A stretch of DNA of 64,000 nt from Emiliania huxleyi CCMP1516 (taxonomy: Eukaryota): contig NW_005201154.1 in the NCBI RefSeq assembly GCF_000372725.1, positions 180,843 to 244,842 on the forward strand. Reading direction: 5' to 3'. Position numbers and translations under genes: made by a program. Below are positions 1 through 64,000 of the stretch, one piece after another. A model generated the notes under the pieces. That model did no database searches and was not told where the DNA came from. It was given only the letters and a program-made list of their open reading frames with translations. How positions within the stretch are numbered: the first letter of the stretch is position 1; each line of letters opens with the position of its first letter.

Positions 1-1515
1 CGTTTTTGATCTCTGGGTCAGTGGGCGCCCGCCCGCCGCCTCTGAGGGGGTCGGGCCCCCTAGACTGAAAACAAAAACAAAATGCAGAAACAGTCACAAA
101 CAGCCTGCGAGAGCGGCGCTGCGCGCCGCCTACCTCGTGCGGGTGTGAGTGACCCCAAACGGTCGTCTGCATCCAAAAACGGTCGTCTGCATCCAAAAAA
201 CAAGCACATGCACAACAACAACATGTACATGTGCATACGTCCTATGGCGCTTTGCGCTGGTCTATGAAAGGTTTGAGGTGCGAGCGCCCTGGAGGCCCTG
301 GGGATGGGGGGAGACTACCCGCGGGCCTAGAAGGCCCGCGCGCAGGGGGGGTGGGGCGGCGGAGGTGGAGGTGGCGGAGGCTCGGCGAGCACGGCTGGGA
401 GCGGCAGAGGGTTCAGGATCCGGGCAAGCGCGGATCTGAGAAGAGGGGTGGCTTTGGTTGGTCACGATCGGGACGGATGACACGTCTGCGGTCATCCTCG
501 ATTCCTGTTTGTTGAAAAAACATGTGTTGGTTGCGGCGATGGTCACGCACCCGCGCAGCGCCGGCTTTGAGCCACGCGCCTCGACCTTCAGAGGCGCGTG
601 CCCCTTCCGGCATGGCGCCGAAGGTGCCCGTCGTCGTTCGCGTCGAGCTTGGCAAGAAGCATCACCGATCGGGCCGCATGCACGAGGCGGAGGTGGCTCT
701 CTCCCTTGTCGTCAGCGACGCACTCGAGAGAGCCGAGCCGGAGATTGCTGCTGGCAAGCTCACGGCCAGCACCGTCAAGTGCTTTCGGACGACGGAGTTT
801 TCCGGCACCGTCCTCGACAACAGTCGGCATTCTGCGAGACATGTTTGGCTGCAACATCAAAGTGCTGGCGACCGCCGAGGATTCCCCTGCTACCCCCGGC
901 ATGCGTCCAAATGCGATGACGCGACTCATGCAAACCCAGGCCGAGACGCCGAGGGCGCTGCCGCCTGCGCCCGACGGCGACCGCTACGATTGCCGCCTCC
1001 TTCGCGCGCTGCTGTCGAACTTGCAGCGAGACGGCTTGAGCTTTCCAGTCCTCGATGCGAATGCCTCGGGCCAGCGCATTCTCTCTGCAATCGCGGCGGG
1101 TCTGCAATACGTGCTTCCGTTTGACGACTCCGATCCGAGCCCGCTGCGACTGGCAGGCCGCGTCCACCTCGTCGTGCCACGCCGCTTCAAGACGGAGGCG
1201 CTCAACAATGAGACTCCTTCGGAGGACCACCACGGCGCAAAGCCATTGGACTCGCGCCTCTCGGCCAAGAAGCTGCGCTCGTACGGCGAGGCCATTGCGG
1301 GCTTCATTGGCTGCGCAACGGCTCCTCCCCCCCCCCCTTCTCCGCTGAACTGCTTGCTGCTGCTGCTCGCTTTGTCCCAGGAGCCTGGTGCTTGTGTCTA
1401 ATCGTAGTGGGGGCCCTGGCCCCCCTCTGTTTTCTGTTTTCTGTTTTTCAAAACGCCCGCCCGCCCGCCACCCCGAGGTGGCTCGGCCCCCCACTGACCC
1501 AGAGATCAAAAAACG
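1..1515. mobile_element. TIR-bounded non-autonomous DNA element (left end may extend beyond the window) holding a frameshifted ORF at ~612-1401
   Basis: 1-24 cgtttttgatctctgggtcagtgg is the reverse complement of 1491-1515 (one extra A in the run). Similar A-rich/T-rich tracts lie inside both ends. TSD cannot be checked. Confidence 0.55.
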
Positions 1516-2056
1516 TCGGCCCGGGCGTGGGTATGTGGCCATCATGTCCTCCACATCAAAGAGCCGCTCGACCTCGAGCCTCCTCTCAGCGACCCCAAAG
1601 GAGAGCTCAAGGAACAAAGTTGCGTGTGCGAGCGCAGCTCTGTGGCGTCGCACCGTTGATTGAGAGATCCAAAGCGGATATCGCGGCAACCGCCAACCCC
1701 CGTCTACGAAAATGCAACGTTTGCACGTCCCTCGCAGTCGCGCACACACACCGCACACTTTCACAACTGCTCTCCTACACACGTGCTGTAGAGCCGTACT
1801 GGTCATCGGGTACAGACCATGCCGCGGCTGAGCGCCCGGGCACAAGAGGAGGGCGCAAGGGGAGGGGAGGGCAACGCGGGGAGGAGCGTCACAACGCAGC
1901 AGTGGCTGCTGCGCCGAGACGAGAGCGGAGGGCAGTAAGGGCGTCTGCGCCCTTACCGGGAAGAGGGCGACAGAGGGGGGAGGGAGGGGAGGGAGGGGAG
2001 GCGAGAGCGAGAGCGAGGGAGAGCTCGCCGGCGTCGCCTCCGCCGGTCGCGGGAGC

Positions 2057-3856
2057 TCACTTGTACTTCGACTTTGCGACCGAATAGAGGAAGGTGCCGG
2101 CGACGGCGATGGCGGATCCGGCGGCGCCGATGGGGGTGAGCTTGTTGCCGAAGACGAGGACGGTGGCGAGGATGATGCAGACGCGCTTGATCGTGTTTGC
2201 GATCGAGTGCGTGATCGGTGAGACCTGGTCCAGCGCGATGAAGGCAACCTGCCGGTGGGGGAGGGGGGAGGGGCGGGGGGGTGTTGAGGAGGGGGGGGGA
2301 GGTTGAGGGCCCTGTTGTGGTAGAAGCTCGTCCCGGCTCCCCTCGGCTCCCCTCGGCTCCCCTCGGCTCCTCTCCTGTATCCCGGCTACTCTGTGGCGCC
2401 TCGTTGTAGAGGTAGTAGTAGAGTCCGTCCAGGGCCATCTGGCGGGTGAGCCAGAAGGAGCCGACCTTTGCCGTGGAGGCGGCCCACTGGGAGGCGAAGG
2501 AGGCTCCCTCGTAGTAGACGGCGAAGGGGAGGGAGAGGATGAAGGCGATGATGGTGAGGACGCCGTACAGGTTGGGCGCGTTCATGTTCTCCCCGACCGG
2601 CTTGTCCATCGTCTTCTTGGAGAGGACCTGGCGGGGGCGCAGAGGGGGGGAGGACTGCGTCACAAGGCACCGCCCCGACGGCCTGCCGCCCGCACTCGCC
2701 CTCTGTGGCGGCCACTAGTTCTCGGCGGAAGTCGGCTGTCGCGGCTAGATGTCGCGGCTAGATGTCGCGGCTAGATGTTGGCTATTTGTCGGCCAGGTGT
2801 CGGGGAGGTGTCGGGGAGGTGTCGGCTAGATGTCAGCTAGATGTCAGCGGTCACCGCGCGGGAGGCGAAGGCGACGTTGGAGGTGAGGGCGCCGTACAGG
2901 GCCTTCATGGTGAAGGAGAGCTCCTTGAGCGACGCGAGCGAGACGCCGACGATGATGGGCAGCAGCGAGGCGTACACTTGCCACTTGAAGACTGTGCCGA
3001 GCACAAAGAAAGACAGCGCGCAGGTGAAGAGCGGCTCGGCGGCCTTGACGGTCTGGGCGAAGGAGACGGCGCCGGCGCCGAGCGCGATCACCGCGCCGGC
3101 GTGGCCGAGGGCGTGCGCCGCGCCGATGGGGAGGAGGGTCTTCCAGCCGTCCATGCCTGTGAGGCACGGGCCGGACGCGTCATGGACGTGGCACGGCGAC
3201 AGCCCCGGTCTTCCCGCCCATCCTCGCCGATCTTAGGAGGCTTGCGGATGCCGGTGCCCCAGAGGAAGAGGACCCACGGGATGCCGACGAAGAGCGAGAC
3301 CACCGTCATCGTCCACGGCATCGGGAACGCGTTCTGGCACCGCTTGTTGGTGATGTTGTACATCACGTTGAGAAAGTACCACGAAAAGAAGAGGAAGCCT
3401 TGCGGCAAGGGGGGGGGGGGGGGGGGGGCGGAGGCGTGTGCGTCGAGGGGCAGTGCGGGGGCGCGCGAGCCCGACGGGCGCCGAGGGCGGGCTGTCACCT
3501 CGCGGTGTGGCCCGCGGTGTAGTGAGTGGGTGGGGCTGCGGTGCCGGGTGCCGGGAAGAGGGGGGGCGCGGGCGGGCGGGCGCACCAAGCTTGGCCTTGT
3601 CGACGAGGGCCTGAGGGGCGCTGATCTTGCCAGCCTCCCACGACAGGAGCGTGCACTCCTCGACCTCCTCGCCCGTCTCGATGCACAGCTCCTCCGCGGG
3701 CGGGGCAGCGGCGGCCTCCGCCTCCTGCATCAGCGCGAACGGCGCACGGCGCAGTACGGGCGCCGCCGCGACCGGGCGAAGCGGCGAATAGGCGCCGCGG
3801 AGGGGAGCGTGCATCGGCGCGAGGGCCGCGCTGGCGTGAAGGAGGGAGAGCATCAT
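2057..3856 (-). CDS. Plastid triose-phosphate/PEP:phosphate translocator family protein, multi-exon
   Basis: Exons encode FFSWYFLNVMYNITNK, AHALGHAGAVIALGAGAVSFAQTVKAAEPLF, LYYYLYNE and an end at GTFLYSVAKSKYK*. The N-terminus resembles a signal plus transit peptide. First intron is GT at 3585 to AG at 3399. Confidence 0.92.
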
Positions 3857-4950
3857 GTTGCAGAGGAGGAGGACCTGCGGCGGGTGGCGTAAAGTACGGT
3901 GGCGGGGAGGCGCCCCTGCTCACTCCTGGGCGCATGGGCGCGAGCTGCGCGGAGCGTGTGTGGGCTGTGGCGCAGCGCGTAGCGCGCTCTCTCCGCCCGG
4001 GCGACGTGGCTCAAAGCTGTGTCTCACTGTGTCACGATTACCTCTGAGGGCGGCCAGTCGACAGCGTCTGCGTGTAATCGATGGTACGAGAGTGTTTGGG
4101 AAGCGTTAAAAGACGTGGCAGTTGTACGGCGATCTCCGATTCATAGCTCCGCGGACCCCCTCCTGTGGGCCCGACTTCATCGACACGGACCTCTCCCTCT
4201 GGAAGGGCTCCCTCCTGCGGCAGCCTCGAGCTGGTGGCGTGCGACGGCGACTCTGGCGGAACGTGCAGCGGCGGTGACTACCGGTACAGCTCCATCATCG
4301 CGGACTCGGGGCCGGTGCTTCGACGCAGCACAGCTGGTGTGTGTGCTTCGTGATAGCATGAACTCAGAACGGCCCCCCGAGAGCGCCTCTTCGACGCCCA
4401 CGGGTCCCGGGGGGTCGGAGGGGTTGCGGAGGGCCCCGGCTATTTTTTGTTTGAATCCCGGAGGCCGTTCGAACGTGTAACGTGCGTTCCTCGTGCCCGT
4501 CCCCAGCAAGGACAACATGCTAGCCCAGCAGGCCGCTCCCACCGCCGCCCGCGGCGGAGGCAAGGCGGCAAAGGGTGGCAAGGGCGGCGGCAAGGGCGGT
4601 GGCAAGGGTGGTGGCCGTGGCGCACCAGATCCGCTTTGCGCCGCCGCCCTCAACGCCCGATATACTCGGTTAGAGCCGGCGGAGCGACGGCGGCAGAGTT
4701 GCGGCCGCCGGCGACCTCACACGGCGACCTCACGCAAGACTCTGGACCCTCGAGCTGCCTGAATGAAAGGGCCCCTCCCCTGCACATATACGGCTTGTTG
4801 TGCGAGTATATATATTTGTGTCCATGCTGGAGCGTAAGCCTGGGGGTGAAGGGCATGTTCAATCGAAGACTCACTCAACTCTCAAGTCACAAGTGTCGTA
4901 CACTGACTTATTCACTTATTACTAACTAACGGTCGTACCACAGCCGTCTC

Positions 4951-6066
4951 TCAAAAGTCAAATGTATGCCCAGTGTCCCCCAACCAGAAGTAGCAGCCTC
5001 CATCATTGCACGTGGGCGAGAGGACGCCGGGCACCACCGCGAAGAGGCGGAAAAAGGTGTGGACGGGCGCGATGCCGCTTGGTGGCATGCTCGCAGCGGT
5101 GCTTGAGGATGGCGACGCTGAGACAATGGCCACAAACGGTAGCCCGCGCGCCATTTCGAAGGGGACGCATCCCGTCGCTTTGCGATAGAAGACGCCGTCG
5201 ATCTCCTCCGTCCCAGGAAGGCGCTCGCTCAGATCCGATGTGCGTTTGAAGTGGCACACGCGTCTTGCGCCGCTTGCAGCCTCGTGCTTGGCTAGCCCAT
5301 GCAGGCCAAGCGCGTGCTTGGTGGCGACACGCAGCGCTGGGCTCAGGCCCGCCTCAGCAAGGCCGAGGCTGCGAGCACTCGCATTGATGTAGAGCGCCAT
5401 CTCGTCGACGTAGTGCTCGTGCGTATGCAAGTAAGACCACGCGAGGGGAGGTGCGTTCACGAGGAAACGCCCTTCGCGAAAGAAGGCGCTCGTCTGATTC
5501 GACGGCACCCCATAAGTCCCGGGGTAGCCAGGGTGACGAATTGGCAATGGTTGCACGACGAGCCTGAGCTGCGTCAGCGCCTGCAGTTTTTCTCCCTGTG
5601 AAGTTAGCCTCCTCGAACTCTGCGATTCAGTGGCCACTGGCCTTTGGGCTGCGGCGACTGGGAGCGGTTCAGATGTCGCGGGCTCAGATGTCGGGGGGGG
5701 GGCGTGCCGTATGCTCTTGAGCGCGATCACCGCCCAGTGCGTCAGAGGTGGGCTTCCCGCAGTGCGCACGTCATTGATATCGCAGTCGACACTGAGAGGC
5801 GTTGTCACCCACTGCACGTGCCCAGGTGCGTGGCGACGCACGAGGCACGCCACGCCTCCATTATGGGCGTGACACTGGTCATCGCCATGTGTTATGAGCC
5901 CGCCAGCAAACCAGTCGGCCTTGTGCTCTTCAACATGAAAGTGGTGCTGGTGCAACGGAGGGTATGGCAGCAGCTTGCCCTCAGTGGACGTTGAGCCTAA
6001 AAAGTACTCGCTTATTGCGAGGCGGGTACCCGGCGCGTGCCGCGAATGGAGCGCGGGTAGCTGCAC
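4951..6066 (-). CDS. Hypothetical protein with His-rich motifs (YPPLHQHHFH, HGDDQC, YLHTHEHY); start uncertain
   Basis: 371-aa ORF with protein-like composition; family not recognised. Confidence 0.5.
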   Translation of the reverse strand: MQLPALHSRHAPGTRLAISEYFLGSTSTEGKLLPYPPLHQHHFHVEEHKADWFAGGLITHGDDQCHAHNGGVACLVRRHAPGHVQWVTTPLSVDCDINDVRTAGSPPLTHWAVIALKSIRHAPPPTSEPATSEPLPVAAAQRPVATESQSSRRLTSQGEKLQALTQLRLVVQPLPIRHPGYPGTYGVPSNQTSAFFREGRFLVNAPPLAWSYLHTHEHYVDEMALYINASARSLGLAEAGLSPALRVATKHALGLHGLAKHEAASGARRVCHFKRTSDLSERLPGTEEIDGVFYRKATGCVPFEMARGLPFVAIVSASPSSSTAASMPPSGIAPVHTFFRLFAVVPGVLSPTCNDGGCYFWLGDTGHTFDF

Positions 6067-8216
6067 CTGTCAAAAGAAAAAAAATGGGAAGGAGGAGACC
6101 AGCGGGGGAGACTCCCCGCCTATGCAACACCCCAGAGAGGGGCTGCCATCGCCGAAGCTGTGCCTAAGCATAACTCCCAAACCCGCAGCGGCCCGGGGGG
6201 CCTTGGTTGGGGGCAGCCTGCCGGACCGTTTGTTGCACGGGGCTAAGCACCGGAAGATGAGTGTAGTTGATGGATCGGGCTGTCGACCGTGCCTCCCCTC
6301 TTTTCGCCAGAGTGGGACCTACGCCGCGCCGGGTAGGGGGCGCGCCCGGTCCTCGACGGAGCCGCGCGCCCCAAACGACCCAGGCGGCGAGTAGTCGTCG
6401 TCGAACCTTCGGCACGTAGTCGCCCGTGGTCAGCGCCCTTCCTCCCCCGCCCGTCCCTATTCGTATTGCACCCGAGGCGCCCGTGGCATCTCGCTGCCCT
6501 TGGAGCACTTGGAGTGCAGTCATTAACCGCACATCCAGGGCCGGGGAGCTCAGAAGCGCACCCAGCGGGCCGGATGATTGGCATCGGGTTGCGGGCAAGA
6601 GAGCCCTAGCCCCGGGGGTGCGCGTTCGCAGGGCAAGGGCCTTAAAGTAAACACAGTTCTCCGAGAGGGCTCCGTGTACCGGGTTTCCCCTTAACTGCAG
6701 AACGCCCCCTCTACTCGGAGCTAGTGGACACGGACACTACGACACCACCCGTCACGTACACACACGACTGTCTAACTGCCCATCTAAATTCTTTCTTTGA
6801 ATTCTTTCCCTCAGAGAGGCCTGGGGTGTAAGAATTCTTTGCCTCGGTGAGCCTGTGTGTGTGCCAGTCCGCGCCAGTCCGCGCCCTTGTCGTGCCAGTG
6901 TGCTGTGAGAGAGGCTTGTATTTAAGGTGGCAGTCCGGGTTCTGTGAAGAGGGTCGCTCGGGTCGAAAGCGAGCCAGTTCGCTCGCGACGCCGACGCCGA
7001 CGCCGCCGCCGGAACGACCGCGGCGGCCGGTCGAGCGGCCGCCCCGGCCAGCGGCCGTATCGAGCCTGCCCGTCGCGAAGGTGTGGACCTCACGCGCCCC
7101 ACCGGCCGCCCGCGCCGCCGCGCCCACGTCGCTCTCTCGAAGCCGAGCGCCACGCCGCTACGACTCCCATCGCGACGACTCCCGTGCTCGCTCCTGGCGC
7201 AGGCGATCGACTCCTGACACCCATCGAGCGGATGGGCGCGTTCCCGCCGCGACCCGGTACTCTCGAACGACTTTTGAGGGCAAAAGGTGCCGCTCGAGCC
7301 CATTCCCGCCGCCCGCCGCCCGAGATCAGCTGCCACCGGCCAGCGCGCGCGCGGAGACCTGCCGCGAGCGCCTCCGTGGCCCTAGCTGGGGTGATTAGCA
7401 AGCGCCTCGGCACTTTAGATTCGCCCCTCGGGCTTTTCCGCGCGCGTGATCAGTCTCGCGTTCTCTCCTTTTTCAGGCGCCTGTTTTCGGCCTCTGAAGA
7501 GCAACCGTCGAGGCGTCGATGCTCGCCTCCACGCCCGCGCCAGACCTCCGCGATTGGGGCGCCTTGTCGACGGGATCAATTGTGATTCCGGGCGCATTTT
7601 TCTGGCATTTAACTCGCACGTCGGCGACTCTTAGTCGCTTCTCCGTGCTAGGAGGCCTCTGTTTTGTGTCCGTGAGGACTAGATCGAAACTAACATTTCG
7701 GCACATTTCAGTTAAATACCAGAAAAATGCGCGTTCACTCACAATTCATGTGTATATGAACGGTGCCGACGGGTTTGGCGAGCATCGAAGCCGTCCAGGC
7801 GCAGCAACGCGACGGTTTCGGAGGCCGACGGCTCCGAAAGAGCCTCCCGAGCGAGGCCGGCGCGGTCACGGTACCATGGAGGCCACAGACGTCGCCGGAG
7901 CGGCACTCCCGGGGCGCCACTCCCTCACCCGGTCAGGGGGGGCCAACCACAGCCCGCCTCACCGTCCGTGGAGCTTCCGTGGTCCGCCGCTTCGGCTTCG
8001 ATTTTCGACCCTCCCGAGGCTGCTAGAGCAGCCCCGCGGAGCCTCCCGGATGCACCAGCACACCGTCGTCCAGAACGCCGGCGCACGCGCTGCCCAGTGA
8101 CTGGGCGGGTCGGCCCCGACTAGGGGCGGGCCCAGCCGCGCGGAGAAGACCATCCCACTCGCGGTTCGTCGCACCGTCCGCTCCGGTTTTCGTCTCGAGC
8201 GGGTCGTGAGACGGCC

Positions 8217-9440
8217 CAGGGCTGGTGGACTAACATGAGCACACCTCAGGGGCAGCACTGACTACAGATCGTGCCAACACTTGGCGCAAAGGTCGGTGTT
8301 AGCACAGTCGAACGGCAGTCCCAAAACAAGCGTTAGCACAGCCGTTGACACGTGTGGCACACCCTCCGGGTAAAACCCGGGTATACCTGCAAAAAACCAG
8401 GTATACCCGAGAAATACCTGGGTCCGCGTCAATGCCGCGCGCCCCCTACTCCCAGGGCCACTGCGCCAACTGCGGCGCGCACCGCCTGCTCAAGTACGCG
8501 CACCGCACCATGTGCGCTCGCTATCGGTGCCAAAAGGCAGCATCGGCGCTGCGCCAGGCACGGCTTGCAGGTGGCGGTGCGGACGATGCGGTCGTGCCGA
8601 CATTCTGCTTCAAGATTGAGGCGGTGCTCGGCATGCGCTTCTGCGAGCCCGAGCAACTCATCGCAAAGAAGCGGCGCAACAGGCTGGCTGCTGCCGACAA
8701 GGCCGTGTGCTGCCTCACGCGAGGCACCTTCAAAGAGGACAGCAATGACGCTGGATTCACCGACACGCGCTGGGTGGAGCTCGAGGAGCTGTACGAGAAC
8801 TGTGGCAAGACGCCGCTGAAGAATGCGCTCAAGAAGCACCGAAAGGCGGAAGAGGAGGATGTGGATGCAGCGATTGCCGACTTTGAGGAGGGCGTCGAGC
8901 ACGAGGGATAATAATAAATAGGCGCATTTGGGATGGCTGGGGACGCCCATGGGACATGTTCGCAATCGCAGCTGCGCGGGTGTGAAGTGAATATGCTAGA
9001 TGCGCGTTCTTTACACACTAAAACAAATGGCAGCAACAGCCCCTCCCCTCCCCAGACAGGCGGGCCCAAGGTAGATGAGTCACGCACGCAACGAGACGAG
9101 CGCGCCGTACACCAACCCCGACACTAGAGGCAGTCCTCCGCCTTGTGCTCATACTTGATGTACAGCACAACCACAAGCACGCGGCCCATCGTTGCCGTTC
9201 ATCGCGCTGCGGCCAGTCTCAGCACCGCCCAGCGAGCGCGTGGGCGTGTGGCCGCGTGACAACTCTGGACTCTTGGTGTTGCGCTCCTTCAAAGAATTCG
9301 CGCCAGCCCCCCCCCCCCCCCCTAGACGGAGCGTGTCAACACCTTCCGAGTGGCGGTGTTAACACGTTCTAACACCTCTGCGGCTGTGGTGTTAACCGTT
9401 AACGTGCCAACACCGTTCTAACATTAGTCCACCAGCCCTG
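8217..9440. mobile_element. hAT-like non-autonomous element carrying an ORF
   Basis: 17-bp TIR CAGGGCTGGTGGACTAA (8217-8233 / 9424-9440). 8-bp TSD AGACGGCC (8209-8216, 9441-9448). Empty site visible at ~23189-23196. AACAC-type subterminal repeats. Confidence 0.92.
8432..8911 (+). CDS. 159-aa cargo protein: Cys4 zinc-finger-like N-terminus, chromodomain-like segment, acidic tail
   Basis: Intact intronless ORF. CANC-x13-C-x4-C, then FKIEAVLGMR...DTRWVELEELYENC. Domain call is by eye. Confidence 0.6.
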   Translation: MPRAPYSQGHCANCGAHRLLKYAHRTMCARYRCQKAASALRQARLAGGGADDAVVPTFCFKIEAVLGMRFCEPEQLIAKKRRNRLAAADKAVCCLTRGTFKEDSNDAGFTDTRWVELEELYENCGKTPLKNALKKHRKAEEEDVDAAIADFEEGVEHEG

Positions 9441-9651
9441 AGACGGCCGCGAGAGCGAGCACCGCGGTCACGGTACCGTGGAGGCCACAGACGTCGCCGG
9501 AGCGGCACTCCCGGGGCGCCACTCCCTCGCCCGGTCAGGGGGGGCCAACCACAGCCCGCCTCACCGTCCGTGGAGCTTCCGTGGTCCGCCGCTCCGGCTT
9601 CGATTTTCGACCCTCCCGAGGCTGCTAGAGCAGCCCCGCGGAGCCTCCCGG

Positions 9652-10693
9652 TAGGGTGCCCACAGGACCCAAAAGAAAATAGCTTTCCGCCTCAAAAAGG
9701 GACGCACGAGGCAAATCTGATGTTGGAGTGTTCCAATAGGAGCGAGGCCTCTTCCGTTGGGGGACCGAGCACATAGGAAACGAGGGTTTCCCATTGTGAC
9801 CCGCTCCAGTGCGAGCGTGACACTGCACTTGGCGCCGAGCGCCCGCGGCTCAGACCTTGTGCAAGCCACCCCTCGGTGGGCACGCCGGTCCGGACCGATG
9901 GCGCTCGGTGTGGAGCAAGCAAGACCCCCCCCCCCCCCCCATCGGCGCGCGCTCGCCATTCCAACGGCCGCCAGGAGCACCAAGAGGACTCCTCATGGCT
10001 GTGCCCAAGTGGGCTTCGACCGGCCTCGGCTGGGGGGGCGGGTTGTCCCGGTTGCGGACGCGTTCTGCAGCCCCCTGGGCGTGGGTCAGCACCCCAAAAC
10101 TGCCCCTCGGCGGCATACAGCACTGCCAGCCAGCCTCTTCCTCCTCCTCAAGGGCTGTACTATAGGCCATATTGCGCCGCCTCCTACTGGCAGCCGGGCG
10201 GGCGCGCGCCGCGGGCGCCTCGGCGCGCGCACGGCTCGCAAAGTTCGAACGAGTACTGCCGCCCGGCCGCCTCAAGACTGCCGGACGGCAGTACTCGCCT
10301 CGCAAGGCGCGTACCGGCTGCTCTGGCTGCTGCGCCGGCGGCCGCTGCGCTGGCCGCTGCTGCGCCGGGTGGCGGGCGGTACGGCCGCCGGCGGCCGCTG
10401 CACCCGCGCCTTCCCTCGCGGGCGCCGGCGCGCCGCGCGCGCCCAACTCTGCTGGTACACGGCACGCGTCGTCACACAGCCGCGGAGAACAGGCGGTGCT
10501 GTGCGCGAAGCGCGCGCGATCTCGTACTTTTAAGGCTGGATCCGGCCATTCCAAGGGTATACCTTTGAGAATCCCCAGCGTCCCTCCCTCCTAGTCACAC
10601 TCTCAATATCTCGACTCTCCAACATGAAGTGCTGCGATCGGGAGTGCCCCATTTCTTTTTTCCTTTCTTTTTTTGGGTCCTGTGGGCACCCTA
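9652..10693. mobile_element. hAT-like non-autonomous element (about 1.04 kb)
   Basis: 23-bp TIR TAGGGTGCCCACAGGACCCAAAA. Flanking direct repeat CTCCCGG (9645-9651, 10694-10700). Empty site at ~23393-23399. Confidence 0.9.
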
Positions 10694-11468
10694 CTCCCGG
10701 ATGCATCGGCACACCGTCGTCCAGAACGCCGGCGCACGCGCTGCCCAGTGACTGGGCGGGTCGGCCCCGACTAGGGGCGGGCCCAGCCGCGCGGAGAAGG
10801 CCAGCGAGCTCGAAACACGTCGCCGCGGCCGGCCGTTTCGCAAGCCTGAGAGGGTCGCCAGACACCCGCGAGAGCCAGCAGCTAGAGCGCCGTCGTAGCG
10901 CAGATCGAGTCGAGGAGCTTGATGTCCACGGTAGCAGTTGTGGAGAGCGGTGGCACGGTGCGTGTAGACGCGTCGATTGAGGGCTCCCTTTCCAAACGCG
11001 ACGGGTACGGCATGACAACTGCCAGTACAGTTTTACGCCGGCCAGCGTGAGAGCACAACAGGGAGCCGGCGACCCGTACGCTTTGCGCGTGGCGACTGGT
11101 GGCTGTCTGGAGCTCGTGTGAGCTGGGCCGACGCGTGGCCGAGCCGAGAGGACCAGCGAGCGACCACGTTGGCGATGAAGCTTGGCGGCCGGCGCCTCGT
11201 CGCCAGACGTCACAGCGGCATGGACGTAGGAGTGTGCGGCGACGGTTACCGGCAAATCCGGCCCAGTGTGGCCGGCAGCTGCCTAGCGCTGGCCTGTGGC
11301 CGGCGCCGCGGTGGCGGATAAGGCGTCTCGCCGCCGTGGCGGCGGTCGGCAGGTGCGAGCGTGATGCCATCTTGCGAGACGACACCCGTCTCGCAAAACC
11401 CGGACTGCTGTCCTGAAGAATTCTTTGCCTCGCGGTTTTTGCCCTGCTCGCTGTGCGCGCACCCGAAA

Positions 11469-12692
11469 ATGGCAAACCTCTCCCGCGCGGGCAAGGCTCC
11501 GGGTTCGCTCGGCCTTTCGGGCACCGCCGGGCTGCAGCTCAAGGCGCCCGCCAAGAAGTACGGGCTGCAGAAGGCCAGGCCGACCGCCTCGGCGTTTGGA
11601 CGGCTCGAGGACGACGGCGAGGAGGACGAGAGCGTGGGCCAGGCGGCGATGCGCGTCGGGGAGGGGCTGCGCGCGCGCGCGGCGGCGACGCACCGCGCGG
11701 CCGAGGCGGAGGATGCCAGCGTGTTCGACTACGACGGCGTGTACGACGAGATGTCGCGCGCCAAGGAGCGGCAGCGGGAGGCGCTCGCGGCGTCGCGCGG
11801 GATGGGCGGCGATGGCGCGGCGCGGCCGGGGGCGCGGTACATCTCGTCCATCATGGAGGCGCACAAGGCGCGCGAGATCGAGAACGACAAGGCCTTTGAG
11901 CGAAAGATGGTCAAGGAGGCGGAGGAGGAGGCGCACCTCTACGGCGACAAGGCGCACGCCTCCACCCCCGCCCCACACCGCCGCCCCCGCCCGCNNNNNN
12001 NNNNNNNNNNNNNNNNNNNNNNNNNNNNNNNNNNNNNNNNNNNNNNNNNNNNNNNNNNNNNNNNNNNNNNNNNNNNNNNNNNNNNNNNNNNNNNCGTCGG
12101 CCGCCGGCGTCGGCGGCGGTGTCGGCGCCAAGGGGCGTGGTGGCCCGCCCAAGGGGGCGGCGGAGGCGGCGGATCCAGGTCCTTCTGCACCCCCTTCGGG
12201 TGGGGACAAACCGGGGGGGTTCGGGGCGGGTTTTTCCGGTGGGTTTAAGGTAATAAGGCCCCGTTCCCCGGAGGCGGCCAGGGAGGTTTCTTTAAACCCC
12301 CCCCCTCCAGGGAGGACCGGGGCGGAGGACCCGGCGGCCCTGGGGGGGGCAATCGCGAGGGGGGCGCGCCTTTGGCGCGACGGCGCGCCCGTTTTGGGGG
12401 CGGCGGCCGAGGCGCCCGAGGCGGAAAAGGAGGGGGCGCCCGCAACTACGGTTGGGGCGAAAACGCCCAGGTGTGGTGTGCCCGAGAGCACCCTTCCAGA
12501 GAAACCCTCCCTCCAGAGCAAGATTGTTTCCCTTTTGGGGGGGCCCCTCCAACCGGAGTTGGGGAAAACCCCCCCCCCCCCCCCCCCCTCCCCTCTCCCG
12601 GTCGCAGGAATGACGGCTCTTCGGTGCTCTCTGCCAAGGAGAGGTACCTGCAGCGCAAGCGCCAGCGGGAGGGCGAGGGCGCCGCCGGATGA
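11469..12692 (+). CDS. NSRP1: Nuclear speckle splicing regulatory protein 1 (CCDC55/DUF2040) homolog, spans an assembly gap
   Basis: EDASVFDYDGVYDEM, RYISSIMEAHKAREIE...ERKMVKEAEEEAHLYGDK, and C-terminal SAKERYLQRKR. Confidence 0.8.
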
Positions 12693-13470
12693 GGTTGGGG
12701 GTGCGCCGCCTTCCTCCTCCACCACGCCCTCGGCCTCGTTGCGACTTCGCCCGCGCCCTCTGTCGCCTCGCGAAGGTGAGAGGGCGGTGTCGCGGACCTG
12801 TGCTTTTTGAGCTCCAGGATGTGCGCCACTGCCCGCTCCACGAGCCGTGCCTCGCGCTGCACGGTTTCTGTGCCATTTTTCAAATTTCATCCCACAGTGT
12901 GCGTTTTACGCGCCCCAGGCAGCCAGCGCTGCAGCGCTCCACCCAAGGCAACTATGCATGCGAGCTTTTTTGGTCTCTCAGACCCAAACGAAACGAAAAG
13001 ATACAAGTTACAACGAGAGATAAAACGCACGGTGCACACACACACACAGTGTGAACACAGATGGAGAGAGAGTCTCTCATGTGAGTCATGACGCAAATCT
13101 ACAACTACGTGTTGCCGCAAAGACAGTAGAGTAGGAGTAGCGCCGTCGCGGGGACTCCTCGAGATTGTGCCGGCGCATTCTTCCCATCATATCGTCGCTG
13201 CGCGCGGCTGGCTGCCAATCGGTGCGGTATGCGCATGCGCAGCTTCTAGGGTTGTAAAATTCTAGGGCCTCGCTCGCCTCCACTCTCACTCCGCGGCCTC
13301 CTCCGGCGCCGCGTCGAGCGTGACTGGGTCCGGCTCGGGCGCCTCGACGTCGGCGGACGGCAGCTCGCTCTGGTCGACGGTCGCCTAATCTCGCACGACC
13401 TCGAGCGGTCTCGGACAGCCTCTCGGACCACCTCGGGCGCGCTCTCGCTCTCGTCGACGGCCGCGCCGTG

Positions 13471-16400
13471 TCAATTTTCTCGACAGCGCCGCCCACCTGG
13501 CTCTGCGCCTTTGCGGATGTCTTTTGCGCCTGCTGCACGCCCCCGCCGAGCATGCCGAGGGCGGGCCCGATGGAGGCGGGCGAGTCGAGGGAGGAGGTGA
13601 AGAGGAGGAAACCTGTGTGCGCCGGCGAGGCTGTCAGGCAGGGGCTCTCCGGAGGCGGAGACTCTGTGCGGGAAAGAGGGGGAGTGTGGCGGGGGGCGGA
13701 AGGAGCAGGGGGAGTGTGGCGGGGCGGAGGGGGGGCGGGGGGGGGAGGGGGGACCGAGCAGGATGAAGGCTGCGAACATCACCAGCAGCACCAGCCCGGA
13801 GATGACGATCGCGATGATGTCCTGCGTGCGCAGGTTGAGCTCCTTCAGCTTCTGCGCCGCCTTCTTCTTCTCCTGCGAGCCGACGATCATCTGCTGCGCC
13901 TTGAACAGGCCCGCCGCGCCGAGGACGACATACATGCCCGGGCCCGCGAGCAGGCAGAGGAAGGCGATCGCCCTGGCCGGCTTGAGGATGCAGGAGAGGA
14001 CGAGCCTGAGGAGAGAGGGAGGGTGGCGGATCAGAGGCTCCGACTCGCCCGCGTGCGGACGCGCGAGGAGAGGAGGGCGGGCCAGGCGATGATGTTGAAG
14101 CAATACATCGCCGACACCACCCACGTCACGATGAGGAGCAGCTTGGCGGGGAGGCGGACCTGCGGGGAGATGTGGGGAGGTGTGGGGAGACGTGGGGAGA
14201 TATGAGGAGCAGCTTGGCGGGGGGGGGCGGACCTGTCTCGTCATCACCACCGCCATCAGAATGAGAATGAGACTAGGAGCGAGAATAGTGGGAAGCTTGG
14301 CGGGGCGGCGGACCACGGAGGTGACGACGGACATGCCGGGCACGGTGCCCCAGTAGTGCGAGACGAGCCACGCGAGGCAGACGGCGTCCTGCAAAAGTAC
14401 CGGTCCAAGTACCGCTCAAGCTTGCTTCACTACCTAGTTGCGACGCAGAGGCACGCGAGAGGCAGGGTGCGGCGGTCCTTGAGGTGGAAGAACTTGTAGA
14501 TGTCGTCCACCTAACCAGTGCTCCAGTGGACCGGCTTGTTGGCCACCGGCGGGGCGTCCGTCCAGACGGGTGACCTCGTGTCAGTGCAGAGCTGCGCACC
14601 CACTCGCGGTGCAATATAATATAATATAATATAATATAATATAATATAATATAATAGAGCTGCGCGCCCACTCGCGGTGCGTGCAGAGATGTGGGGAGAT
14701 GGGGGAGATATGGGGAGATGTCGCACCCACTCGCGGTGCGTGCAGACGCCCTGGTCGACGAACTCGTCCTGCGCGTGGGGCGTGTCGTGGACGTGTCGTG
14801 GACGTGTCGCGGGGCTAGCTCCCTCGTGCGACGGGCGCGGCTTCCTCGTGTGAGCACGAGAGGAGCAGCCCGAGCAACACGATGGGCGCGCCGCCGAGGG
14901 CGACGAAGCCGACGTGCACGCACGCGGAGATGGCGCCCTGCGTGCGGTCGAGGGCGGTTCTCATTGTTAGTGTGGTATGTCCGTAGTAGTGGTAGTAGTA
15001 AGTAGTAGCAGTAGTTGGTGCTTCCTGCTTGAGGTCGAAGGCCGTCTCGACGGGGTCGGAGAGGACGAAGTCGATGAGAAAGAGAGGCCTGTTCGCAGGA
15101 GCGCGAGCCTGAAGAGAGGCTCTTCGCATCGGACATGACTGAGAGCCGATCACAGAAGCGTCGCCTATCGGCGCGAGCAGGAATGTCCAGCATCCATATG
15201 CCAATGTGTGATGGAGCTCGGGAAGAAAAGAAAGAGGCGCAGCCTCTTCGAGGAGGGGGTTGACCGGGTCCCGGGATGAGGTTGCCCTCCTCGTCGGTGC
15301 GTAGCGACCCCTGCCCCCCCCTTCTTGGTGGCGGCCGAAGGCGTTTGGTTCTCGTCCAAACTTCGGCGAGGGGCCACCTCTTGGGGCCTTCCCCCCTTCA
15401 TNNNNNNNNNNNNNNNNNNNNNNNNNNNNNNNNNNNNNNNNNNNNNNNNNNNNNNNNNNNNNNNNNNNNNNNNNNNNNNNNNNNNNNNNNNNNNNNNNNN
15501 NNNNNNNNNNNNNNNNNNNNNNNNNNNNNNNNNNNNNNNNNNNNNNNNNNNNNNNNNNNNNNNNNNNNNNNNNNNNNNNNNNNNNNNNNNNNNNNNNNNN
15601 NNNNNNNNNNNNNNNNNNNNNNNNNNNNNNNNNNNNNNNNNNNNNNNNNNNNNNNNNNNNNNNNNNNNNNNNNNNNNNNNNNNNNNNNNNNNNNNNNNNN
15701 NNNNNNNNNNNNNNNNNNNNNNNNNNNNNNNNNNNNNNNNNNNNNNNNNNNNNNNNNNNNNNNNNNNNNNNNNNNNNNNNNNNNNNNNNNNNNNNNNNNN
15801 NNNNNNNNNNNNNNNNNNNNNNNNNNNNNNNNNNNNNNNNNNNNNNNNNNNNNNNNNNNNNNNNNNNNNNNNNNNNNNNNNNNNNNNNNNNNNNNNNNNN
15901 NNNNNNNNNNNNNNNNNNNNNNNNNNNNNNNNNNNNNNNNNNNNNNNNNNNNNNNNNNNNNNNNNNNNNNNNNNNNNNNNNNNNNNNNCGGACCTGTGGG
16001 GAGACGGGAGCACACGCCTCCCAGTGCAAGGCGCGGGGAGATGCGAGGAGATGTTGGGAGATGTGTGGCGGATGCGGGGAGATGTGGGGAGATGTGGGGA
16101 GATGTGGGGAGATGTGGGGAGATGTGGGGAGATGGGAGCACACGCCTGCCAGTGGAAGGAGCGGGCGGGACCGACGTACTCCTCCTTGGTGTAGTTGATC
16201 GCCTCCGCCTCGTGCTCGTACGTCATCGCGACGAAGGTGCCTGTTCACAGCTAGAGGTGTGAAGAGACGCTGTTCACAGCCTCGTGGTGACGTTCTTTCG
16301 ACGAAGTTGCCCAGTCGACGTCTCTCCTCCACCTCGGCCTCGCTCTCGCCGTAGACAGACTCGTACGGCGACGCGGCCTACAACCCCAAACCACAACCTC

Positions 16401-18446
16401 GGACGATCTCGGACGATCTCGCCTCGACCTCATTCCACGGCGCGCTAGACTCGCCTCGTCCGCAGCGCCCGCGGCGGTGGCGTTGGTGGTGTTTGCGAGC
16501 GCGCGGAAGGCGACGAAGTCTCCGACCCGGTCCAGCGCCACGAGCAAGTCGTGAGAGACGGCGGCGCCTGTTCGGCCACGCCGCGACTGGTGCATGGAGC
16601 GCGCAACGAGCAAGAGAAATCGTGAGAGACGGTGGCGCCGAGCATGCGCTGGAGCTCTTCCGGCTGCCCGAGGATCGCGTCCTCGGTGCAGAAGTCCGCC
16701 TCGTCGACGTCGATCATGATCTTGCCGAGGCTCGAGCTCATGACGCCTGTGCCGGGGAGATATGGGGAGATATGGGGAGATATGGCTCGAGCTCATGACG
16801 CCTGTGCGCCGGTGTGCGTGCGGGTGGCGTCGAGCGATCCGCTCTCAATGCGAGTGACGCTCTCGCCAGGGAGGGAGGGTGCTAGGGCGGGTGTCGGCTC
16901 GCCTACTCCGTGTCTTCAGCCGCTGAGCTCTCGACTGCATCGATGCTCTTGCCGAGGGCGGGAGGTAAGAGGGCGGGAGGCGAGGGCGGGACCGGAGGCA
17001 AGGGCGGGAGGTAAGGGCGGGAGGTAAGGGCGGGAGGCAAGGGCGGGAGGTAAGAGGGCGGGAGGCAAGGGCGGGAGGTAAGGGCGGGAGGCGAGGGCGG
17101 GAGGTAAGGGCGGGAGGCAAGGGCGGGAGGCAAGGGCGGGAGGTGAGGGCGGGAGGTAAGGGCGGGAGGTGAGGGCGGGAGGTGAGGGCGGGAGGCGAGG
17201 GCGGGAGGCGAGGGCGGGAGGTAAGGGCGGGAGGTAAGGGCGGGAGGCAAGGGCGGGAGGTGAGGGCGGGAGGTAAGGGCGGGAGGTAAGGGCGGGAGGT
17301 AAGGGCGGGAGGCAAGGGCGGGAGGTGAGGGCGGGAGGTAAGGGCGGGAGGTAAGGGCGGGAGGTAAGGGCGGGAGGCAAGGGCGGGAGGTGAGGGCGGG
17401 AGGTGAGGGCGGGAGGTGAGGGGAGGGCATCGGATGTTGCGCCCGCGGTGACAGCGCGGAGGAGGAAGGGCGGGATCCACATCATGATCTTGGACTTGAT
17501 GAGGTAGAGCTCGAGCTGGGGCTCGTCGCGCACCTGCGAGGCGCGGGGCAGAGGGACAGCGAGGATGAGGCACACAAGAGGCAGCAGCGGCGAGGCGAGG
17601 CGGAGAGGCCGCGGCACGGACCCGTGCGTTGAGAAGGGAGGGGCGGCGGGGGGGGGCGGCGGGGGGGAGAGCGGTGCTCGTGTGTTACAGGGCGAGTGTG
17701 TGAGAGAGAAGAGATGAGGCGCACAAAGAGAGCTGCCCTGCACGGAGTTTAGTATGGTGGGGCCCGGGCGAGTGTGGTGTGAGAGAAGAGGTGGGAGGGC
17801 GCACAAAGAGCTGCACGGAATAGTAGTCGTGGACAAAGTGCTCGAGGGCGGCCTTGATGTCGGGCTTGCCCTTGATGTCGTAGAGGGTGAGGTACGACGT
17901 GGACGCACCCTCCCCCTCCTTCTCCCTCTCCGCCGCCGCCGCCTCCTCCTCCTCCTCCTCCTTGTCCGCTTTGAGCGCCCGCCGGCCGAGCAAGTCGAGA
18001 GGGCTGAAGCCCTCGTCGACCTTGGGGAGGACGCGCTTGCCGTTGACGCAGACGTGAGGGTTGTGGTACTTCATCGACAGCTGGATCTGCGCCGAGTCGG
18101 CGTACACGGGCATGTTGGTCCGCAGGTATGGCGCGAGCGCCGTCAAGAGACCGAAGAGCGCGACGGCGATGGCCGTCTTGACGCCGGCCACGAGCGGGTT
18201 GGTGGGGAACATGATGCCAACGCTCGCCGCCGCGCTCGCAATCTTCTTCGACCCCGGCGTCACCGGGACGATCTTGGAGAAGATGTCAGCTGGCCCCGCC
18301 CGCGCCTTTGGCTTGCCAGCCTTGCCGTTGCCCTCATCGAGCACCTGCTGATACCTGACCTTTCCCTGCTCGATGGCTGCCCTTGTGGGGCGCTTGGTGG
18401 CAGGCGGTCGGCGGAGAGCAAGCCCGCCCGGCGTGTCGGTGTACAT
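13471..18446 (-). CDS. Large multi-exon hypothetical membrane protein (one or two genes; 3' end uncertain; spans a gap)
   Basis: Chain of coding-like segments (17.8-18.4k, 17.4-17.5k, 16.1-16.8k, 14.8-15.3k, 13.8-14.4k) with several hydrophobic helices, separated by repeat-filled introns. Confidence 0.5.
16955..17425. repeat. Intronic 12-bp minisatellite (GGGCGGGAGGYR) of about 39 units
   Basis: Directly visible tandem array. Confidence 0.95.
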
Positions 18447-18547
18447 GACTCCGGTGGTTTGGCAAGTCAGGAGTCTCGGCCGCCGACTTGTTTGGTCGAT
18501 CAACGGGGCGCCGTGTGCAAAACAAATTTAGACAACTCCTTGCCCAG

Positions 18548-19312
18548 ACGTGTGTGGTGGCGGCGTGCCGTCCTCCCATCCCTCCCTTGGGTTGTCTGTT
18601 TTCTTTCTTTCTTTCTTTGCCCGTCGGCTAATCCCGCCAGGGGTTGTGGGCTATATTTATTTATTTATTCAAAAACCACACTCCTCAAGGCCTCCCTCTC
18701 CTTCAGGCATTCGTGGCATCCTATGGGTCGTCCAGAGTATCGACCTCTGGCTTGTCAGCCGCCCCACCGAGGGCACCATGAAGTACAGCGATCGCCATCT
18801 CGCTGGCCTCTTCGCAGGCCCCCCCGACCGCGTCGAACTCATCGGCGCGGGCTCTCTCGGCTACGGGACCGGCCCCAGCTTCGGCTGAGGGCTAACAAGC
18901 TGCCGAGCCCAAATCACTGTGAGAGTCGTGATTTCTTGTTGGTCTTTAAAAATCTCTCACTCCTCTCCTTAAAATCCCTGTGTGTGTGTGGTGGCGGCGT
19001 GCCGTCCTCCCATCCCTCCCTTGCGTTGTCTGTTTTTGCCCGGCCGCGCGCAGCGCCAATCGGGCGTCCTTTGCTCCTCCGCGAGCTGCCCGGCCGTGAA
19101 GAAAACAAATTCGCACAGGACTCCTTGCGCTCCTCAAAAACCACGGTCTGCCCGTCGGGTTGCTGCCCTAATCCCGCCAGGGGTTGTCTGCCCTATTTAT
19201 TTATTTAAAAACCACACTCCTCTCCTTAAAATCCCTGTGTGTGTGGTGGCGGCGTGCCGTCCTCCCATCCCTCCCTTGCTGGTCTGTTTTGTTTCTTTCT
19301 TTCTTTGCTTTT
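18548..19312 (+). repeat. Cluster of three copies of a SINE-like repeat (GTGGTGGCGGCGTGCCGTCCTCCCATCCCTCCC...(TTTC)n)
   Basis: Copies at ~18550, ~18960 and ~19210. Others at 24113-24190, 29046-29113 and 47154-47269 (minus strand). Confidence 0.8.
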
Positions 19313-19717
19313 TCTCCTCCGGGGCACCCCTCGGCGGGGAGGGTTCTGGGGCAGTGAGAGGCTGCCTGCTCCTGGGCGCTGGGCCTGGCACACGCCTCCG
19401 GGGGTACCCCGAATATCCGTGACAGCGGCCCGCCGCGGCGCCGCCGCCGCCAGCCCCGGCTGCGGCCGCCTCGGCGCAACCGCCCACCCCATCCGGTGCT
19501 TGCGCTCCCGCTGTGCGCGCGGCATTTTATACTTTTTTTCTCGCGTGTTGACCCTGTGTGGCGGGGGAACTAGGCGCCCCCCTGTGCTCTGTTTTACCCG
19601 CGTTTTATTTATTTATTGGAAGGTGGTGAAGGTGATGCCCCGCCGCGGGCCGCACTCCTGAGACTCCAAACTTATGGTATATGGATTACATGCTCCTTCA
19701 AGAGTGTCGCATCACGC

Positions 19718-21783
19718 TCAGGTCTCGCCCCAACGCGCTCGGAGCGCCTCCGCGGCGCGAAGCAGCCTCTCAGCGATCGGCTCCGCCTCCTCCGCGCTCG
19801 CGAGGCGGCCGTACGAGAGGCGGAGGTGGCCGGGCCGCCCAAAGGCCGAGCCAGGCAGCGTGAGCAGCTCGTGCTCCGCCGCGAGCCGCCGCACCGCCTC
19901 CTCCTCCGCCTCGCAGTCGGCAAGGCGCGAGGCGTGCAGCAGGCCGCTGCGCTCCTCCTCCGCCGCCTCGCCGCCCTCGCCTCCCTCGCCCAGCACCCGG
20001 GCGCCGCGCGAGCTGCAGCCGGGCAGCCTCACAAAGTAGTAGAATGCGCCGGCGGGCTGCAAGGCGCCCCCCCCGCCGCGCAGCGGCGCCAGCGCCTCCC
20101 ACAACATCGCCCGCGCCGGCTCGAGTGTCGCAACCTGAGATATGGGGAGATATGGGGAGACATGGGGAGATATGGCTCGAGCGTCGCAACCTCTCCGTGG
20201 GGTGGCCCAAGAGGTGAGGGTGTCGCGGCGAGGTTCGAGGGAGCTCGCGCGCCGCCGCACTCGCCTGCTGGCGAACCCGATCTCCGCACATCTCCCTCAG
20301 ACCTCTCCTCATCTCCCCACTCGCCTGCTCGCGCACCCACGCCTCGCCGAGCCCTTCCAGCGCCTACTCTCGCGGCCAATCTCGCGTGAATCTCGCGTGA
20401 GCTCCACCCCCCCCGCCTCGCCTCGCCCTTCCCAGCGCCGCGAGGGCGAGTCGCTGCGAGGCGCGGCACGCGTGCGTCGGCATCGTGTCCTGCACCTGCC
20501 CACACGTCCACCGAGATAGGGGGAGACAGGGGGAGAGATGGGGAGAGATGGTGTCCTGCACCTGCCCACACATCCACCACCCATTGCTGCACCAGCCCCC
20601 GCGCGTGCGCGTGGGCGGCGCGTCCCACCGCCTTGAGCATCGCGTCGTGCAATCTCGGGCGATCTCGGGCGATCTCGCGTGATCTCGCGCCTTGAGCATC
20701 GCGTCGTGCAGCTGGTGCGGGTAGGACAGGTGGCCGACCCTCCACGCCGCCAGGCCGTACGACTTTGAGAAGGTGCGCAGGCACAGGAGCAGCTCGCCTC
20801 CGCCCGCCTCGCACAGCTCTGCCGCCGAGGCGTGCTCCGCCGCGCCGTAGGTGAAGTGCTCGTACGCCTCGAGGAGTCATCTCACAGCGTCTCTTCACAC
20901 CTCCAGCTGTGAACAGGCGCGCCGTAGGCGAAGTGCTTGGTACGCCGCGAGGATCATATCACTCGTCGAGGTCAACCAAAGCGGGGGGGAGTGCCGTCGG
21001 CGAAGGTGCGCGCCGCGCCTCGTCCGAGATCAGCCCATATCTCCCCATATCTCCCCACATCTCCCCATATCTCGCGCCTCGTCCGAGATCAGCCACGCGC
21101 CCGCCTGCGGGAACGCTCACGGAACGGCTCATCGTGGAGCCGCACGCCCCGACGGAGGAAGGTACGCGCCGGACCTGCGCGCAGGCCTCGCCCAGCTCTC
21201 GCACGAGCTCAGCCGGGCAGACGGCGCCGGTCGGGTTGCTCGGGGAGACCAGCACCACCGCCCTCAGCCGGCCGCCGGGGCGCGAGGCGGAGGCGCGCAC
21301 GGCGCCGGGCGTCGGCAGGCCTACCCGTAGTGGAGAGCAGAGGCTGCACTGTTGATGGCATTGATGTAGGTCGTGCGTCGGCTCGCCTCGCTCGTCGCAG
21401 TCGGCGAAGACAGGCACAAGGCCGAGGAGCTGAAGCGCGACCAGGTGCGAAAAGTAGTAGGGCCGCCAGAGAAGCACCTCGTCGCCGACGTCACAGGTGG
21501 ACAGCAGCGCGTGCACGAACGCCTGGTTGGCGCCGGGTGTCACCATGACGTGCTCGCGCCCGTGCTCCTCGCGCAGCGCTGCCAGCAGCGCCGGCTCGCC
21601 GCGGATGTCGCCATACCCGCCGTCGCCGCGCAGCGCCGCCTCGACGAGGCGCTCGGGCGGCGACCAGTGCGCCGTCCCAGGCGCGAGGTTGGCGATGCCG
21701 GGACGGAGGTGCGTGGCGATGATGCGCTCGACGATCGCCTCCGAGGCGTTGGCCGCGCGCATGGACGGCCGGAGGCGACGCAT
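19718..21783 (-). CDS. PLP-dependent aminotransferase class I/II, multi-exon
   Basis: VMVTPGANQAF, PYYFSH, VSPSNPTGAV, LISDEAYEHF, TFSKSYGLAAWRVG (PLP lysine), GAFYYFV and LPGSAFG..HLRLSYG. Confidence 0.92.
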
Positions 21784-21907
21784 TGTCTCGCGAAATGCCC
21801 GCGTGTGCGGCAAGAGGTAGCAGAGCCCCAGCCGACTCTGCTGTCAGCCTCGAGGGGTCTGCGAACACCGCGCAGCTGAAGCGGCGGCAACTACAAGACG
21901 GGTTTAA

Positions 21908-24112
21908 GGTGGCAGTCCGGGTTCTGTGAAGAGGGTCGCTGGTCGAATGCGAGCCAGTTCGCTCGCGACGCCGACGCCGACGCCGCCGCCGGAACGACCG
22001 CGGCGGCCGGTCGAGCGGCCGCCCCGGCCAGCGGCCGTATCGAGCCTGCCCGTCGCGAAGGTGCGGACCTCACGCGCCCCACCGGCCGCCCGCGCCGCCG
22101 CGCCCACGTCGCTCTCTCGAAGCCCAGCGCCACGCCGCTACGACTCCCATCGCGACGACTCCCGTGCTCGCTCGTGGCGCAGGCGATCGACTCCTGACAC
22201 CCATCGAGCGGATGGGCGCGTTCCCGCCGCGACCCGGTACTCTCGAACGACTTTTGAGGGCAAAAGGTGCCGCCCGAGCCCATTCCCGCCGCCCGCCGCC
22301 CGAGATCAGCTGCCACCGGCCAGCGCGCGCGCGGAGACCTGCCGCGAGCGCCTCCGTGGCCCTAGCTGGGGTGATTAGCAAGCGCCTCGGCACTTTAGAT
22401 TCGCCCCTCGGGCTTTTCCGCGCGCGTGATCAGTCTCGCGTTCTCTCCTTTTTCAGGCGCCTGTTTTCGGCCTCTGAAGAGCAACCGTCGAGGCGTCGAT
22501 GCTCGCCTCCACGACCGCGCCAGACCTCCGCGATTGGGGCGCCTTGTCGACGGGATCAATTGTTATTCCGAACACATTTTTCTGGCATTTAACTCGCACG
22601 TCGGCGACTCTTAGTCGCTTCTCCGTGCTAGGAGGCCTCTGTTTTGTGTCCGCGAGGACTAGATCGAAACTAACATTTCGGCACATTTCAGTTAAATGCC
22701 AGAAAAATGCGCGTTCACTCACAATTCATGTGTATATGAACGGTGCCGACGGGTTTGGCGAGCATCGAAGCCGTCCAGGCGCAGCAACGCGACGGATTCG
22801 GAGGCCGAGGGCTCCGAAAGAGCCTCCCGAGCGAGGCCGGCGCGGTCACGGTGCCGTGGCGGCCACCGACGTCGCCGGAGCGGCACTCCCGGGGCGCCAC
22901 TCCCTCACCCGGTCAGGGGGGGCCAACCACAGCCCGCCTCACCGTCCGTGGAGCTTCCGTGGTCCGCCGCTTCGGCTTCGATTTTCGACCCTCCCGAGGC
23001 TGCTAGAGCAGCCCCGCGGAGCCTCCCGGATGCACCAGCACACCGTCGTCCAGAACGCCTCTGCACGCGCTGCCCAGTGACTGGGCGGGTCGGCCCCGAC
23101 TAGGGGCGGGCCCAGCCGCGCGGAGAAGACCATCCCACTCGCGGTTCGTCGCACCGTCCGCTCCGGTTTTCGTCTCGAGCGGGTCGTGAGACGGCCGCGA
23201 GAGCGAGCACCGCGGTCACGGTACCGTGGAGGCCACAGACGTCGCCGGAGCGGCACTCCCGGGGCGCCACTCCCTCGCCCGGTCAGGGGGGGCCAACCAC
23301 AGCCCGCCTCACCGTCCGTGGAGCTTCCGTGGTCCGCCGCTCCGGCTTCGATTTTCGACCCTCCCGAGGCTGCTAGAGCAGCCCCGCGGAGCCTCCCGGA
23401 TGCATCGGCACACCGTCGTCCAGAACGCCGGCGCACGCGCTGCCCAGTGACTGGGCGGGTCGGCCCCGACTAGGGGCGGGCCCAGCCGCGCGGAGAAGGC
23501 CAGCGAGCTCGAAACACGTCGCCGCGGCCGGCCGTTTCGCAAGCCTGAGCGGGTCGCCAGACACCCGCGAGAGCCAGCAGCTAGAGCGCCGTCGTAGCCG
23601 CAGATCGAGTCGAGGAGCTTGATGTCCACGGTAGCAGTTGTGGAGAGCGGTGGCACGGTGCGTGTAGACGCGTCGATTGAGGGCTCCCTTTCGAAACGCG
23701 ACGGGTACGGCATGACAACTGCCAGTACAGTTTTACGCCGGCCAGCGTGAGAGCACAACAGGGAGCCGGCGACCCGTACGCTTTGCGCGTGGCGACTGGT
23801 GGCTGTCTGGAGCTCGTGTGAGCTGGGCCGACGCGTGGCCGAGCCGAGAGGACCAGCGAGCGACCACGTTGGCGATGAAGCTTGGCGGCCGGCGCCTCGT
23901 CGCCAGACGTCACAGCGGCGTGGACGTAGGAGTGTGCGGCGACGGTTACCGGCAAATCCGGCCCAGTGTGGCCGGCAGCTGCCTAGCGCTGGCCTGTGGC
24001 CGGCGCCGCGGTGGCGGATAAGGCGTCTCGCCGCCGTGGCGGCGGTCGGCAGGTGCGAGCGTGATGCCATCTTGCGAGACGACACCCGTCTCGCAAAACC
24101 CGGACTGCCACC
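21908..24112. mobile_element. Intact 2.2 kb non-autonomous Kolobok-like DNA transposon, copy 2
   Basis: TTAA on both sides (21904-21907, 24113-24116). 16-bp TIR GGTGGCAGTCCGGGTT / AACCCGGACTGCCACC. Internal ~290-bp direct repeat (~22841-23127 / ~23211-23497). No transposase ORF. Confidence 0.9.
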
Positions 24113-24239
24113 TTAAAATCCCTGTGTGGTGGCGGCGTGCCGTTCTCCCATCCCTCCCTTGGGTTGTGTGTTTTCTTTCTTTCTTTCTTTACAAGATGGG
24201 TTTTCTTCTTTCCCGCGTAGAAAATTTCTTTTCTTCGCG

Positions 24240-25705
24240 ATGTCCACCCGCCGCGCCGCCGCTCGCGCACCCTCGCCTCCGCCGCCGCCGCCGCCCCCTC
24301 GCCAGTCGCGCCGCCGCCCGCCCGGCTCCTCGACCTCCCCAGGGAGCTCCTCGAGCGCGCCCTCTCCCGCTTCGACAGCCCCGCCGACATCGCTCGCGCC
24401 GCGGCCGTCTCGCTGCTCTTCCACGCCTCGCTAGCGGAGCAGGGCATCCGCTTGTGGGCGCAAGAGCGCGGCTTCGAGCTGCCGCCGCAGCCGGAGGGCG
24501 AGAGCTGCGCCGTGCGGTGGCTGTGCTTCGCCGCGCTCCTGCGCAAGGCCAACCCGCCGGCGAGGGTGTCCGCAGGCGAACGGCACAGCGTCTTCATCGA
24601 CGGCAAGGGGCAGCTCTCGTCGTGCGGGTCAGCGGCAACGGAGGGGGAGGAGGAGGAGGAGGAGGACGAGGAGGAATTACCAGGCCTTCTCGGCCACGGC
24701 GAGGGCGTGACGCGGCTCAACACGCCGACCCGCCTCCCGTCAACGCTGGGTGACGAGCGCGCCGTGAGCGTGTCGGCTGGAGATGGCCACAGCCTCGCCC
24801 TCACCGCCGACGGCGCCGTCTGGAGTTGGGGCGGTGGAGTTTTTGGCAAGTTGGGCCACGGCGACCACGAGACGCAGCTGCTGCCGAAGAGGATCGAGGC
24901 CTTGGCGGGGCGGCGCGTCATCGCTGTGTCGGCTGGAGGCATGCACAGCCTCGCCGTCACCGCCGACGGCAGTGTCTGGAGCTGGGGCCGCGGAGTCTAC
25001 GGCCGGCTGGGCCACGGCGACTATCAGAACACGCTGCTGCCCGAGAAGATCGAGGCCTTGGCTGGCCATCAAGTTGTCGCTGTCTCGGCTGGACTTCACC
25101 ACAGCATCGCCCTTACCATCGACGGCGGCGTCTGGAGCTGGGGCTCTGGAGGCGAAGGCCAGCTTGGCCACGGCGAGTCGCGGAATTGTCAGCTGCTGCC
25201 GAAGAAGGTCGAGGCCTTCGCTGAGCGGCGCGTCGTCGCTGTCTCGGCTGGAGACTTCCACAGCCTCGCCATCACCGCCGACGGCTCTGCTTGGAGCTGG
25301 GGCCATGGATACTCTGGCCAGCTGGGCCACGGCCACTGGCAGCAGCAGCTACTGCCAAAGAAGGTTGAGGCGTTCGCTGGGCGGCGCCTCGTCGCTGTGT
25401 CGGCGGGAGGCGAACACAGCCTCGCCCTCACCGCGGACAGCAGCGTCTGGAGCTGGGGCAGTGGATTGTCGGGCAAGTCGGGCCACGGTGACGAGCAGAA
25501 CCAGCTGCTGCCCAAGAAGATCGAGGCCTTGGCTGGCCAGCGCGTCGTCGCTGTGTTGGCTGGACTCGACCACAGCCTCGCCATCACCGCCGACGACGCT
25601 GTTCATGCTTGGGGCAAGGGCGAGAGCGGCTGCCTTGGCCACGGAGAGGACCTGTCGACCCAGCTGCTGCCCAAGAAGGTCGAGGCGTGGTCGCCGGCGC
25701 CGTGA
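24240..25705 (+). CDS. F-box-like + RCC1-repeat protein, intronless; ATG is out of frame with the main ORF (frameshift near 24270)
   Basis: About 6-7 RCC1 repeats (VSAG..HSLALTADG.VWSWG.G..G.LGHGD). Upstream in frame is LLDLPRELLERALSRFD. Confidence 0.85.
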
Positions 25706-26203
25706 GAAAGCCCGCGCAGTTGGACAAGGAGGGGGTGGCCCGGCTTCCGCCGCGGGCTCAACGAGGAGAGGATTTGGCTCGGCGTCACGGCGGGGCGAGC
25801 CCGAGGGTGGGCGCGGCGGCGGCGGTGGTGGCGAAAGCCGCGGCGGCGGCGCGGAGGAGGCCGCGGCCGCTATGGAGGCGGGAGAGGACCGGTGAGATCA
25901 TGTGTGTGGCTGCGTTGGCTCTTGTGCGTGCCTTGGCTCTTGTGCGTGCCGCCGTGCGAAGAGGCTCTTGGCAGAGAGAGGCTACTCCAGAGGCTTCTGT
26001 AGTCGCGAGTTTGTGTGTGTTCGCGCGCCTTGCGAGTCTTGTATGTATGTCTGTAGGAAGGTGAAGAACAGTCGTCCGTTTGACGGAGTCTTACTAAAAA
26101 GAAAAACCAGCGGAAAAAGATATTCGCGCAGCCAGCGCTGCTCTGGCGCTGCTGCCCGGTCATCATCGCGCGCCGCGCTGCCGCGCGCTGGGCGCGCTCA
26201 GCA

Positions 26204-27610
26204 ATGGGCCTCCGAGGGAGCGATCGCGTCACCAAGGTGTGTCGTCTCCTCGGCGTTGCGGTGGTGACGCTGACGATGCTTCACGCCGCCAGCAAGCCGG
26301 AGCCGGTTCGCCGCCCGGCGCCGACCATGCTGGAGCACCGGCGCCGCGTGAGCGGCGCCACGTACGCGGCGCGGATACCCCGCGTCGTGCACCAGACGTG
26401 GATGTCCCGCCAGCTGCCTCGCGGCCTCGCCGACTGCGTGCAGACGTGGGTCAAGTCCGGTTGGGAGTGGCGGCTGCACACGGACGCTGACAACTTGGAG
26501 CTCGTCAACGGGTCCTACCCCGCGCTGTTGTCGCTGTACATGTCGCTCCCGCCCGTCGCGCAGGCCGACATCGCGCGCCTCCTCTACATGCACAAGTGGG
26601 GAGGCGCGCGCCGCGGGAACCCGACGCCCGCCGTGCTCGGGACGCCGCGAGCAACACTTCTGTGCAAGGCTTGGTCTAGGCGTGTACGCCGACCTGGACG
26701 TGTGCCGCCTCGAGCCGCTGGACCCGCTGCTCGAGGCGGCGGCCAGCGGCGCAGTGCCATTCGGCGACGGAGGCGGCGACGGAGGCGGAGGCGGCGGCGG
26801 CGCAGGAGGAGGAGGAGGAGGCGGCGGCGGCGGCGGTGGAGCACGAGGCGGCGGGGGCGGGCGGAGCTGCGTGCTCCTTGGGCAAGAGCCGCTCGAGCAC
26901 GCGGTGCTCGTCGAGGGGGTGGGCGAGGACACGTCCAGGACATGGACGCGTCGATGACATGTCCGAGACATGTCTTCAGGTGCTCGTCGAGGGGGTGGCG
27001 AGGCAGGTCTGCAACGCCCTCCTCGTCTCGGAGGCGGGGCACCCCTTCTGGCTCGTCGCGCTCGACGAGGTCGCGGCCCGCTTCCTGCGCGGCGGGGGCG
27101 ACGACCCGGTCGACCTCCACTTGCCCCATGCTCTTCTCGGACCCTTCTCGGACCCTTCCTGGAGCCTTCCTGCAGGTCTACCTCACCGGCCCACGCATGC
27201 TCGAGGCTGCCGTTGTCCGGTGGCACGCCGCTGCGGCTAGGGCGGCCTCCTCTCGCCTCCGCCGCCCTCGGCGCGGAGCCTTCTCGGAGCCTTCCTCGAA
27301 CCTTCCTGTAGGCGGCCTCCTCTCGCCTCCGCCGCCTGGACCCTCGGCCGCCGCGCGAGGACGACGAGGCCCGCCAGCCGCCTTCCCTGTGCATGAGCCG
27401 TCTCGACACCTTGCCCCTGTAGGCTCGTTCGCCCCGCGAGGGCTCCTGCGCGGACTCCGCCGCCGCCGCAGGCTCGCGGCGGCGTGCCCTCTACTTGCGC
27501 AGAGCAAGGGCAAGGGCTGTCCACGAGCCTTCTCCGTACCTTGCTGCAGGCTGCGCCGCGGCAGATGGTGTCGCCGCAGTGGGAAGTCTCCTCTTCCTCC
27601 TCCGCTCTAA
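26204..27610 (+). CDS. Glycosyltransferase family 32 (DXD, OCH1-like), multi-exon; 3' end uncertain
   Basis: N-terminal TM segment, IPRVVHQTW, ADIARLLYMHKWGG|VYADLD, NALLVSEAGHPFW and YLTGPRML. Confidence 0.85.
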   Translation: MGLRGSDRVTKVCRLLGVAVVTLTMLHAASKPEPVRRPAPTMLEHRRRVSGATYAARIPRVVHQTWMSRQLPRGLADCVQTWVKSGWEWRLHTDADNLELVNGSYPALLSLYMSLPPVAQADIARLLYMHKWGGARRGNPTPAVLGTPRATLLCKAWSRRVRRPGRVPPRAAGPAARGGGQRRSAIRRRRRRRRRRRRRRRRRRRRRRRRRWSTRRRGRAELRAPWARAARARGARRGGGRGHVQDMDASMTCPRHVFRCSSRGWRGRSATPSSSRRRGTPSGSSRSTRSRPASCAAGATTRSTSTCPMLFSDPSRTLPGAFLQVYLTGPRMLEAAVVRWHAAAARAASSRLRRPRRGAFSEPSSNLPVGGLLSPPPPGPSAAARGRRGPPAAFPVHEPSRHLAPVGSFAPRGLLRGLRRRRRLAAACPLLAQSKGKGCPRAFSVPCCRLRRGRWCRRSGKSPLPPPL

Positions 27611-29261
27611 CACCCGCTCTCCGCTCTAACTCGAGCCTCGCCACTCTCGGCCAGCTGGCCGCCGCGAGCAAGGAGCGAACCGATCCTCGTTCCTCCCGCC
27701 GCCGTTTCCCGCCGCCGCCGCCGCCACGGCCGCCGCGGCCGCCGCCGCCACTCTCCCGATTGCAGGGCTGGGTGCGCGGGCTGCAAGCGAGCGACTCGCC
27801 CTTCGCCTTGGCCGCGACGCCGCCGGAGGACGGGGCAAACCCCGGGGGTTTTTCTTGGGGGGGGGCGGTCCTCCCCCCGGGGGGGGGAAGGAACCCCCCC
27901 CCCAAAAAAAAACACCCCCCCAAAGCGGCAGGGACACAGGGAGAAATACCTTTAGGTCGGGGGGGCCCACCCCCTCTTTTCCGGGGGGGGAGCGGGAAAC
28001 CTTTGGCCCCCCCCCCCCCCCTTTTCAGGCGCCTTCTTCCCCTCCTACGACCCGATGCAGCAAGGCTCGCTCCGCGACAAGTGCTCGGCCCCGGAGACGC
28101 AGCCCCTCCCTCTGCGCTTCGGCTGGCTCGCGCCACACCTCCACGCCGCAGCTGCCGCCGTCTGCTCGCGCCTCGCGATGCGAAACTTCGCCGCCGCCGC
28201 GCCGCCGCCGCCGCCGGACGCGCAGGCGGCGGGAGCGGCGAGAGCGGCGCAGCGCGGGGCACGGCTGAGGGCCGGATCCGCTACCCTGAGTGTAGGCGGG
28301 TGTTGTGAGCGTGTTGGAGCGCTCCTTTGCGGACCACCGTTGGGCGCACACTTGGCTTGGCGAGCCGTGCGCGCGGGTTAGCGACGGGCCGCGCCAGGTG
28401 GCGGGCTCAGTGGGCCTCGGGTGCGCACGTAGGCGCGGAGCTGGTCAAGGTCGATCTGCGCGACACCATCGGCGTCGACGACAACGGCCGGTTTCGCCTT
28501 CCCGGCATAAACCCGAGGTAGCAGCGGGCGTGTGTGGAGAGGATCCGGGACTGTGTGCAGCTGGTTTGGTATCTTTATATTGTGTCGACGACACGACGTA
28601 AAAATACGGTAATATAGCGCATGTTGTGAGCTCTTCGCCCGTGTGTGCCGTGTGTGGGCGCTGGTGTGGGAAGACCCGGTCTCCTGCTACCCTCGGTCAT
28701 GTTCAGTGGCTCCCCCCGCGGCGCAGGATCCCAACCGCCACGAAGAGTGCGGCGACAGCGCCTACACTTGGTGGACAGGAAGCTCGGATAATGTAGGTGT
28801 AAAGCAGCGTGATGGGCGCAATGAAACCGGCGACAGCAGTGTACATGGGCGGCATTTCGCCTACCTTGATGATGGCTCGTCTCGCGACTGTGCCGCGAGA
28901 AGAGAGGTGGGGTGAGTGTGTGGGCGGGGATGGCGAGGGATGTGTGGTACGGCGGCCGAGAAGGCGCAGAGGGTAGCAGCAGCACGGCGCCCGCTCGCCT
29001 GTGAGCTGTGTCGTTGAAAAAGAATTGGAGAAAAAATAATTTTTGTAAAATCCGTGTGTGGTGGCGGCATACCGTCCTCCCATCCCTCCCCTGCGTTCTC
29101 TGTTTTCTTTCTTTGAGAATTTTGCCACCGGGGATCCCACCGGGCACGGGGCTGAGCCTGCCGTGCTCGATCTGGGAGCCACTCGGCGCCAGTTCGAGCG
29201 GCGGTCGGCTCGGCCACTGCGGGGCGACGCATGATAGAGCATGCTTGCTGGGCGCCGCATC

Positions 29262-30023
29262 ATGTACTACCGCTCCAAGGTGCAGGCCGAGATGCAGGCG
29301 TCCAAGGCCGTCGAGGTCGAGCTGCGCGAGCGCCTCGAGAGCCTCATCGCGAACCTTACAAAGGCGCAGGCAGACGAGGCGGAGACCCGCGAGATCGCGT
29401 CGCGCGCGATGCAGGGGGCGGTGCAGTCCCAGACGGAGGTGCTGGCGGCGGCAGAGGCGCTTGACAAGGTGCTCGACGAGAAGCACTACGCCATGGTCAC
29501 GGAGGCGCACGAGCAGCACCTCAAGGCAATGGACGAGGTCCAGCGGGCGCGCGCCGAGGCGACCACCGCGGTCAAGGCGGCCTCCGAGGCCAAGGAGATG
29601 GCAGAGGCCGCAGAGATCGATCAGGCGGCGGTCTCGGCGGAGCTTGCTGCGGCGGAGCAGAACACGCGCATCCTCGAGGAGAAGCTGACGGAGCTGAACA
29701 CGCGCGTCGACACCGTCGAGGCGGTGGAGGAGTGCCACGCCGCCGACATCCAGGCGGTGGCGAAGTGCGTGGACACGCTGGCCACCATCCCGGCGTCGTA
29801 TCGCGCGACTGTGGAGCAGGAGGTCGAGGCGTGCGACAAGCGCTGGCGAGAGTCGGTCAAGGCGCGCGAGGCGCACTTCCGAAAGGCGATCCAGGCGCGC
29901 GAGGCGCACTTCCGAAAGGCGATCCAGGCGCGCGACGAGCGCATCAAGGCGCTGGAGATCGAGCTGAACGGCATGCGCAAGCGCGGCCTAGCGAGCAACG
30001 CCCCCGTCGTCAACCGCATGTAA
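29262..30023 (+). CDS. Intronless coiled-coil hypothetical protein
   Basis: Open ORF rich in E/A/K/R heptads, with a 33-bp internal tandem duplication (QAREAHFRKAI). Confidence 0.6.
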   Translation: MYYRSKVQAEMQASKAVEVELRERLESLIANLTKAQADEAETREIASRAMQGAVQSQTEVLAAAEALDKVLDEKHYAMVTEAHEQHLKAMDEVQRARAEATTAVKAASEAKEMAEAAEIDQAAVSAELAAAEQNTRILEEKLTELNTRVDTVEAVEECHAADIQAVAKCVDTLATIPASYRATVEQEVEACDKRWRESVKAREAHFRKAIQAREAHFRKAIQARDERIKALEIELNGMRKRGLASNAPVVNRM

Positions 30024-30453
30024 GATTCCAGTACCGCGGCGTCGGCACCAGCACGGTCCGCCGCTGCCTCCACTCTCCCTCCACGATCCTCACCACCCGC
30101 GCGCGCGAGATTGCCCTTGCTCACGCCCCGCCCTCCCGCCCTCGTACAGGCAGGCGTCGACCGACGGGACTTGCGCTGTGGAGGCTTGGTTGGGCAGGGG
30201 GCGGAGACGACGAACTTAAGCGCGACTGTGTGTCGTGAACGCACGTACACATGGTGCGCACCGGGGAGAGGGGCGCGAGCGAGTGTGCATGCAGCATGGA
30301 AGAGTCACAGTGGGCGTGTCCTGTCTGCTCAAGCGTCCGGAACGCGAAGGTTTTAAAATGGGAATTCAGCGGCTAGAGGCTGCTAGCGCGTATTTTTAGC
30401 CGTGACACAACACGCCCGTGTGCGAGTGCGGTGAAGTCCCTGTGTCGGCAGCG

Positions 30454-30770
30454 CTAGCTCACCGCGCCCAGCTCCTTCATCGTCGCCATAAAGTCGTTGT
30501 AGTCGGGCGCATCCTCCGCCTCCGCCTCCGCCTTGTAGTAGCCCACGCCCTCCGACCCAACCAGCCGGAACTCGTAGCCGGGCAGGTCCATCACGCGCTC
30601 CGGGCACGCGACAAACTCGGCGCCCGCCGCGCTCGCCCGCTGCAGCACCATGCGCGAGTACTCGCGCCCGTCCGGCGGCGGCGCGTCCGGCCGGCGGTAG
30701 TAGCCGGTCCCGTCGGGGCCGCCGCGAAAATCGTACCCCGCCACGTCGCCCACGTGCTCCGGGCAGAGGG
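30454..30770 (-). CDS. Small protein or terminal exon with two GY.F..G..G.GYY motifs
   Basis: GYDFRGGPDGTGYY and GYEFRLVGSEGVGYY; start not resolved. Confidence 0.55.
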
Positions 30771-31076
30771 CTGCAGGCCCACAAGCGGAGGAGCCAGCAG
30801 GCAGGGTCCTCGCGGCAGGAAGGCGTGCGGGCGAAGGTCGGAGCTTCCGAGGAGCCGCGGGCCTCCACGCCTAGGCTAGGCGTTCTCGCGGCTGGTTCAC
30901 TCCCGCCCCGACGTACAACTCGCTGTGCTCTGAGATCCGAGAGGGCAAAAGAGAAAATAGTTGGCGATCGATGCCGAAACCTCGCGCGCGGCAGCGCGCA
31001 AGGCGAAAATTCCAGCGGCGAGCAGTTCGGTGTGGCCTCTCGGACCATAACACCGTGGAGCGTGGAGATCCGGGAC

Positions 31077-31206
31077 GGCTCTCTCATAGCAGCCCATAAC
31101 ATGTTATGGGTGTTATGTGGCCGGCCCCATAAGCATAACACCCATAGGACACCCATATAACACCCATAACATGTACACATGTTATGGGCTGCTATGCCCC
31201 GAGAGC
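31077..31206. repeat. AT-richer foldback/MITE-like element
   Basis: CATAGCAGCCCATAACATGT (31085-31104) is inverted at 31177-31196. Internal CCCATAAC repeats. Confidence 0.65.
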
Positions 31207-31608
31207 CATATAACACCATAACAATATAACTGTGAGTGGGGTGCAACACTCGGGAGGTTAGATCTCTAGAGTCTAGTCACACACTGTCACTGAGAGCCTC
31301 CCGCGCGGCGTCTCGCCCGTCTGCTGCTGTCCGTGCACGTGTCTCGTGTGGCCCTGCTGCTGCTCGCTGCCTTGGCGGTTTATGTAAGACATCATTGATC
31401 GTACAGACGGGGACAATGCGCGGAACACAACTTCAAGCAGCAACCACGCGAACCAAATCCAAAGAGTGTGAGATCGGGGGCGCGAAAGGGGGTGCTCTAC
31501 TGTATTAGGGGGCGGCACGCGGCGATCACTCGGGAGCGACACAGCGAGCCGCTGCGCCCGAACGACAGCTGCACGCCCCGCCATGCACCGGCGGATCGCT
31601 GTGCGGCC

Positions 31609-34600
31609 TCACTGCTGCCGTTGGCGCGGCGCGCACTGCACGATATCGTCGACGCGCAGGATCATCTCGGCCGCCTCGGAGGAGGAGAGGAGCACCTGCT
31701 CCTTGACCTGCGGCGGGAGACGTGCCGAGATTGAGCCGCGATTGAGCCGAGATTGAGCCGAGATGAGCTGTGCCCCCGCCCAGGCCTGCAGCGACTCGCA
31801 GATGCCGAGGGCAACCATGTCGCCCAGCCCGCCGCGGTCCATCTCGAGGCCCCACGTGTGGCGCCCCTCGTGGTGCTTCGCCTGCTCCTCACACAGGTCC
31901 AGCCGTGAAGAGACGCCGGAAGGTGCGCTGCACCCCCCCCCCCCCCCTTCTCGGTGGCTCGCCTTGAGGCCGGCGCACAGCTCAGTCGAGTCGTAGCCCG
32001 CGTTGTCCGCGATGTGCATCGGCATCGTGCGCAGCGCCTTTGCGTACGCCTCCATCGCAACGACGTGCTTCGAGGCGACCCGCTTCGACTCCTCCTCCAC
32101 CGCCTGCGCCATCAGCATCTCTGGCGCGCCTCCGCCCGGCAGCACGGCCGTATTCTTGACCTGTTCACACCCTGCAGGTGTGAGCAGCGTCTCTTCACAG
32201 CGGCAGCACGGCCGTGTTCTTGACCGTCTGCGAGAGGACGCAGAGCGCGTCGTGCAGCGAGCGGTGCGCCTCGTCCACCACCAGATCAATTAATATTTAA
32301 TTAGTAGTTAATTATAGTTAATTAACAGTGCGCCTCGTCCACCACGTGCGTGTTGGCGCCGCGCAGCACGATCGACGAAGCCTGTGAGTTTGGGCAGCCA
32401 GAGAAGCGGACCAGCTTGTCCTCCCCAATCATCACTTCCTCGATGAGCTCGCACGAACCTACGCGCTGAATACGCCGACCTCAGGGCGGGAAGACAATAT
32501 TGTGCAGTGTGTTCAGAGCACCGCGTGAGTACAACGGAGAGGGAGACAGTGAATACAGCGGAGTACGGCCGAATACGGCTGAGTGCGTGTCCTCTCGAGC
32601 GCTGGTTGGGAGACAAGAGCCCGTCTTCCGCTTCTGGGCGCACGAGCCGAGCTTGACGCGCTCGGGCGTGTCGAAGGTCGAGACGATGTCGCCGTCGAGC
32701 ACGAGCGCGAGCCGCTCGGTGCCGTCAAAGTCCGAGTGCTCGATCGACCTACAGGAAGGTTCCAGGAAAGGTCTAGGAAAGGTCCTCGCGGTGCCGTCAA
32801 AGTCCGAGTGCTCGATCGACATGACTCCCGCGTCGGCGAAGCGCTGCTCGGGCAGGTTGTAGATGAGCTGCCTGTGGGGGGAGATATGGGGAGATATGGA
32901 GGTTGTAGATGAGCTGCCTGCTCTCGTCGGGGGAAGGAGCGAGTGGCCACTCTGAAGGCAGAAGGCGCCGCCAGAAGCGAGGAGCGGGCTGTAGCCGCCG
33001 GTGAAGAGACGTCTCGCCTCTCGGCTACACCCCCCGCCCTCTCTGTGCTACAGCTGCACCGGTTGATGAAGACGTTGCACCCGTGGGCGAGTATCTTGTC
33101 CACCTGGGCGAGAGAGTGGGGAGAGGTGGGGAGAGAGTGGGGAGAGAGGGGGCGAGGACCCTGTCCACACCTTGTCGAGCATCTTCTTCTTCTCGGCCGC
33201 CTCGATCTCCGCGACCTTGGAGACGGAGTCCACCTTGACCTTGGAGCCGTAGATCTTGACTTTGTCCGTGTCCATCGGCGAGTTGGCAATCATCACCTTG
33301 CAGTCGCGCATCCGCTTGGGGCAGCCGACGCCGATCTTCTTGTCGAGCAGGAAGCCTATAATTAATTACTATAATTAACTACTAATTAAATATTAATTGA
33401 TCTTCTTGTCGAGCAGGAAGCCGTCGGGGTCGAGGTACGAGTCCTTGAGCGTGCCTGGGAGAGGGGGAGGGAGGGGGAGGGAGGGGGAGATGGGAAGCCG
33501 TCGGGGTCGAGGGACGGGAGTCCTTGAGCGTGCCTGCAGCCGAGACATGGCCGAGGTGCGGCCGAGGTGCGGCCGAGGTGCGGCCGAGACATGGCCGAGG
33601 TGCGGCCGAGGTGCGGCCGAGGTGCGGCCGAGGTGCGGCCGAGACATGGCCGAGGTGCGGCCGAGGTGCGGCCGAGGTGCGGCCGAGGTGCGGCCGAGGT
33701 GCAGCCGAGGTGCAGCCGAGATGCGGCCAAGAGCATGGCCGAGAGACATGGCCGAGAGACATGGCCGAGAAGGTGCGGGCCGAGGGGCGGGTCGTGGTGG
33801 AGCGTGCCTCCTATCCGCTTGATGATTTGGATCTGGTCGAGGTTGGTCGAGCCTCGCAGCTTCATCACCGCGTCGACGGCGATGGCGGCGAAGTGCTCCT
33901 TGTCCTGAGAGAGCACCTTGGACGAGAGAGTTGTCATCGCGATGTTGAGGAGGTCTTGCCGGAAGGCAGCCTGCAGCACACGCAGAGACGGAGAGTCACG
34001 AGACCTCGCCCCTCCCCCCCCCCCTCCCCTTGCCGCAAGGATCCCGCGCGGCACGCCTCGTCGTCCGAGTGGTCGATCGTATCTCCCCATATCTCCCCGT
34101 ATCTCCCCGTATCTCCCCATATCTCCCCATATCTCCCGCCTCGTCGTCCGAGTGGTCGATCGCCGCGGCGCGCAGCGCCTTGAGGGCAGCGTCCCTCGCG
34201 AGCCGGTAGCCTCCGATGACGACCTGTCGAGGGACGTGCCGAGGGACACGTGTCGTGGAGATGTCGTGGAGATGTCGTGGAGATGTCGTGGAGATGTCGT
34301 GGAGATGTCGTGGAGATGTCGTGGAGATGTCGTGGAGATGTCGTGGCGCCGCTCGACGAGGCGGGCGGGGGGCGGGGGCGGGGGGAGGGGGGAGGGGGGA
34401 AGGGGGGGGGGGGGGGGCTGCCTGCGGGTGCATCTTCTTCTCGATGAGCTCGGCCGCCTGGCGGAGCAGCTCCCCCGCCAGCACGCAGACTGAGGTGGTC
34501 CCGTCGCCGACCTCGTCGTCCTGCACCTTTGAGATGTCGATGAGCACCTAGAGACATGTCCCGGACATGTCATGGGCGTGTCCTGGACATCCTGCACCTT

Positions 34601-35241
34601 TGAGATGTCGATGAGCACCTTTGCGGCGGGGTTGTCGATGAGCACCGACTTGAGGATCGTCGCGCCGTCGTTTGTGACCGAGACCGACCCGCCGCGCGAG
34701 TGCGACTGCAGGATCTTGTCCATCCCTTTCGGACCGAGCGACGTCTTGACAAGGTCGGCGATGGCGAGCGCCCCGACGATGGAGGACTGCGAGGGGGAGA
34801 TATGGGGGGAGATTTGGAGGACGGCGAGACGAGGCGTGCGCAGGAGGCGTGCGAGGCGAGGCGAGGGCAGAGATGGCCCACACGCGTGCGCAGCGAGGCG
34901 AGAACAGAGGCGTGGCGGCGGGGGCAGGAGGCAGGAGACGTAGGCAGGAGATGTGCAGGCGGCGGGAGAAGGCAGAGAGGGGTGGGCAGACGGCGGGGGT
35001 CGCCGGGACGGGCGGGAGGAGCGCGGGTCGTCGGGAGAGGACGTGAGGCCAGGCCGGCCCGCCCACGCGAGCCACCTCGACGTGAGAGCCTTGGCGGGCG
35101 GCAAGGCGGCAGGCGGCGGGCGAGTGGCGTGAGAGTGGGAGGAGTAGAGGCGACTGTGCGCACCATGCGGGCTTGCTCGCCCTTGGCCTCCTGCGAGCCC
35201 TCTCCGAAGAGGTTCACCGGTCCAAGCGAAGGGCCCATCAT
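31609..35241 (-). CDS. CCT2: T-complex protein 1 subunit beta (CCT chaperonin), more than 12 introns
   Basis: [70 protein letters not shown] and [19 protein letters not shown]. Confidence 0.97.
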
Positions 35242-35544
35242 GGCTGAGATGCAGGCTTCTCTGCGAGTGCGAGCGGGCGAAGCAGAGGGATCAGCCGTCT
35301 CTCCGTGCCGAGCAGGTCGGCGAGGTGGTGTCGGCCGAGGTGGTGTCGGCCGAGGTGTTCGGCGAAACAGAGGGCCAGCCGCACAAAATGGCGCAGACTA
35401 GGGCGGGGAGCGCGGAGGAGGGCCGAGAGCGTTGCACTGCCTGCAACGCTTGTTGGCGCGAGCCTCGAGACGCGGTCGGCTTTCTTTTGGCCCGGTGTAC
35501 CTGAAAAGTCAAGAGCGGACACACACACACACACACCGATTTAG

Positions 35545-35740
35545 TGATCTCGGATAATCTCGGGTGATCTCGGGTGTTTTCGGGTAATCTAGGGTAATCT
35601 AGGGTGATATCGGGTGATCACGGGTAATATTGGTTAATTATCTCGGGTTATCTCGGGTAACGCCGGGTCATCTCGGGTCATCTCGGGTAATATTGGATCT
35701 TGCGTAGTCGGTACACACACACTCACATACACACACACAA

Positions 35741-35826
<86 letters not shown>

Positions 35827-35902
35827 GCGCGCGCACACACACACATTATTAGTAATCTCGGGTAATCTCGGGTAATCTCGGGTGATCAGAAGTAATCTCG
35901 GT
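35545..35902. repeat. 10-bp tandem repeat (ATCTCGGGTR) flanking a (CA)n microsatellite
   Basis: Directly visible. Confidence 0.9.
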
Positions 35903-36409
35903 CCTCGACTACGGCCATTCGTTAGTATTACAGGAGCGGCGAAAGGCGCGGGCGGCGCGTGGACGAGCGGGCCCTGTGACCGCACACACACTCACACACA
36001 CACACTGGCCGCGCTCTTCACAGGTTCACCCTCTTGGTTTCTTGCCGTCGTCCCTGGGCATCCCAGCGGGTCCCCAAGGACTCGAGTAGGTGTGGGGATT
36101 TCATAGATAGGGATAAGAAACAAGATCAAGAAGCGCGCACATCGCAGACAGTGAGGGTGTGAGAGGCGGACTGTCAGGAGACGGAGCACGGCGCGGCGGA
36201 GCTGTATAGGTCACTGGAGACCCACACCCATCGCTACATCACCCCACAACCACCAAGTGCAAGTCGGACACAAGAGTCAAGACCACGTTTTTGGCACCCT
36301 CCTGCCAGCCGCGCATGAGTAGGGAGACCGTGTGCGGTGTCTTCGCGGCCTAGAGCACCCTCTTGGCAGTCTATATTCCGGATTTTAGCCCTCATGTCGC
36401 ATCTGCACC

Positions 36410-37276
36410 CGAGGGTTTGACCAAGCTGCCAGCCCACTTCACGCACTCTCCGGGCCCTGGGTTGGTTGGTTGGTCCCCCACTCTGCGCACTCCAGGCCTC
36501 CAGATGTTGGTTGGTTGGTCCCGCACTCTCCGCACACATATTGTCTATTACACACATACGCGTTTTTACACAGCCGCCTTGTCCTTATACGCGGCAAGCA
36601 CCGAGGCAATTGCTGCCTTCGCTGTTGCCTTAGCCCTCTCGGCAATGGAGTCGCGAGCCGCCGTCACCGCGAGTGCCGCCTTAAACTTCTTGCGCACCTT
36701 GCCCTTGATGTCTCGGTTGTGGACACGCTGCTCCTCCACCTCGGCGTCGTGCTTGCGCTTCGCGGTCCGCCGCGCCTCCTCGAGCTGGTCCTCTGCGGTC
36801 CTCCGCGCCGGAACCGCGCCGTATAGAAATTGCGCCGCTCCTCCTCGATCACGTCCACCGACATCTGCGCCGCCTCGCGGTCCGCCGGCAGCGTGCGTGC
36901 GAGCACGTCGTTTGCGTCCTTGAGGCGTGCGTCGATGTCGGCCTCGCGCGCGCACCACGCCGCCTGCATCTTCTCGAGCTTCGCCTTTCGCGCCAGCTCC
37001 GCCGTCGCAAAGGCCGCCTGCAGCTTGTGCACCCCGCCACGATCGCAAAGCACTGGCATCGTGGGCGCCCGGCCTTTTAGCTCCGAGCCACTCGCGCTGG
37101 CGCGACACTTCCGAGAGATATCGTCGTGCTTTCACAGAGAGAGGGGCGGGGTGGGGGGGGGGGGACTGGTTGGCTGGTCCCGCACTTCGCGCACTCGGGC
37201 CCGGAAACAGTTGGTTGGTTGGTGTGGCCTTTTGCGCAGTGTGCGTGAAGTGGGGGCCGCTTGTTGGAAACCCCTG
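36410..37276. mobile_element. Degenerate TIR element (hAT-like CAGGG end) with a frameshifted coiled-coil ORF on the minus strand (~36566-37059)
   Basis: Imperfect inverted ends share CCCACTTCACGCAC (36433-36446 / 37241-37254). GGTTGGTTGGTCCC subterminal repeats at both ends. No TSD found. Confidence 0.5.
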
Positions 37277-37309
37277 TGAAACCAAACAGGCCCTGCGGCA
37301 GTCTCGTCG

Positions 37310-38050
37310 ATGACGGGCTTCAACTCTCCGGAGAACCAGCCGCTGCTCCTCTGGCTTCTCAACCACTGGCAAACGGTCGCGCCCCTGCTGGACGCCGCCG
37401 TGGCTCGGCTCGACCGAGCTAACGACCTCTTCCTGCTCGACGTGCGCGTGCCACGCGGCGAAAAGCTGAACACGCTGGACGTCGCGGCAGTCTTCTCCAA
37501 GGGGATCGCCGTCGACCTGGAGGGGATGCGCAGCGCGCTCACCAAGCACCCGTTCCTGTACGCCAGCGCGTGGACGAAGCAGCTCGCCATGGCGACCAAG
37601 CAAGAGGTGAGGAGCATGGCGCGCAGGCGCGACGAGGCGTCGTGCGCAAAGGGGTGCCTGGTCTGCTTCGCGTACGGCGACACCGCGGACAACGAGGGCA
37701 TCCTCCCCGACTTTCGGATGAACGTCGCCCAGTTCTTTGTCGGCGACCTCCGCCGCGTCGCCGCACACAACCTCGGCGGTCAGAGGCAGGCGGCGGCACA
37801 GAGGCAGGCGGCGGCCAAGTTGGAGCGGCGGCGGTCGATCCAGGCGCAGCTGCTTGCCGCGGGAGTGCCGGAGGAGGTGATGAACAGCGACGACGGCAAG
37901 GCGCAGATCAGGCTCATGGAGGCCAAGTTCGAGAGAGCGTCTCTGGCCGCGGCGCGCAAGACTGCCCGCGCCGCATCGCTAGAGGCCCCCAGTTCTCCCA
38001 GCCGGACCCCGCTTCTGTGCCCGCAGGCTGGCGGCGCGGACAAGGAGGCC
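37310..38050 (+). CDS. Hypothetical protein (3' end uncertain)
   Basis: About 240 codons with protein-like composition and GC3 bias. Confidence 0.45.
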
Positions 38051-38083
38051 GGCCCGGCGCGCAACGGCGGCGGCGGCGACGGC

Positions 38084-38116
<33 letters not shown>

Positions 38117-39637
38117 GGCGGCGACCCCCCCCTTCCGAGATTGTGCCGAGATTGTGACTCCGCCTCAGCCTCCGTTCTGTCCCTGCCCCCTTGCCCCCTC
38201 TCAGCCCGCTCGCCGTCCGCCCGCAGGTGGCGCCGACGCCAGCACTTCGACTCCGATGCCGCCGCCGCCGCCGCTGCCGCCACGGCCGCCGCCGGTGTGC
38301 GAGAGGGGCATGCAGCAGAAGAGAGAGAGAGGCAGGGCGCTGCTCAGCAGGGATCTGTTGAGCGAGGAGCGGCCCGGGCAGGGCGTGGGGTCTGCGGGGA
38401 GAAGAGAGGTTGCGTCACGAGGCCGAAAGGCGGCAGAGGTAGAGTGAGAAGAATTTATCGCCTCAGCGCTCGTGAAGGTCTCTCTCCGAGCGCGTCTCGT
38501 AGGAGAGTCTCGAGAACGCGACGGCCGCGCCCGCGTCCGCCGTGTTTCTTACGGCCCTCTATATTTCTTTGCGCCGGGGACGCCGCTCGCCGGGGGCGGT
38601 GACGTGCGCGCGCGCACACAGCGCTCTCCCCACAGATCACAATCACAATAAAGTGCTGCGCACGTCTAGAGCGGCCGCACACTGCTCGGTACCCGCTACC
38701 CCCCTTGGCCCTGCACACCGCTTAGCCCATGGCCGACCCCCCCCCAGCAGCAGAGCTCTGCCTGTGGGGGGTGCTGGCATCTCTGTGCAGACAGCAGCTG
38801 TAAGATGGTAGCATGCGTTCCAGTGGCGAGAATTTATGGTCGGCACCAAAATCAGTGGTCTCACCGGCGGGCCCTCCTATTGCCAGCCGGGCGGTGCGGG
38901 GCACGCCAGCCTCTCTTCTACGCCTCTCCTTCCTCGCGGCGCCTCTGCTTCAAGGAGCAGGGAAGATACGGCTCTCGCAGCTGTGGCACAGCGGAGAGCA
39001 CAGCGGGCGGTACAAGTCCATCAGATATGGTTCCCTATCTTCGCATGCTCGTTGTTGGTGATATCCGCGCGAGGTCATACGCCACAGGCCAGCAATCACT
39101 CGGCGATGAGACTACTGATTTGGCGCGACGCTCTGACACCGAGTGTTGCTCGACGCTGCGACACCGCCGAGTACCGCGTGCAGCGCTCAACCTCGCGGAG
39201 TACACCTCTCGCTATCATCCCGCTTCGCGGCGGTCGGGCTGCTTGATTTGTCGGAAGACACCCACATCTCTGCTGCTGGAGGAGAGCTTCCGATAATCAT
39301 AGTGGGTTCGCGATGGACCAGCCAGGGGGGAGAGTATTACACCCTGTAAGGCGGCCCCGAGAGGGTCAGTGGAGTCAAGTACGTCACACATGTACATGTA
39401 CATGTGCATGCGAGCATGGCGAAGAGCCTACTACTACGTGGAGAGGCGAGTGCCGTGGAACTCCGCACCCGTCACCGGAAAACTACAACGCTGTCGCTGC
39501 GTGCAGGGCGTCGCAACCCTGACACCCCGCGCGGAGCGCCACCGATAGCTGCTGCACCTGACAGGCAATGGGGCGCAAGCTCAGGGTGGGAGTCTAGCCT
39601 GATTGCCCGGAGGGCGCGAGGCGAGGCGTTGGGGACG

Positions 39638-40085
39638 CTACGAGAGCATGCATCTCACGCTACTACGAGGCGCGTCCGCTTTGAGCGTAACCACCAGCGC
39701 TGCGCTCGACGGCAGCGAGGCGATGTTCCTCGTCTCCCCGGGGTCAGTCTCGAGGTCGAAGAGGTCGACAAACGTGGTGCTAGCCTTGAACCGCTTCGGG
39801 ACAGCCCATCGGATGAATCGGTATCGACTAGTCCGGTAGCTGTAACCCCAAGCGAGCGGGACAGGCAGCTGAACTCCAATCATGGGGCGTCCGACGCTCT
39901 CAGTCCGTTTGAACGCACTTATCGAGCCATCGTGTGTGCCCCGAGCGACCGGGCCCTCCATCAGCGGCACCAGCGACCGCCCCTGCACTCGCGATGGGAT
40001 CGGCAGGTCGCTCATCTCGCAGAGCGTCGGGAAGATGTCGAGCAGCTCGACCGGCGCGTCGACGCGTTTCACGGCGCTCCCGCTC
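39638..40085 (-). pseudogene. Sulfatase (iduronate-2-sulfatase/choline sulfatase-like) C-terminal fragment
   Basis: PVELLDIFPTLCEM...QGRSLVPLM, GYSYRTSRYRFIRW and LFDLETDPGETRNIA. No N-terminal CxPxR region seen. Confidence 0.75.
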
Positions 40086-41129
40086 CAGCGTGAGAGGACG
40101 ACGCCTTCGGTTGCTGTCTACGTGTGTGTCTCTGTGTGTATGGATCGACGGTGTGAATAACAGTCAGGCTCCCGGATTGAACAACCACCAACGCGGTATG
40201 GGGTGGACGCGAGACAGGAGATGACGTCACGCTCACAACCACCTCTGCGGCATATATCCTTTCCATTCGGCCCTCCTCCTCCTTCTCTGTCGCTCGCTCT
40301 TGTGTTGTTCGGCGGCGGCGGCGGTGTGTGTGTGTGTGTGGGGGGGCTTCTCTCTTGTTCCCGAAAGAAGTGCGCCCGCCGCTAGCAGGTACAGGTGCGG
40401 GCTGTGACTCGCGATTGGCCACACTGCGCTCGCATCTGTGTCAAAAACTTCGTCGGGCGGAATGAAAGCGCGGAGCCTTCCCTTAGTAGGATGCGTGGCG
40501 CTGTGCTCGCCCACATCGAGGCTCCCAGCTGTCAACAGAGCCTCTCAAACAGGACCTGCTCAAACAGGGCTGGCAGCTATACAGCCGCGCGCCCCGACGC
40601 GCTCCGCATCCAACGCAAGCCCTCCCGACTCCCGACTCCCGACTCCCGACTCCCGCCACTCTCAACGGACAACGCACAGTGCACACCGCCTCGCTGCGCG
40701 TACTCTCAGGTCGAACGATCGACTGCGGCATCTACGTCCTTCCTGCGAAAGTAACTGTGCAGACAAGCAAGCCCGTCAAGGGCAAGCCATGGTCAGAGAG
40801 AGATATTGCAATAGGAGCCAGGTCAGTCAGAGAATTGCACCTGGAATGGATGTGGCGCCTGCTGCGAGTGCTCCGCCTCTCCCCCTCCATCCGCCGCCGG
40901 CTCGGGGCATGTGCAAGCAAGGCGCCCAGCACGCCGAATTCTTTCTACCGAAACATGGTCGTGGGGCATGGGCCCTATTGCGAGGAGGGAGAGGGAGGTG
41001 CGGTGGGGGGGGAGGGAGGGGGGGGGGAGGGAGTGTGAGGGGTATGGGGGCGAGGGCATGGAGGGGGAGAGGAAGAGCAAGGGCGAGAGGGGGCCCAGGG
41101 AACGGGTCGATGGCATACTAGGGGGGGCA

Positions 41130-42330
41130 GGGTGGTGGGCGGCGACCGCCGCATACCGTCCTACAGCGGGGACTATCGCTACGCCAGGGAGGACAAGGAC
41201 GTCGACGTGCAGCTGCTGCTGTTCGAGTCGTTCGGTGGGTTCGGGAAGGGGGTCAGCGAGATCCTCTGGAAAGGCGGCGAATGTGCTGCAGAACAAGCTG
41301 ACGCGGGCCCAGTACCTCGATGAGGTGACTTGGACCACCAAGAATTGGCTAGGGCTGATGTCGCGGGGCGGGGTACCGGATGGGTGGCATTGAAGCCCGA
41401 GGGTTGCGGAAGGCGCGCGGCGGGGGTCGGCTTCGGGGTGCCGACCGCCGCCACCGGGGGCCGCCGCGCCGTAGTGCGTAGAGCGGCTCGCCGGTCTTCC
41501 TACCGGCGGTGCGCGCGGCCGCGCTCGGAGGCGCTGATTGCTCGGCCGCGCGGGGCCGGATGACTCGCCCGCTGGGGGTGGGGTGCACGGGGTTTGCGGC
41601 GGGGTCCCCAACGTCCCCAGGGTGGCCTTGATGGCGGTGATCTCGGTGTCGCTCTCTATCGTGTCGAAGAGCATCCTTGTCTCCTGCTCGAGGTTTCGAC
41701 CTCGGGCCTCGGGGTTTTTGCACTCGTGACCTGCTCCGCAGGATCTGGATCTGCGCGCGGAGGCGCTTGATCTCCGCTTGCATCCCCATGAGCTCGGCGT
41801 GGTTCGCCCGCCTCTCGGGCTTGTGGGACGCGCCGTCCAAGTCGACATAGCGATCTCCCTTGTCTGAGGGAAGATGCGCTTCCCCAGGGCCCCCCTCGCA
41901 AGAGGCCAATAGGAGGAGGCGCGTCCCCTGGCATGGGCGCTACTCTCTCCACTGGAGGGTTGGTTTCCACCCGCGGACTCGCTTCGTACGAGCTCGCTGT
42001 ATGGGTAGTTTTGTTCATGGACACGGGCCCACGCGACACACGCGCAGGCCGATTGCAGGGCTCTCCCACAACCACGCTGACCCGGCTCCCAGGACCAACG
42101 ACAGAGGTGAAACGACATTCGGCCCGCCGACACAATTCGACCACTGGACACAATATCTAAATGCGGCGGAGGCCAATCTCGGGTTCCCTTCTCGATTCTC
42201 CTCGGGGCTCTGGTGCAATCACCTTCCCCCGCGACAGCTGCAGAAGCAGCGTATCTCAGTCGTTCTTCACACGGCCATCGCAGAGCAGATTGTGAATGAG
42301 CTTGCCTGCGGCGGGGGCGGTCGAGTGCAC
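41130..42330 (+). mobile_element. Probable degraded non-LTR retrotransposon 3' end (restriction-like endonuclease region), split by an insertion
   Basis: VQLLLFESFGGFGKGVSEILWK ... NWLGL|QKQRISVVLHTAIAEQI resembles the C-terminus of CRE/R2-type RLE proteins. Frameshifted. Confidence 0.45.
41359..42236. mobile_element. 878-bp TG...CA insertion (solo LTR or TGT..ACA TIR element)
   Basis: Ends TGTCGCGGGG / CCCCGCGACA. Flanks GCTGA / GCTGC. Removal rejoins the reading frame. Confidence 0.7.
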
Positions 42331-42537
42331 GGAGCTAAGTGCCTCCGTCCTCGCAGGAGTCGCTTAGGCGGCTCCCGTGGTGTACCTGTGTTAGTTAGTG
42401 CCAGCCAGTGCGCGCCAGTCCCGTGCCCAGTGTCGTGCGAGAGGAGAGTACTTGGAGTTGTAAAACTCTTTCGTGGCGACAGGCTGTCTGCATAGCCGCA
42501 GCCACTCCCAGCTGCTCGGTGTGAACATCGTACACCG

Positions 42538-42599
<62 letters not shown>

Positions 42600-42814
42600 G
42601 CGCAGCAGGCGGGGCAGTCGGAGAAGGGGCAACTCCGTGCACTGACGGTCGGCCGTCAGAAAACACGCCTCCGTGGCTCGGGTTACACCAATCCTCGCTA
42701 CCCAACGCGGCCAAAGGATATCCACCTCGAGAACCTCGAGGCAGGGAGGCCTGGGTCTTCACAGCGGTTGCTGCGACGCAGGGCGCCAGGCTGTACCTGG
42801 CGTGGGCGAGGCGC

Positions 42815-45151
42815 ATGTCGCGGTCGCTGGCCGATGCTGCCGCTACGGCACTAGACAGCAACCCTCTCGGTGACGAGGAGTCACGCAAGGTCGAGAAGCC
42901 GGTCGCGAACAGCGCCCGCTGCATCGAGCTCGCCAGATCGCTCTTCGGCATCGAGCCACTGACCGGTTCGGTCCGCGACCTTGATTCGTACGACGACCGC
43001 AACTTCTACTGCAAGGCGACGTCGTCGCGCCCGGAGCTGAAAGCCGCGGCCGACTGCCACGCGTGCGGCGACCCGCCGGGCAGCTTCCACTTTGTCGTCA
43101 AGGTGCACAACGGGGTTGAGTCGCTCTCCCCCGGCTTCATCGAGTGCCAGAACCTGGCGATGGAGCTCGTGCGCGCCGCCGGCGTCTGGTGCCCGCGCGC
43201 CCTCCCGTCACTCGAGGGCCGGCAGATCGCGTTTGCCGAGCAGCCTCTCGCCGACGGCTCAGTGCGGAGGCACGCTGTCCGCTGCCTGCCCTACCGGCCA
43301 GCCTGCCTGCTCGGCTCCGCGCTTCCTGGTGCGGCGCTGCTGCGCGAGCTCGGCGGCGTGACCGCGCGCGTCTCGTGCGCCCTCTCTGCCTTCGACCACC
43401 CCGAGGCGCACCGAACCTTCATCTGGGACCTCGCACAGACGGCCGCGATACGGCCCTCTCCTCCGCCTCTCCGCGGCCGACCGAAGCGCCGCCCGAGCGT
43501 GTCTGAGTCTGACCCGGGGGCCCGAGTAGGCCCCTCCTCCCCCTCCTCGCACCCGAGCGGCGGGCCCTGATCGCCGACACCCTCCGCGACTTCGAGTCGA
43601 CGGTGCTGCCACTCTCCGACCGCCTGCCGCGCCAGGCCGACCACGGAGACGCATCTCTCGGTCCTCTCGGGCTCCTCTCGGGCCATCGCGGGCTCCTCTC
43701 GGCCCATCTCGGCCCATCTCGGCTCATCTCGGCTCGTCTCGGGCTCATCTCGGCTCGTCTCGCGCCAGGTCATCCATGGAGACGTCAACGACCAAAACGT
43801 TCTCGTCGGGCCGGCTGGCGGCGGCGGTGAGGGCGGCGGCGGCGGTGAGGGCGAGAGCGAGGGCGGCGACAACGGTGGCGAGCCTGGTTGCGGTGGTGCG
43901 GCGGTGCTCGGCGTGATCGACTTTGGCGACCTCGTGCATACCTGGCGCGAGATCAGCCGAGATCAGCCGAGATCGAGATCACCCGCGATCGCCCGAGATA
44001 TCCCGAGATAGTCCCGAGATCTCGACATGACCCGCGACGCCTTCCTCCCCCTCTCCTGCGCCCGAGATCGCCCGAGATTGCAGGAGATTGCCCGAGATTG
44101 CGCACCGGCGGGGCGGACGCACCCCGGTGGGCGGAGGGGGGGCAAGGGCGGAGGGGGGGGGGGGGGCTCTGCGTCGCATGCAGTGTGTCGCACCCTTCTT
44201 CCGGCAGGCGCGTGAACGAGCTCGCCATCGCCACAGCCTACGCCCTCATCGCGCTCCACTACGACTCTGCCGCCCGCGCCTCGACGCACGCCTCCGCCTC
44301 CCTCAGCCAGCCCTCCCTCAGCCAGCCCTCCCTCGGCGACGCCTCCGCCTCCGGGGAGGGCGAGGGTCGCGGCCATGGCGGCGGAGGGCCAGGCGCGGTG
44401 GCGGAGGAGGAGGCCGCGTGCGCCTTGGTGTCTGGCTTTGCGGAGGAGGCGGAGCGGCAAGGTGAGCCCTCCCCTCCCCCCCCTCTCCCACCCCAACACC
44501 AAACCAAACCACCACCACCACCACCACCACCACCACCACACAGCGCGACCCNNNNNNNNNNNNNNNNNNNNNNNNNNNNNNNNNNNNNNNNNNNNNNNNN
44601 NNNNNNNNNNNNNNNNNNNNNNNNNNNNNNNNNNNNNNNNNNNNNNNNNNNNNNNNNNNNNNNNNNNNNNNNNNNNNNNNNNNNNNNNNNNNNNNNNNNN
44701 NNNNNNNNNNNNNNNNNNNNNNNNNNNNNNNNNNNNNNNNNNNNNNNNNNNNNNNNNNNNNNNNNNNNNNNNNNNNNNNNNNNNNNNNNNNNNNNNNNNN
44801 NNNNNNNNNNNNNNNNNNNNNNNNNNNNNNNNNNNNNNNNNNNNNNNNNNNNNNNNNNNNNNNNNNNNNNNNNNNNNNNNNNNNNNNNNNNNNNNNNNNN
44901 NNNNNNNNNNNNNNNNNNNNNNNNNNNNNNNNNNNNNNNNNNNNNNNNNNNNNNNNNNNNNNNNNNNNNNNNNNNNNNNNNNNNNNNNNNNNNNNNNNNN
45001 NNNNNNNNNNNNNNNNNNNNNNNNNNNNNNNCCCCCCCCCCACACACCAACATCACCACACACAACCACCACCCCATCACAGGCGCTCAAGCGGTGGCGC
45101 GACAAGCCGGCGGCGGAGCTGGAGCAGCTGCTCCGCAGAGCGGCCGCGTGA
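42815..45151 (+). CDS. HYKK: Hydroxylysine kinase-like (APH/choline-kinase-like phosphotransferase), multi-exon, spans a gap
   Basis: LDSYDDRNF, FVVKVHN, FDHPEAHRTFIWDL, VIHGDVNDQNVLV, GVIDFGD and NELAIATAY. Confidence 0.85.
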
Positions 45152-45785
45152 GACGCGCACTTCGGCGGCGGCGGGCGCGGCCAAACGGCGAAGGAAGACC
45201 GTCGTGCCAGGGACCGCTCCGAGGGGAGGCATGGAGCGTGCCAAGTGTGGTCCCGTCTCGCGTCTGGCGACTGCAATGAACGCACTCTGCTCTCTGGCCA
45301 TCGAGAGCGCTGCTGGTGTGAGCTGTGCAGCTGTGAGCCTCTGTGAGGGTCCGCTAGCATTGGCCATTGGGCCTGATTAAGGGACTGCAGCGGTTGGTCG
45401 ATGGCCGGCGCCGAGATCAACGATCATCGCGCACCGAACAGGAACCAACGTCCCAGATTGCAGAAAAAGCTGCGCAACAACCAAAACAAGCAACATCCAA
45501 CAACGCGTACAAATATGTCAACGTCTCGGCGCTTGGCAGGTCGCAGGAGAAAGCGCGGGCGCGCTGCTCTCTCCCCCTCTCCCCGCCGCCTCACTCGCAC
45601 ACGCATACAGCGGCACATAAACAAGCTGAGCCACACAACAACATACCACAAACAGTAGCTCGAAATAATGGGACGTCCGCTGGCGGCGCCCCCGCCGGGT
45701 CGGAACAGCTCAGCCTCGGGGCGCTCGGATCCACGGAACGGGTTTGGCGCTGCCCGGAGGCCCAAACCCTCTCCTCTGAAACCCT

Positions 45786-46754
45786 CTAGGAGGCGCGCAG
45801 CGATGCCGGACGGGCGCGGTTCCACTCCGCCGCCGGTGCAACCTCGCCGCTGACCGCCCGCGCGGGCGGCTTGCTGCCGGCGCGCCCGCCGCAGGCCTTG
45901 CAGCTGCCCGGCGGCTCCTCGAGCGGCGCGTCTGGCTCCTCTAGCGGTGCAAGCTGCCTCGCCCCTCCGCCTCTGCGCCGCCCGCCGCCGAAAAGGCCGC
46001 AGATGCCGGGCAGCCCGCACCGGAGGAGGGCGAGGAGGAGGGAGAGGAGGGAGAGGAGGCAGGCGGCGGCGGCGAGGAGCAGCCGCAGCGGCGCCGTGAG
46101 GCACGACAGCGCGTCTGCAAAGCAGCGGATATCGTCTTCGGCGGCGGAGGAGGAGAGCGCGCGGCGCATCCGCGGCGGCGGGGACGCGTCCAAGACATCA
46201 TCGCTCGGATCGCGGACGGAGACCCGCCCTCCCCGCGCGGGTCCCGGCACCGCGAATACCACCCTCTCCGCCGAGCTCGAGCCTCGCTCCGACGCTCCAC
46301 ACCCCTCCCCGGCGTCGCCACCCTCCTCCTCGTACTGCAGCGAGTCGCAGGAAGAACGGTCGTACGACGCGACCGAAGAGCGGGGCCCGTAGCACGACCC
46401 GTCGTCGTCGTCGCCTTCCGCCGCCGCTGCCCAGCTCACAGCCGGCTTCCCAGCCCGCCGGATCGCGTCGAGCTCCGCCTCTCGCTCGGCGCGGGCGTTG
46501 CGCGCCCACGAGGCGTCTGCCCTGGCGCTCTGCGCCTGCTCGTCGGCCGCGCACCGCGATGCGCACGCGTCGCAGAGGCAGACGGCGCGCCGCTTGCCCG
46601 TGTTGCGGCACCGGCCCGCATCGTACCAAGCCGCAGCATTCGCCGGCGGCGGGTCTGGAGAGGGTTCCCCGGCGTCGTCGCAGTCGAGAGCGTCCAGCGC
46701 GGCGTCATAGTCGAAGGGCCGCTCTAGTCTGTCGTCGTCCCTAACCGGCCGCAT
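45786..46754 (-). CDS. Hypothetical protein with a Cys-rich segment and a C-terminal hydrophobic helix
   Basis: 322-aa intronless ORF from ATG. Shares about 200 bp with 56864-57064. Confidence 0.5.
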   Translation of the reverse strand: MRPVRDDDRLERPFDYDAALDALDCDDAGEPSPDPPPANAAAWYDAGRCRNTGKRRAVCLCDACASRCAADEQAQSARADASWARNARAEREAELDAIRRAGKPAVSWAAAAEGDDDDGSCYGPRSSVASYDRSSCDSLQYEEEGGDAGEGCGASERGSSSAERVVFAVPGPARGGRVSVRDPSDDVLDASPPPRMRRALSSSAAEDDIRCFADALSCLTAPLRLLLAAAACLLSLLSLLLALLRCGLPGICGLFGGGRRRGGGARQLAPLEEPDAPLEEPPGSCKACGGRAGSKPPARAVSGEVAPAAEWNRARPASLRAS

Positions 46755-47153
46755 GTGCTGCGGGGAAACCTTCGGCGAAGGTACGGGGCGCGCAGTTTAG
46801 GAGTTTGGCCCGCGGCACACAGTGTTCGCTTCTGGAGGAAGAATTCTACGATCAGGGCTCGCACGAACTAGCACAGGGAAGAAGAATTTCACGCATCGCG
46901 CGCACAACACGACAGGCAAGGCGCGGGCGACGGCTTCCTCAGAAGCCGTCGAGGAAGCCGTCGCCCGCACCACAGGAGCAGTCACACCACTCCCACTCCG
47001 GCGCCCACCCACTCCCCACGTCTTGTACTCCCTCCCTCACTGTGTTATTGTGATGTCTCGCACTCCTCACTGGCGAGGCAGTTTCGTCCACGCGGCTCTA
47101 TTATTCAACAAACAACAACCCCATTGCTAAAAATCTCTCTATTATTCTTTCCT

Positions 47154-47269
47154 AAAAGAAAGAAAGCAAGAAAGAAAACGGACATCCAAGGGAGGGATGG
47201 GAGGAGGCACGCCGCCACCACACCGGGATTTAAGGAGAGGGGTGTGGTGCGCTAGCCGTCGCCCACCCT
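47154..47269 (-). mobile_element. SINE-like / 5'-truncated retroposon copy with (TTTC)n tail and 14-bp TSD
   Basis: TATTATTCTTTCCT at 47140-47153 and 47270-47283 flanks the shared repeat. Confidence 0.7.
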
Positions 47270-47389
47270 TATTATTCTTTCCTCGACGGCGGCTTCTCGG
47301 CACGATTTCTTTCTGCACGCGCACAGATCCTCGGACGGCAGTGAATGCGCTGGACGGATTAGCCGCGATTAGCGTGTCACGGAGGGCTC

Positions 47390-47541
47390 AATGGCTGACG
47401 TAAGCCGACGACCTCGAGAGATGGGGAGAGATGGGGAGAGATGGGGAGAGGTGGGGAGATACATCTCAATGGCTGGCGTAGGCCGACGACCTCGAGAAGC
47501 TTCTCTCCGGGGGCGGAGACCTCGTCCAGCCGCTGCTGGCT

Positions 47542-47580
<39 letters not shown>

Positions 47581-48708
47581 AAGGGCGACGGCGGAGCGGC
47601 GGAGGCTGTGTGCCGTCGCGACGCGGCGGTTGCGGCGGCGGCGGCGCTCTACCCGGCGTACGTGGCCGACCGCGACGCAACCAAGGGGTTGTTTTTTTTG
47701 GCCCCCCCCCCCCCCCCCCCCCCGCCCCGCCCTGCCCCCCGCGCGCGCCTGGTGTCTGGCCGTGACGTGCGAGCTGCCCACCGGCCCTGCCCACCGGCGG
47801 TTCGCCCTTCAGACGCTGCTCTCGGAGCTGCTCTAACTGATGAGCAATTCATCGGTGGGCCGGTTGCAGGGCCCTCCTCACCCGCCTGGCTCCACATTAC
47901 GGACGGGCGGCGGAGACCTGAGCCTTCTTGGAACCCCCCCGCGAAGGCCTTTTTCCCCGACGCGAACGGCTGCCTCCGCCTCTCGGCCGGCCACGTGGAG
48001 GGGTACTCTGCCGCGGACGCGGTGCAGCACACGCCCGTGACCACGCTCGGCGGGCTCTAGCCGAGAGTCTAGCCGAGAGTCTAGCCGAGAGTTTGGCCGA
48101 GGTTGTAGCCGAGGTTTGGACGGGGTGTAGCCGAGGTGTAGCCGAGAGACAGCCTTGCACCCAGCACACTCTGCGGGCGGCGGCCTCGGGAGTGTGTCGT
48201 GGAGGTGTCGTGGAGGTGTCGTGGAGGTGTCGTGGACGCGTCCCCCGCAGGCGGGCTGGTGGACAAGCACCTTGAGGCCAAGCTCAGCGGCGCGGGCGAG
48301 GCGGTTGCCGACCTGGTCAAGGGCGAGGGCGGAGACTTCGACTGCCCGCAGCGGCTGGTGGACCTCTGCGCCGCAGACACGGCCGTGGCGGCGACGCCGT
48401 GCTGCGTGTGCTACTCGACCGACACGGTCGGAGGCAACAGCGGCTCGCCCGTGCTCGACGCCAACGGCGACTTCGTCGCCATCAACTTTGACCGCCAGCG
48501 GCTCGGGCTGATGAACGAGTTCAAGTGGAGCGCGGAGTACTCCCGCTCGATCGGTGCGCCGAGCGGCGGCACTCTCCCCGCCGCCCGTCGGACCCGCCGC
48601 ACGACATGTCCGCGACATGCCCTCGCAGGCACCGACGTGCGGTACATCCTGCTGCTCGTCGGCCAGTACGACGGCGCGCAGTGGCTTGTCGACGAGATGG
48701 TCGGCTGA
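47390..48708 (+). pseudogene. Peptidase S46 (DPP7/DPP11-like) C-terminal part, intron-containing, apparently 5'-truncated
   Basis: FPDANGCLRLSAGHVEGY, STDTVGGNSGSPVLDANGDFVAINFD and SRSIG|TDVRYIL...GAQWLVDEM*. Confidence 0.8.
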
Positions 48709-49601
48709 GAGGATCTGCTGCGGCGGCGGCACTCGCTTCTGGCAGGCTGGGCCTATGGCTTGTGATCGCGGTAAGCGCAGCCACCTCCGCCGCCCTGCCG
48801 GCGGGGACATGCCGAAATGCGAAAATGTTGCAGGCTTTTCTTTCATGCAAAATAATTAACTGGGAGGAGACAACCCGTAAGCACGACCGTGTGTGCGAGA
48901 ACTGGTCGCATTGGTACGAGCGCGTGCCCGTGTGGCGGAGCCGCGGCGCAGCGCGCAGGCCGCCGGCGCAGCGCGCGGCTCAGCACCGGGCCGAATGCGG
49001 CATGAATTGGTGGAGGCGGCGAGGAACGGCAGGTGAGAGGGCAGAGGCGGGGCTCCTGACACGCGTCCGGCGGCATGACGATCCGCGACGGGGCCGTGCT
49101 CTTGTGTCAACACCACAGGGCGGGCCTGGAGGCGTCGTCCCGAGTTTGCGGCATTGCTGGCATCTTTCTGTGCCGCAAGCAGGCGTCGCCCCGGGCGCAG
49201 TTCGCGCAAGCCACCGCAGGCCGTTTGCCCAGCTCAATTGCAATCAGGCCATTCCTCGTCTTTGCGGCCTCGGCAAACTCCTCATGGCCCCACGAGCGGG
49301 CGCCACCATGGCCGCCAAGCCCAGCCGCCGGCGCCTGTGGCGCGGCAGGCTCGGCAGGCTCGGCAGCAGGTGCGCGCTCAGAAAGCGGCCGGGACTCGTC
49401 ATCGAAAGCTTGCATTGCTAGAGACGCGGAGGTTGGTACAATGTAAAGCTCGAATTGCCCCAAACAAATGAAAGCGGCTTCCGTGACGTCACATTTAGTA
49501 GGGCCGGAGCAGCCAAGCCGGAAGTGATTGACGAGCTCGTGCTGGCAAGCGTAAAAATAGTTTTGGCGTCGCACATCTGCTGGGGGGGGGGGGGGGTCGC
49601 C

Positions 49602-50065
49602 TTCCTTGGCCTTTCCAACCAAGAAGGGTTCCGGCAACCCAGAGGGAAACCAGAGGGTCCCCAGCACTTTGCGTTTCCGGAAGTTTCCAGGGAAACCAGA
49701 GGGTGTTTGGTGCTCCATTCTGTTTCTCTCGAGTTTCCCTCGGGAAACTCGCGAGTTGCTTTGAGTCTGAGAGCTGTTCTGGGGCAAAATCTGAGTGAGG
49801 CAACATTGAGGATGAAATCGGCACGATACCCGGTATTTCCAGGTATACCCGGGGTTTGTCAGGTAGGCAAAATAACCGGTATTTTGCCGATTTTGCTGAT
49901 TTTGGCCCCAAAACAGCCTCAGACTCGGCTCAGAGCCCGGGAAAGTGGATGGTTTCCGTGGAGTTTCCCCAGGAAACTAGAGAGAGGGTGTTGTAGGGAA
50001 ACAAGCAGGAAACACGAAAAGGAAACCAGGTAGGGTGCGAGAGGAAACCCTTGGAAAGGCCAAGA
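49602..50065. mobile_element. MITE of about 464 bp
   Basis: TIR core CTTGGCCTTTCCAA (49604-49617 / 50051-50064). 8-bp flanking repeat GGGTCGCC (49594-49601, 50066-50073). GGAAAC subterminal repeats. Confidence 0.75.
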
Positions 50066-50757
50066 GGGTCGCCACAGGAGTCTACATGCATGCACATACA
50101 GTCTCCACAGGGGCGGTGGCGAAATAGAGAGATAGCAAGAAAAGGATGGTTGTTGCTTTTGAATGAATGAACGGAAAGCCGCCGAGCGAGCGAGCGAGCC
50201 CAGGGCCCCAGGCTGGCGAGTGCGAGTGTATCGGCATCGCAGCGCTCTTCCTTGCTTCCGATAGCAGACGAGCTCGCCCGTGCTGCGAACTGCGCGACGC
50301 AACGGGGTGGGAGAAGGACAGGGTCCCCAAGAAAGAAAGAAAGAAAACAGGCACCCCAAGGGATGTCCGCAAGGGCCAAGGCGCCCGCGTCGCCGACGCG
50401 GTACCACCACCGCGTGTCGTGTCATGAAGCATGATAGATAGAATTAGAAAGCATGAACCACCGAAAGGTCTGATCTCCAAAAAGAACTCTCGGTCTGCCG
50501 CGCGCGCCCGCGCCCCGCCCTTTTGGTTTTGCGCAGCAACACCTTAAATTTCATGGCCCTCCAAATTCGGGTCGGAGCGTAGCGGAGTGGGCCCCGAGTT
50601 TGAAAAAACTTCCGTCCTAGCCTCCAACAACGCCTCCCCGGCGCAGAGGGGCCCCCGGAGGAATGCTCAACCGCCCCACGCCACGTGTGTGAGTGAGTAT
50701 TCTTGATGCGAAACCACGACGACACACACCAGTCGACTCGCATCGGTTGCCTCCATG

Positions 50758-50874
<117 letters not shown>

Positions 50875-50966
50875 CACGCCGCGCTTGCGGCCGCGCGTTT
50901 TTTTTTTCAAGGTAAGGACTAGGCGCCGCACGAGCCCGTCTCGCCGAACAACTCTTACGTCACAAA

Positions 50967-51801
50967 ATGGGGCAGTGGCTGGTGCGCCGTCCTCCCCGCG
51001 CCACGCCTTCGCCGCCCGCACCGCCCCACCTGCGCCCGGCGCAACGCCCATAGGTGGAGTCTTGTGTGAGCGAGAAGTTCAATGCCTGCCGCCGCGCGTG
51101 TGGAGACAGCTCCGTCCCGGCTGCAGAGCTGGCCGATGCGGCCATCGCGCTCATCTCGGTGCCGCCGCCGCCCGGTCGCCCGCCGCCCGCCGCACTCCGT
51201 ACCGCGTCCCATACGCGTCCGCTCCTCCCCTCCGCCGCAGATCTTTGACCTGATCAAAGGCATGGGCATCGCAAAGAGCGACATGATGGGCAACGCCGAC
51301 GTGCTGAAGAGGCAGGCGGAGGCGAACCCGGGCGCATCGGTGCAGGAGCTGATCAAAAAGGAGCTCGAGCAGGCGGACCTCAAGAAGCTCCTCAAGGGGC
51401 ACGAGTTCAAGGATGCGCCCCTTGACGATAAGGGCAAGCCCGTACAGAACGTCTGCGTCTCGATGTTGTGGCTGCAGCGCGCGCTCATCTTTATCTGCGT
51501 GCTGCTCGAGACGCTGCAGACGGAGCCGAAGCTGAAGACGGCGGTGGATGCGGGGTACGCGGCCTCCATCAAGCAGCACCACGGCTTCGTCGTGAAAGGC
51601 GTCTTTGCAGCCGCCTCCAACGCGGCGCCTTCAAAGGAGAAGTTTGTCGGCCTGCTCGCGGATGAGGAGGAGGAGGCGATGAGCGCGATCACGGAGATGC
51701 TGCCCGTGGTCAAGGAGATCCTCAACATCTTGGGGCCCTTTATGAAGGAGATTGGCGCCGAGACGGGGAACTACCCCCCCGGCTACCTCTGCGCCGCATA
51801 G
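50967..51801 (+). CDS. Glycolipid transfer protein (GLTP/HET-C2) domain protein, 3 exons
   Basis: Exons 50967-50981, 51054-51158 and 51241-51801 (GT-AG). Motifs KSDMMGN, MLWLQRALIFI and YAASIKQHHGFVVKGVF. Confidence 0.88.
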
Positions 51802-52996
51802 CCGCCGCCGCCAAGTCTGCGGCCAGCGTGCCCAGCCACGCGAGTAGAGGGAACTACGTGCGTCTGTTGGCGTGGGGGGGGGGGGTATATGCTCGGGGAG
51901 TGTCGGCCAGGGAGTGCCTCGCCAGCTTGCCCCAGCGAGGGAGCGGGAGGGCGGTCGCGGGTCGGCAGAGCGGTCGTGGCCCTTGATGTGCCGCGCTGCC
52001 GCCCGCGCCCGCGGCCCGCGCGCATATCCGGCACGGTTTTCACGCGTGTTCATATGGCGCGCCTTCCTAGTGGCCACGGCCCTGGCTCGATATACGGCTA
52101 TTTAAAAACCCGAGCCGCCTTCTTGGTCATTTTAATAAGGAGGGGCGCTGTGGGGTTTCCTTGGACCTTAACAAACAAACTTCGGCGGCGGCTTCTCGCC
52201 CACCGCCGTTCTCAAGCTGCGCCGCCTCGCGCGCAAAGTCGCGCGCGGCAGCGTCGACCGCACGGCCTACTCGCCCAAGTACTCGCTCTCTTTTATGTCC
52301 CACCATGCAGAGCGCATCTCTCTCTCTGTTGTGCGAGGCGTGAACCGCGCCATTCGCTCTCACCTGGCAACCCTGTCTGCACGTCTCGCGCGCGCGTGAA
52401 CAGGGCTCCAGGCCCCAAATGACGTGTGAGTGTTAGATTTGTTTGGTATTGCTAAAAATCTCTCTCTCTGGACCTTGGACCTTGGACGGCCGGCGGTGAT
52501 TTTCTTTTTTATTATGTCAAAAACCGCATTCCAGCGCTCGCCGAACGAGACAAGTGACAACGCCCATAGCGCATAGGCGGCACGATTACACATCGGGGTC
52601 GGTGGAGGGTGAGTTGACCAGGGGTTGTGCGCCGGGCCCTCCTGCTCGGCTCCAGCGAGTAGACAAGTCTTGTCATCAACCGAATAGAAGGATCTGACCT
52701 CGGGGCCGATGTGACCAAGCGCTGGTGGCGTGGTTTTACCTCACACCCATGGTCTCACAGTGTGCCGGCAGTCGCCGAGCAGTGTCGCTCACACAAGCCG
52801 CAGCACAAGTGACTGAGGGCCAGTGAGGGCGAGCCCATCGCTGTGAAACAGCTGTGGCAGCCGCACAGTAGGCTGTGCCAACTGTGCAGAGCGTGTGAGC
52901 AGCAGAGGAGCTGCTCTCCAGGCTTCTGTCGCAAAGAGCTGCATGCCACCGGAGGCGCTGTCGAGGTTCGCCGAGCGCGGCGCAGGTTGGAGGACA

Positions 52997-53128
<132 letters not shown>

Positions 53129-53914
53129 GTACGGGATGGCCAAGCTCGCGAGCCTGTCCTGGCGCTGGACATGTCCACGACACTTCCCTGACATGTCCCA
53201 CAGGTACGGGATGGCCGAGCTCGCAAACCTGGCCTTCGCGGCCGAGCTGGCGCGGCGGCAGGGCGGGGCGCTGCTCTCGTCTGCGGTCCACTCCGGGGCG
53301 TCGCGGCGAGCGAGATATGTACCCGAGATACACCCGAGATGCACCCGAGATATAGGTCCACCCGGGCGTCGTGGCAAGCGACATGCTCCGGCGCGGCAAC
53401 TTCGAGGCGATGCTTGGGCGGCGGCTCGGCAGCCTCCCCGCCGAGAGATGGCCGAGAGATGGCCGAGAGATGGCCGAGAGATGGCCGAGAGATGGCCGAG
53501 GTTCGTATGGCTCCGCGGCTCGGCAGCCTCCCCGCCGGCCTGGCGATTTCGAAGAGGCGGCGGGCGCGTGTCTGAGTCGAGTGTCTGAGCCGTCCCCGGG
53601 AGTGCCTCGCGTCACAGGAAGTCACAGGTGGCCTCGCCTGGCAGCTGGCGCAGGCGCGGAACGGGCTCTTCGCCTACTCGACCGAGCAGGCGGCGCTCAC
53701 GGTTCTCTTCCCGGCGGTGGCGCCCGAGCTGGCGGGGCGGGCCGACTCGCCGGGAGGGAACGGGCGGCTCTTCGTGCCGGTCGCGACGCCGTGGGAGCCG
53801 CGCCACCCAATGGCAACCGACGAGGCGTTTGGGGCGGCGCTGTGGGGTTTTAGCGAGTGCGTCGTGGCGGGCCGTGCGCACGATTGCAACCGCCGCGCGC
53901 CGCCGCCGCTATGA
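53129..53914 (+). pseudogene. Short-chain dehydrogenase/reductase (retinol dehydrogenase-like) C-terminal exons; N-terminus not found
   Basis: YGMA(K/E)[34 protein letters not shown] and ALWGFSE. Confidence 0.7.
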
Positions 53915-54235
53915 CGGTCACTGAATCTGCGCTGAAGTTCTGACCCATCTCTGTATCTCGATACAAAGAGGGGTACCCGGACGGAGAATCCCCAGCTGCG
54001 GAAACGTAGTGTCGCTCAAGAGAGAGGTGCGATACTGCGGTGGCGTACGATAAGGTGCCTATATGGGCTTCCAGTATCGGACCTTCAAGACATGCGCTTT
54101 TGTTGGCCTCCTCGGACAGGTTCCTTAGGTAGGTAGGTTCCGGCTCCTTGCTTGTTGGCTCGAGAAAAAAATGAAAAGGTGATATTCGCGGTTCGACTGA
54201 CCGGTTCGACTGACCGCCGCTGCTTCGCTTTCCGG

Positions 54236-58909
<4,674 letters not shown>

Positions 58910-59249
58910 CGGCCGGTGCGGTACGGCCGAAACGGGGCACGTTTGCGCAGGCGAGTTCCGTTTCGTCGCGCGGCGGCGAGGGGGTGGGGGGGGGGGATCC
59001 ACTGGCTGGGGGAGGAGCCGGGCTATACGAAGAGGACTGAGGAGGCCAGGCTGTTGTGCGTGCGTGTGGGCTGTGCGTGCGAGGTACACGTGCGGGGAGC
59101 CGGGTGGATGATTGGTGCCGTGGTGCTAGTGGTGGCAGGAAACTAGATGTCAGGAGAGGGCAAGCCCCCCCCGCGCGCTGGCCGTCGTCTCAGAGTCTGA
59201 GCCCTGGCCTCGATATACAGCGGGGCCTCGCTCTCTCTACACCATCACC

Positions 59250-59452
59250 AAACCTCGACACCGACTCGAGACACCTCGACCGCCCATGTGCCAACTCGAC
59301 TCCAACTCGACCAACTCGACACCCCTCGACACCCCTCGACACCATCTAGGCGGAAACCATGCTCGTGTCCGTGTCAAGGTGCCAAACTCGACACCTCGAC
59401 ACACCTCGACACCCCTCGACACCCCTCGACACCGCTCGAACCACTCGACACC
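59250..59452. repeat. Cluster of CTCGACAC-type 10-bp repeats
   Basis: Directly visible. Confidence 0.8.
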
Positions 59453-61008
59453 GCTCATATCCAGCCGGCGGCCTGCCAGCGGCTCTATTCTTGCTTAAAT
59501 CTGACTCCAAAACTTTATAACCCCCCCCTACCCCCCCCCCCCCTCCCTCGCCGCCGGGCCAGCCGCCGTCGAGCCCGCCGAAGCGGCGCTGGCGGCGACG
59601 GCGGCGGCGTCGGCAGGGGAGGCGCCGTGGGAGGGTGCCGCTGCCGCGGCTGCCGCGGCTGCCCCCGCTGATGGCAGCTTTGCTGCCATGCAGATCGCTG
59701 CGAACAACAGGCTGGATGCCTAGGCCCCCACCAGGCCCCCACCAGGCCTGCGCGTTCCAGGCGCGTTCCAACCGGTCCTCTCTCGGACGCAAGCCTCATG
59801 TGTTCTACTGTGGAGGAGTGTGCTGTGGGGAGAGCTAGGGGAGAGGCGAGGATGGTTTCATTGGTTACAGCAGTTCTGCTATTGAGTATAGCCCCGTGTT
59901 CCCGGGCATTCACACTATATTTCGGAGATAATTGGGCGATTATATCCATAAAAGGGATTTCATCCCTTTTTGGTTTGGAGATTCGTGTTTCGGTTTCGGT
60001 TTTTGGTAAATCGTATACAGCACTCTTCGTCGCGATGCGGCCCCTGTCTTTGCTCCTGCTCCTATGCGAGAGCTATGGCATACGCCTATGGCGGGACCGC
60101 TATCGGTTATGGCTTCTCCACCGGCCAGTACGGCCTCGACTACTGCATCGCCGAGGCCGACACCACCATCGGCATGACAGCGTCGACCGCCATTGCACCT
60201 CCAACGTGTGCGCTGCCATGGACAAATCGTGCACTCTATATGCCAGTCACCACCTATGTGCGAGCACAACCCCACTCGAGCCGAAAGATCTGAACAATGC
60301 GTTCAGTCGGTCTCTTCGAGCACGTTCGAGCCTGCCGTTCACGTCGACAATCCAATTCTGAAAATTTTGTCGATAAACTTTGAACTTGGGCCAGAACACC
60401 CCGAGGACATGTACATGTTGTGTGCCTCGCCCCACACGACCTCTCAGGCTATGGAGCACATGCTACAGCCTGCCCCTGAGGCGTCATTCTACATCCTTAG
60501 AGTGCTACACGCACACACTCCACGTCAACCACGTGCGAATGTGAACATGTTCTGTCGTCAACCGAGCTAACCGCCCCAGCGCGGGGCATCGTGGTCACGG
60601 GAGTTGCACACGGCGCACCCAGCACGTGGTGCGGCCACTCCCACGCCGGCGGGGGCACACGCGGTGATGTTTGCATCTGATTTGCTCGCAAAATTGACAA
60701 GTTTGCAGGCAAATTGTCTGAAAATTTGACATTTCAAATCCATAAGAGTGACAGTATGGATTCCGGGTGACACAGGTTGAGCCCTTGCCACAGCGGCACA
60801 GCGGGTCGAGCAGCGGCCAACACCGTCGGCGAAGTATCGGTGATTGATCCCTTCGTCCCATGCTTGCTGGAGGTCGTGGGGCGGCGCACACCACCGTGGC
60901 GGGGCAACTGACAGGATTTGAGCAAAACGTGAAATTCCAGGGTCGAGCATGCTCTGCTAAAACATGTGCCTCCAACAACTGCTAAAACATGTGCCTCCAA
61001 CTCCGAGC

Positions 61009-62106
61009 ATGTTTGGGACCGTCAAGGGAGTCGAGCCACCGAGTGTCGAGCCCCCGAGCGCCTCACCACGCCGTGCCTCAACGAAATGCCTGCTCATCGA
61101 CAGCGTGGCCACCCTGGCGACAGCTGCTGCTCGCGCACACGACGCTGGTCGGATCGTGCTGGTCACGACAAATAGCCTGAAGTGGGCACTGACAGGGCTG
61201 AACGCCATCGCCTTACTACGGGCGCAGGGGTTCGACGGTGTTCTGCACATTACGAGCTCGCAACGTGAGTGTCGCCTCGTCTCAAGGCAGACCGCCGTGC
61301 CAGTTCGTCATTGCGCATGGACCGCGCACGACTTTCTTCGAAACCGTCTCTGGACGCTCGCGGAGCTTGCCCGTCTGCGCTATCAGGTGCTGATGGTCGA
61401 CTCGGATGTGTGCTTCACGGACAACCCGTTCACCTGGCTGCAGCGCCAAAATCGTGCTCTGATTCTGCACGCCAGCGATTTCAACTCGTTCAACCTCGGC
61501 ACCGTCTACGCCGATGGCCGGACAGCCTCGCCCGACCTGGGCCTGCTGAGCTCGGCCGCCACGCGCGTGGAGGAAATACACAGGGCGTTCGTCGCCATCC
61601 GAGAGTCCGGGGTCTACGTTGCTGGCAACGTTGCGTGGGATCAGGCAGTGTTCGCCGACGCATTCGAGGAGTGGGTGACTGGCCGTCCGTGCATCTTGCG
61701 CACGTGCAGGGAACCGGGCGCGATCAAGCAGTGCTTCTGGCGATGCTGCGAAGAGGGCATTCTGGATGGCGCAACGAACGAGTCCAGTGCTGACGCATTA
61801 TCCGCGCGGACGAAGGCCGACTCTGCGGCGCTTGACCGCAGCCGGGGCATCCTGGCAATCGAGTTTGCAAAATGTAGTAGCCCAGCTGGCATCTACCATC
61901 ATGCGACATGCGCTAGTAGGATCCCGACGGCCAAACCCTATTCGTACTGGCCCAGATGGTCGATCCAATGGCTCGGAGGGAACTGCTGGCACAGTTCGCT
62001 GACGACGCTCGCGGAGCGGTGGGGCGTCAAAGAGCTCTGGGGCGACGTCAACGTGCGCAACGATGCTGCGCCCGAGCCTGACGACTCAGCCGAGCTTGTG
62101 GACTGA
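61009..62106 (+). CDS. Nucleotide-diphospho-sugar transferase (GT77-like), intronless; start uncertain
   Basis: LARLRYQVLMVDSDVCFTDNPF (DxD), FNLGTVYA and WDQAVF. Confidence 0.75.
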   Translation: MFGTVKGVEPPSVEPPSASPRRASTKCLLIDSVATLATAAARAHDAGRIVLVTTNSLKWALTGLNAIALLRAQGFDGVLHITSSQRECRLVSRQTAVPVRHCAWTAHDFLRNRLWTLAELARLRYQVLMVDSDVCFTDNPFTWLQRQNRALILHASDFNSFNLGTVYADGRTASPDLGLLSSAATRVEEIHRAFVAIRESGVYVAGNVAWDQAVFADAFEEWVTGRPCILRTCREPGAIKQCFWRCCEEGILDGATNESSADALSARTKADSAALDRSRGILAIEFAKCSSPAGIYHHATCASRIPTAKPYSYWPRWSIQWLGGNCWHSSLTTLAERWGVKELWGDVNVRNDAAPEPDDSAELVD

Positions 62107-62624
62107 TTCTAAGTAATTTGCTTGACATGTGACGGTTGTACGTGACGCTCCAAAACGCTCCAAAACACGCTCTAGCACGGTCCAACACGCCCCAACCGCG
62201 CCCCACACGCTCTATAACACGCTTTTCAACACGGTCAGGTCACGGCCCAACACGGCTCTACACGGGTGGTACTGCTACTGGTAGAAGAGCGTAAGTTTTA
62301 GTGCAGAAAACTTACGTGTAGTCCGCAGAACTACGAGTGCCATCAAGTCTCAATGCAGGCGGCCGGCGCGGCTGCCTTGGCTACGAGCGGCGAGAGCGCT
62401 ATCTCTCAGCGCAGAGCAGAGCAGCATCCCAATTCTGAGCTGCCCTGCCCGCAACTAGACCCTTGGGAAGTCGGCGCGCCGTGCTCTTTGCGGGCGGCTA
62501 CTTTACGATGGTGATGATGTGGCGGCGGCGGGACAGGCTCGAGGCGACACGGATCGATACACCATTTGCGAGCATTTGCGAGCATTTGTTTCTCTCCGAG
62601 TACCGAGAACCGCCGCCGTCATCA

Positions 62625-62758
62625 CACCACGTCACATGACGGGTTCATGATTGGGGATGGCCTATTTGCTGTAGACAGATCACACACCAGTCACCACGTC
62701 ACATGACGGGTTCATGATTGGGGATGGCCTATTTGCTGTACCTGTAGACAGATCACAC
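62625..62758. repeat. Tandem duplication of about 65 bp
   Basis: CACCACGTCACATGACGGGTTCATGATTGGGGATGGCCTATTTGCTGTA occurs twice. Confidence 0.9.
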
Positions 62759-62825
62759 GACCCCAAAGAGCGGGGCCTCCCTGGTCCCACCTGAACCCGC
62801 ACCGCGGCCCGGTCTCACTCCCTCC

Positions 62826-63440
62826 TCACTTGGCAGGGACAAACGCCATGGCGCCCGCGTTCATGCAGTAGCGCTTGCCCGTCGGCTTGGGGCCGTCGTT
62901 GAACACATGCCCAAGATGCGCGCCCGAGGCGGCGTCAATCACCTCCGTCCGAATCCCACCCATCATCAGAGCCCGCCGCGCGTCAGCAAGATCGCCTGGG
63001 TCGAGACGCTCAATCACGCCACCGGGCACCGGCGCGGAGAACGAGGGCCAGCCCGTGCCGCTGTCGTACTTGGTCTCAGATTCGAACAGCGCCTTGCCGG
63101 AGAGAGCACCTACCCAAGTTCCCTTCTCCTTCACGTCCCACGCGTAGCCGTTTACCGTCTTGCCCGTGAAGGAGCGCTCGGTCGCAGCGTCCAGAGAGAT
63201 GGCCCGCTGAAAGTCGGTCAGCTTCTCCGCCGCACGGAGAACCTCCTCCTTGGGCAGGGAGCCCTCGCCGGCGAAGGCAAGCGCCGGCTGCGCCGAGCAG
63301 GCTGCGGCGGCGGCAGCGGCAGCGGCGCATGCACCCTGCGAGATGACGCCGCGGCGGCCTGCCACAACGGCGGGCCTCAGACCAAAGGCCTCGGCTGGTA
63401 AAGCGGCGAGCGCGACGACGAGCGCGTTGGCGGCGAGCAT
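62826..63440 (-). CDS. msrB: Peptide methionine sulfoxide reductase B, plastid-targeted
   Basis: ATERSFTG, LFESETKYDSGTGWPSF, RTEV...HLGHVFNDGPKPTGKRYCMN. Confidence 0.95.
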   Translation of the reverse strand: MLAANALVVALAALPAEAFGLRPAVVAGRRGVISQGACAAAAAAAAACSAQPALAFAGEGSLPKEEVLRAAEKLTDFQRAISLDAATERSFTGKTVNGYAWDVKEKGTWVGALSGKALFESETKYDSGTGWPSFSAPVPGGVIERLDPGDLADARRALMMGGIRTEVIDAASGAHLGHVFNDGPKPTGKRYCMNAGAMAFVPAK

Positions 63441-63735
63441 AGAGATCCCGTTGCCGACAGACGCAGAAGCCTGGCGGTCGGTGCCCGTGCATAAAGAAAA
63501 TTTATGATTCATCTGCAAGAAATGCACGCCTTCCGAGCGGGGCGGGGTCCTCACTCTCCCTCTGTGTTCGTGTGCGTCGCCCATCTCTCCCTGGAGATGA
63601 CTGCTCTATTTATTTATTTATACTCCCTCGCCCAACCCTGAGCAGGACTGGCGTGCACTAAAGAATTCTGCGATTTTTTTTTCTTCTCATAACTCCCATA
63701 ACAAGCTGTGAAGTGTAACGCGCGGTTCCGCTGCG

Positions 63736-64000
63736 ATGACGGGGACCTCGTCCGTTTTGCACAGCGCGAAGGGCGGGCGCGTGGGCCTGGTCAATGTGGG
63801 GAACACGTGCTTCATGAATGCGGCACTGCAGTGCTTGAGCCACACCGACAGCCTCACCGCCTACTTCCTCCGCGGCGAGTGGATGCACGAGGTGAATGAT
63901 ACGTCGAGGGATGGATCTGGCGGAGCAGTCGTGCGCGAGTACTCTGCCCTGCTCGAGCGTCTGTGGGTGGGCGAGGCGAGCACGCACAAGCCGGCAGCCT
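63736..64000 (+). CDS. Ubiquitin-specific protease (C19), N-terminal part; runs off the window
   Basis: Cys box GLVNVGNTCFMNAALQCLSHT..L..YF. Confidence 0.9.
   Translation, partial: MTGTSSVLHSAKGGRVGLVNVGNTCFMNAALQCLSHTDSLTAYFLRGEWMHEVNDTSRDGSGGAVVREYSALLERLWVGEASTHKPAA

Follow-up and report, generated by a model that had tools for sequence, protein, structure and literature searches.

Short introns of Emiliania huxleyi built from a duplicated stretch of exon and a shared 40-nt unit

Introners and related insertions

The origin of new spliceosomal introns is a long-open question. Among mobile elements, non-LTR retrotransposition leaves a fixed 3′ end, a ragged 5′ end, short junction matches, target-site duplications (TSDs) of variable length and occasional inversions. 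Introners, of which ~72% are unclassified in the latest survey (PMC12130899), include classes in Symbiodinium and Polarella (4–6, 8 and 10) that carry a 3′ splice site and take their donor from the TSD (PMC9860276); these use GC and GA donors, and some work in both orientations (10.1101/2020.10.14.339549). Their TSDs have fixed lengths of 4–8 nt (3–9 nt across families), many with terminal inverted repeats (PMC9860276). In Daphnia, new and polymorphic introns repeat the adjacent exon end over 4–12 bp, with few insert sources identified (Li et al. 2014, PMC4202315), and Yenerall and Zhou 2012 (PMC3443670) described intron transposition and tandem genomic duplication. For E. huxleyi CCMP1516, Supplementary Table 6 of Gozashti 2022 (PMC9860276) lists five Introner families, three with a mean length of 37 (308, 138 and 30 copies; GC 57.2, 54.0 and 55.4%; mostly GT) and two with a mean length of 70 (158 and 19 copies), all with a TSD of “?” or N. 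Dataset S2 of Gozashti 2025 (PMC12130899) adds fam4 (45 copies, splice columns 113–150) and fam24 (5 copies, “10bp terminal direct repeats”, co-opting the 5′ and carrying the 3′ site). Across these tables the class is Unknown or LTR and the TSD “?”, N, 2 or 4, with a 20–45-nt duplication in none, and the main texts of both surveys do not name huxleyi.

We analysed a 64,000-nt window of the Emiliania (Gephyrocapsa) huxleyi genome, a eukaryotic stretch with 65% GC. It holds four copies of a 40-nt unit with an 11-nt terminal direct repeat and GTGAA/TTCAC inverted repeats, together with a variant copy (Table 1). The initial annotation had described these repeats and all five copies, and its positions, strands and mismatches hold. 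The 33-nt partial copy has a single mismatch, and a 33-mer with up to three mismatches has a chance expectation of ~2.5e-9. Upstream of the unit stands a second component, a copy of the start of the downstream exon, which we call the echo.

Table 1 Features of the echo-plus-unit introns and of related introns in the window
Feature	Coordinates	Strand	Evidence
40-nt unit, giving the 3′ part and AG acceptor of a 70-nt intron	16241..16280	-	Sequence, RNA, proteins
Decayed echo of downstream exon start; GC donor (G|GC)	16281..16310	-	15/20 match, RNA, proteins
Exon copy of the duplicated target	16207..16240	-	Gapped echo alignment
~44-nt duplication (other copy ~20917-20962)	20840..20883	+	Sequence
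5′-shortened unit, antisense to aminotransferase gene	20884..20916	+	PF00155 on minus-strand exon
81-nt CCT-beta intron; echo and unit core (31905-31918) possibly present in decayed form	31882..31962	-	Weak
Variant unit (inverted first hairpin); acceptor of a 64-nt CCT-beta intron	32161..32200	-	RNA and proteins
24-nt echo, GT donor; exon copy 32137-32160	32201..32224	-	Mapping with P0002, echo score
66-nt CCT-beta intron, same plan, different AT-rich filler	33356..33421	-	Skipped in three DNA runs
Echo starting directly behind older pyrimidine tract and AG	55829..55856	+	Sequence
Unit, 1 mismatch; predicted new acceptor	55857..55896	+	Sequence
Echo, 25 nt identical to exon copy from 58014; predicted G|GC donor	57946..57973	+	Sequence
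Unit, 3 mismatches; predicted acceptor of a 68-nt intron	57974..58013	+	Sequence

The unit works as an introner that carries its acceptor and borrows its donor, like those of Symbiodinium and Polarella. Its duplicate, however, is variable, makes up ~40% of the intron and, at 18–46 nt, is far longer than the TSDs of 3–9 bp reported for introners (PMC9860276). As in Daphnia, insertions here repeat the adjacent exon, and one of them, the AT-rich filler at 33356–33421, appears polymorphic, but one family fills many sites. Neither intron transposition nor tandem genomic duplication (PMC3443670) would leave a local duplicate attached to a common tail, although the former resembles one whole intron found here in an unrelated gene and the latter, like antisense copies of the unit, uses AG|GY inside the duplicate. 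In contrast to a non-LTR element, the unit has no tail, tRNA-like head or open frame, and no partner was found, while its variable duplicate matches the TSD of SINEs and non-LTR elements; of the transposon hallmarks that gave a clear outcome, it fails all except this one. Under the definition of Gozashti 2022, we found occurrence in at least four unrelated genes (114 sites) and splicing out with the message restored (two sites), but not similarity extending to 10 intronic bases or less from each splice site, the 5′ 18–46 nt being site-specific in all but one pair of loci (L060 and L069). The survey filter needs such similarity (PMC9860276), and echo-plus-unit introns fail it. Compared by description, the listed 37- and 70-nt E. 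huxleyi families are nonetheless probably the same as the unit family, mostly with misplaced boundaries: family 4 has 54.05% GC (PMC9860276), unit positions 4–40 have 54.2%, and the 4-nt “TSD” of fam4 (117–120 and 147–150; PMC12130899) lies where the unit's own ACAG repeat falls. Old E. huxleyi gene models reportedly favour GT wrongly (PMC4028052) and err at intron ends (PMC10290126). No description of a long exon duplication in E. huxleyi introns was found in the literature searched, which lies outside the main genome paper and the introner sequence files; the available text of PMC10996645, PMC3443670, PMC13518057, 10.1101/2020.10.14.339549, 10.1101/2024.05.26.595999 and PMC11282704 likewise contains no long exon echoes in this species.

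Anatomy and splicing of the introns

At position 16241, RNA contig X14 record 8 (mapped on 15995–16950) aligns to 16453–16568, 16308–16375 and 16145–16237 with no letters between, and the join of 16308 to 16237 skips 70 nt, which, given a 3-nt ambiguity, corresponds to 16310–16241 with GC..AG ends. Pieces from a second RNA set (X11) end at 16312 and 16237. Among the proteins fetched for this gene (15 of a 23-member cluster, one member of which is named E. huxleyi), all six that span the site read RRRLGTFVAM and none reads RTSPRG. The initial annotation had taken the 40-mer, flanked by AG|GC, for the whole intron at this site and hence for a unit able to be a complete intron. A 40-nt cut would be in frame here, and a 37-nt GT..AG stretch (positions 4–40 of the unit, mean GC 54.2%) exists in 90 of 102 metagenome copies. 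Yet the RNA contigs and 6/6 spanning proteins give 70 nt at 16241, the sole case offered, and 64 nt at 32161; AG|GC stands ahead of the unit in 2 of the 102 copies; and, of 66 sense copies, only 17 stay in frame without a stop after a 40-nt cut and 16 stay in frame after a 37-nt cut. Contigs drop rare forms, and a minor 40- or 37-nt isoform could escape them; we give almost no credence to either stretch being spliced alone. The echo at 16241 is decayed while the unit is perfect.

The variant unit at 32161 lies in a CCT-beta gene, of which one exon (33171–33356) is 100% identical to an E. huxleyi CCMP1516 protein compared to 90% for Coccolithus. The 64-nt intron there is the single solution obtained with the transcript-derived protein P0002, is skipped by RNA X11 record 9, and is agreed on by all 10 spanning proteins (15 fetched). 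The unit thus supplies the acceptor between echoed exon copies at both sites with RNA contigs and proteins, as the initial annotation had suggested for the family, and at both the whole echo-plus-unit is removed. DNA runs X9 and X10 carry the 32161–32224 intron; record 15 of X7, presumably also DNA, stops at 32136 like the spliced RNA contig, with depth counted at 32220, and, if joined as we suppose, hints at an empty allele. The 33356–33421 intron is skipped in X9, X10 and X7, and the X9 contig retains the neighbouring introns; we reason that this absence is not an assembly collapse because its 24-nt repeat is too short at 31-letter words. A 72-nt intron (32749–32820) that appears skipped in one X10 contig was left uncounted, its 32-nt echo being long enough for such a collapse.

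Elsewhere in the window, the 68-nt stretch at 57946–58013 combines echo and unit (20/20 match) as first described, and its removal as an intron is a prediction. The initial annotation had seen echoes, but treated as a side case what is the main feature of these introns, and had missed the one at 16281–16310. The 20840–20883 duplication covers an acceptor that the minus-strand gene already had, with the working acceptor staying in that copy. Of the 14 CCT-beta introns mapped with P0002, seven score higher against their flanking exons than all 156 null comparisons, while 31882–31962 has an nhmmer E of 0.15 and an echo score below the null. A census of the window found echoes of ~18–33 nt around several other fillers of ~35–50 nt, most of them made up of 10–11-nt repeats; these fillers lie in either orientation and have no AG of their own. 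The echo-plus-filler plan is therefore general, extending beyond the 40-nt unit.

Copies from marine metagenomes show the same anatomy. Among the 102 with enough flank, sequence upstream of the unit echoes sequence downstream of it at no fewer than 15 of 20 nt in 75, compared to 1.0% of 2040 mismatched pairs, and a gapped score detects an echo in 80, the other 22 having no significant echo of their own. Of these 80 echoes, 54 begin at G|GC or G|GT (background 5.3%) and 63 at GC or GT. Echo plus unit comes to 64–74 nt at 66 of 75 sites, and the lengths split 31/21/23 modulo three, so that no multiple-of-three rule holds. At the 47 sites with clean junctions, the echo spans 18–46 nt, the unit part 29–49 nt and the total 59–84 nt, the total being tighter than its parts (sd 4.6 vs. 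7.8 expected, rho −0.72); over all 78 non-tandem sites, this correlation of echo and unit length is weaker (rho −0.22, p 0.053). Beyond ~35 nt the sequence is no more like the exon than background, and positions 3–18 are free of mismatches in 31 of 67 echoes. Divergence of echo and unit (8.8% and 6.5%) is uncorrelated (rho 0.12, p 0.35, n = 67) and provides no age clock. We conclude with high confidence that these introns have a two-part anatomy, in which the duplicate gives the donor and the unit the acceptor.

The unit family and its possible templates

The proposal of a dispersed family of short intron-forming inserts was borne out. Using the 22-nt core (positions 17–38) as search pattern, with which 3′-shortened copies are undetectable, we obtained 121 loci in metagenome contigs (~130 estimated), 80 of them listed from five assemblies; these yielded 131 matches at 114 distinct sites with diverse flanks, and the 102-site set drawn from them still includes one duplicate (L022 and L071). 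Contig depth in DNA run X2 sums to 598,954 over the unit, which is not a copy number, compared to ~106 beside it. Along with the four copies in the window, 8 further matches lie in 52,957 flank bases. We infer thousands of copies per genome, an order of magnitude from samples that both lean high. A vector or adapter origin was rejected: exact core matches number 0 in viral contigs and 0 in prokaryote genomes, the window sites at 16241 and 20884 recur in field metagenomes (L065 and L014), and the unit is spliced out in RNA.

Loose ends in X2 stack at 16238–16240 and 16278–16280 with unlike flanks (agreement 0.41–0.51), which gives the unit defined ends and points away from a parent shared by the copies. 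The initial annotation had also raised a longer parent; none was found at either end, and among the flank-comparison matches listed only other short repeats or repeated sites were shared, although a rare parent is possible. The 3′ end is fixed (A39 in 112/113 and G40 in 110/112, both outside the search pattern), while the 5′ end is looser (82, 68 and 95 of 114 at positions 1–3), an asymmetry that is partly by design of the pattern. A G comes directly after the unit in 107 of 112. First hairpin arms are inverted or palindromic at window 32161 and at L108. The unit does not fold better than shuffles (z −1.3; range −1.75 to 0.45 for six sequences), Rfam returned 0 matches in the window, the termini are direct repeats with the inverted repeats internal and no terminal inverted repeats, and the alignment of copies contains no poly(A) or simple-repeat tail and no tRNA-, 5S- or 7SL-derived head.

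Orientation, scored on 85 sites (80 loci sites and five from the window), is sense in 66, antisense in 10 and unclear in 9; the underlying codon score, trained on CCT-beta, is crude, errs where flanks are intronic, and called window 55857 and several tandem copies antisense. Three sites are clearly antisense and end at the same base within 2 nt, where the AG has no splicing role. At two of these (L079 and L081), C follows the unit and AG|GC or AG|GT lies inside the duplicate, and the third (L014, window 20884) duplicates an existing acceptor. Because splice sites at antisense copies fall within the duplicate, the duplicate is intrinsic to insertion, with splice sites recruited as chance allows.

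Some copies carry the echo of another gene. The clearest is L060, which bears 5′ of its unit the echo of a phosphodiesterase-like exon at L069 (weak Pfam match, E 0.016), with 27 nt identical to that exon. The 69 nt shared by the two loci run exactly from the GT to the AG of the L069 intron and carry none of the donor's upstream exon, while only 3 nt match L060's own downstream exon and no own echo is present. The insert interrupts an open frame of 164 plus 121 codons, from which we take the halves to be one gene; left unspliced, it brings a stop at residue 173. Pfam gave nothing for this protein, and Atlas no usable match for its first exon. We infer that an assembly join would need two mis-joins, one of them without a shared repeat. 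Shorter shared runs adjoin the unit in L098 and L115 (~26 nt) and in L109 and L118 (16 nt), against a maximum of 11 nt in five offset controls. An echo shared by L007 and L009 was not counted, as L009 may result from two stretches fused at the unit during assembly. Most copies have no foreign echo, runs of at least 4 nt 5′ of the unit occurring in 1.1% of pairs compared to 0.6% and 1.0% of controls. Tandem echo-plus-unit arrays occupy 8 of 102 sites, and X2 contains unit-spacer-unit contigs at a depth of 402–1824 vs. 106; L115, a tandem locus, is likely the source of L098. Since some copies carry another gene's echo, and one corresponds to another gene's whole intron, existing introns likely serve as templates.

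Origin of new members and implications

In staggered breaks and target-primed reverse transcription, nicks and fill-in make duplicates of variable length. The variable 18–46-nt duplicate points to two nicks that far apart followed by fill-in, and is unlike a transposase cut. We tentatively propose, at a confidence slightly below an even balance, that new members arise by target-primed copying of existing intron RNA into a staggered DNA break in an exon. Two nicks 20–45 nt apart would open the exon, and the first would prime copying at the AG end of the template, helped by a G-G-C/T match. Copying would proceed towards the 5′ end, usually stopping after ~40 nt at the first hairpin's foot, and sometimes ending further on, within the donor's echo or at the first base of that echo; the copy would then be joined to the second nick, and fill-in would generate the echo. 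Selection would retain inserts that are spliced exactly, with GC or GT at the start of the duplicate (or, for antisense copies, AG|GY inside it), and that reach ~60 nt or more in total.

Evidence on the nature of the template cuts both ways. We lean towards RNA, though with the same less-than-even confidence, because the AG end is fixed and the 5′ end looser, sense copies predominate, inversions occur and L060 holds an exact whole-intron copy; the inverted or palindromic first arms fit template switching during copying. Against RNA, all DNA-level features also fit DNA-templated repair, no reverse transcriptase, parent element or tail was found with the copies, and a 3-nt match together with selection can account for the exact ends of L060; antisense copies occur, as do other fillers in either orientation without their own AG, 22 of 102 copies have no echo of their own and most have no foreign echo. 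None of this accounts for why copying halts near 40 nt, why copies are rare away from G|GY sites or why age shows no correlation.

A substantial possibility is DNA repair with no RNA step, in which fill-in of a staggered double-strand break is combined with bridging synthesis from a genomic copy of the unit, often one in a tandem echo-plus-unit array. This covers the variable duplication, the junction matches and insertion in either orientation, and accounts better for the simple-repeat fillers (10–11-mers); candidate template arrays are common, as the tandem sites, the unit-spacer-unit contigs and the likely passage from L115 to L098 illustrate, and staggered-break introns are described in Daphnia, albeit with short repeats and few identified insert sources (PMC4202315). 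Alone, however, repair gives no fixed AG end in antisense copies, and accounts neither for exactly one whole intron in L060 nor for copies being scarce outside G|GY. Partial reverse splicing predicts an exact AG end, a G|GY target and sense orientation: the spliceosome would join the 3′ end of a lariat to single-stranded DNA at G|G, and a nick further down the other strand would prime copying to create the echo. Reverse splicing into R-loops has been proposed (PMC10996645), but we consider this partial form improbable here. The tightness of total length, the decayed echo beside a perfect unit at 16241 and the missing age correlation could instead indicate a tandem duplication of ~70 exon bases whose 3′ part was later overwritten by the unit, through conversion or insertion. 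This needs two events at each of 80 sites and sits poorly with the 31 perfect echoes among 67, the loss of exon identity beyond ~35 nt and the absence of an own echo at L060, which make it quite improbable. Sharp ends and diverse flanks in X2 would also suit a transposase-driven miniature DNA transposon (a MITE-type introner), the kind to which most classified introners belong (PMC12130899). We regard such an element as very improbable given the lack of terminal inverted repeats, the variable 18–46-nt duplication, the ragged 5′ end and the foreign echoes carried.

Returning to copying of intron RNA into exon nicks, it is conceivable, if on balance unlikely, that E. huxleyi rebuilds its gene structure without a transposase, using spliced-out introns as retroelements whose tails or whole copies enter staggered exon nicks, with the 20–45-nt duplicate becoming the new donor and each new intron a template in turn. 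The 40-mer would then be the most recognisable of many tails, and the process would have made a large share of the introns and the GC-donor majority. GC donors are the majority in this species (56–65%; PMC4028052), for which the anatomy offers a cause, because the donor is whichever GC or GT the exon held. Where E. huxleyi gene models contain 37-nt GT-AG introns, the boundaries are probably wrong, and because the echo-plus-unit plan escapes surveys that need similarity at both ends, such gains may be undercounted elsewhere. Each intron of this kind records its own making, the echo marking the insertion site and a carried echo naming the donor gene, so that chains of donors and recipients, and the choice between an RNA and a DNA template, are testable from existing genomes and reads.

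An AT-rich filler in two introns of the CCT-beta gene

A single AT-rich filler of ~42 nt, the insert that separates an echo (an upstream copy of the start of the next exon) from the exon copy itself, forms a pair of introns within the CCT-beta gene, each with local echoes (see table). In runs X9, X10 and X7, treated as DNA and compared as assembled contigs, the copy in one of these introns (33356-33421) is absent, and that in the other is present with changes. A further intron of the gene contains a longer repeat, possibly another family, whose summed depth in run X9 was 25,000-77,000 vs ~126; similar sequence occurs in the flanks of the unit-bearing metagenome loci L069, L079, L118 and L119.

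Introns and filler families in the window

Feature	Window position	Remark
CCT-beta intron with longer repeat	32459-32647	189 nt
AT-rich filler and echoes, CCT-beta, one intron	32264-32345	~42-nt filler
AT-rich filler and echoes, CCT-beta, other intron	33333-33421	~42-nt filler
11-nt-repeat fillers, first family	32717-32820, 27241-27336, 56443-56526	
11-nt-repeat fillers, second family	34519-34620, 26903-26998, 53126-53235	
10-nt ATCTCCCC-type arrays	14131, 14667, 16729, 20485, 21014, 34054, 47387	both orientations
Echo plus filler, gene of the 16241 unit copy	16549-16639 (-)	71 nt

Unit copies and their acceptors

At L016, L017, L040 and window 55829, the echo starts directly behind an apparent older acceptor, resulting in two acceptors ~60-77 nt apart. 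The first arm of the L108 unit is a perfect 24-nt palindrome, likely a fold-back product. In the gene carrying the 16241 copy, the tabulated filler ends in GAACAG, as does the unit, and an intron holds 35 copies of a 13-nt unit (16955-17427).

Fillers and arrays of short repeats

Elsewhere in the window, ~5 coding repeats of 156 nt (24770-25686) resemble RCC1 repeats and may belong to that type. In two more filler families the building block is an 11-nt repeat; either family occupies three sites, flanked by echoes of 18-35 nt. Echoes of 21-33 nt likewise enclose the 10-nt arrays, where the splice sites appear to derive from the interior of the duplicate.

Follow-up and report, generated by a model that had tools for sequence, protein, structure and literature searches.

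The window analysed here, a 64,000-nucleotide stretch of the Emiliania huxleyi CCMP1516 genome in whose coordinates all positions are given, contains a CCT2 (TCP-1 beta) gene with 14 GT/GC..AG introns, 8 of which have a GC donor. The exon query of this gene matched the E. huxleyi CCMP1516 models P0004 and P0005 and the transcript-derived protein P0003 (531 aa) at 100%. P0003 is covered by 15 segments of the window, and the overlaps between these segments fall exactly at echoes, that is, at copies of the adjacent exon that lie within the intron and are separated from that exon by a short filler. Both NCBI models of CCT2 err at the introns that contain echoes. The gene is laid out as follows.

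31609..35241, minus strand: CCT2 (TCP-1 beta) gene, 15 exons, 531 aa; the spliced CDS translates to P0003 plus stop
34787..35163, minus strand: intron 1, GT-AG, old, no echo; position common to the orthologous loci L014 and L019
34519..34620, minus strand: intron 2 region, 31-bp exact duplication plus 40-nt GACATGTCC-type filler; whole new intron
34224..34421, minus strand: intron 3, GC-AG, no echo; position also found in the read-through protein P0022
33971..34162, minus strand: intron 4 (33971-34139), donor side lengthened by a 26-bp duplication plus 57-nt GAGATATGGG filler
33416..33807, minus strand: intron 5 (33455-33807), decayed copy of about 40 bp of the next exon, with a second usable acceptor
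33333..33422, minus strand: intron 6 (33356-33421), 24-bp duplication plus 42-nt AT-rich filler
33104..33170, minus strand: intron 7, decayed echo plus CTCTCCCCAC-type filler
32854..33059, minus strand: intron 8 (32872-33059), acceptor side lengthened by a 21-bp duplication plus 25-nt ATCTCCCCAT filler
32717..32820, minus strand: intron 9 (32749-32820), 32-bp duplication plus a filler of 40 nt whose last bases are AG; whole new intron
32459..32647, minus strand: intron 10, GC-AG; a short echo is visible to the eye but not significant
32264..32345, minus strand: intron 11 (32270-32333), 18-bp duplication plus 46-nt AT-rich filler
32137..32225, minus strand: intron 12 (32161-32224), 25-bp duplication (1 mismatch) plus 39-nt F2 module with its 5′ half inverted
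31882..31962, minus strand: intron 13, GC-AG, decayed F2-like motif; echo seen by eye, not significant
31708..31785, minus strand: intron 14, GC-AG, 11-bp satellite, no echo

The original prediction had listed twelve pairs of direct repeats of 18-32 bp around fillers, and all 12 are exact and maximal, with 25-71 nt between the copies. Six lie in CCT2 (34519-34549/34590-34620, 34054-34079/34137-34162, 33333-33356/33399-33422, 32854-32874/32900-32920, 32717-32748/32789-32820 and 32264-32281/32328-32345) and six elsewhere (16729-16752/16784-16807, 20629-20651/20688-20710, 21014-21035/21073-21094, 26903-26922/26979-26998, 53421-53443/53515-53537 and 58669-58697/58738-58766). For CCT2 the list was incomplete, as further echoes occur in introns 5, 7 and 12; four of its six pairs there are whole new introns (2, 6, 9 and 11) and two (34054 and 32854) lengthen an existing intron. 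When the mRNA match beside each CCT2 junction was compared with 262 control windows, introns 2, 4, 5, 6, 7, 8, 9, 11 and 12 (9/14) beat all of them, and introns 1, 3, 10, 13 and 14 were not significant in this test. Introns 2, 6, 9, 11 and 12 consist of copy and filler throughout, with a single mismatch in 130 duplicated bases, and in introns 4, 5 and 8 the echo adds length to a pre-existing intron; intron 7 is probably an older event of the same copy-plus-filler kind. The echo in intron 5 has a visible cost: P0126 is a mis-spliced product that takes the echo acceptor inside this intron and ends in a frameshift.

A scan of the window for exact repeats of at least 15 bp at spacings of 30-200 gave 328 raw hits and 25 after a satellite filter, which removed 2 of the 12 true pairs above (34054 and 32264); of the 25, six are something other than gene echoes (three coding repeats at 24.9-25.7 kb, three hits at 49.6 and 62.6 kb). 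The same scan returned 0 and 0 in two order-5 Markov simulations and 0 at each of the control spacings 1000-1170 and 3000-3170, and a control spacing of 300-470 gave 9 hits from satellites, coding repeats and larger duplications. Searching from the filler outwards, we found that 25 of 47 short-period arrays had flanks that matched each other better than 99% of the null; inspection showed three to be satellite self-matches, leaving 22. Direct repeats of the adjacent exon flanking an insertion therefore stand above background in the window scan, the CCT2 echo test and the array-flank test. A crude codon-periodicity map was too weak to split the window into genic and intergenic parts. By hand we curated 26 events; the set leaves aside the coding repeats found at 24.8-25.7 kb, as well as the duplications 36461, 49643 and 62625. 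Their repeats have a median of 24 bp (18-43) and their fillers a median of 41 nt (25-133), the filler being foreign in all 26. The events outside CCT2 are these.

19721..21783, minus strand: class I/II aminotransferase gene with six GY-AG introns; 419-aa model collinear with the orthologues P0140 and P0141
Within 19721..21783, minus strand: aminotransferase echoes at 20118, 20368 (decayed), 20485, 20629, 20841 and 21014
20841..20954, plus strand: F2 module antisense to its gene, with the 3′ end GTGAACAGG as in other copies and a decayed duplication of about 36 bp over an acceptor
14131..16807, minus strand as inferred from splice signals: further echo cluster, with a triple copy at 14131/14140 and echoes at 14588, 14667, 15995, 16259 (F2), 16549 and 16729
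26903..26998, plus strand: 20-bp duplication plus 56-nt GACATGTCC-type filler
47387..47497, unstranded: 33-bp duplication (2 mismatches) plus 45-nt GAGAGATGGG filler, beside a peptidase S46 hit
53126..53537, unstranded: echoes at 53126, 53311 (decayed) and 53421
55831..58766, plus strand: echoes at 55831 (F2), 57945 (F2) and 58669

In the aminotransferase gene, echoes 20629 and 21014 lengthen existing introns, and the six-intron model fits the spacings of 177 and 98 nt in RNA contig X15-17, corrected for 2 and 1 bases where the match runs into the echo. Outside this gene and CCT2 the strand was set from splice signals; a figure of 20/24 is thus partly circular, and we do not rely on it. The interval 55831-58766 also holds an insertion of 66 nt (about 56437-56526) that may be translated in frame.

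Are these duplications real, and are they removed by splicing? It is scarcely conceivable that they are products of assembly, draft and gapped as this assembly is, with 3 N runs. Intron 12 is crossed colinearly by contig 6 of DNA run X1 and contig 28 of DNA run X5, and intron 11 by the latter, so that an artefact is excluded for the spanned loci. Two proteins point the same way: P0138, which derives from another sample, runs through echo 21014, and the sequence of P0126 includes an intronic copy. The copies also show graded mismatches. The claim that removing one copy plus the filler through GT/GC..AG ends restores the protein was borne out, in that the 14-intron CCT2 CDS equals the transcript-derived P0003 exactly. 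The 71-nt intron proposed at 34548-34618 (intron 2) is correct, with an equivalent placement at 34527-34597. The joint 32716>32789 created by removal of intron 9 was found in both RNA runs (X12 and X15) and, among the 15 of 762 joints listed, in neither DNA run.

An exact GY..AG option on the gene strand was available to 11 of 12 events in CCT2 and the aminotransferase gene, two genes of independently known strand; when insertions were simulated at random positions of the CCT2 CDS, the share with such an option was 0.39 (P=0.0002). Of the 11 independently stranded events, 6 have their splice site no more than 3 bases into the repeat, where a share of 0.175 is expected (P=0.006); either targeting or selection for good acceptors would predict such a bias. 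We considered whether the insertions might have been aimed at splice sites or transcribed exons, through splicing-coupled nicking or copying of the 3′ ends of excised introns, and not made at random and then filtered. This bias would fit such aiming, as would triple copies whose starting point is a shared acceptor (14131-14314, introns 5 and 8), the lack of echoes at several satellites away from recognised genes, and the 82% of E. huxleyi introners listed in the PMC9860276 supplement that lie in genes, against 40% coding. However, selection for a good acceptor gives the same bias, low-complexity intron flanks mask echoes, the events at 14588/14667 and 56437 have no exact splice option, and one F2 copy is antisense to its gene; we therefore regard aimed insertion as improbable.

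GC donors are used by 13 of the 20 introns of the two genes, and the GC share of exonic GGY is 0.66 in CCT2 and 0.85 in the aminotransferase gene; these values come close to the 56-65% GC donors that PMC4028052 gives for E. huxleyi. Donors copied from exonic G|GY would inherit the GC:GT ratio of the exon, which would explain the GC-donor majority. The GY at the start of downstream exons (19/20) was discarded as specific evidence, since all four introns inspected in other loci share it.

Were the introns gained in the Emiliania line, or lost elsewhere? We examined 80 loci for CCT2, of which 7 had split matches. In L014, from another haptophyte (a 17.9-kb contig with the whole of CCT2, 83%), a single intron occurs, at the position of intron 1, against 14 in E. 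huxleyi. L019 likewise has only this intron over residues 1-407, and L020 and L021 have none over residues 235-531 and 177-531. Because a quick tree places these four loci in one clade inside the P0003 group, they count as one test. L022 has an intron of its own after K237. Read-through proteins of the Tisochrysis cluster are without the introns at 293, 310 and 344 (introns 8-10) and have others after 340 and 370, and P0022 has no intron 2, though it does have a break after Q124 similar to that of intron 3. The intron 2 site is uninterrupted in L014, L019 and P0022. The introns with matches elsewhere are therefore the echo-less introns 1 and 3, and the echo introns are precisely spliced without a counterpart in these relatives; to judge from such comparisons, 12 or 13 CCT2 intron positions look specific to the Emiliania line. 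The original prediction of recently created or lengthened introns is thus supported as to structure, splicing and lineage-specific gain, the last by L014, L019, P0022 and the Tisochrysis cluster; that the introns are recent is read from the identity of the copies.

The fillers had been described as repeat DNA, and they are repeat-like, but that description missed dispersed families with defined ends. Of the 26 fillers, 22 fall into four similarity groups (GAGATATGGG-type 11, F2 5, AT-rich 3 and GACATGTCC-type 3). F2 is a module of about 40 nt with termini that are short direct repeats and only short internal inversions; its five copies in the window are young. All five end in GTGAACAG|G, their 5′ ends vary, and one copy has an inverted 5′ half. 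This polarity of a fixed 3′ and a variable 5′ end is seen for F2, the periodic fillers not being polarised; the case that the fixed end is something other than a product of selection rests on the single antisense copy. In contigs from independent runs the match to the window breaks off sharply at the fillers: 58-81 contigs have loose ends at 20884/20917 (F2), with mixed flanks, and 27 diverge at 32748 (intron 9 filler). Several contigs carry two fillers 21-36 letters apart, which is the size of the duplications in the window. Filler orientation tied to splice-site position was rejected as a rule, with 20485 and 15995 as exceptions and selection as a sufficient account of the other cases.

A two-step origin, on the classical model, would be plain tandem duplication of an AG|GY exon piece, with a satellite expanding between the copies later. 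Tandem duplication is a demonstrated route of intron gain (PMC3443670 and PMC4974935), and 10 of 23 events with a splice option contain an internal AG|GY site. Yet a duplication of 18-32 nt is by itself too short for splicing and mostly frameshifting. The acceptors of introns 6, 9 and 12 require filler bases; in intron 6 the GC donor is exon-derived and the AG is made of a filler A and a target G. The AT-rich fillers of introns 6 and 11, inverted relative to each other, share 36 identical bases in opposite orientation. We consider such an origin very improbable.

It is highly probable that the echo introns are insertions at a staggered cut with a long target duplication, filtered by splicing. 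They are likely to be recent insertions in which the long duplicated target supplies the splice sites. In the model that we propose, nicks about 24 nt apart would open the target, and a free 3′ end would pair through 1-4 bases with a short template of a dispersed family and copy it; fill-in would then yield target-filler-target. The unit of copy plus filler would be excised exactly, as it is in CCT2 and the aminotransferase gene, since a donor (GT or GC) comes with the first copy and an AG with either the end of the filler or the second copy. Selection would spare an insertion if it yields a new intron, lengthens an old one by straddling its splice site, or keeps the reading frame, and the intronic copy would decay afterwards, if the observed gradient of decay is read as age.

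Which enzyme might have made the insertions is a closer question. Tentatively, and as a nearly even proposition, we regard them as mini-introners, repeat modules of 25-70 nt with 18-35-bp target duplications, made by target-primed reverse transcription in trans. We rank reverse transcription first for the near purity of the fillers and the sharp ends that they share. Against this step count the length of the duplications (median 24, range 18-43), the absence of poly(A) and the microhomology of 1-4 bases at both filler ends, not at the 3′ end alone. Summed over 30 ends, filler periodicity continues into the duplicated target for 25 bases, where a null that ignores how the filler boundaries were drawn gives 11.2 +/- 3.6 (P=0.0008). 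None of the 26 curated fillers showed a pol III head, promoter, ORF or poly(A). The filler motifs had no match in viral contigs and prokaryote genomes, and no partner LINE sharing a filler 3′ end occurred among the window ORFs. A Pfam scan of 142 window ORFs (43 + 99) revealed no reverse transcriptase or transposase, a weak negative for a single window.

The long duplications and the microhomology at both ends would suit repair or replication, in which a flap, gap or staggered break of about 25 nt is filled and a microhomology switch brings in repeat DNA with no RNA step or element enzyme (PMC5730883, PMC13142317 and PMC12633238). Many unrelated fillers, plain AATAT included, fit such switching, as does the folding of the F2, F3 and AT fillers below shuffles (z -0.9 to -5.2). 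The fillers are, however, nearly pure repeat with a sharp shared end, unlike random tracts. Local templating was not supported: same-family pairs within 2.5 kb numbered 12 against 10.2 (P=0.28), so that families are not locally clustered and templates are not mainly nearby. Repair by template switching is a real possibility, if a somewhat doubtful one.

How do insertions at a staggered cut compare with known systems? Introners are dispersed intron-creating families, with splice sites described as "co-opt 5′ carry 3′" (PMC9860276, Gozashti 2022; PMC12130899, 2025), and the echo introns resemble them in that similar sequence occurs in introns of unrelated genes (F2 at 5 loci, the GAGATATGGG group at 11, the GACATGTCC group at 3). 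The main texts of both papers do not name Emiliania, and the original prediction, on its novelty side, missed that E. huxleyi families are already tabulated in the supplements. In these tables, PMC9860276 gives E. huxleyi CCMP1516 653 elements in 5 families (mean length 37-70 nt), with target duplications marked "?" for four families and none for one; PMC12130899 gives three families, two unclassified and one "LTR unknown", one of them noted for "10bp terminal direct repeats", and automated target duplications of 2-4 bp or NA. Our comparison with the window fillers used these descriptions, not sequences. In contrast to introners, an 18-35-bp exon copy makes up about a third to a half of the intron here, and what moves is a repeat that has no coding content and lacks long inverted ends; of every new CCT2 intron, 18-32 nt are a locus-specific exon copy, so that family similarity does not extend over the whole intron. 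MITE-type introners derived from DNA transposons have a fixed target duplication of 2-9 bp and terminal inverted repeats, whereas here the duplication is variable (18-43 bp) and F2 has direct repeats.

Staggered-break intron gain in Daphnia pulex, as described in PMC4202315, similarly involves insertion within a direct repeat of the neighbouring exon and repeated rounds that lengthen young introns. In Daphnia these repeats measure 4-12 bp and the inserts are mostly of unknown source; here the repeats are 18-35 bp and the fillers come from shared families. Tandem duplication of AG|GT (PMC3443670; for a potato RdRp, PMC4974935) likewise lets the duplicated exon give the donor and/or acceptor; here, by contrast, a foreign filler makes the length and often the AG, and GC donors are used. 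Non-LTR or SINE insertion by target-primed reverse transcription, with RTE-type repeat tails, shares the variable-length target duplication and repeat-like ends and, in part, the 3′ microhomology (PMC6007223). LINE target duplications are given there as typically 7-18 bp; those in the window are longer, with a median of 24 bp against the SINE and non-LTR criterion of mostly 20 bp or less, and no head, promoter, ORF or poly(A) was seen in the fillers. Flap-derived "alternative duplications" have the same copy-spacer-copy architecture, but in the available parts of PMC13142317 and PMC12633238 they belong to nuclease-deficient or stressed yeast and human cells, take spacers from hairpins or nearby DNA, and are given no link to intron gain. 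The echo introns thus act like introners or staggered-break gain, but do not qualify as MITE-type introners, as SINEs or as products of plain tandem duplication.

In the literature searched, which did not include the 2013 genome paper and parts of the introner supplements, we found no report of exon-copy introns in Emiliania. Four features did not turn up in that literature: an exon copy of 18-35 bp, modules that resemble satellites, old introns lengthened by the same type of event, and so many events within a single conserved gene. The 2013 E. huxleyi genome paper is said to describe intronic repeats of 10-11 bp. Where a new intron came from can seldom be read; in this window the source, the footprint and a series of ages can be seen together, with up to 12 or 13 gains in CCT2, and they offer a rare, testable view of intron birth in a bloom-forming alga. 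If it applied genome-wide, the process would provide a mechanism for an unclassified introner group and one cause for the GC-AG majority, repeat-rich introns and intron retention of E. huxleyi; it would account for the failures of NCBI gene models at echo introns. It would also allow the rate of intron gain and the selection on it to be measured in this species, of which many strains have been sequenced. More speculatively, and in our view unlikely, a self-feeding intron factory might copy AG-ending intron tails in trans into G|GY sites with a target duplication of about 25 bp, might have built most introns, the 10-11-bp intronic satellites and the GC-donor majority, and might still be segregating in blooms.

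A minor observation concerns contig ends, which we do not count as evidence (15 of 762 joints were listed). X5 contig 29 ends at 33332 with 88 letters outside the listed matches, and X1 contig 8 and X5 contig 30 begin at 34590 with 70 and 99 such letters. These ends fit empty alleles at introns 6 and 2, some repeats having been skipped in matching; the 70 letters of X1 contig 8 equal 30 + 40 if intron 2 is present.

In P0126, a mis-spliced CCT2 protein derived from a transcript, the acceptor was taken from the intron 5 echo (window 33455-33536), and the protein terminates in a frameshift; the intronic copy is intact in the P0126 sample, whereas it has decayed in the window. In the Tisochrysis cluster, CCT2 (proteins P0135-P0137) carries introns of its own, which follow residues 340 and 370, and intron turnover has therefore occurred in the sister family too.

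Other genes and repeats noted in the window were as follows.

1956-3729, TPT gene
11322-11993, NSRP1 gene
39641-40117, sulfatase C-terminal gene
51070-51798, GLTP gene
60961-62103, nucleotide-sugar transferase gene
62829-63605, SelR gene
47400-48700, intron-split peptidase S46 matches adjoining an echo
56040-56275, long CAG tract coding for polyglutamine in a low-complexity gene
56437-56526, 24-bp duplication with a 42-nt GGAAGGGTCCC filler (66 nt)
24770-25690, coding repeats, five to six units of 156/159 bp
22841-23579, 7895-7924 and 9497-9526, high-copy repeat (370-bp tandem duplication; shared CCGGAGCGCCACTC motif)
29020-29114 and 18550-19020, multi-copy element (40-bp stretch common to the 29020-29114 element and 18550)
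35547-35901, 59315-59456 and 62145-62265, 10-bp satellites outside recognised genes

The first six loci are, by their Pfam matches, predicted to be ordinary genes, and no young echo was detected in them. Peptidase S46 is a mostly bacterial family. At 56437-56526, no exact splice option is present, and the event may be an in-frame coding insertion.

The coding repeats at 24770-25690, which we take to be RCC1-like, gave no Pfam match in the single frame scanned, and their copy number was high in all four independent sequencing runs. None of the three satellites is flanked by duplications; that at 35547-35901 lies immediately upstream of CCT2. The multi-copy element ends sharply at 29114, where 69-73 contigs have loose ends.
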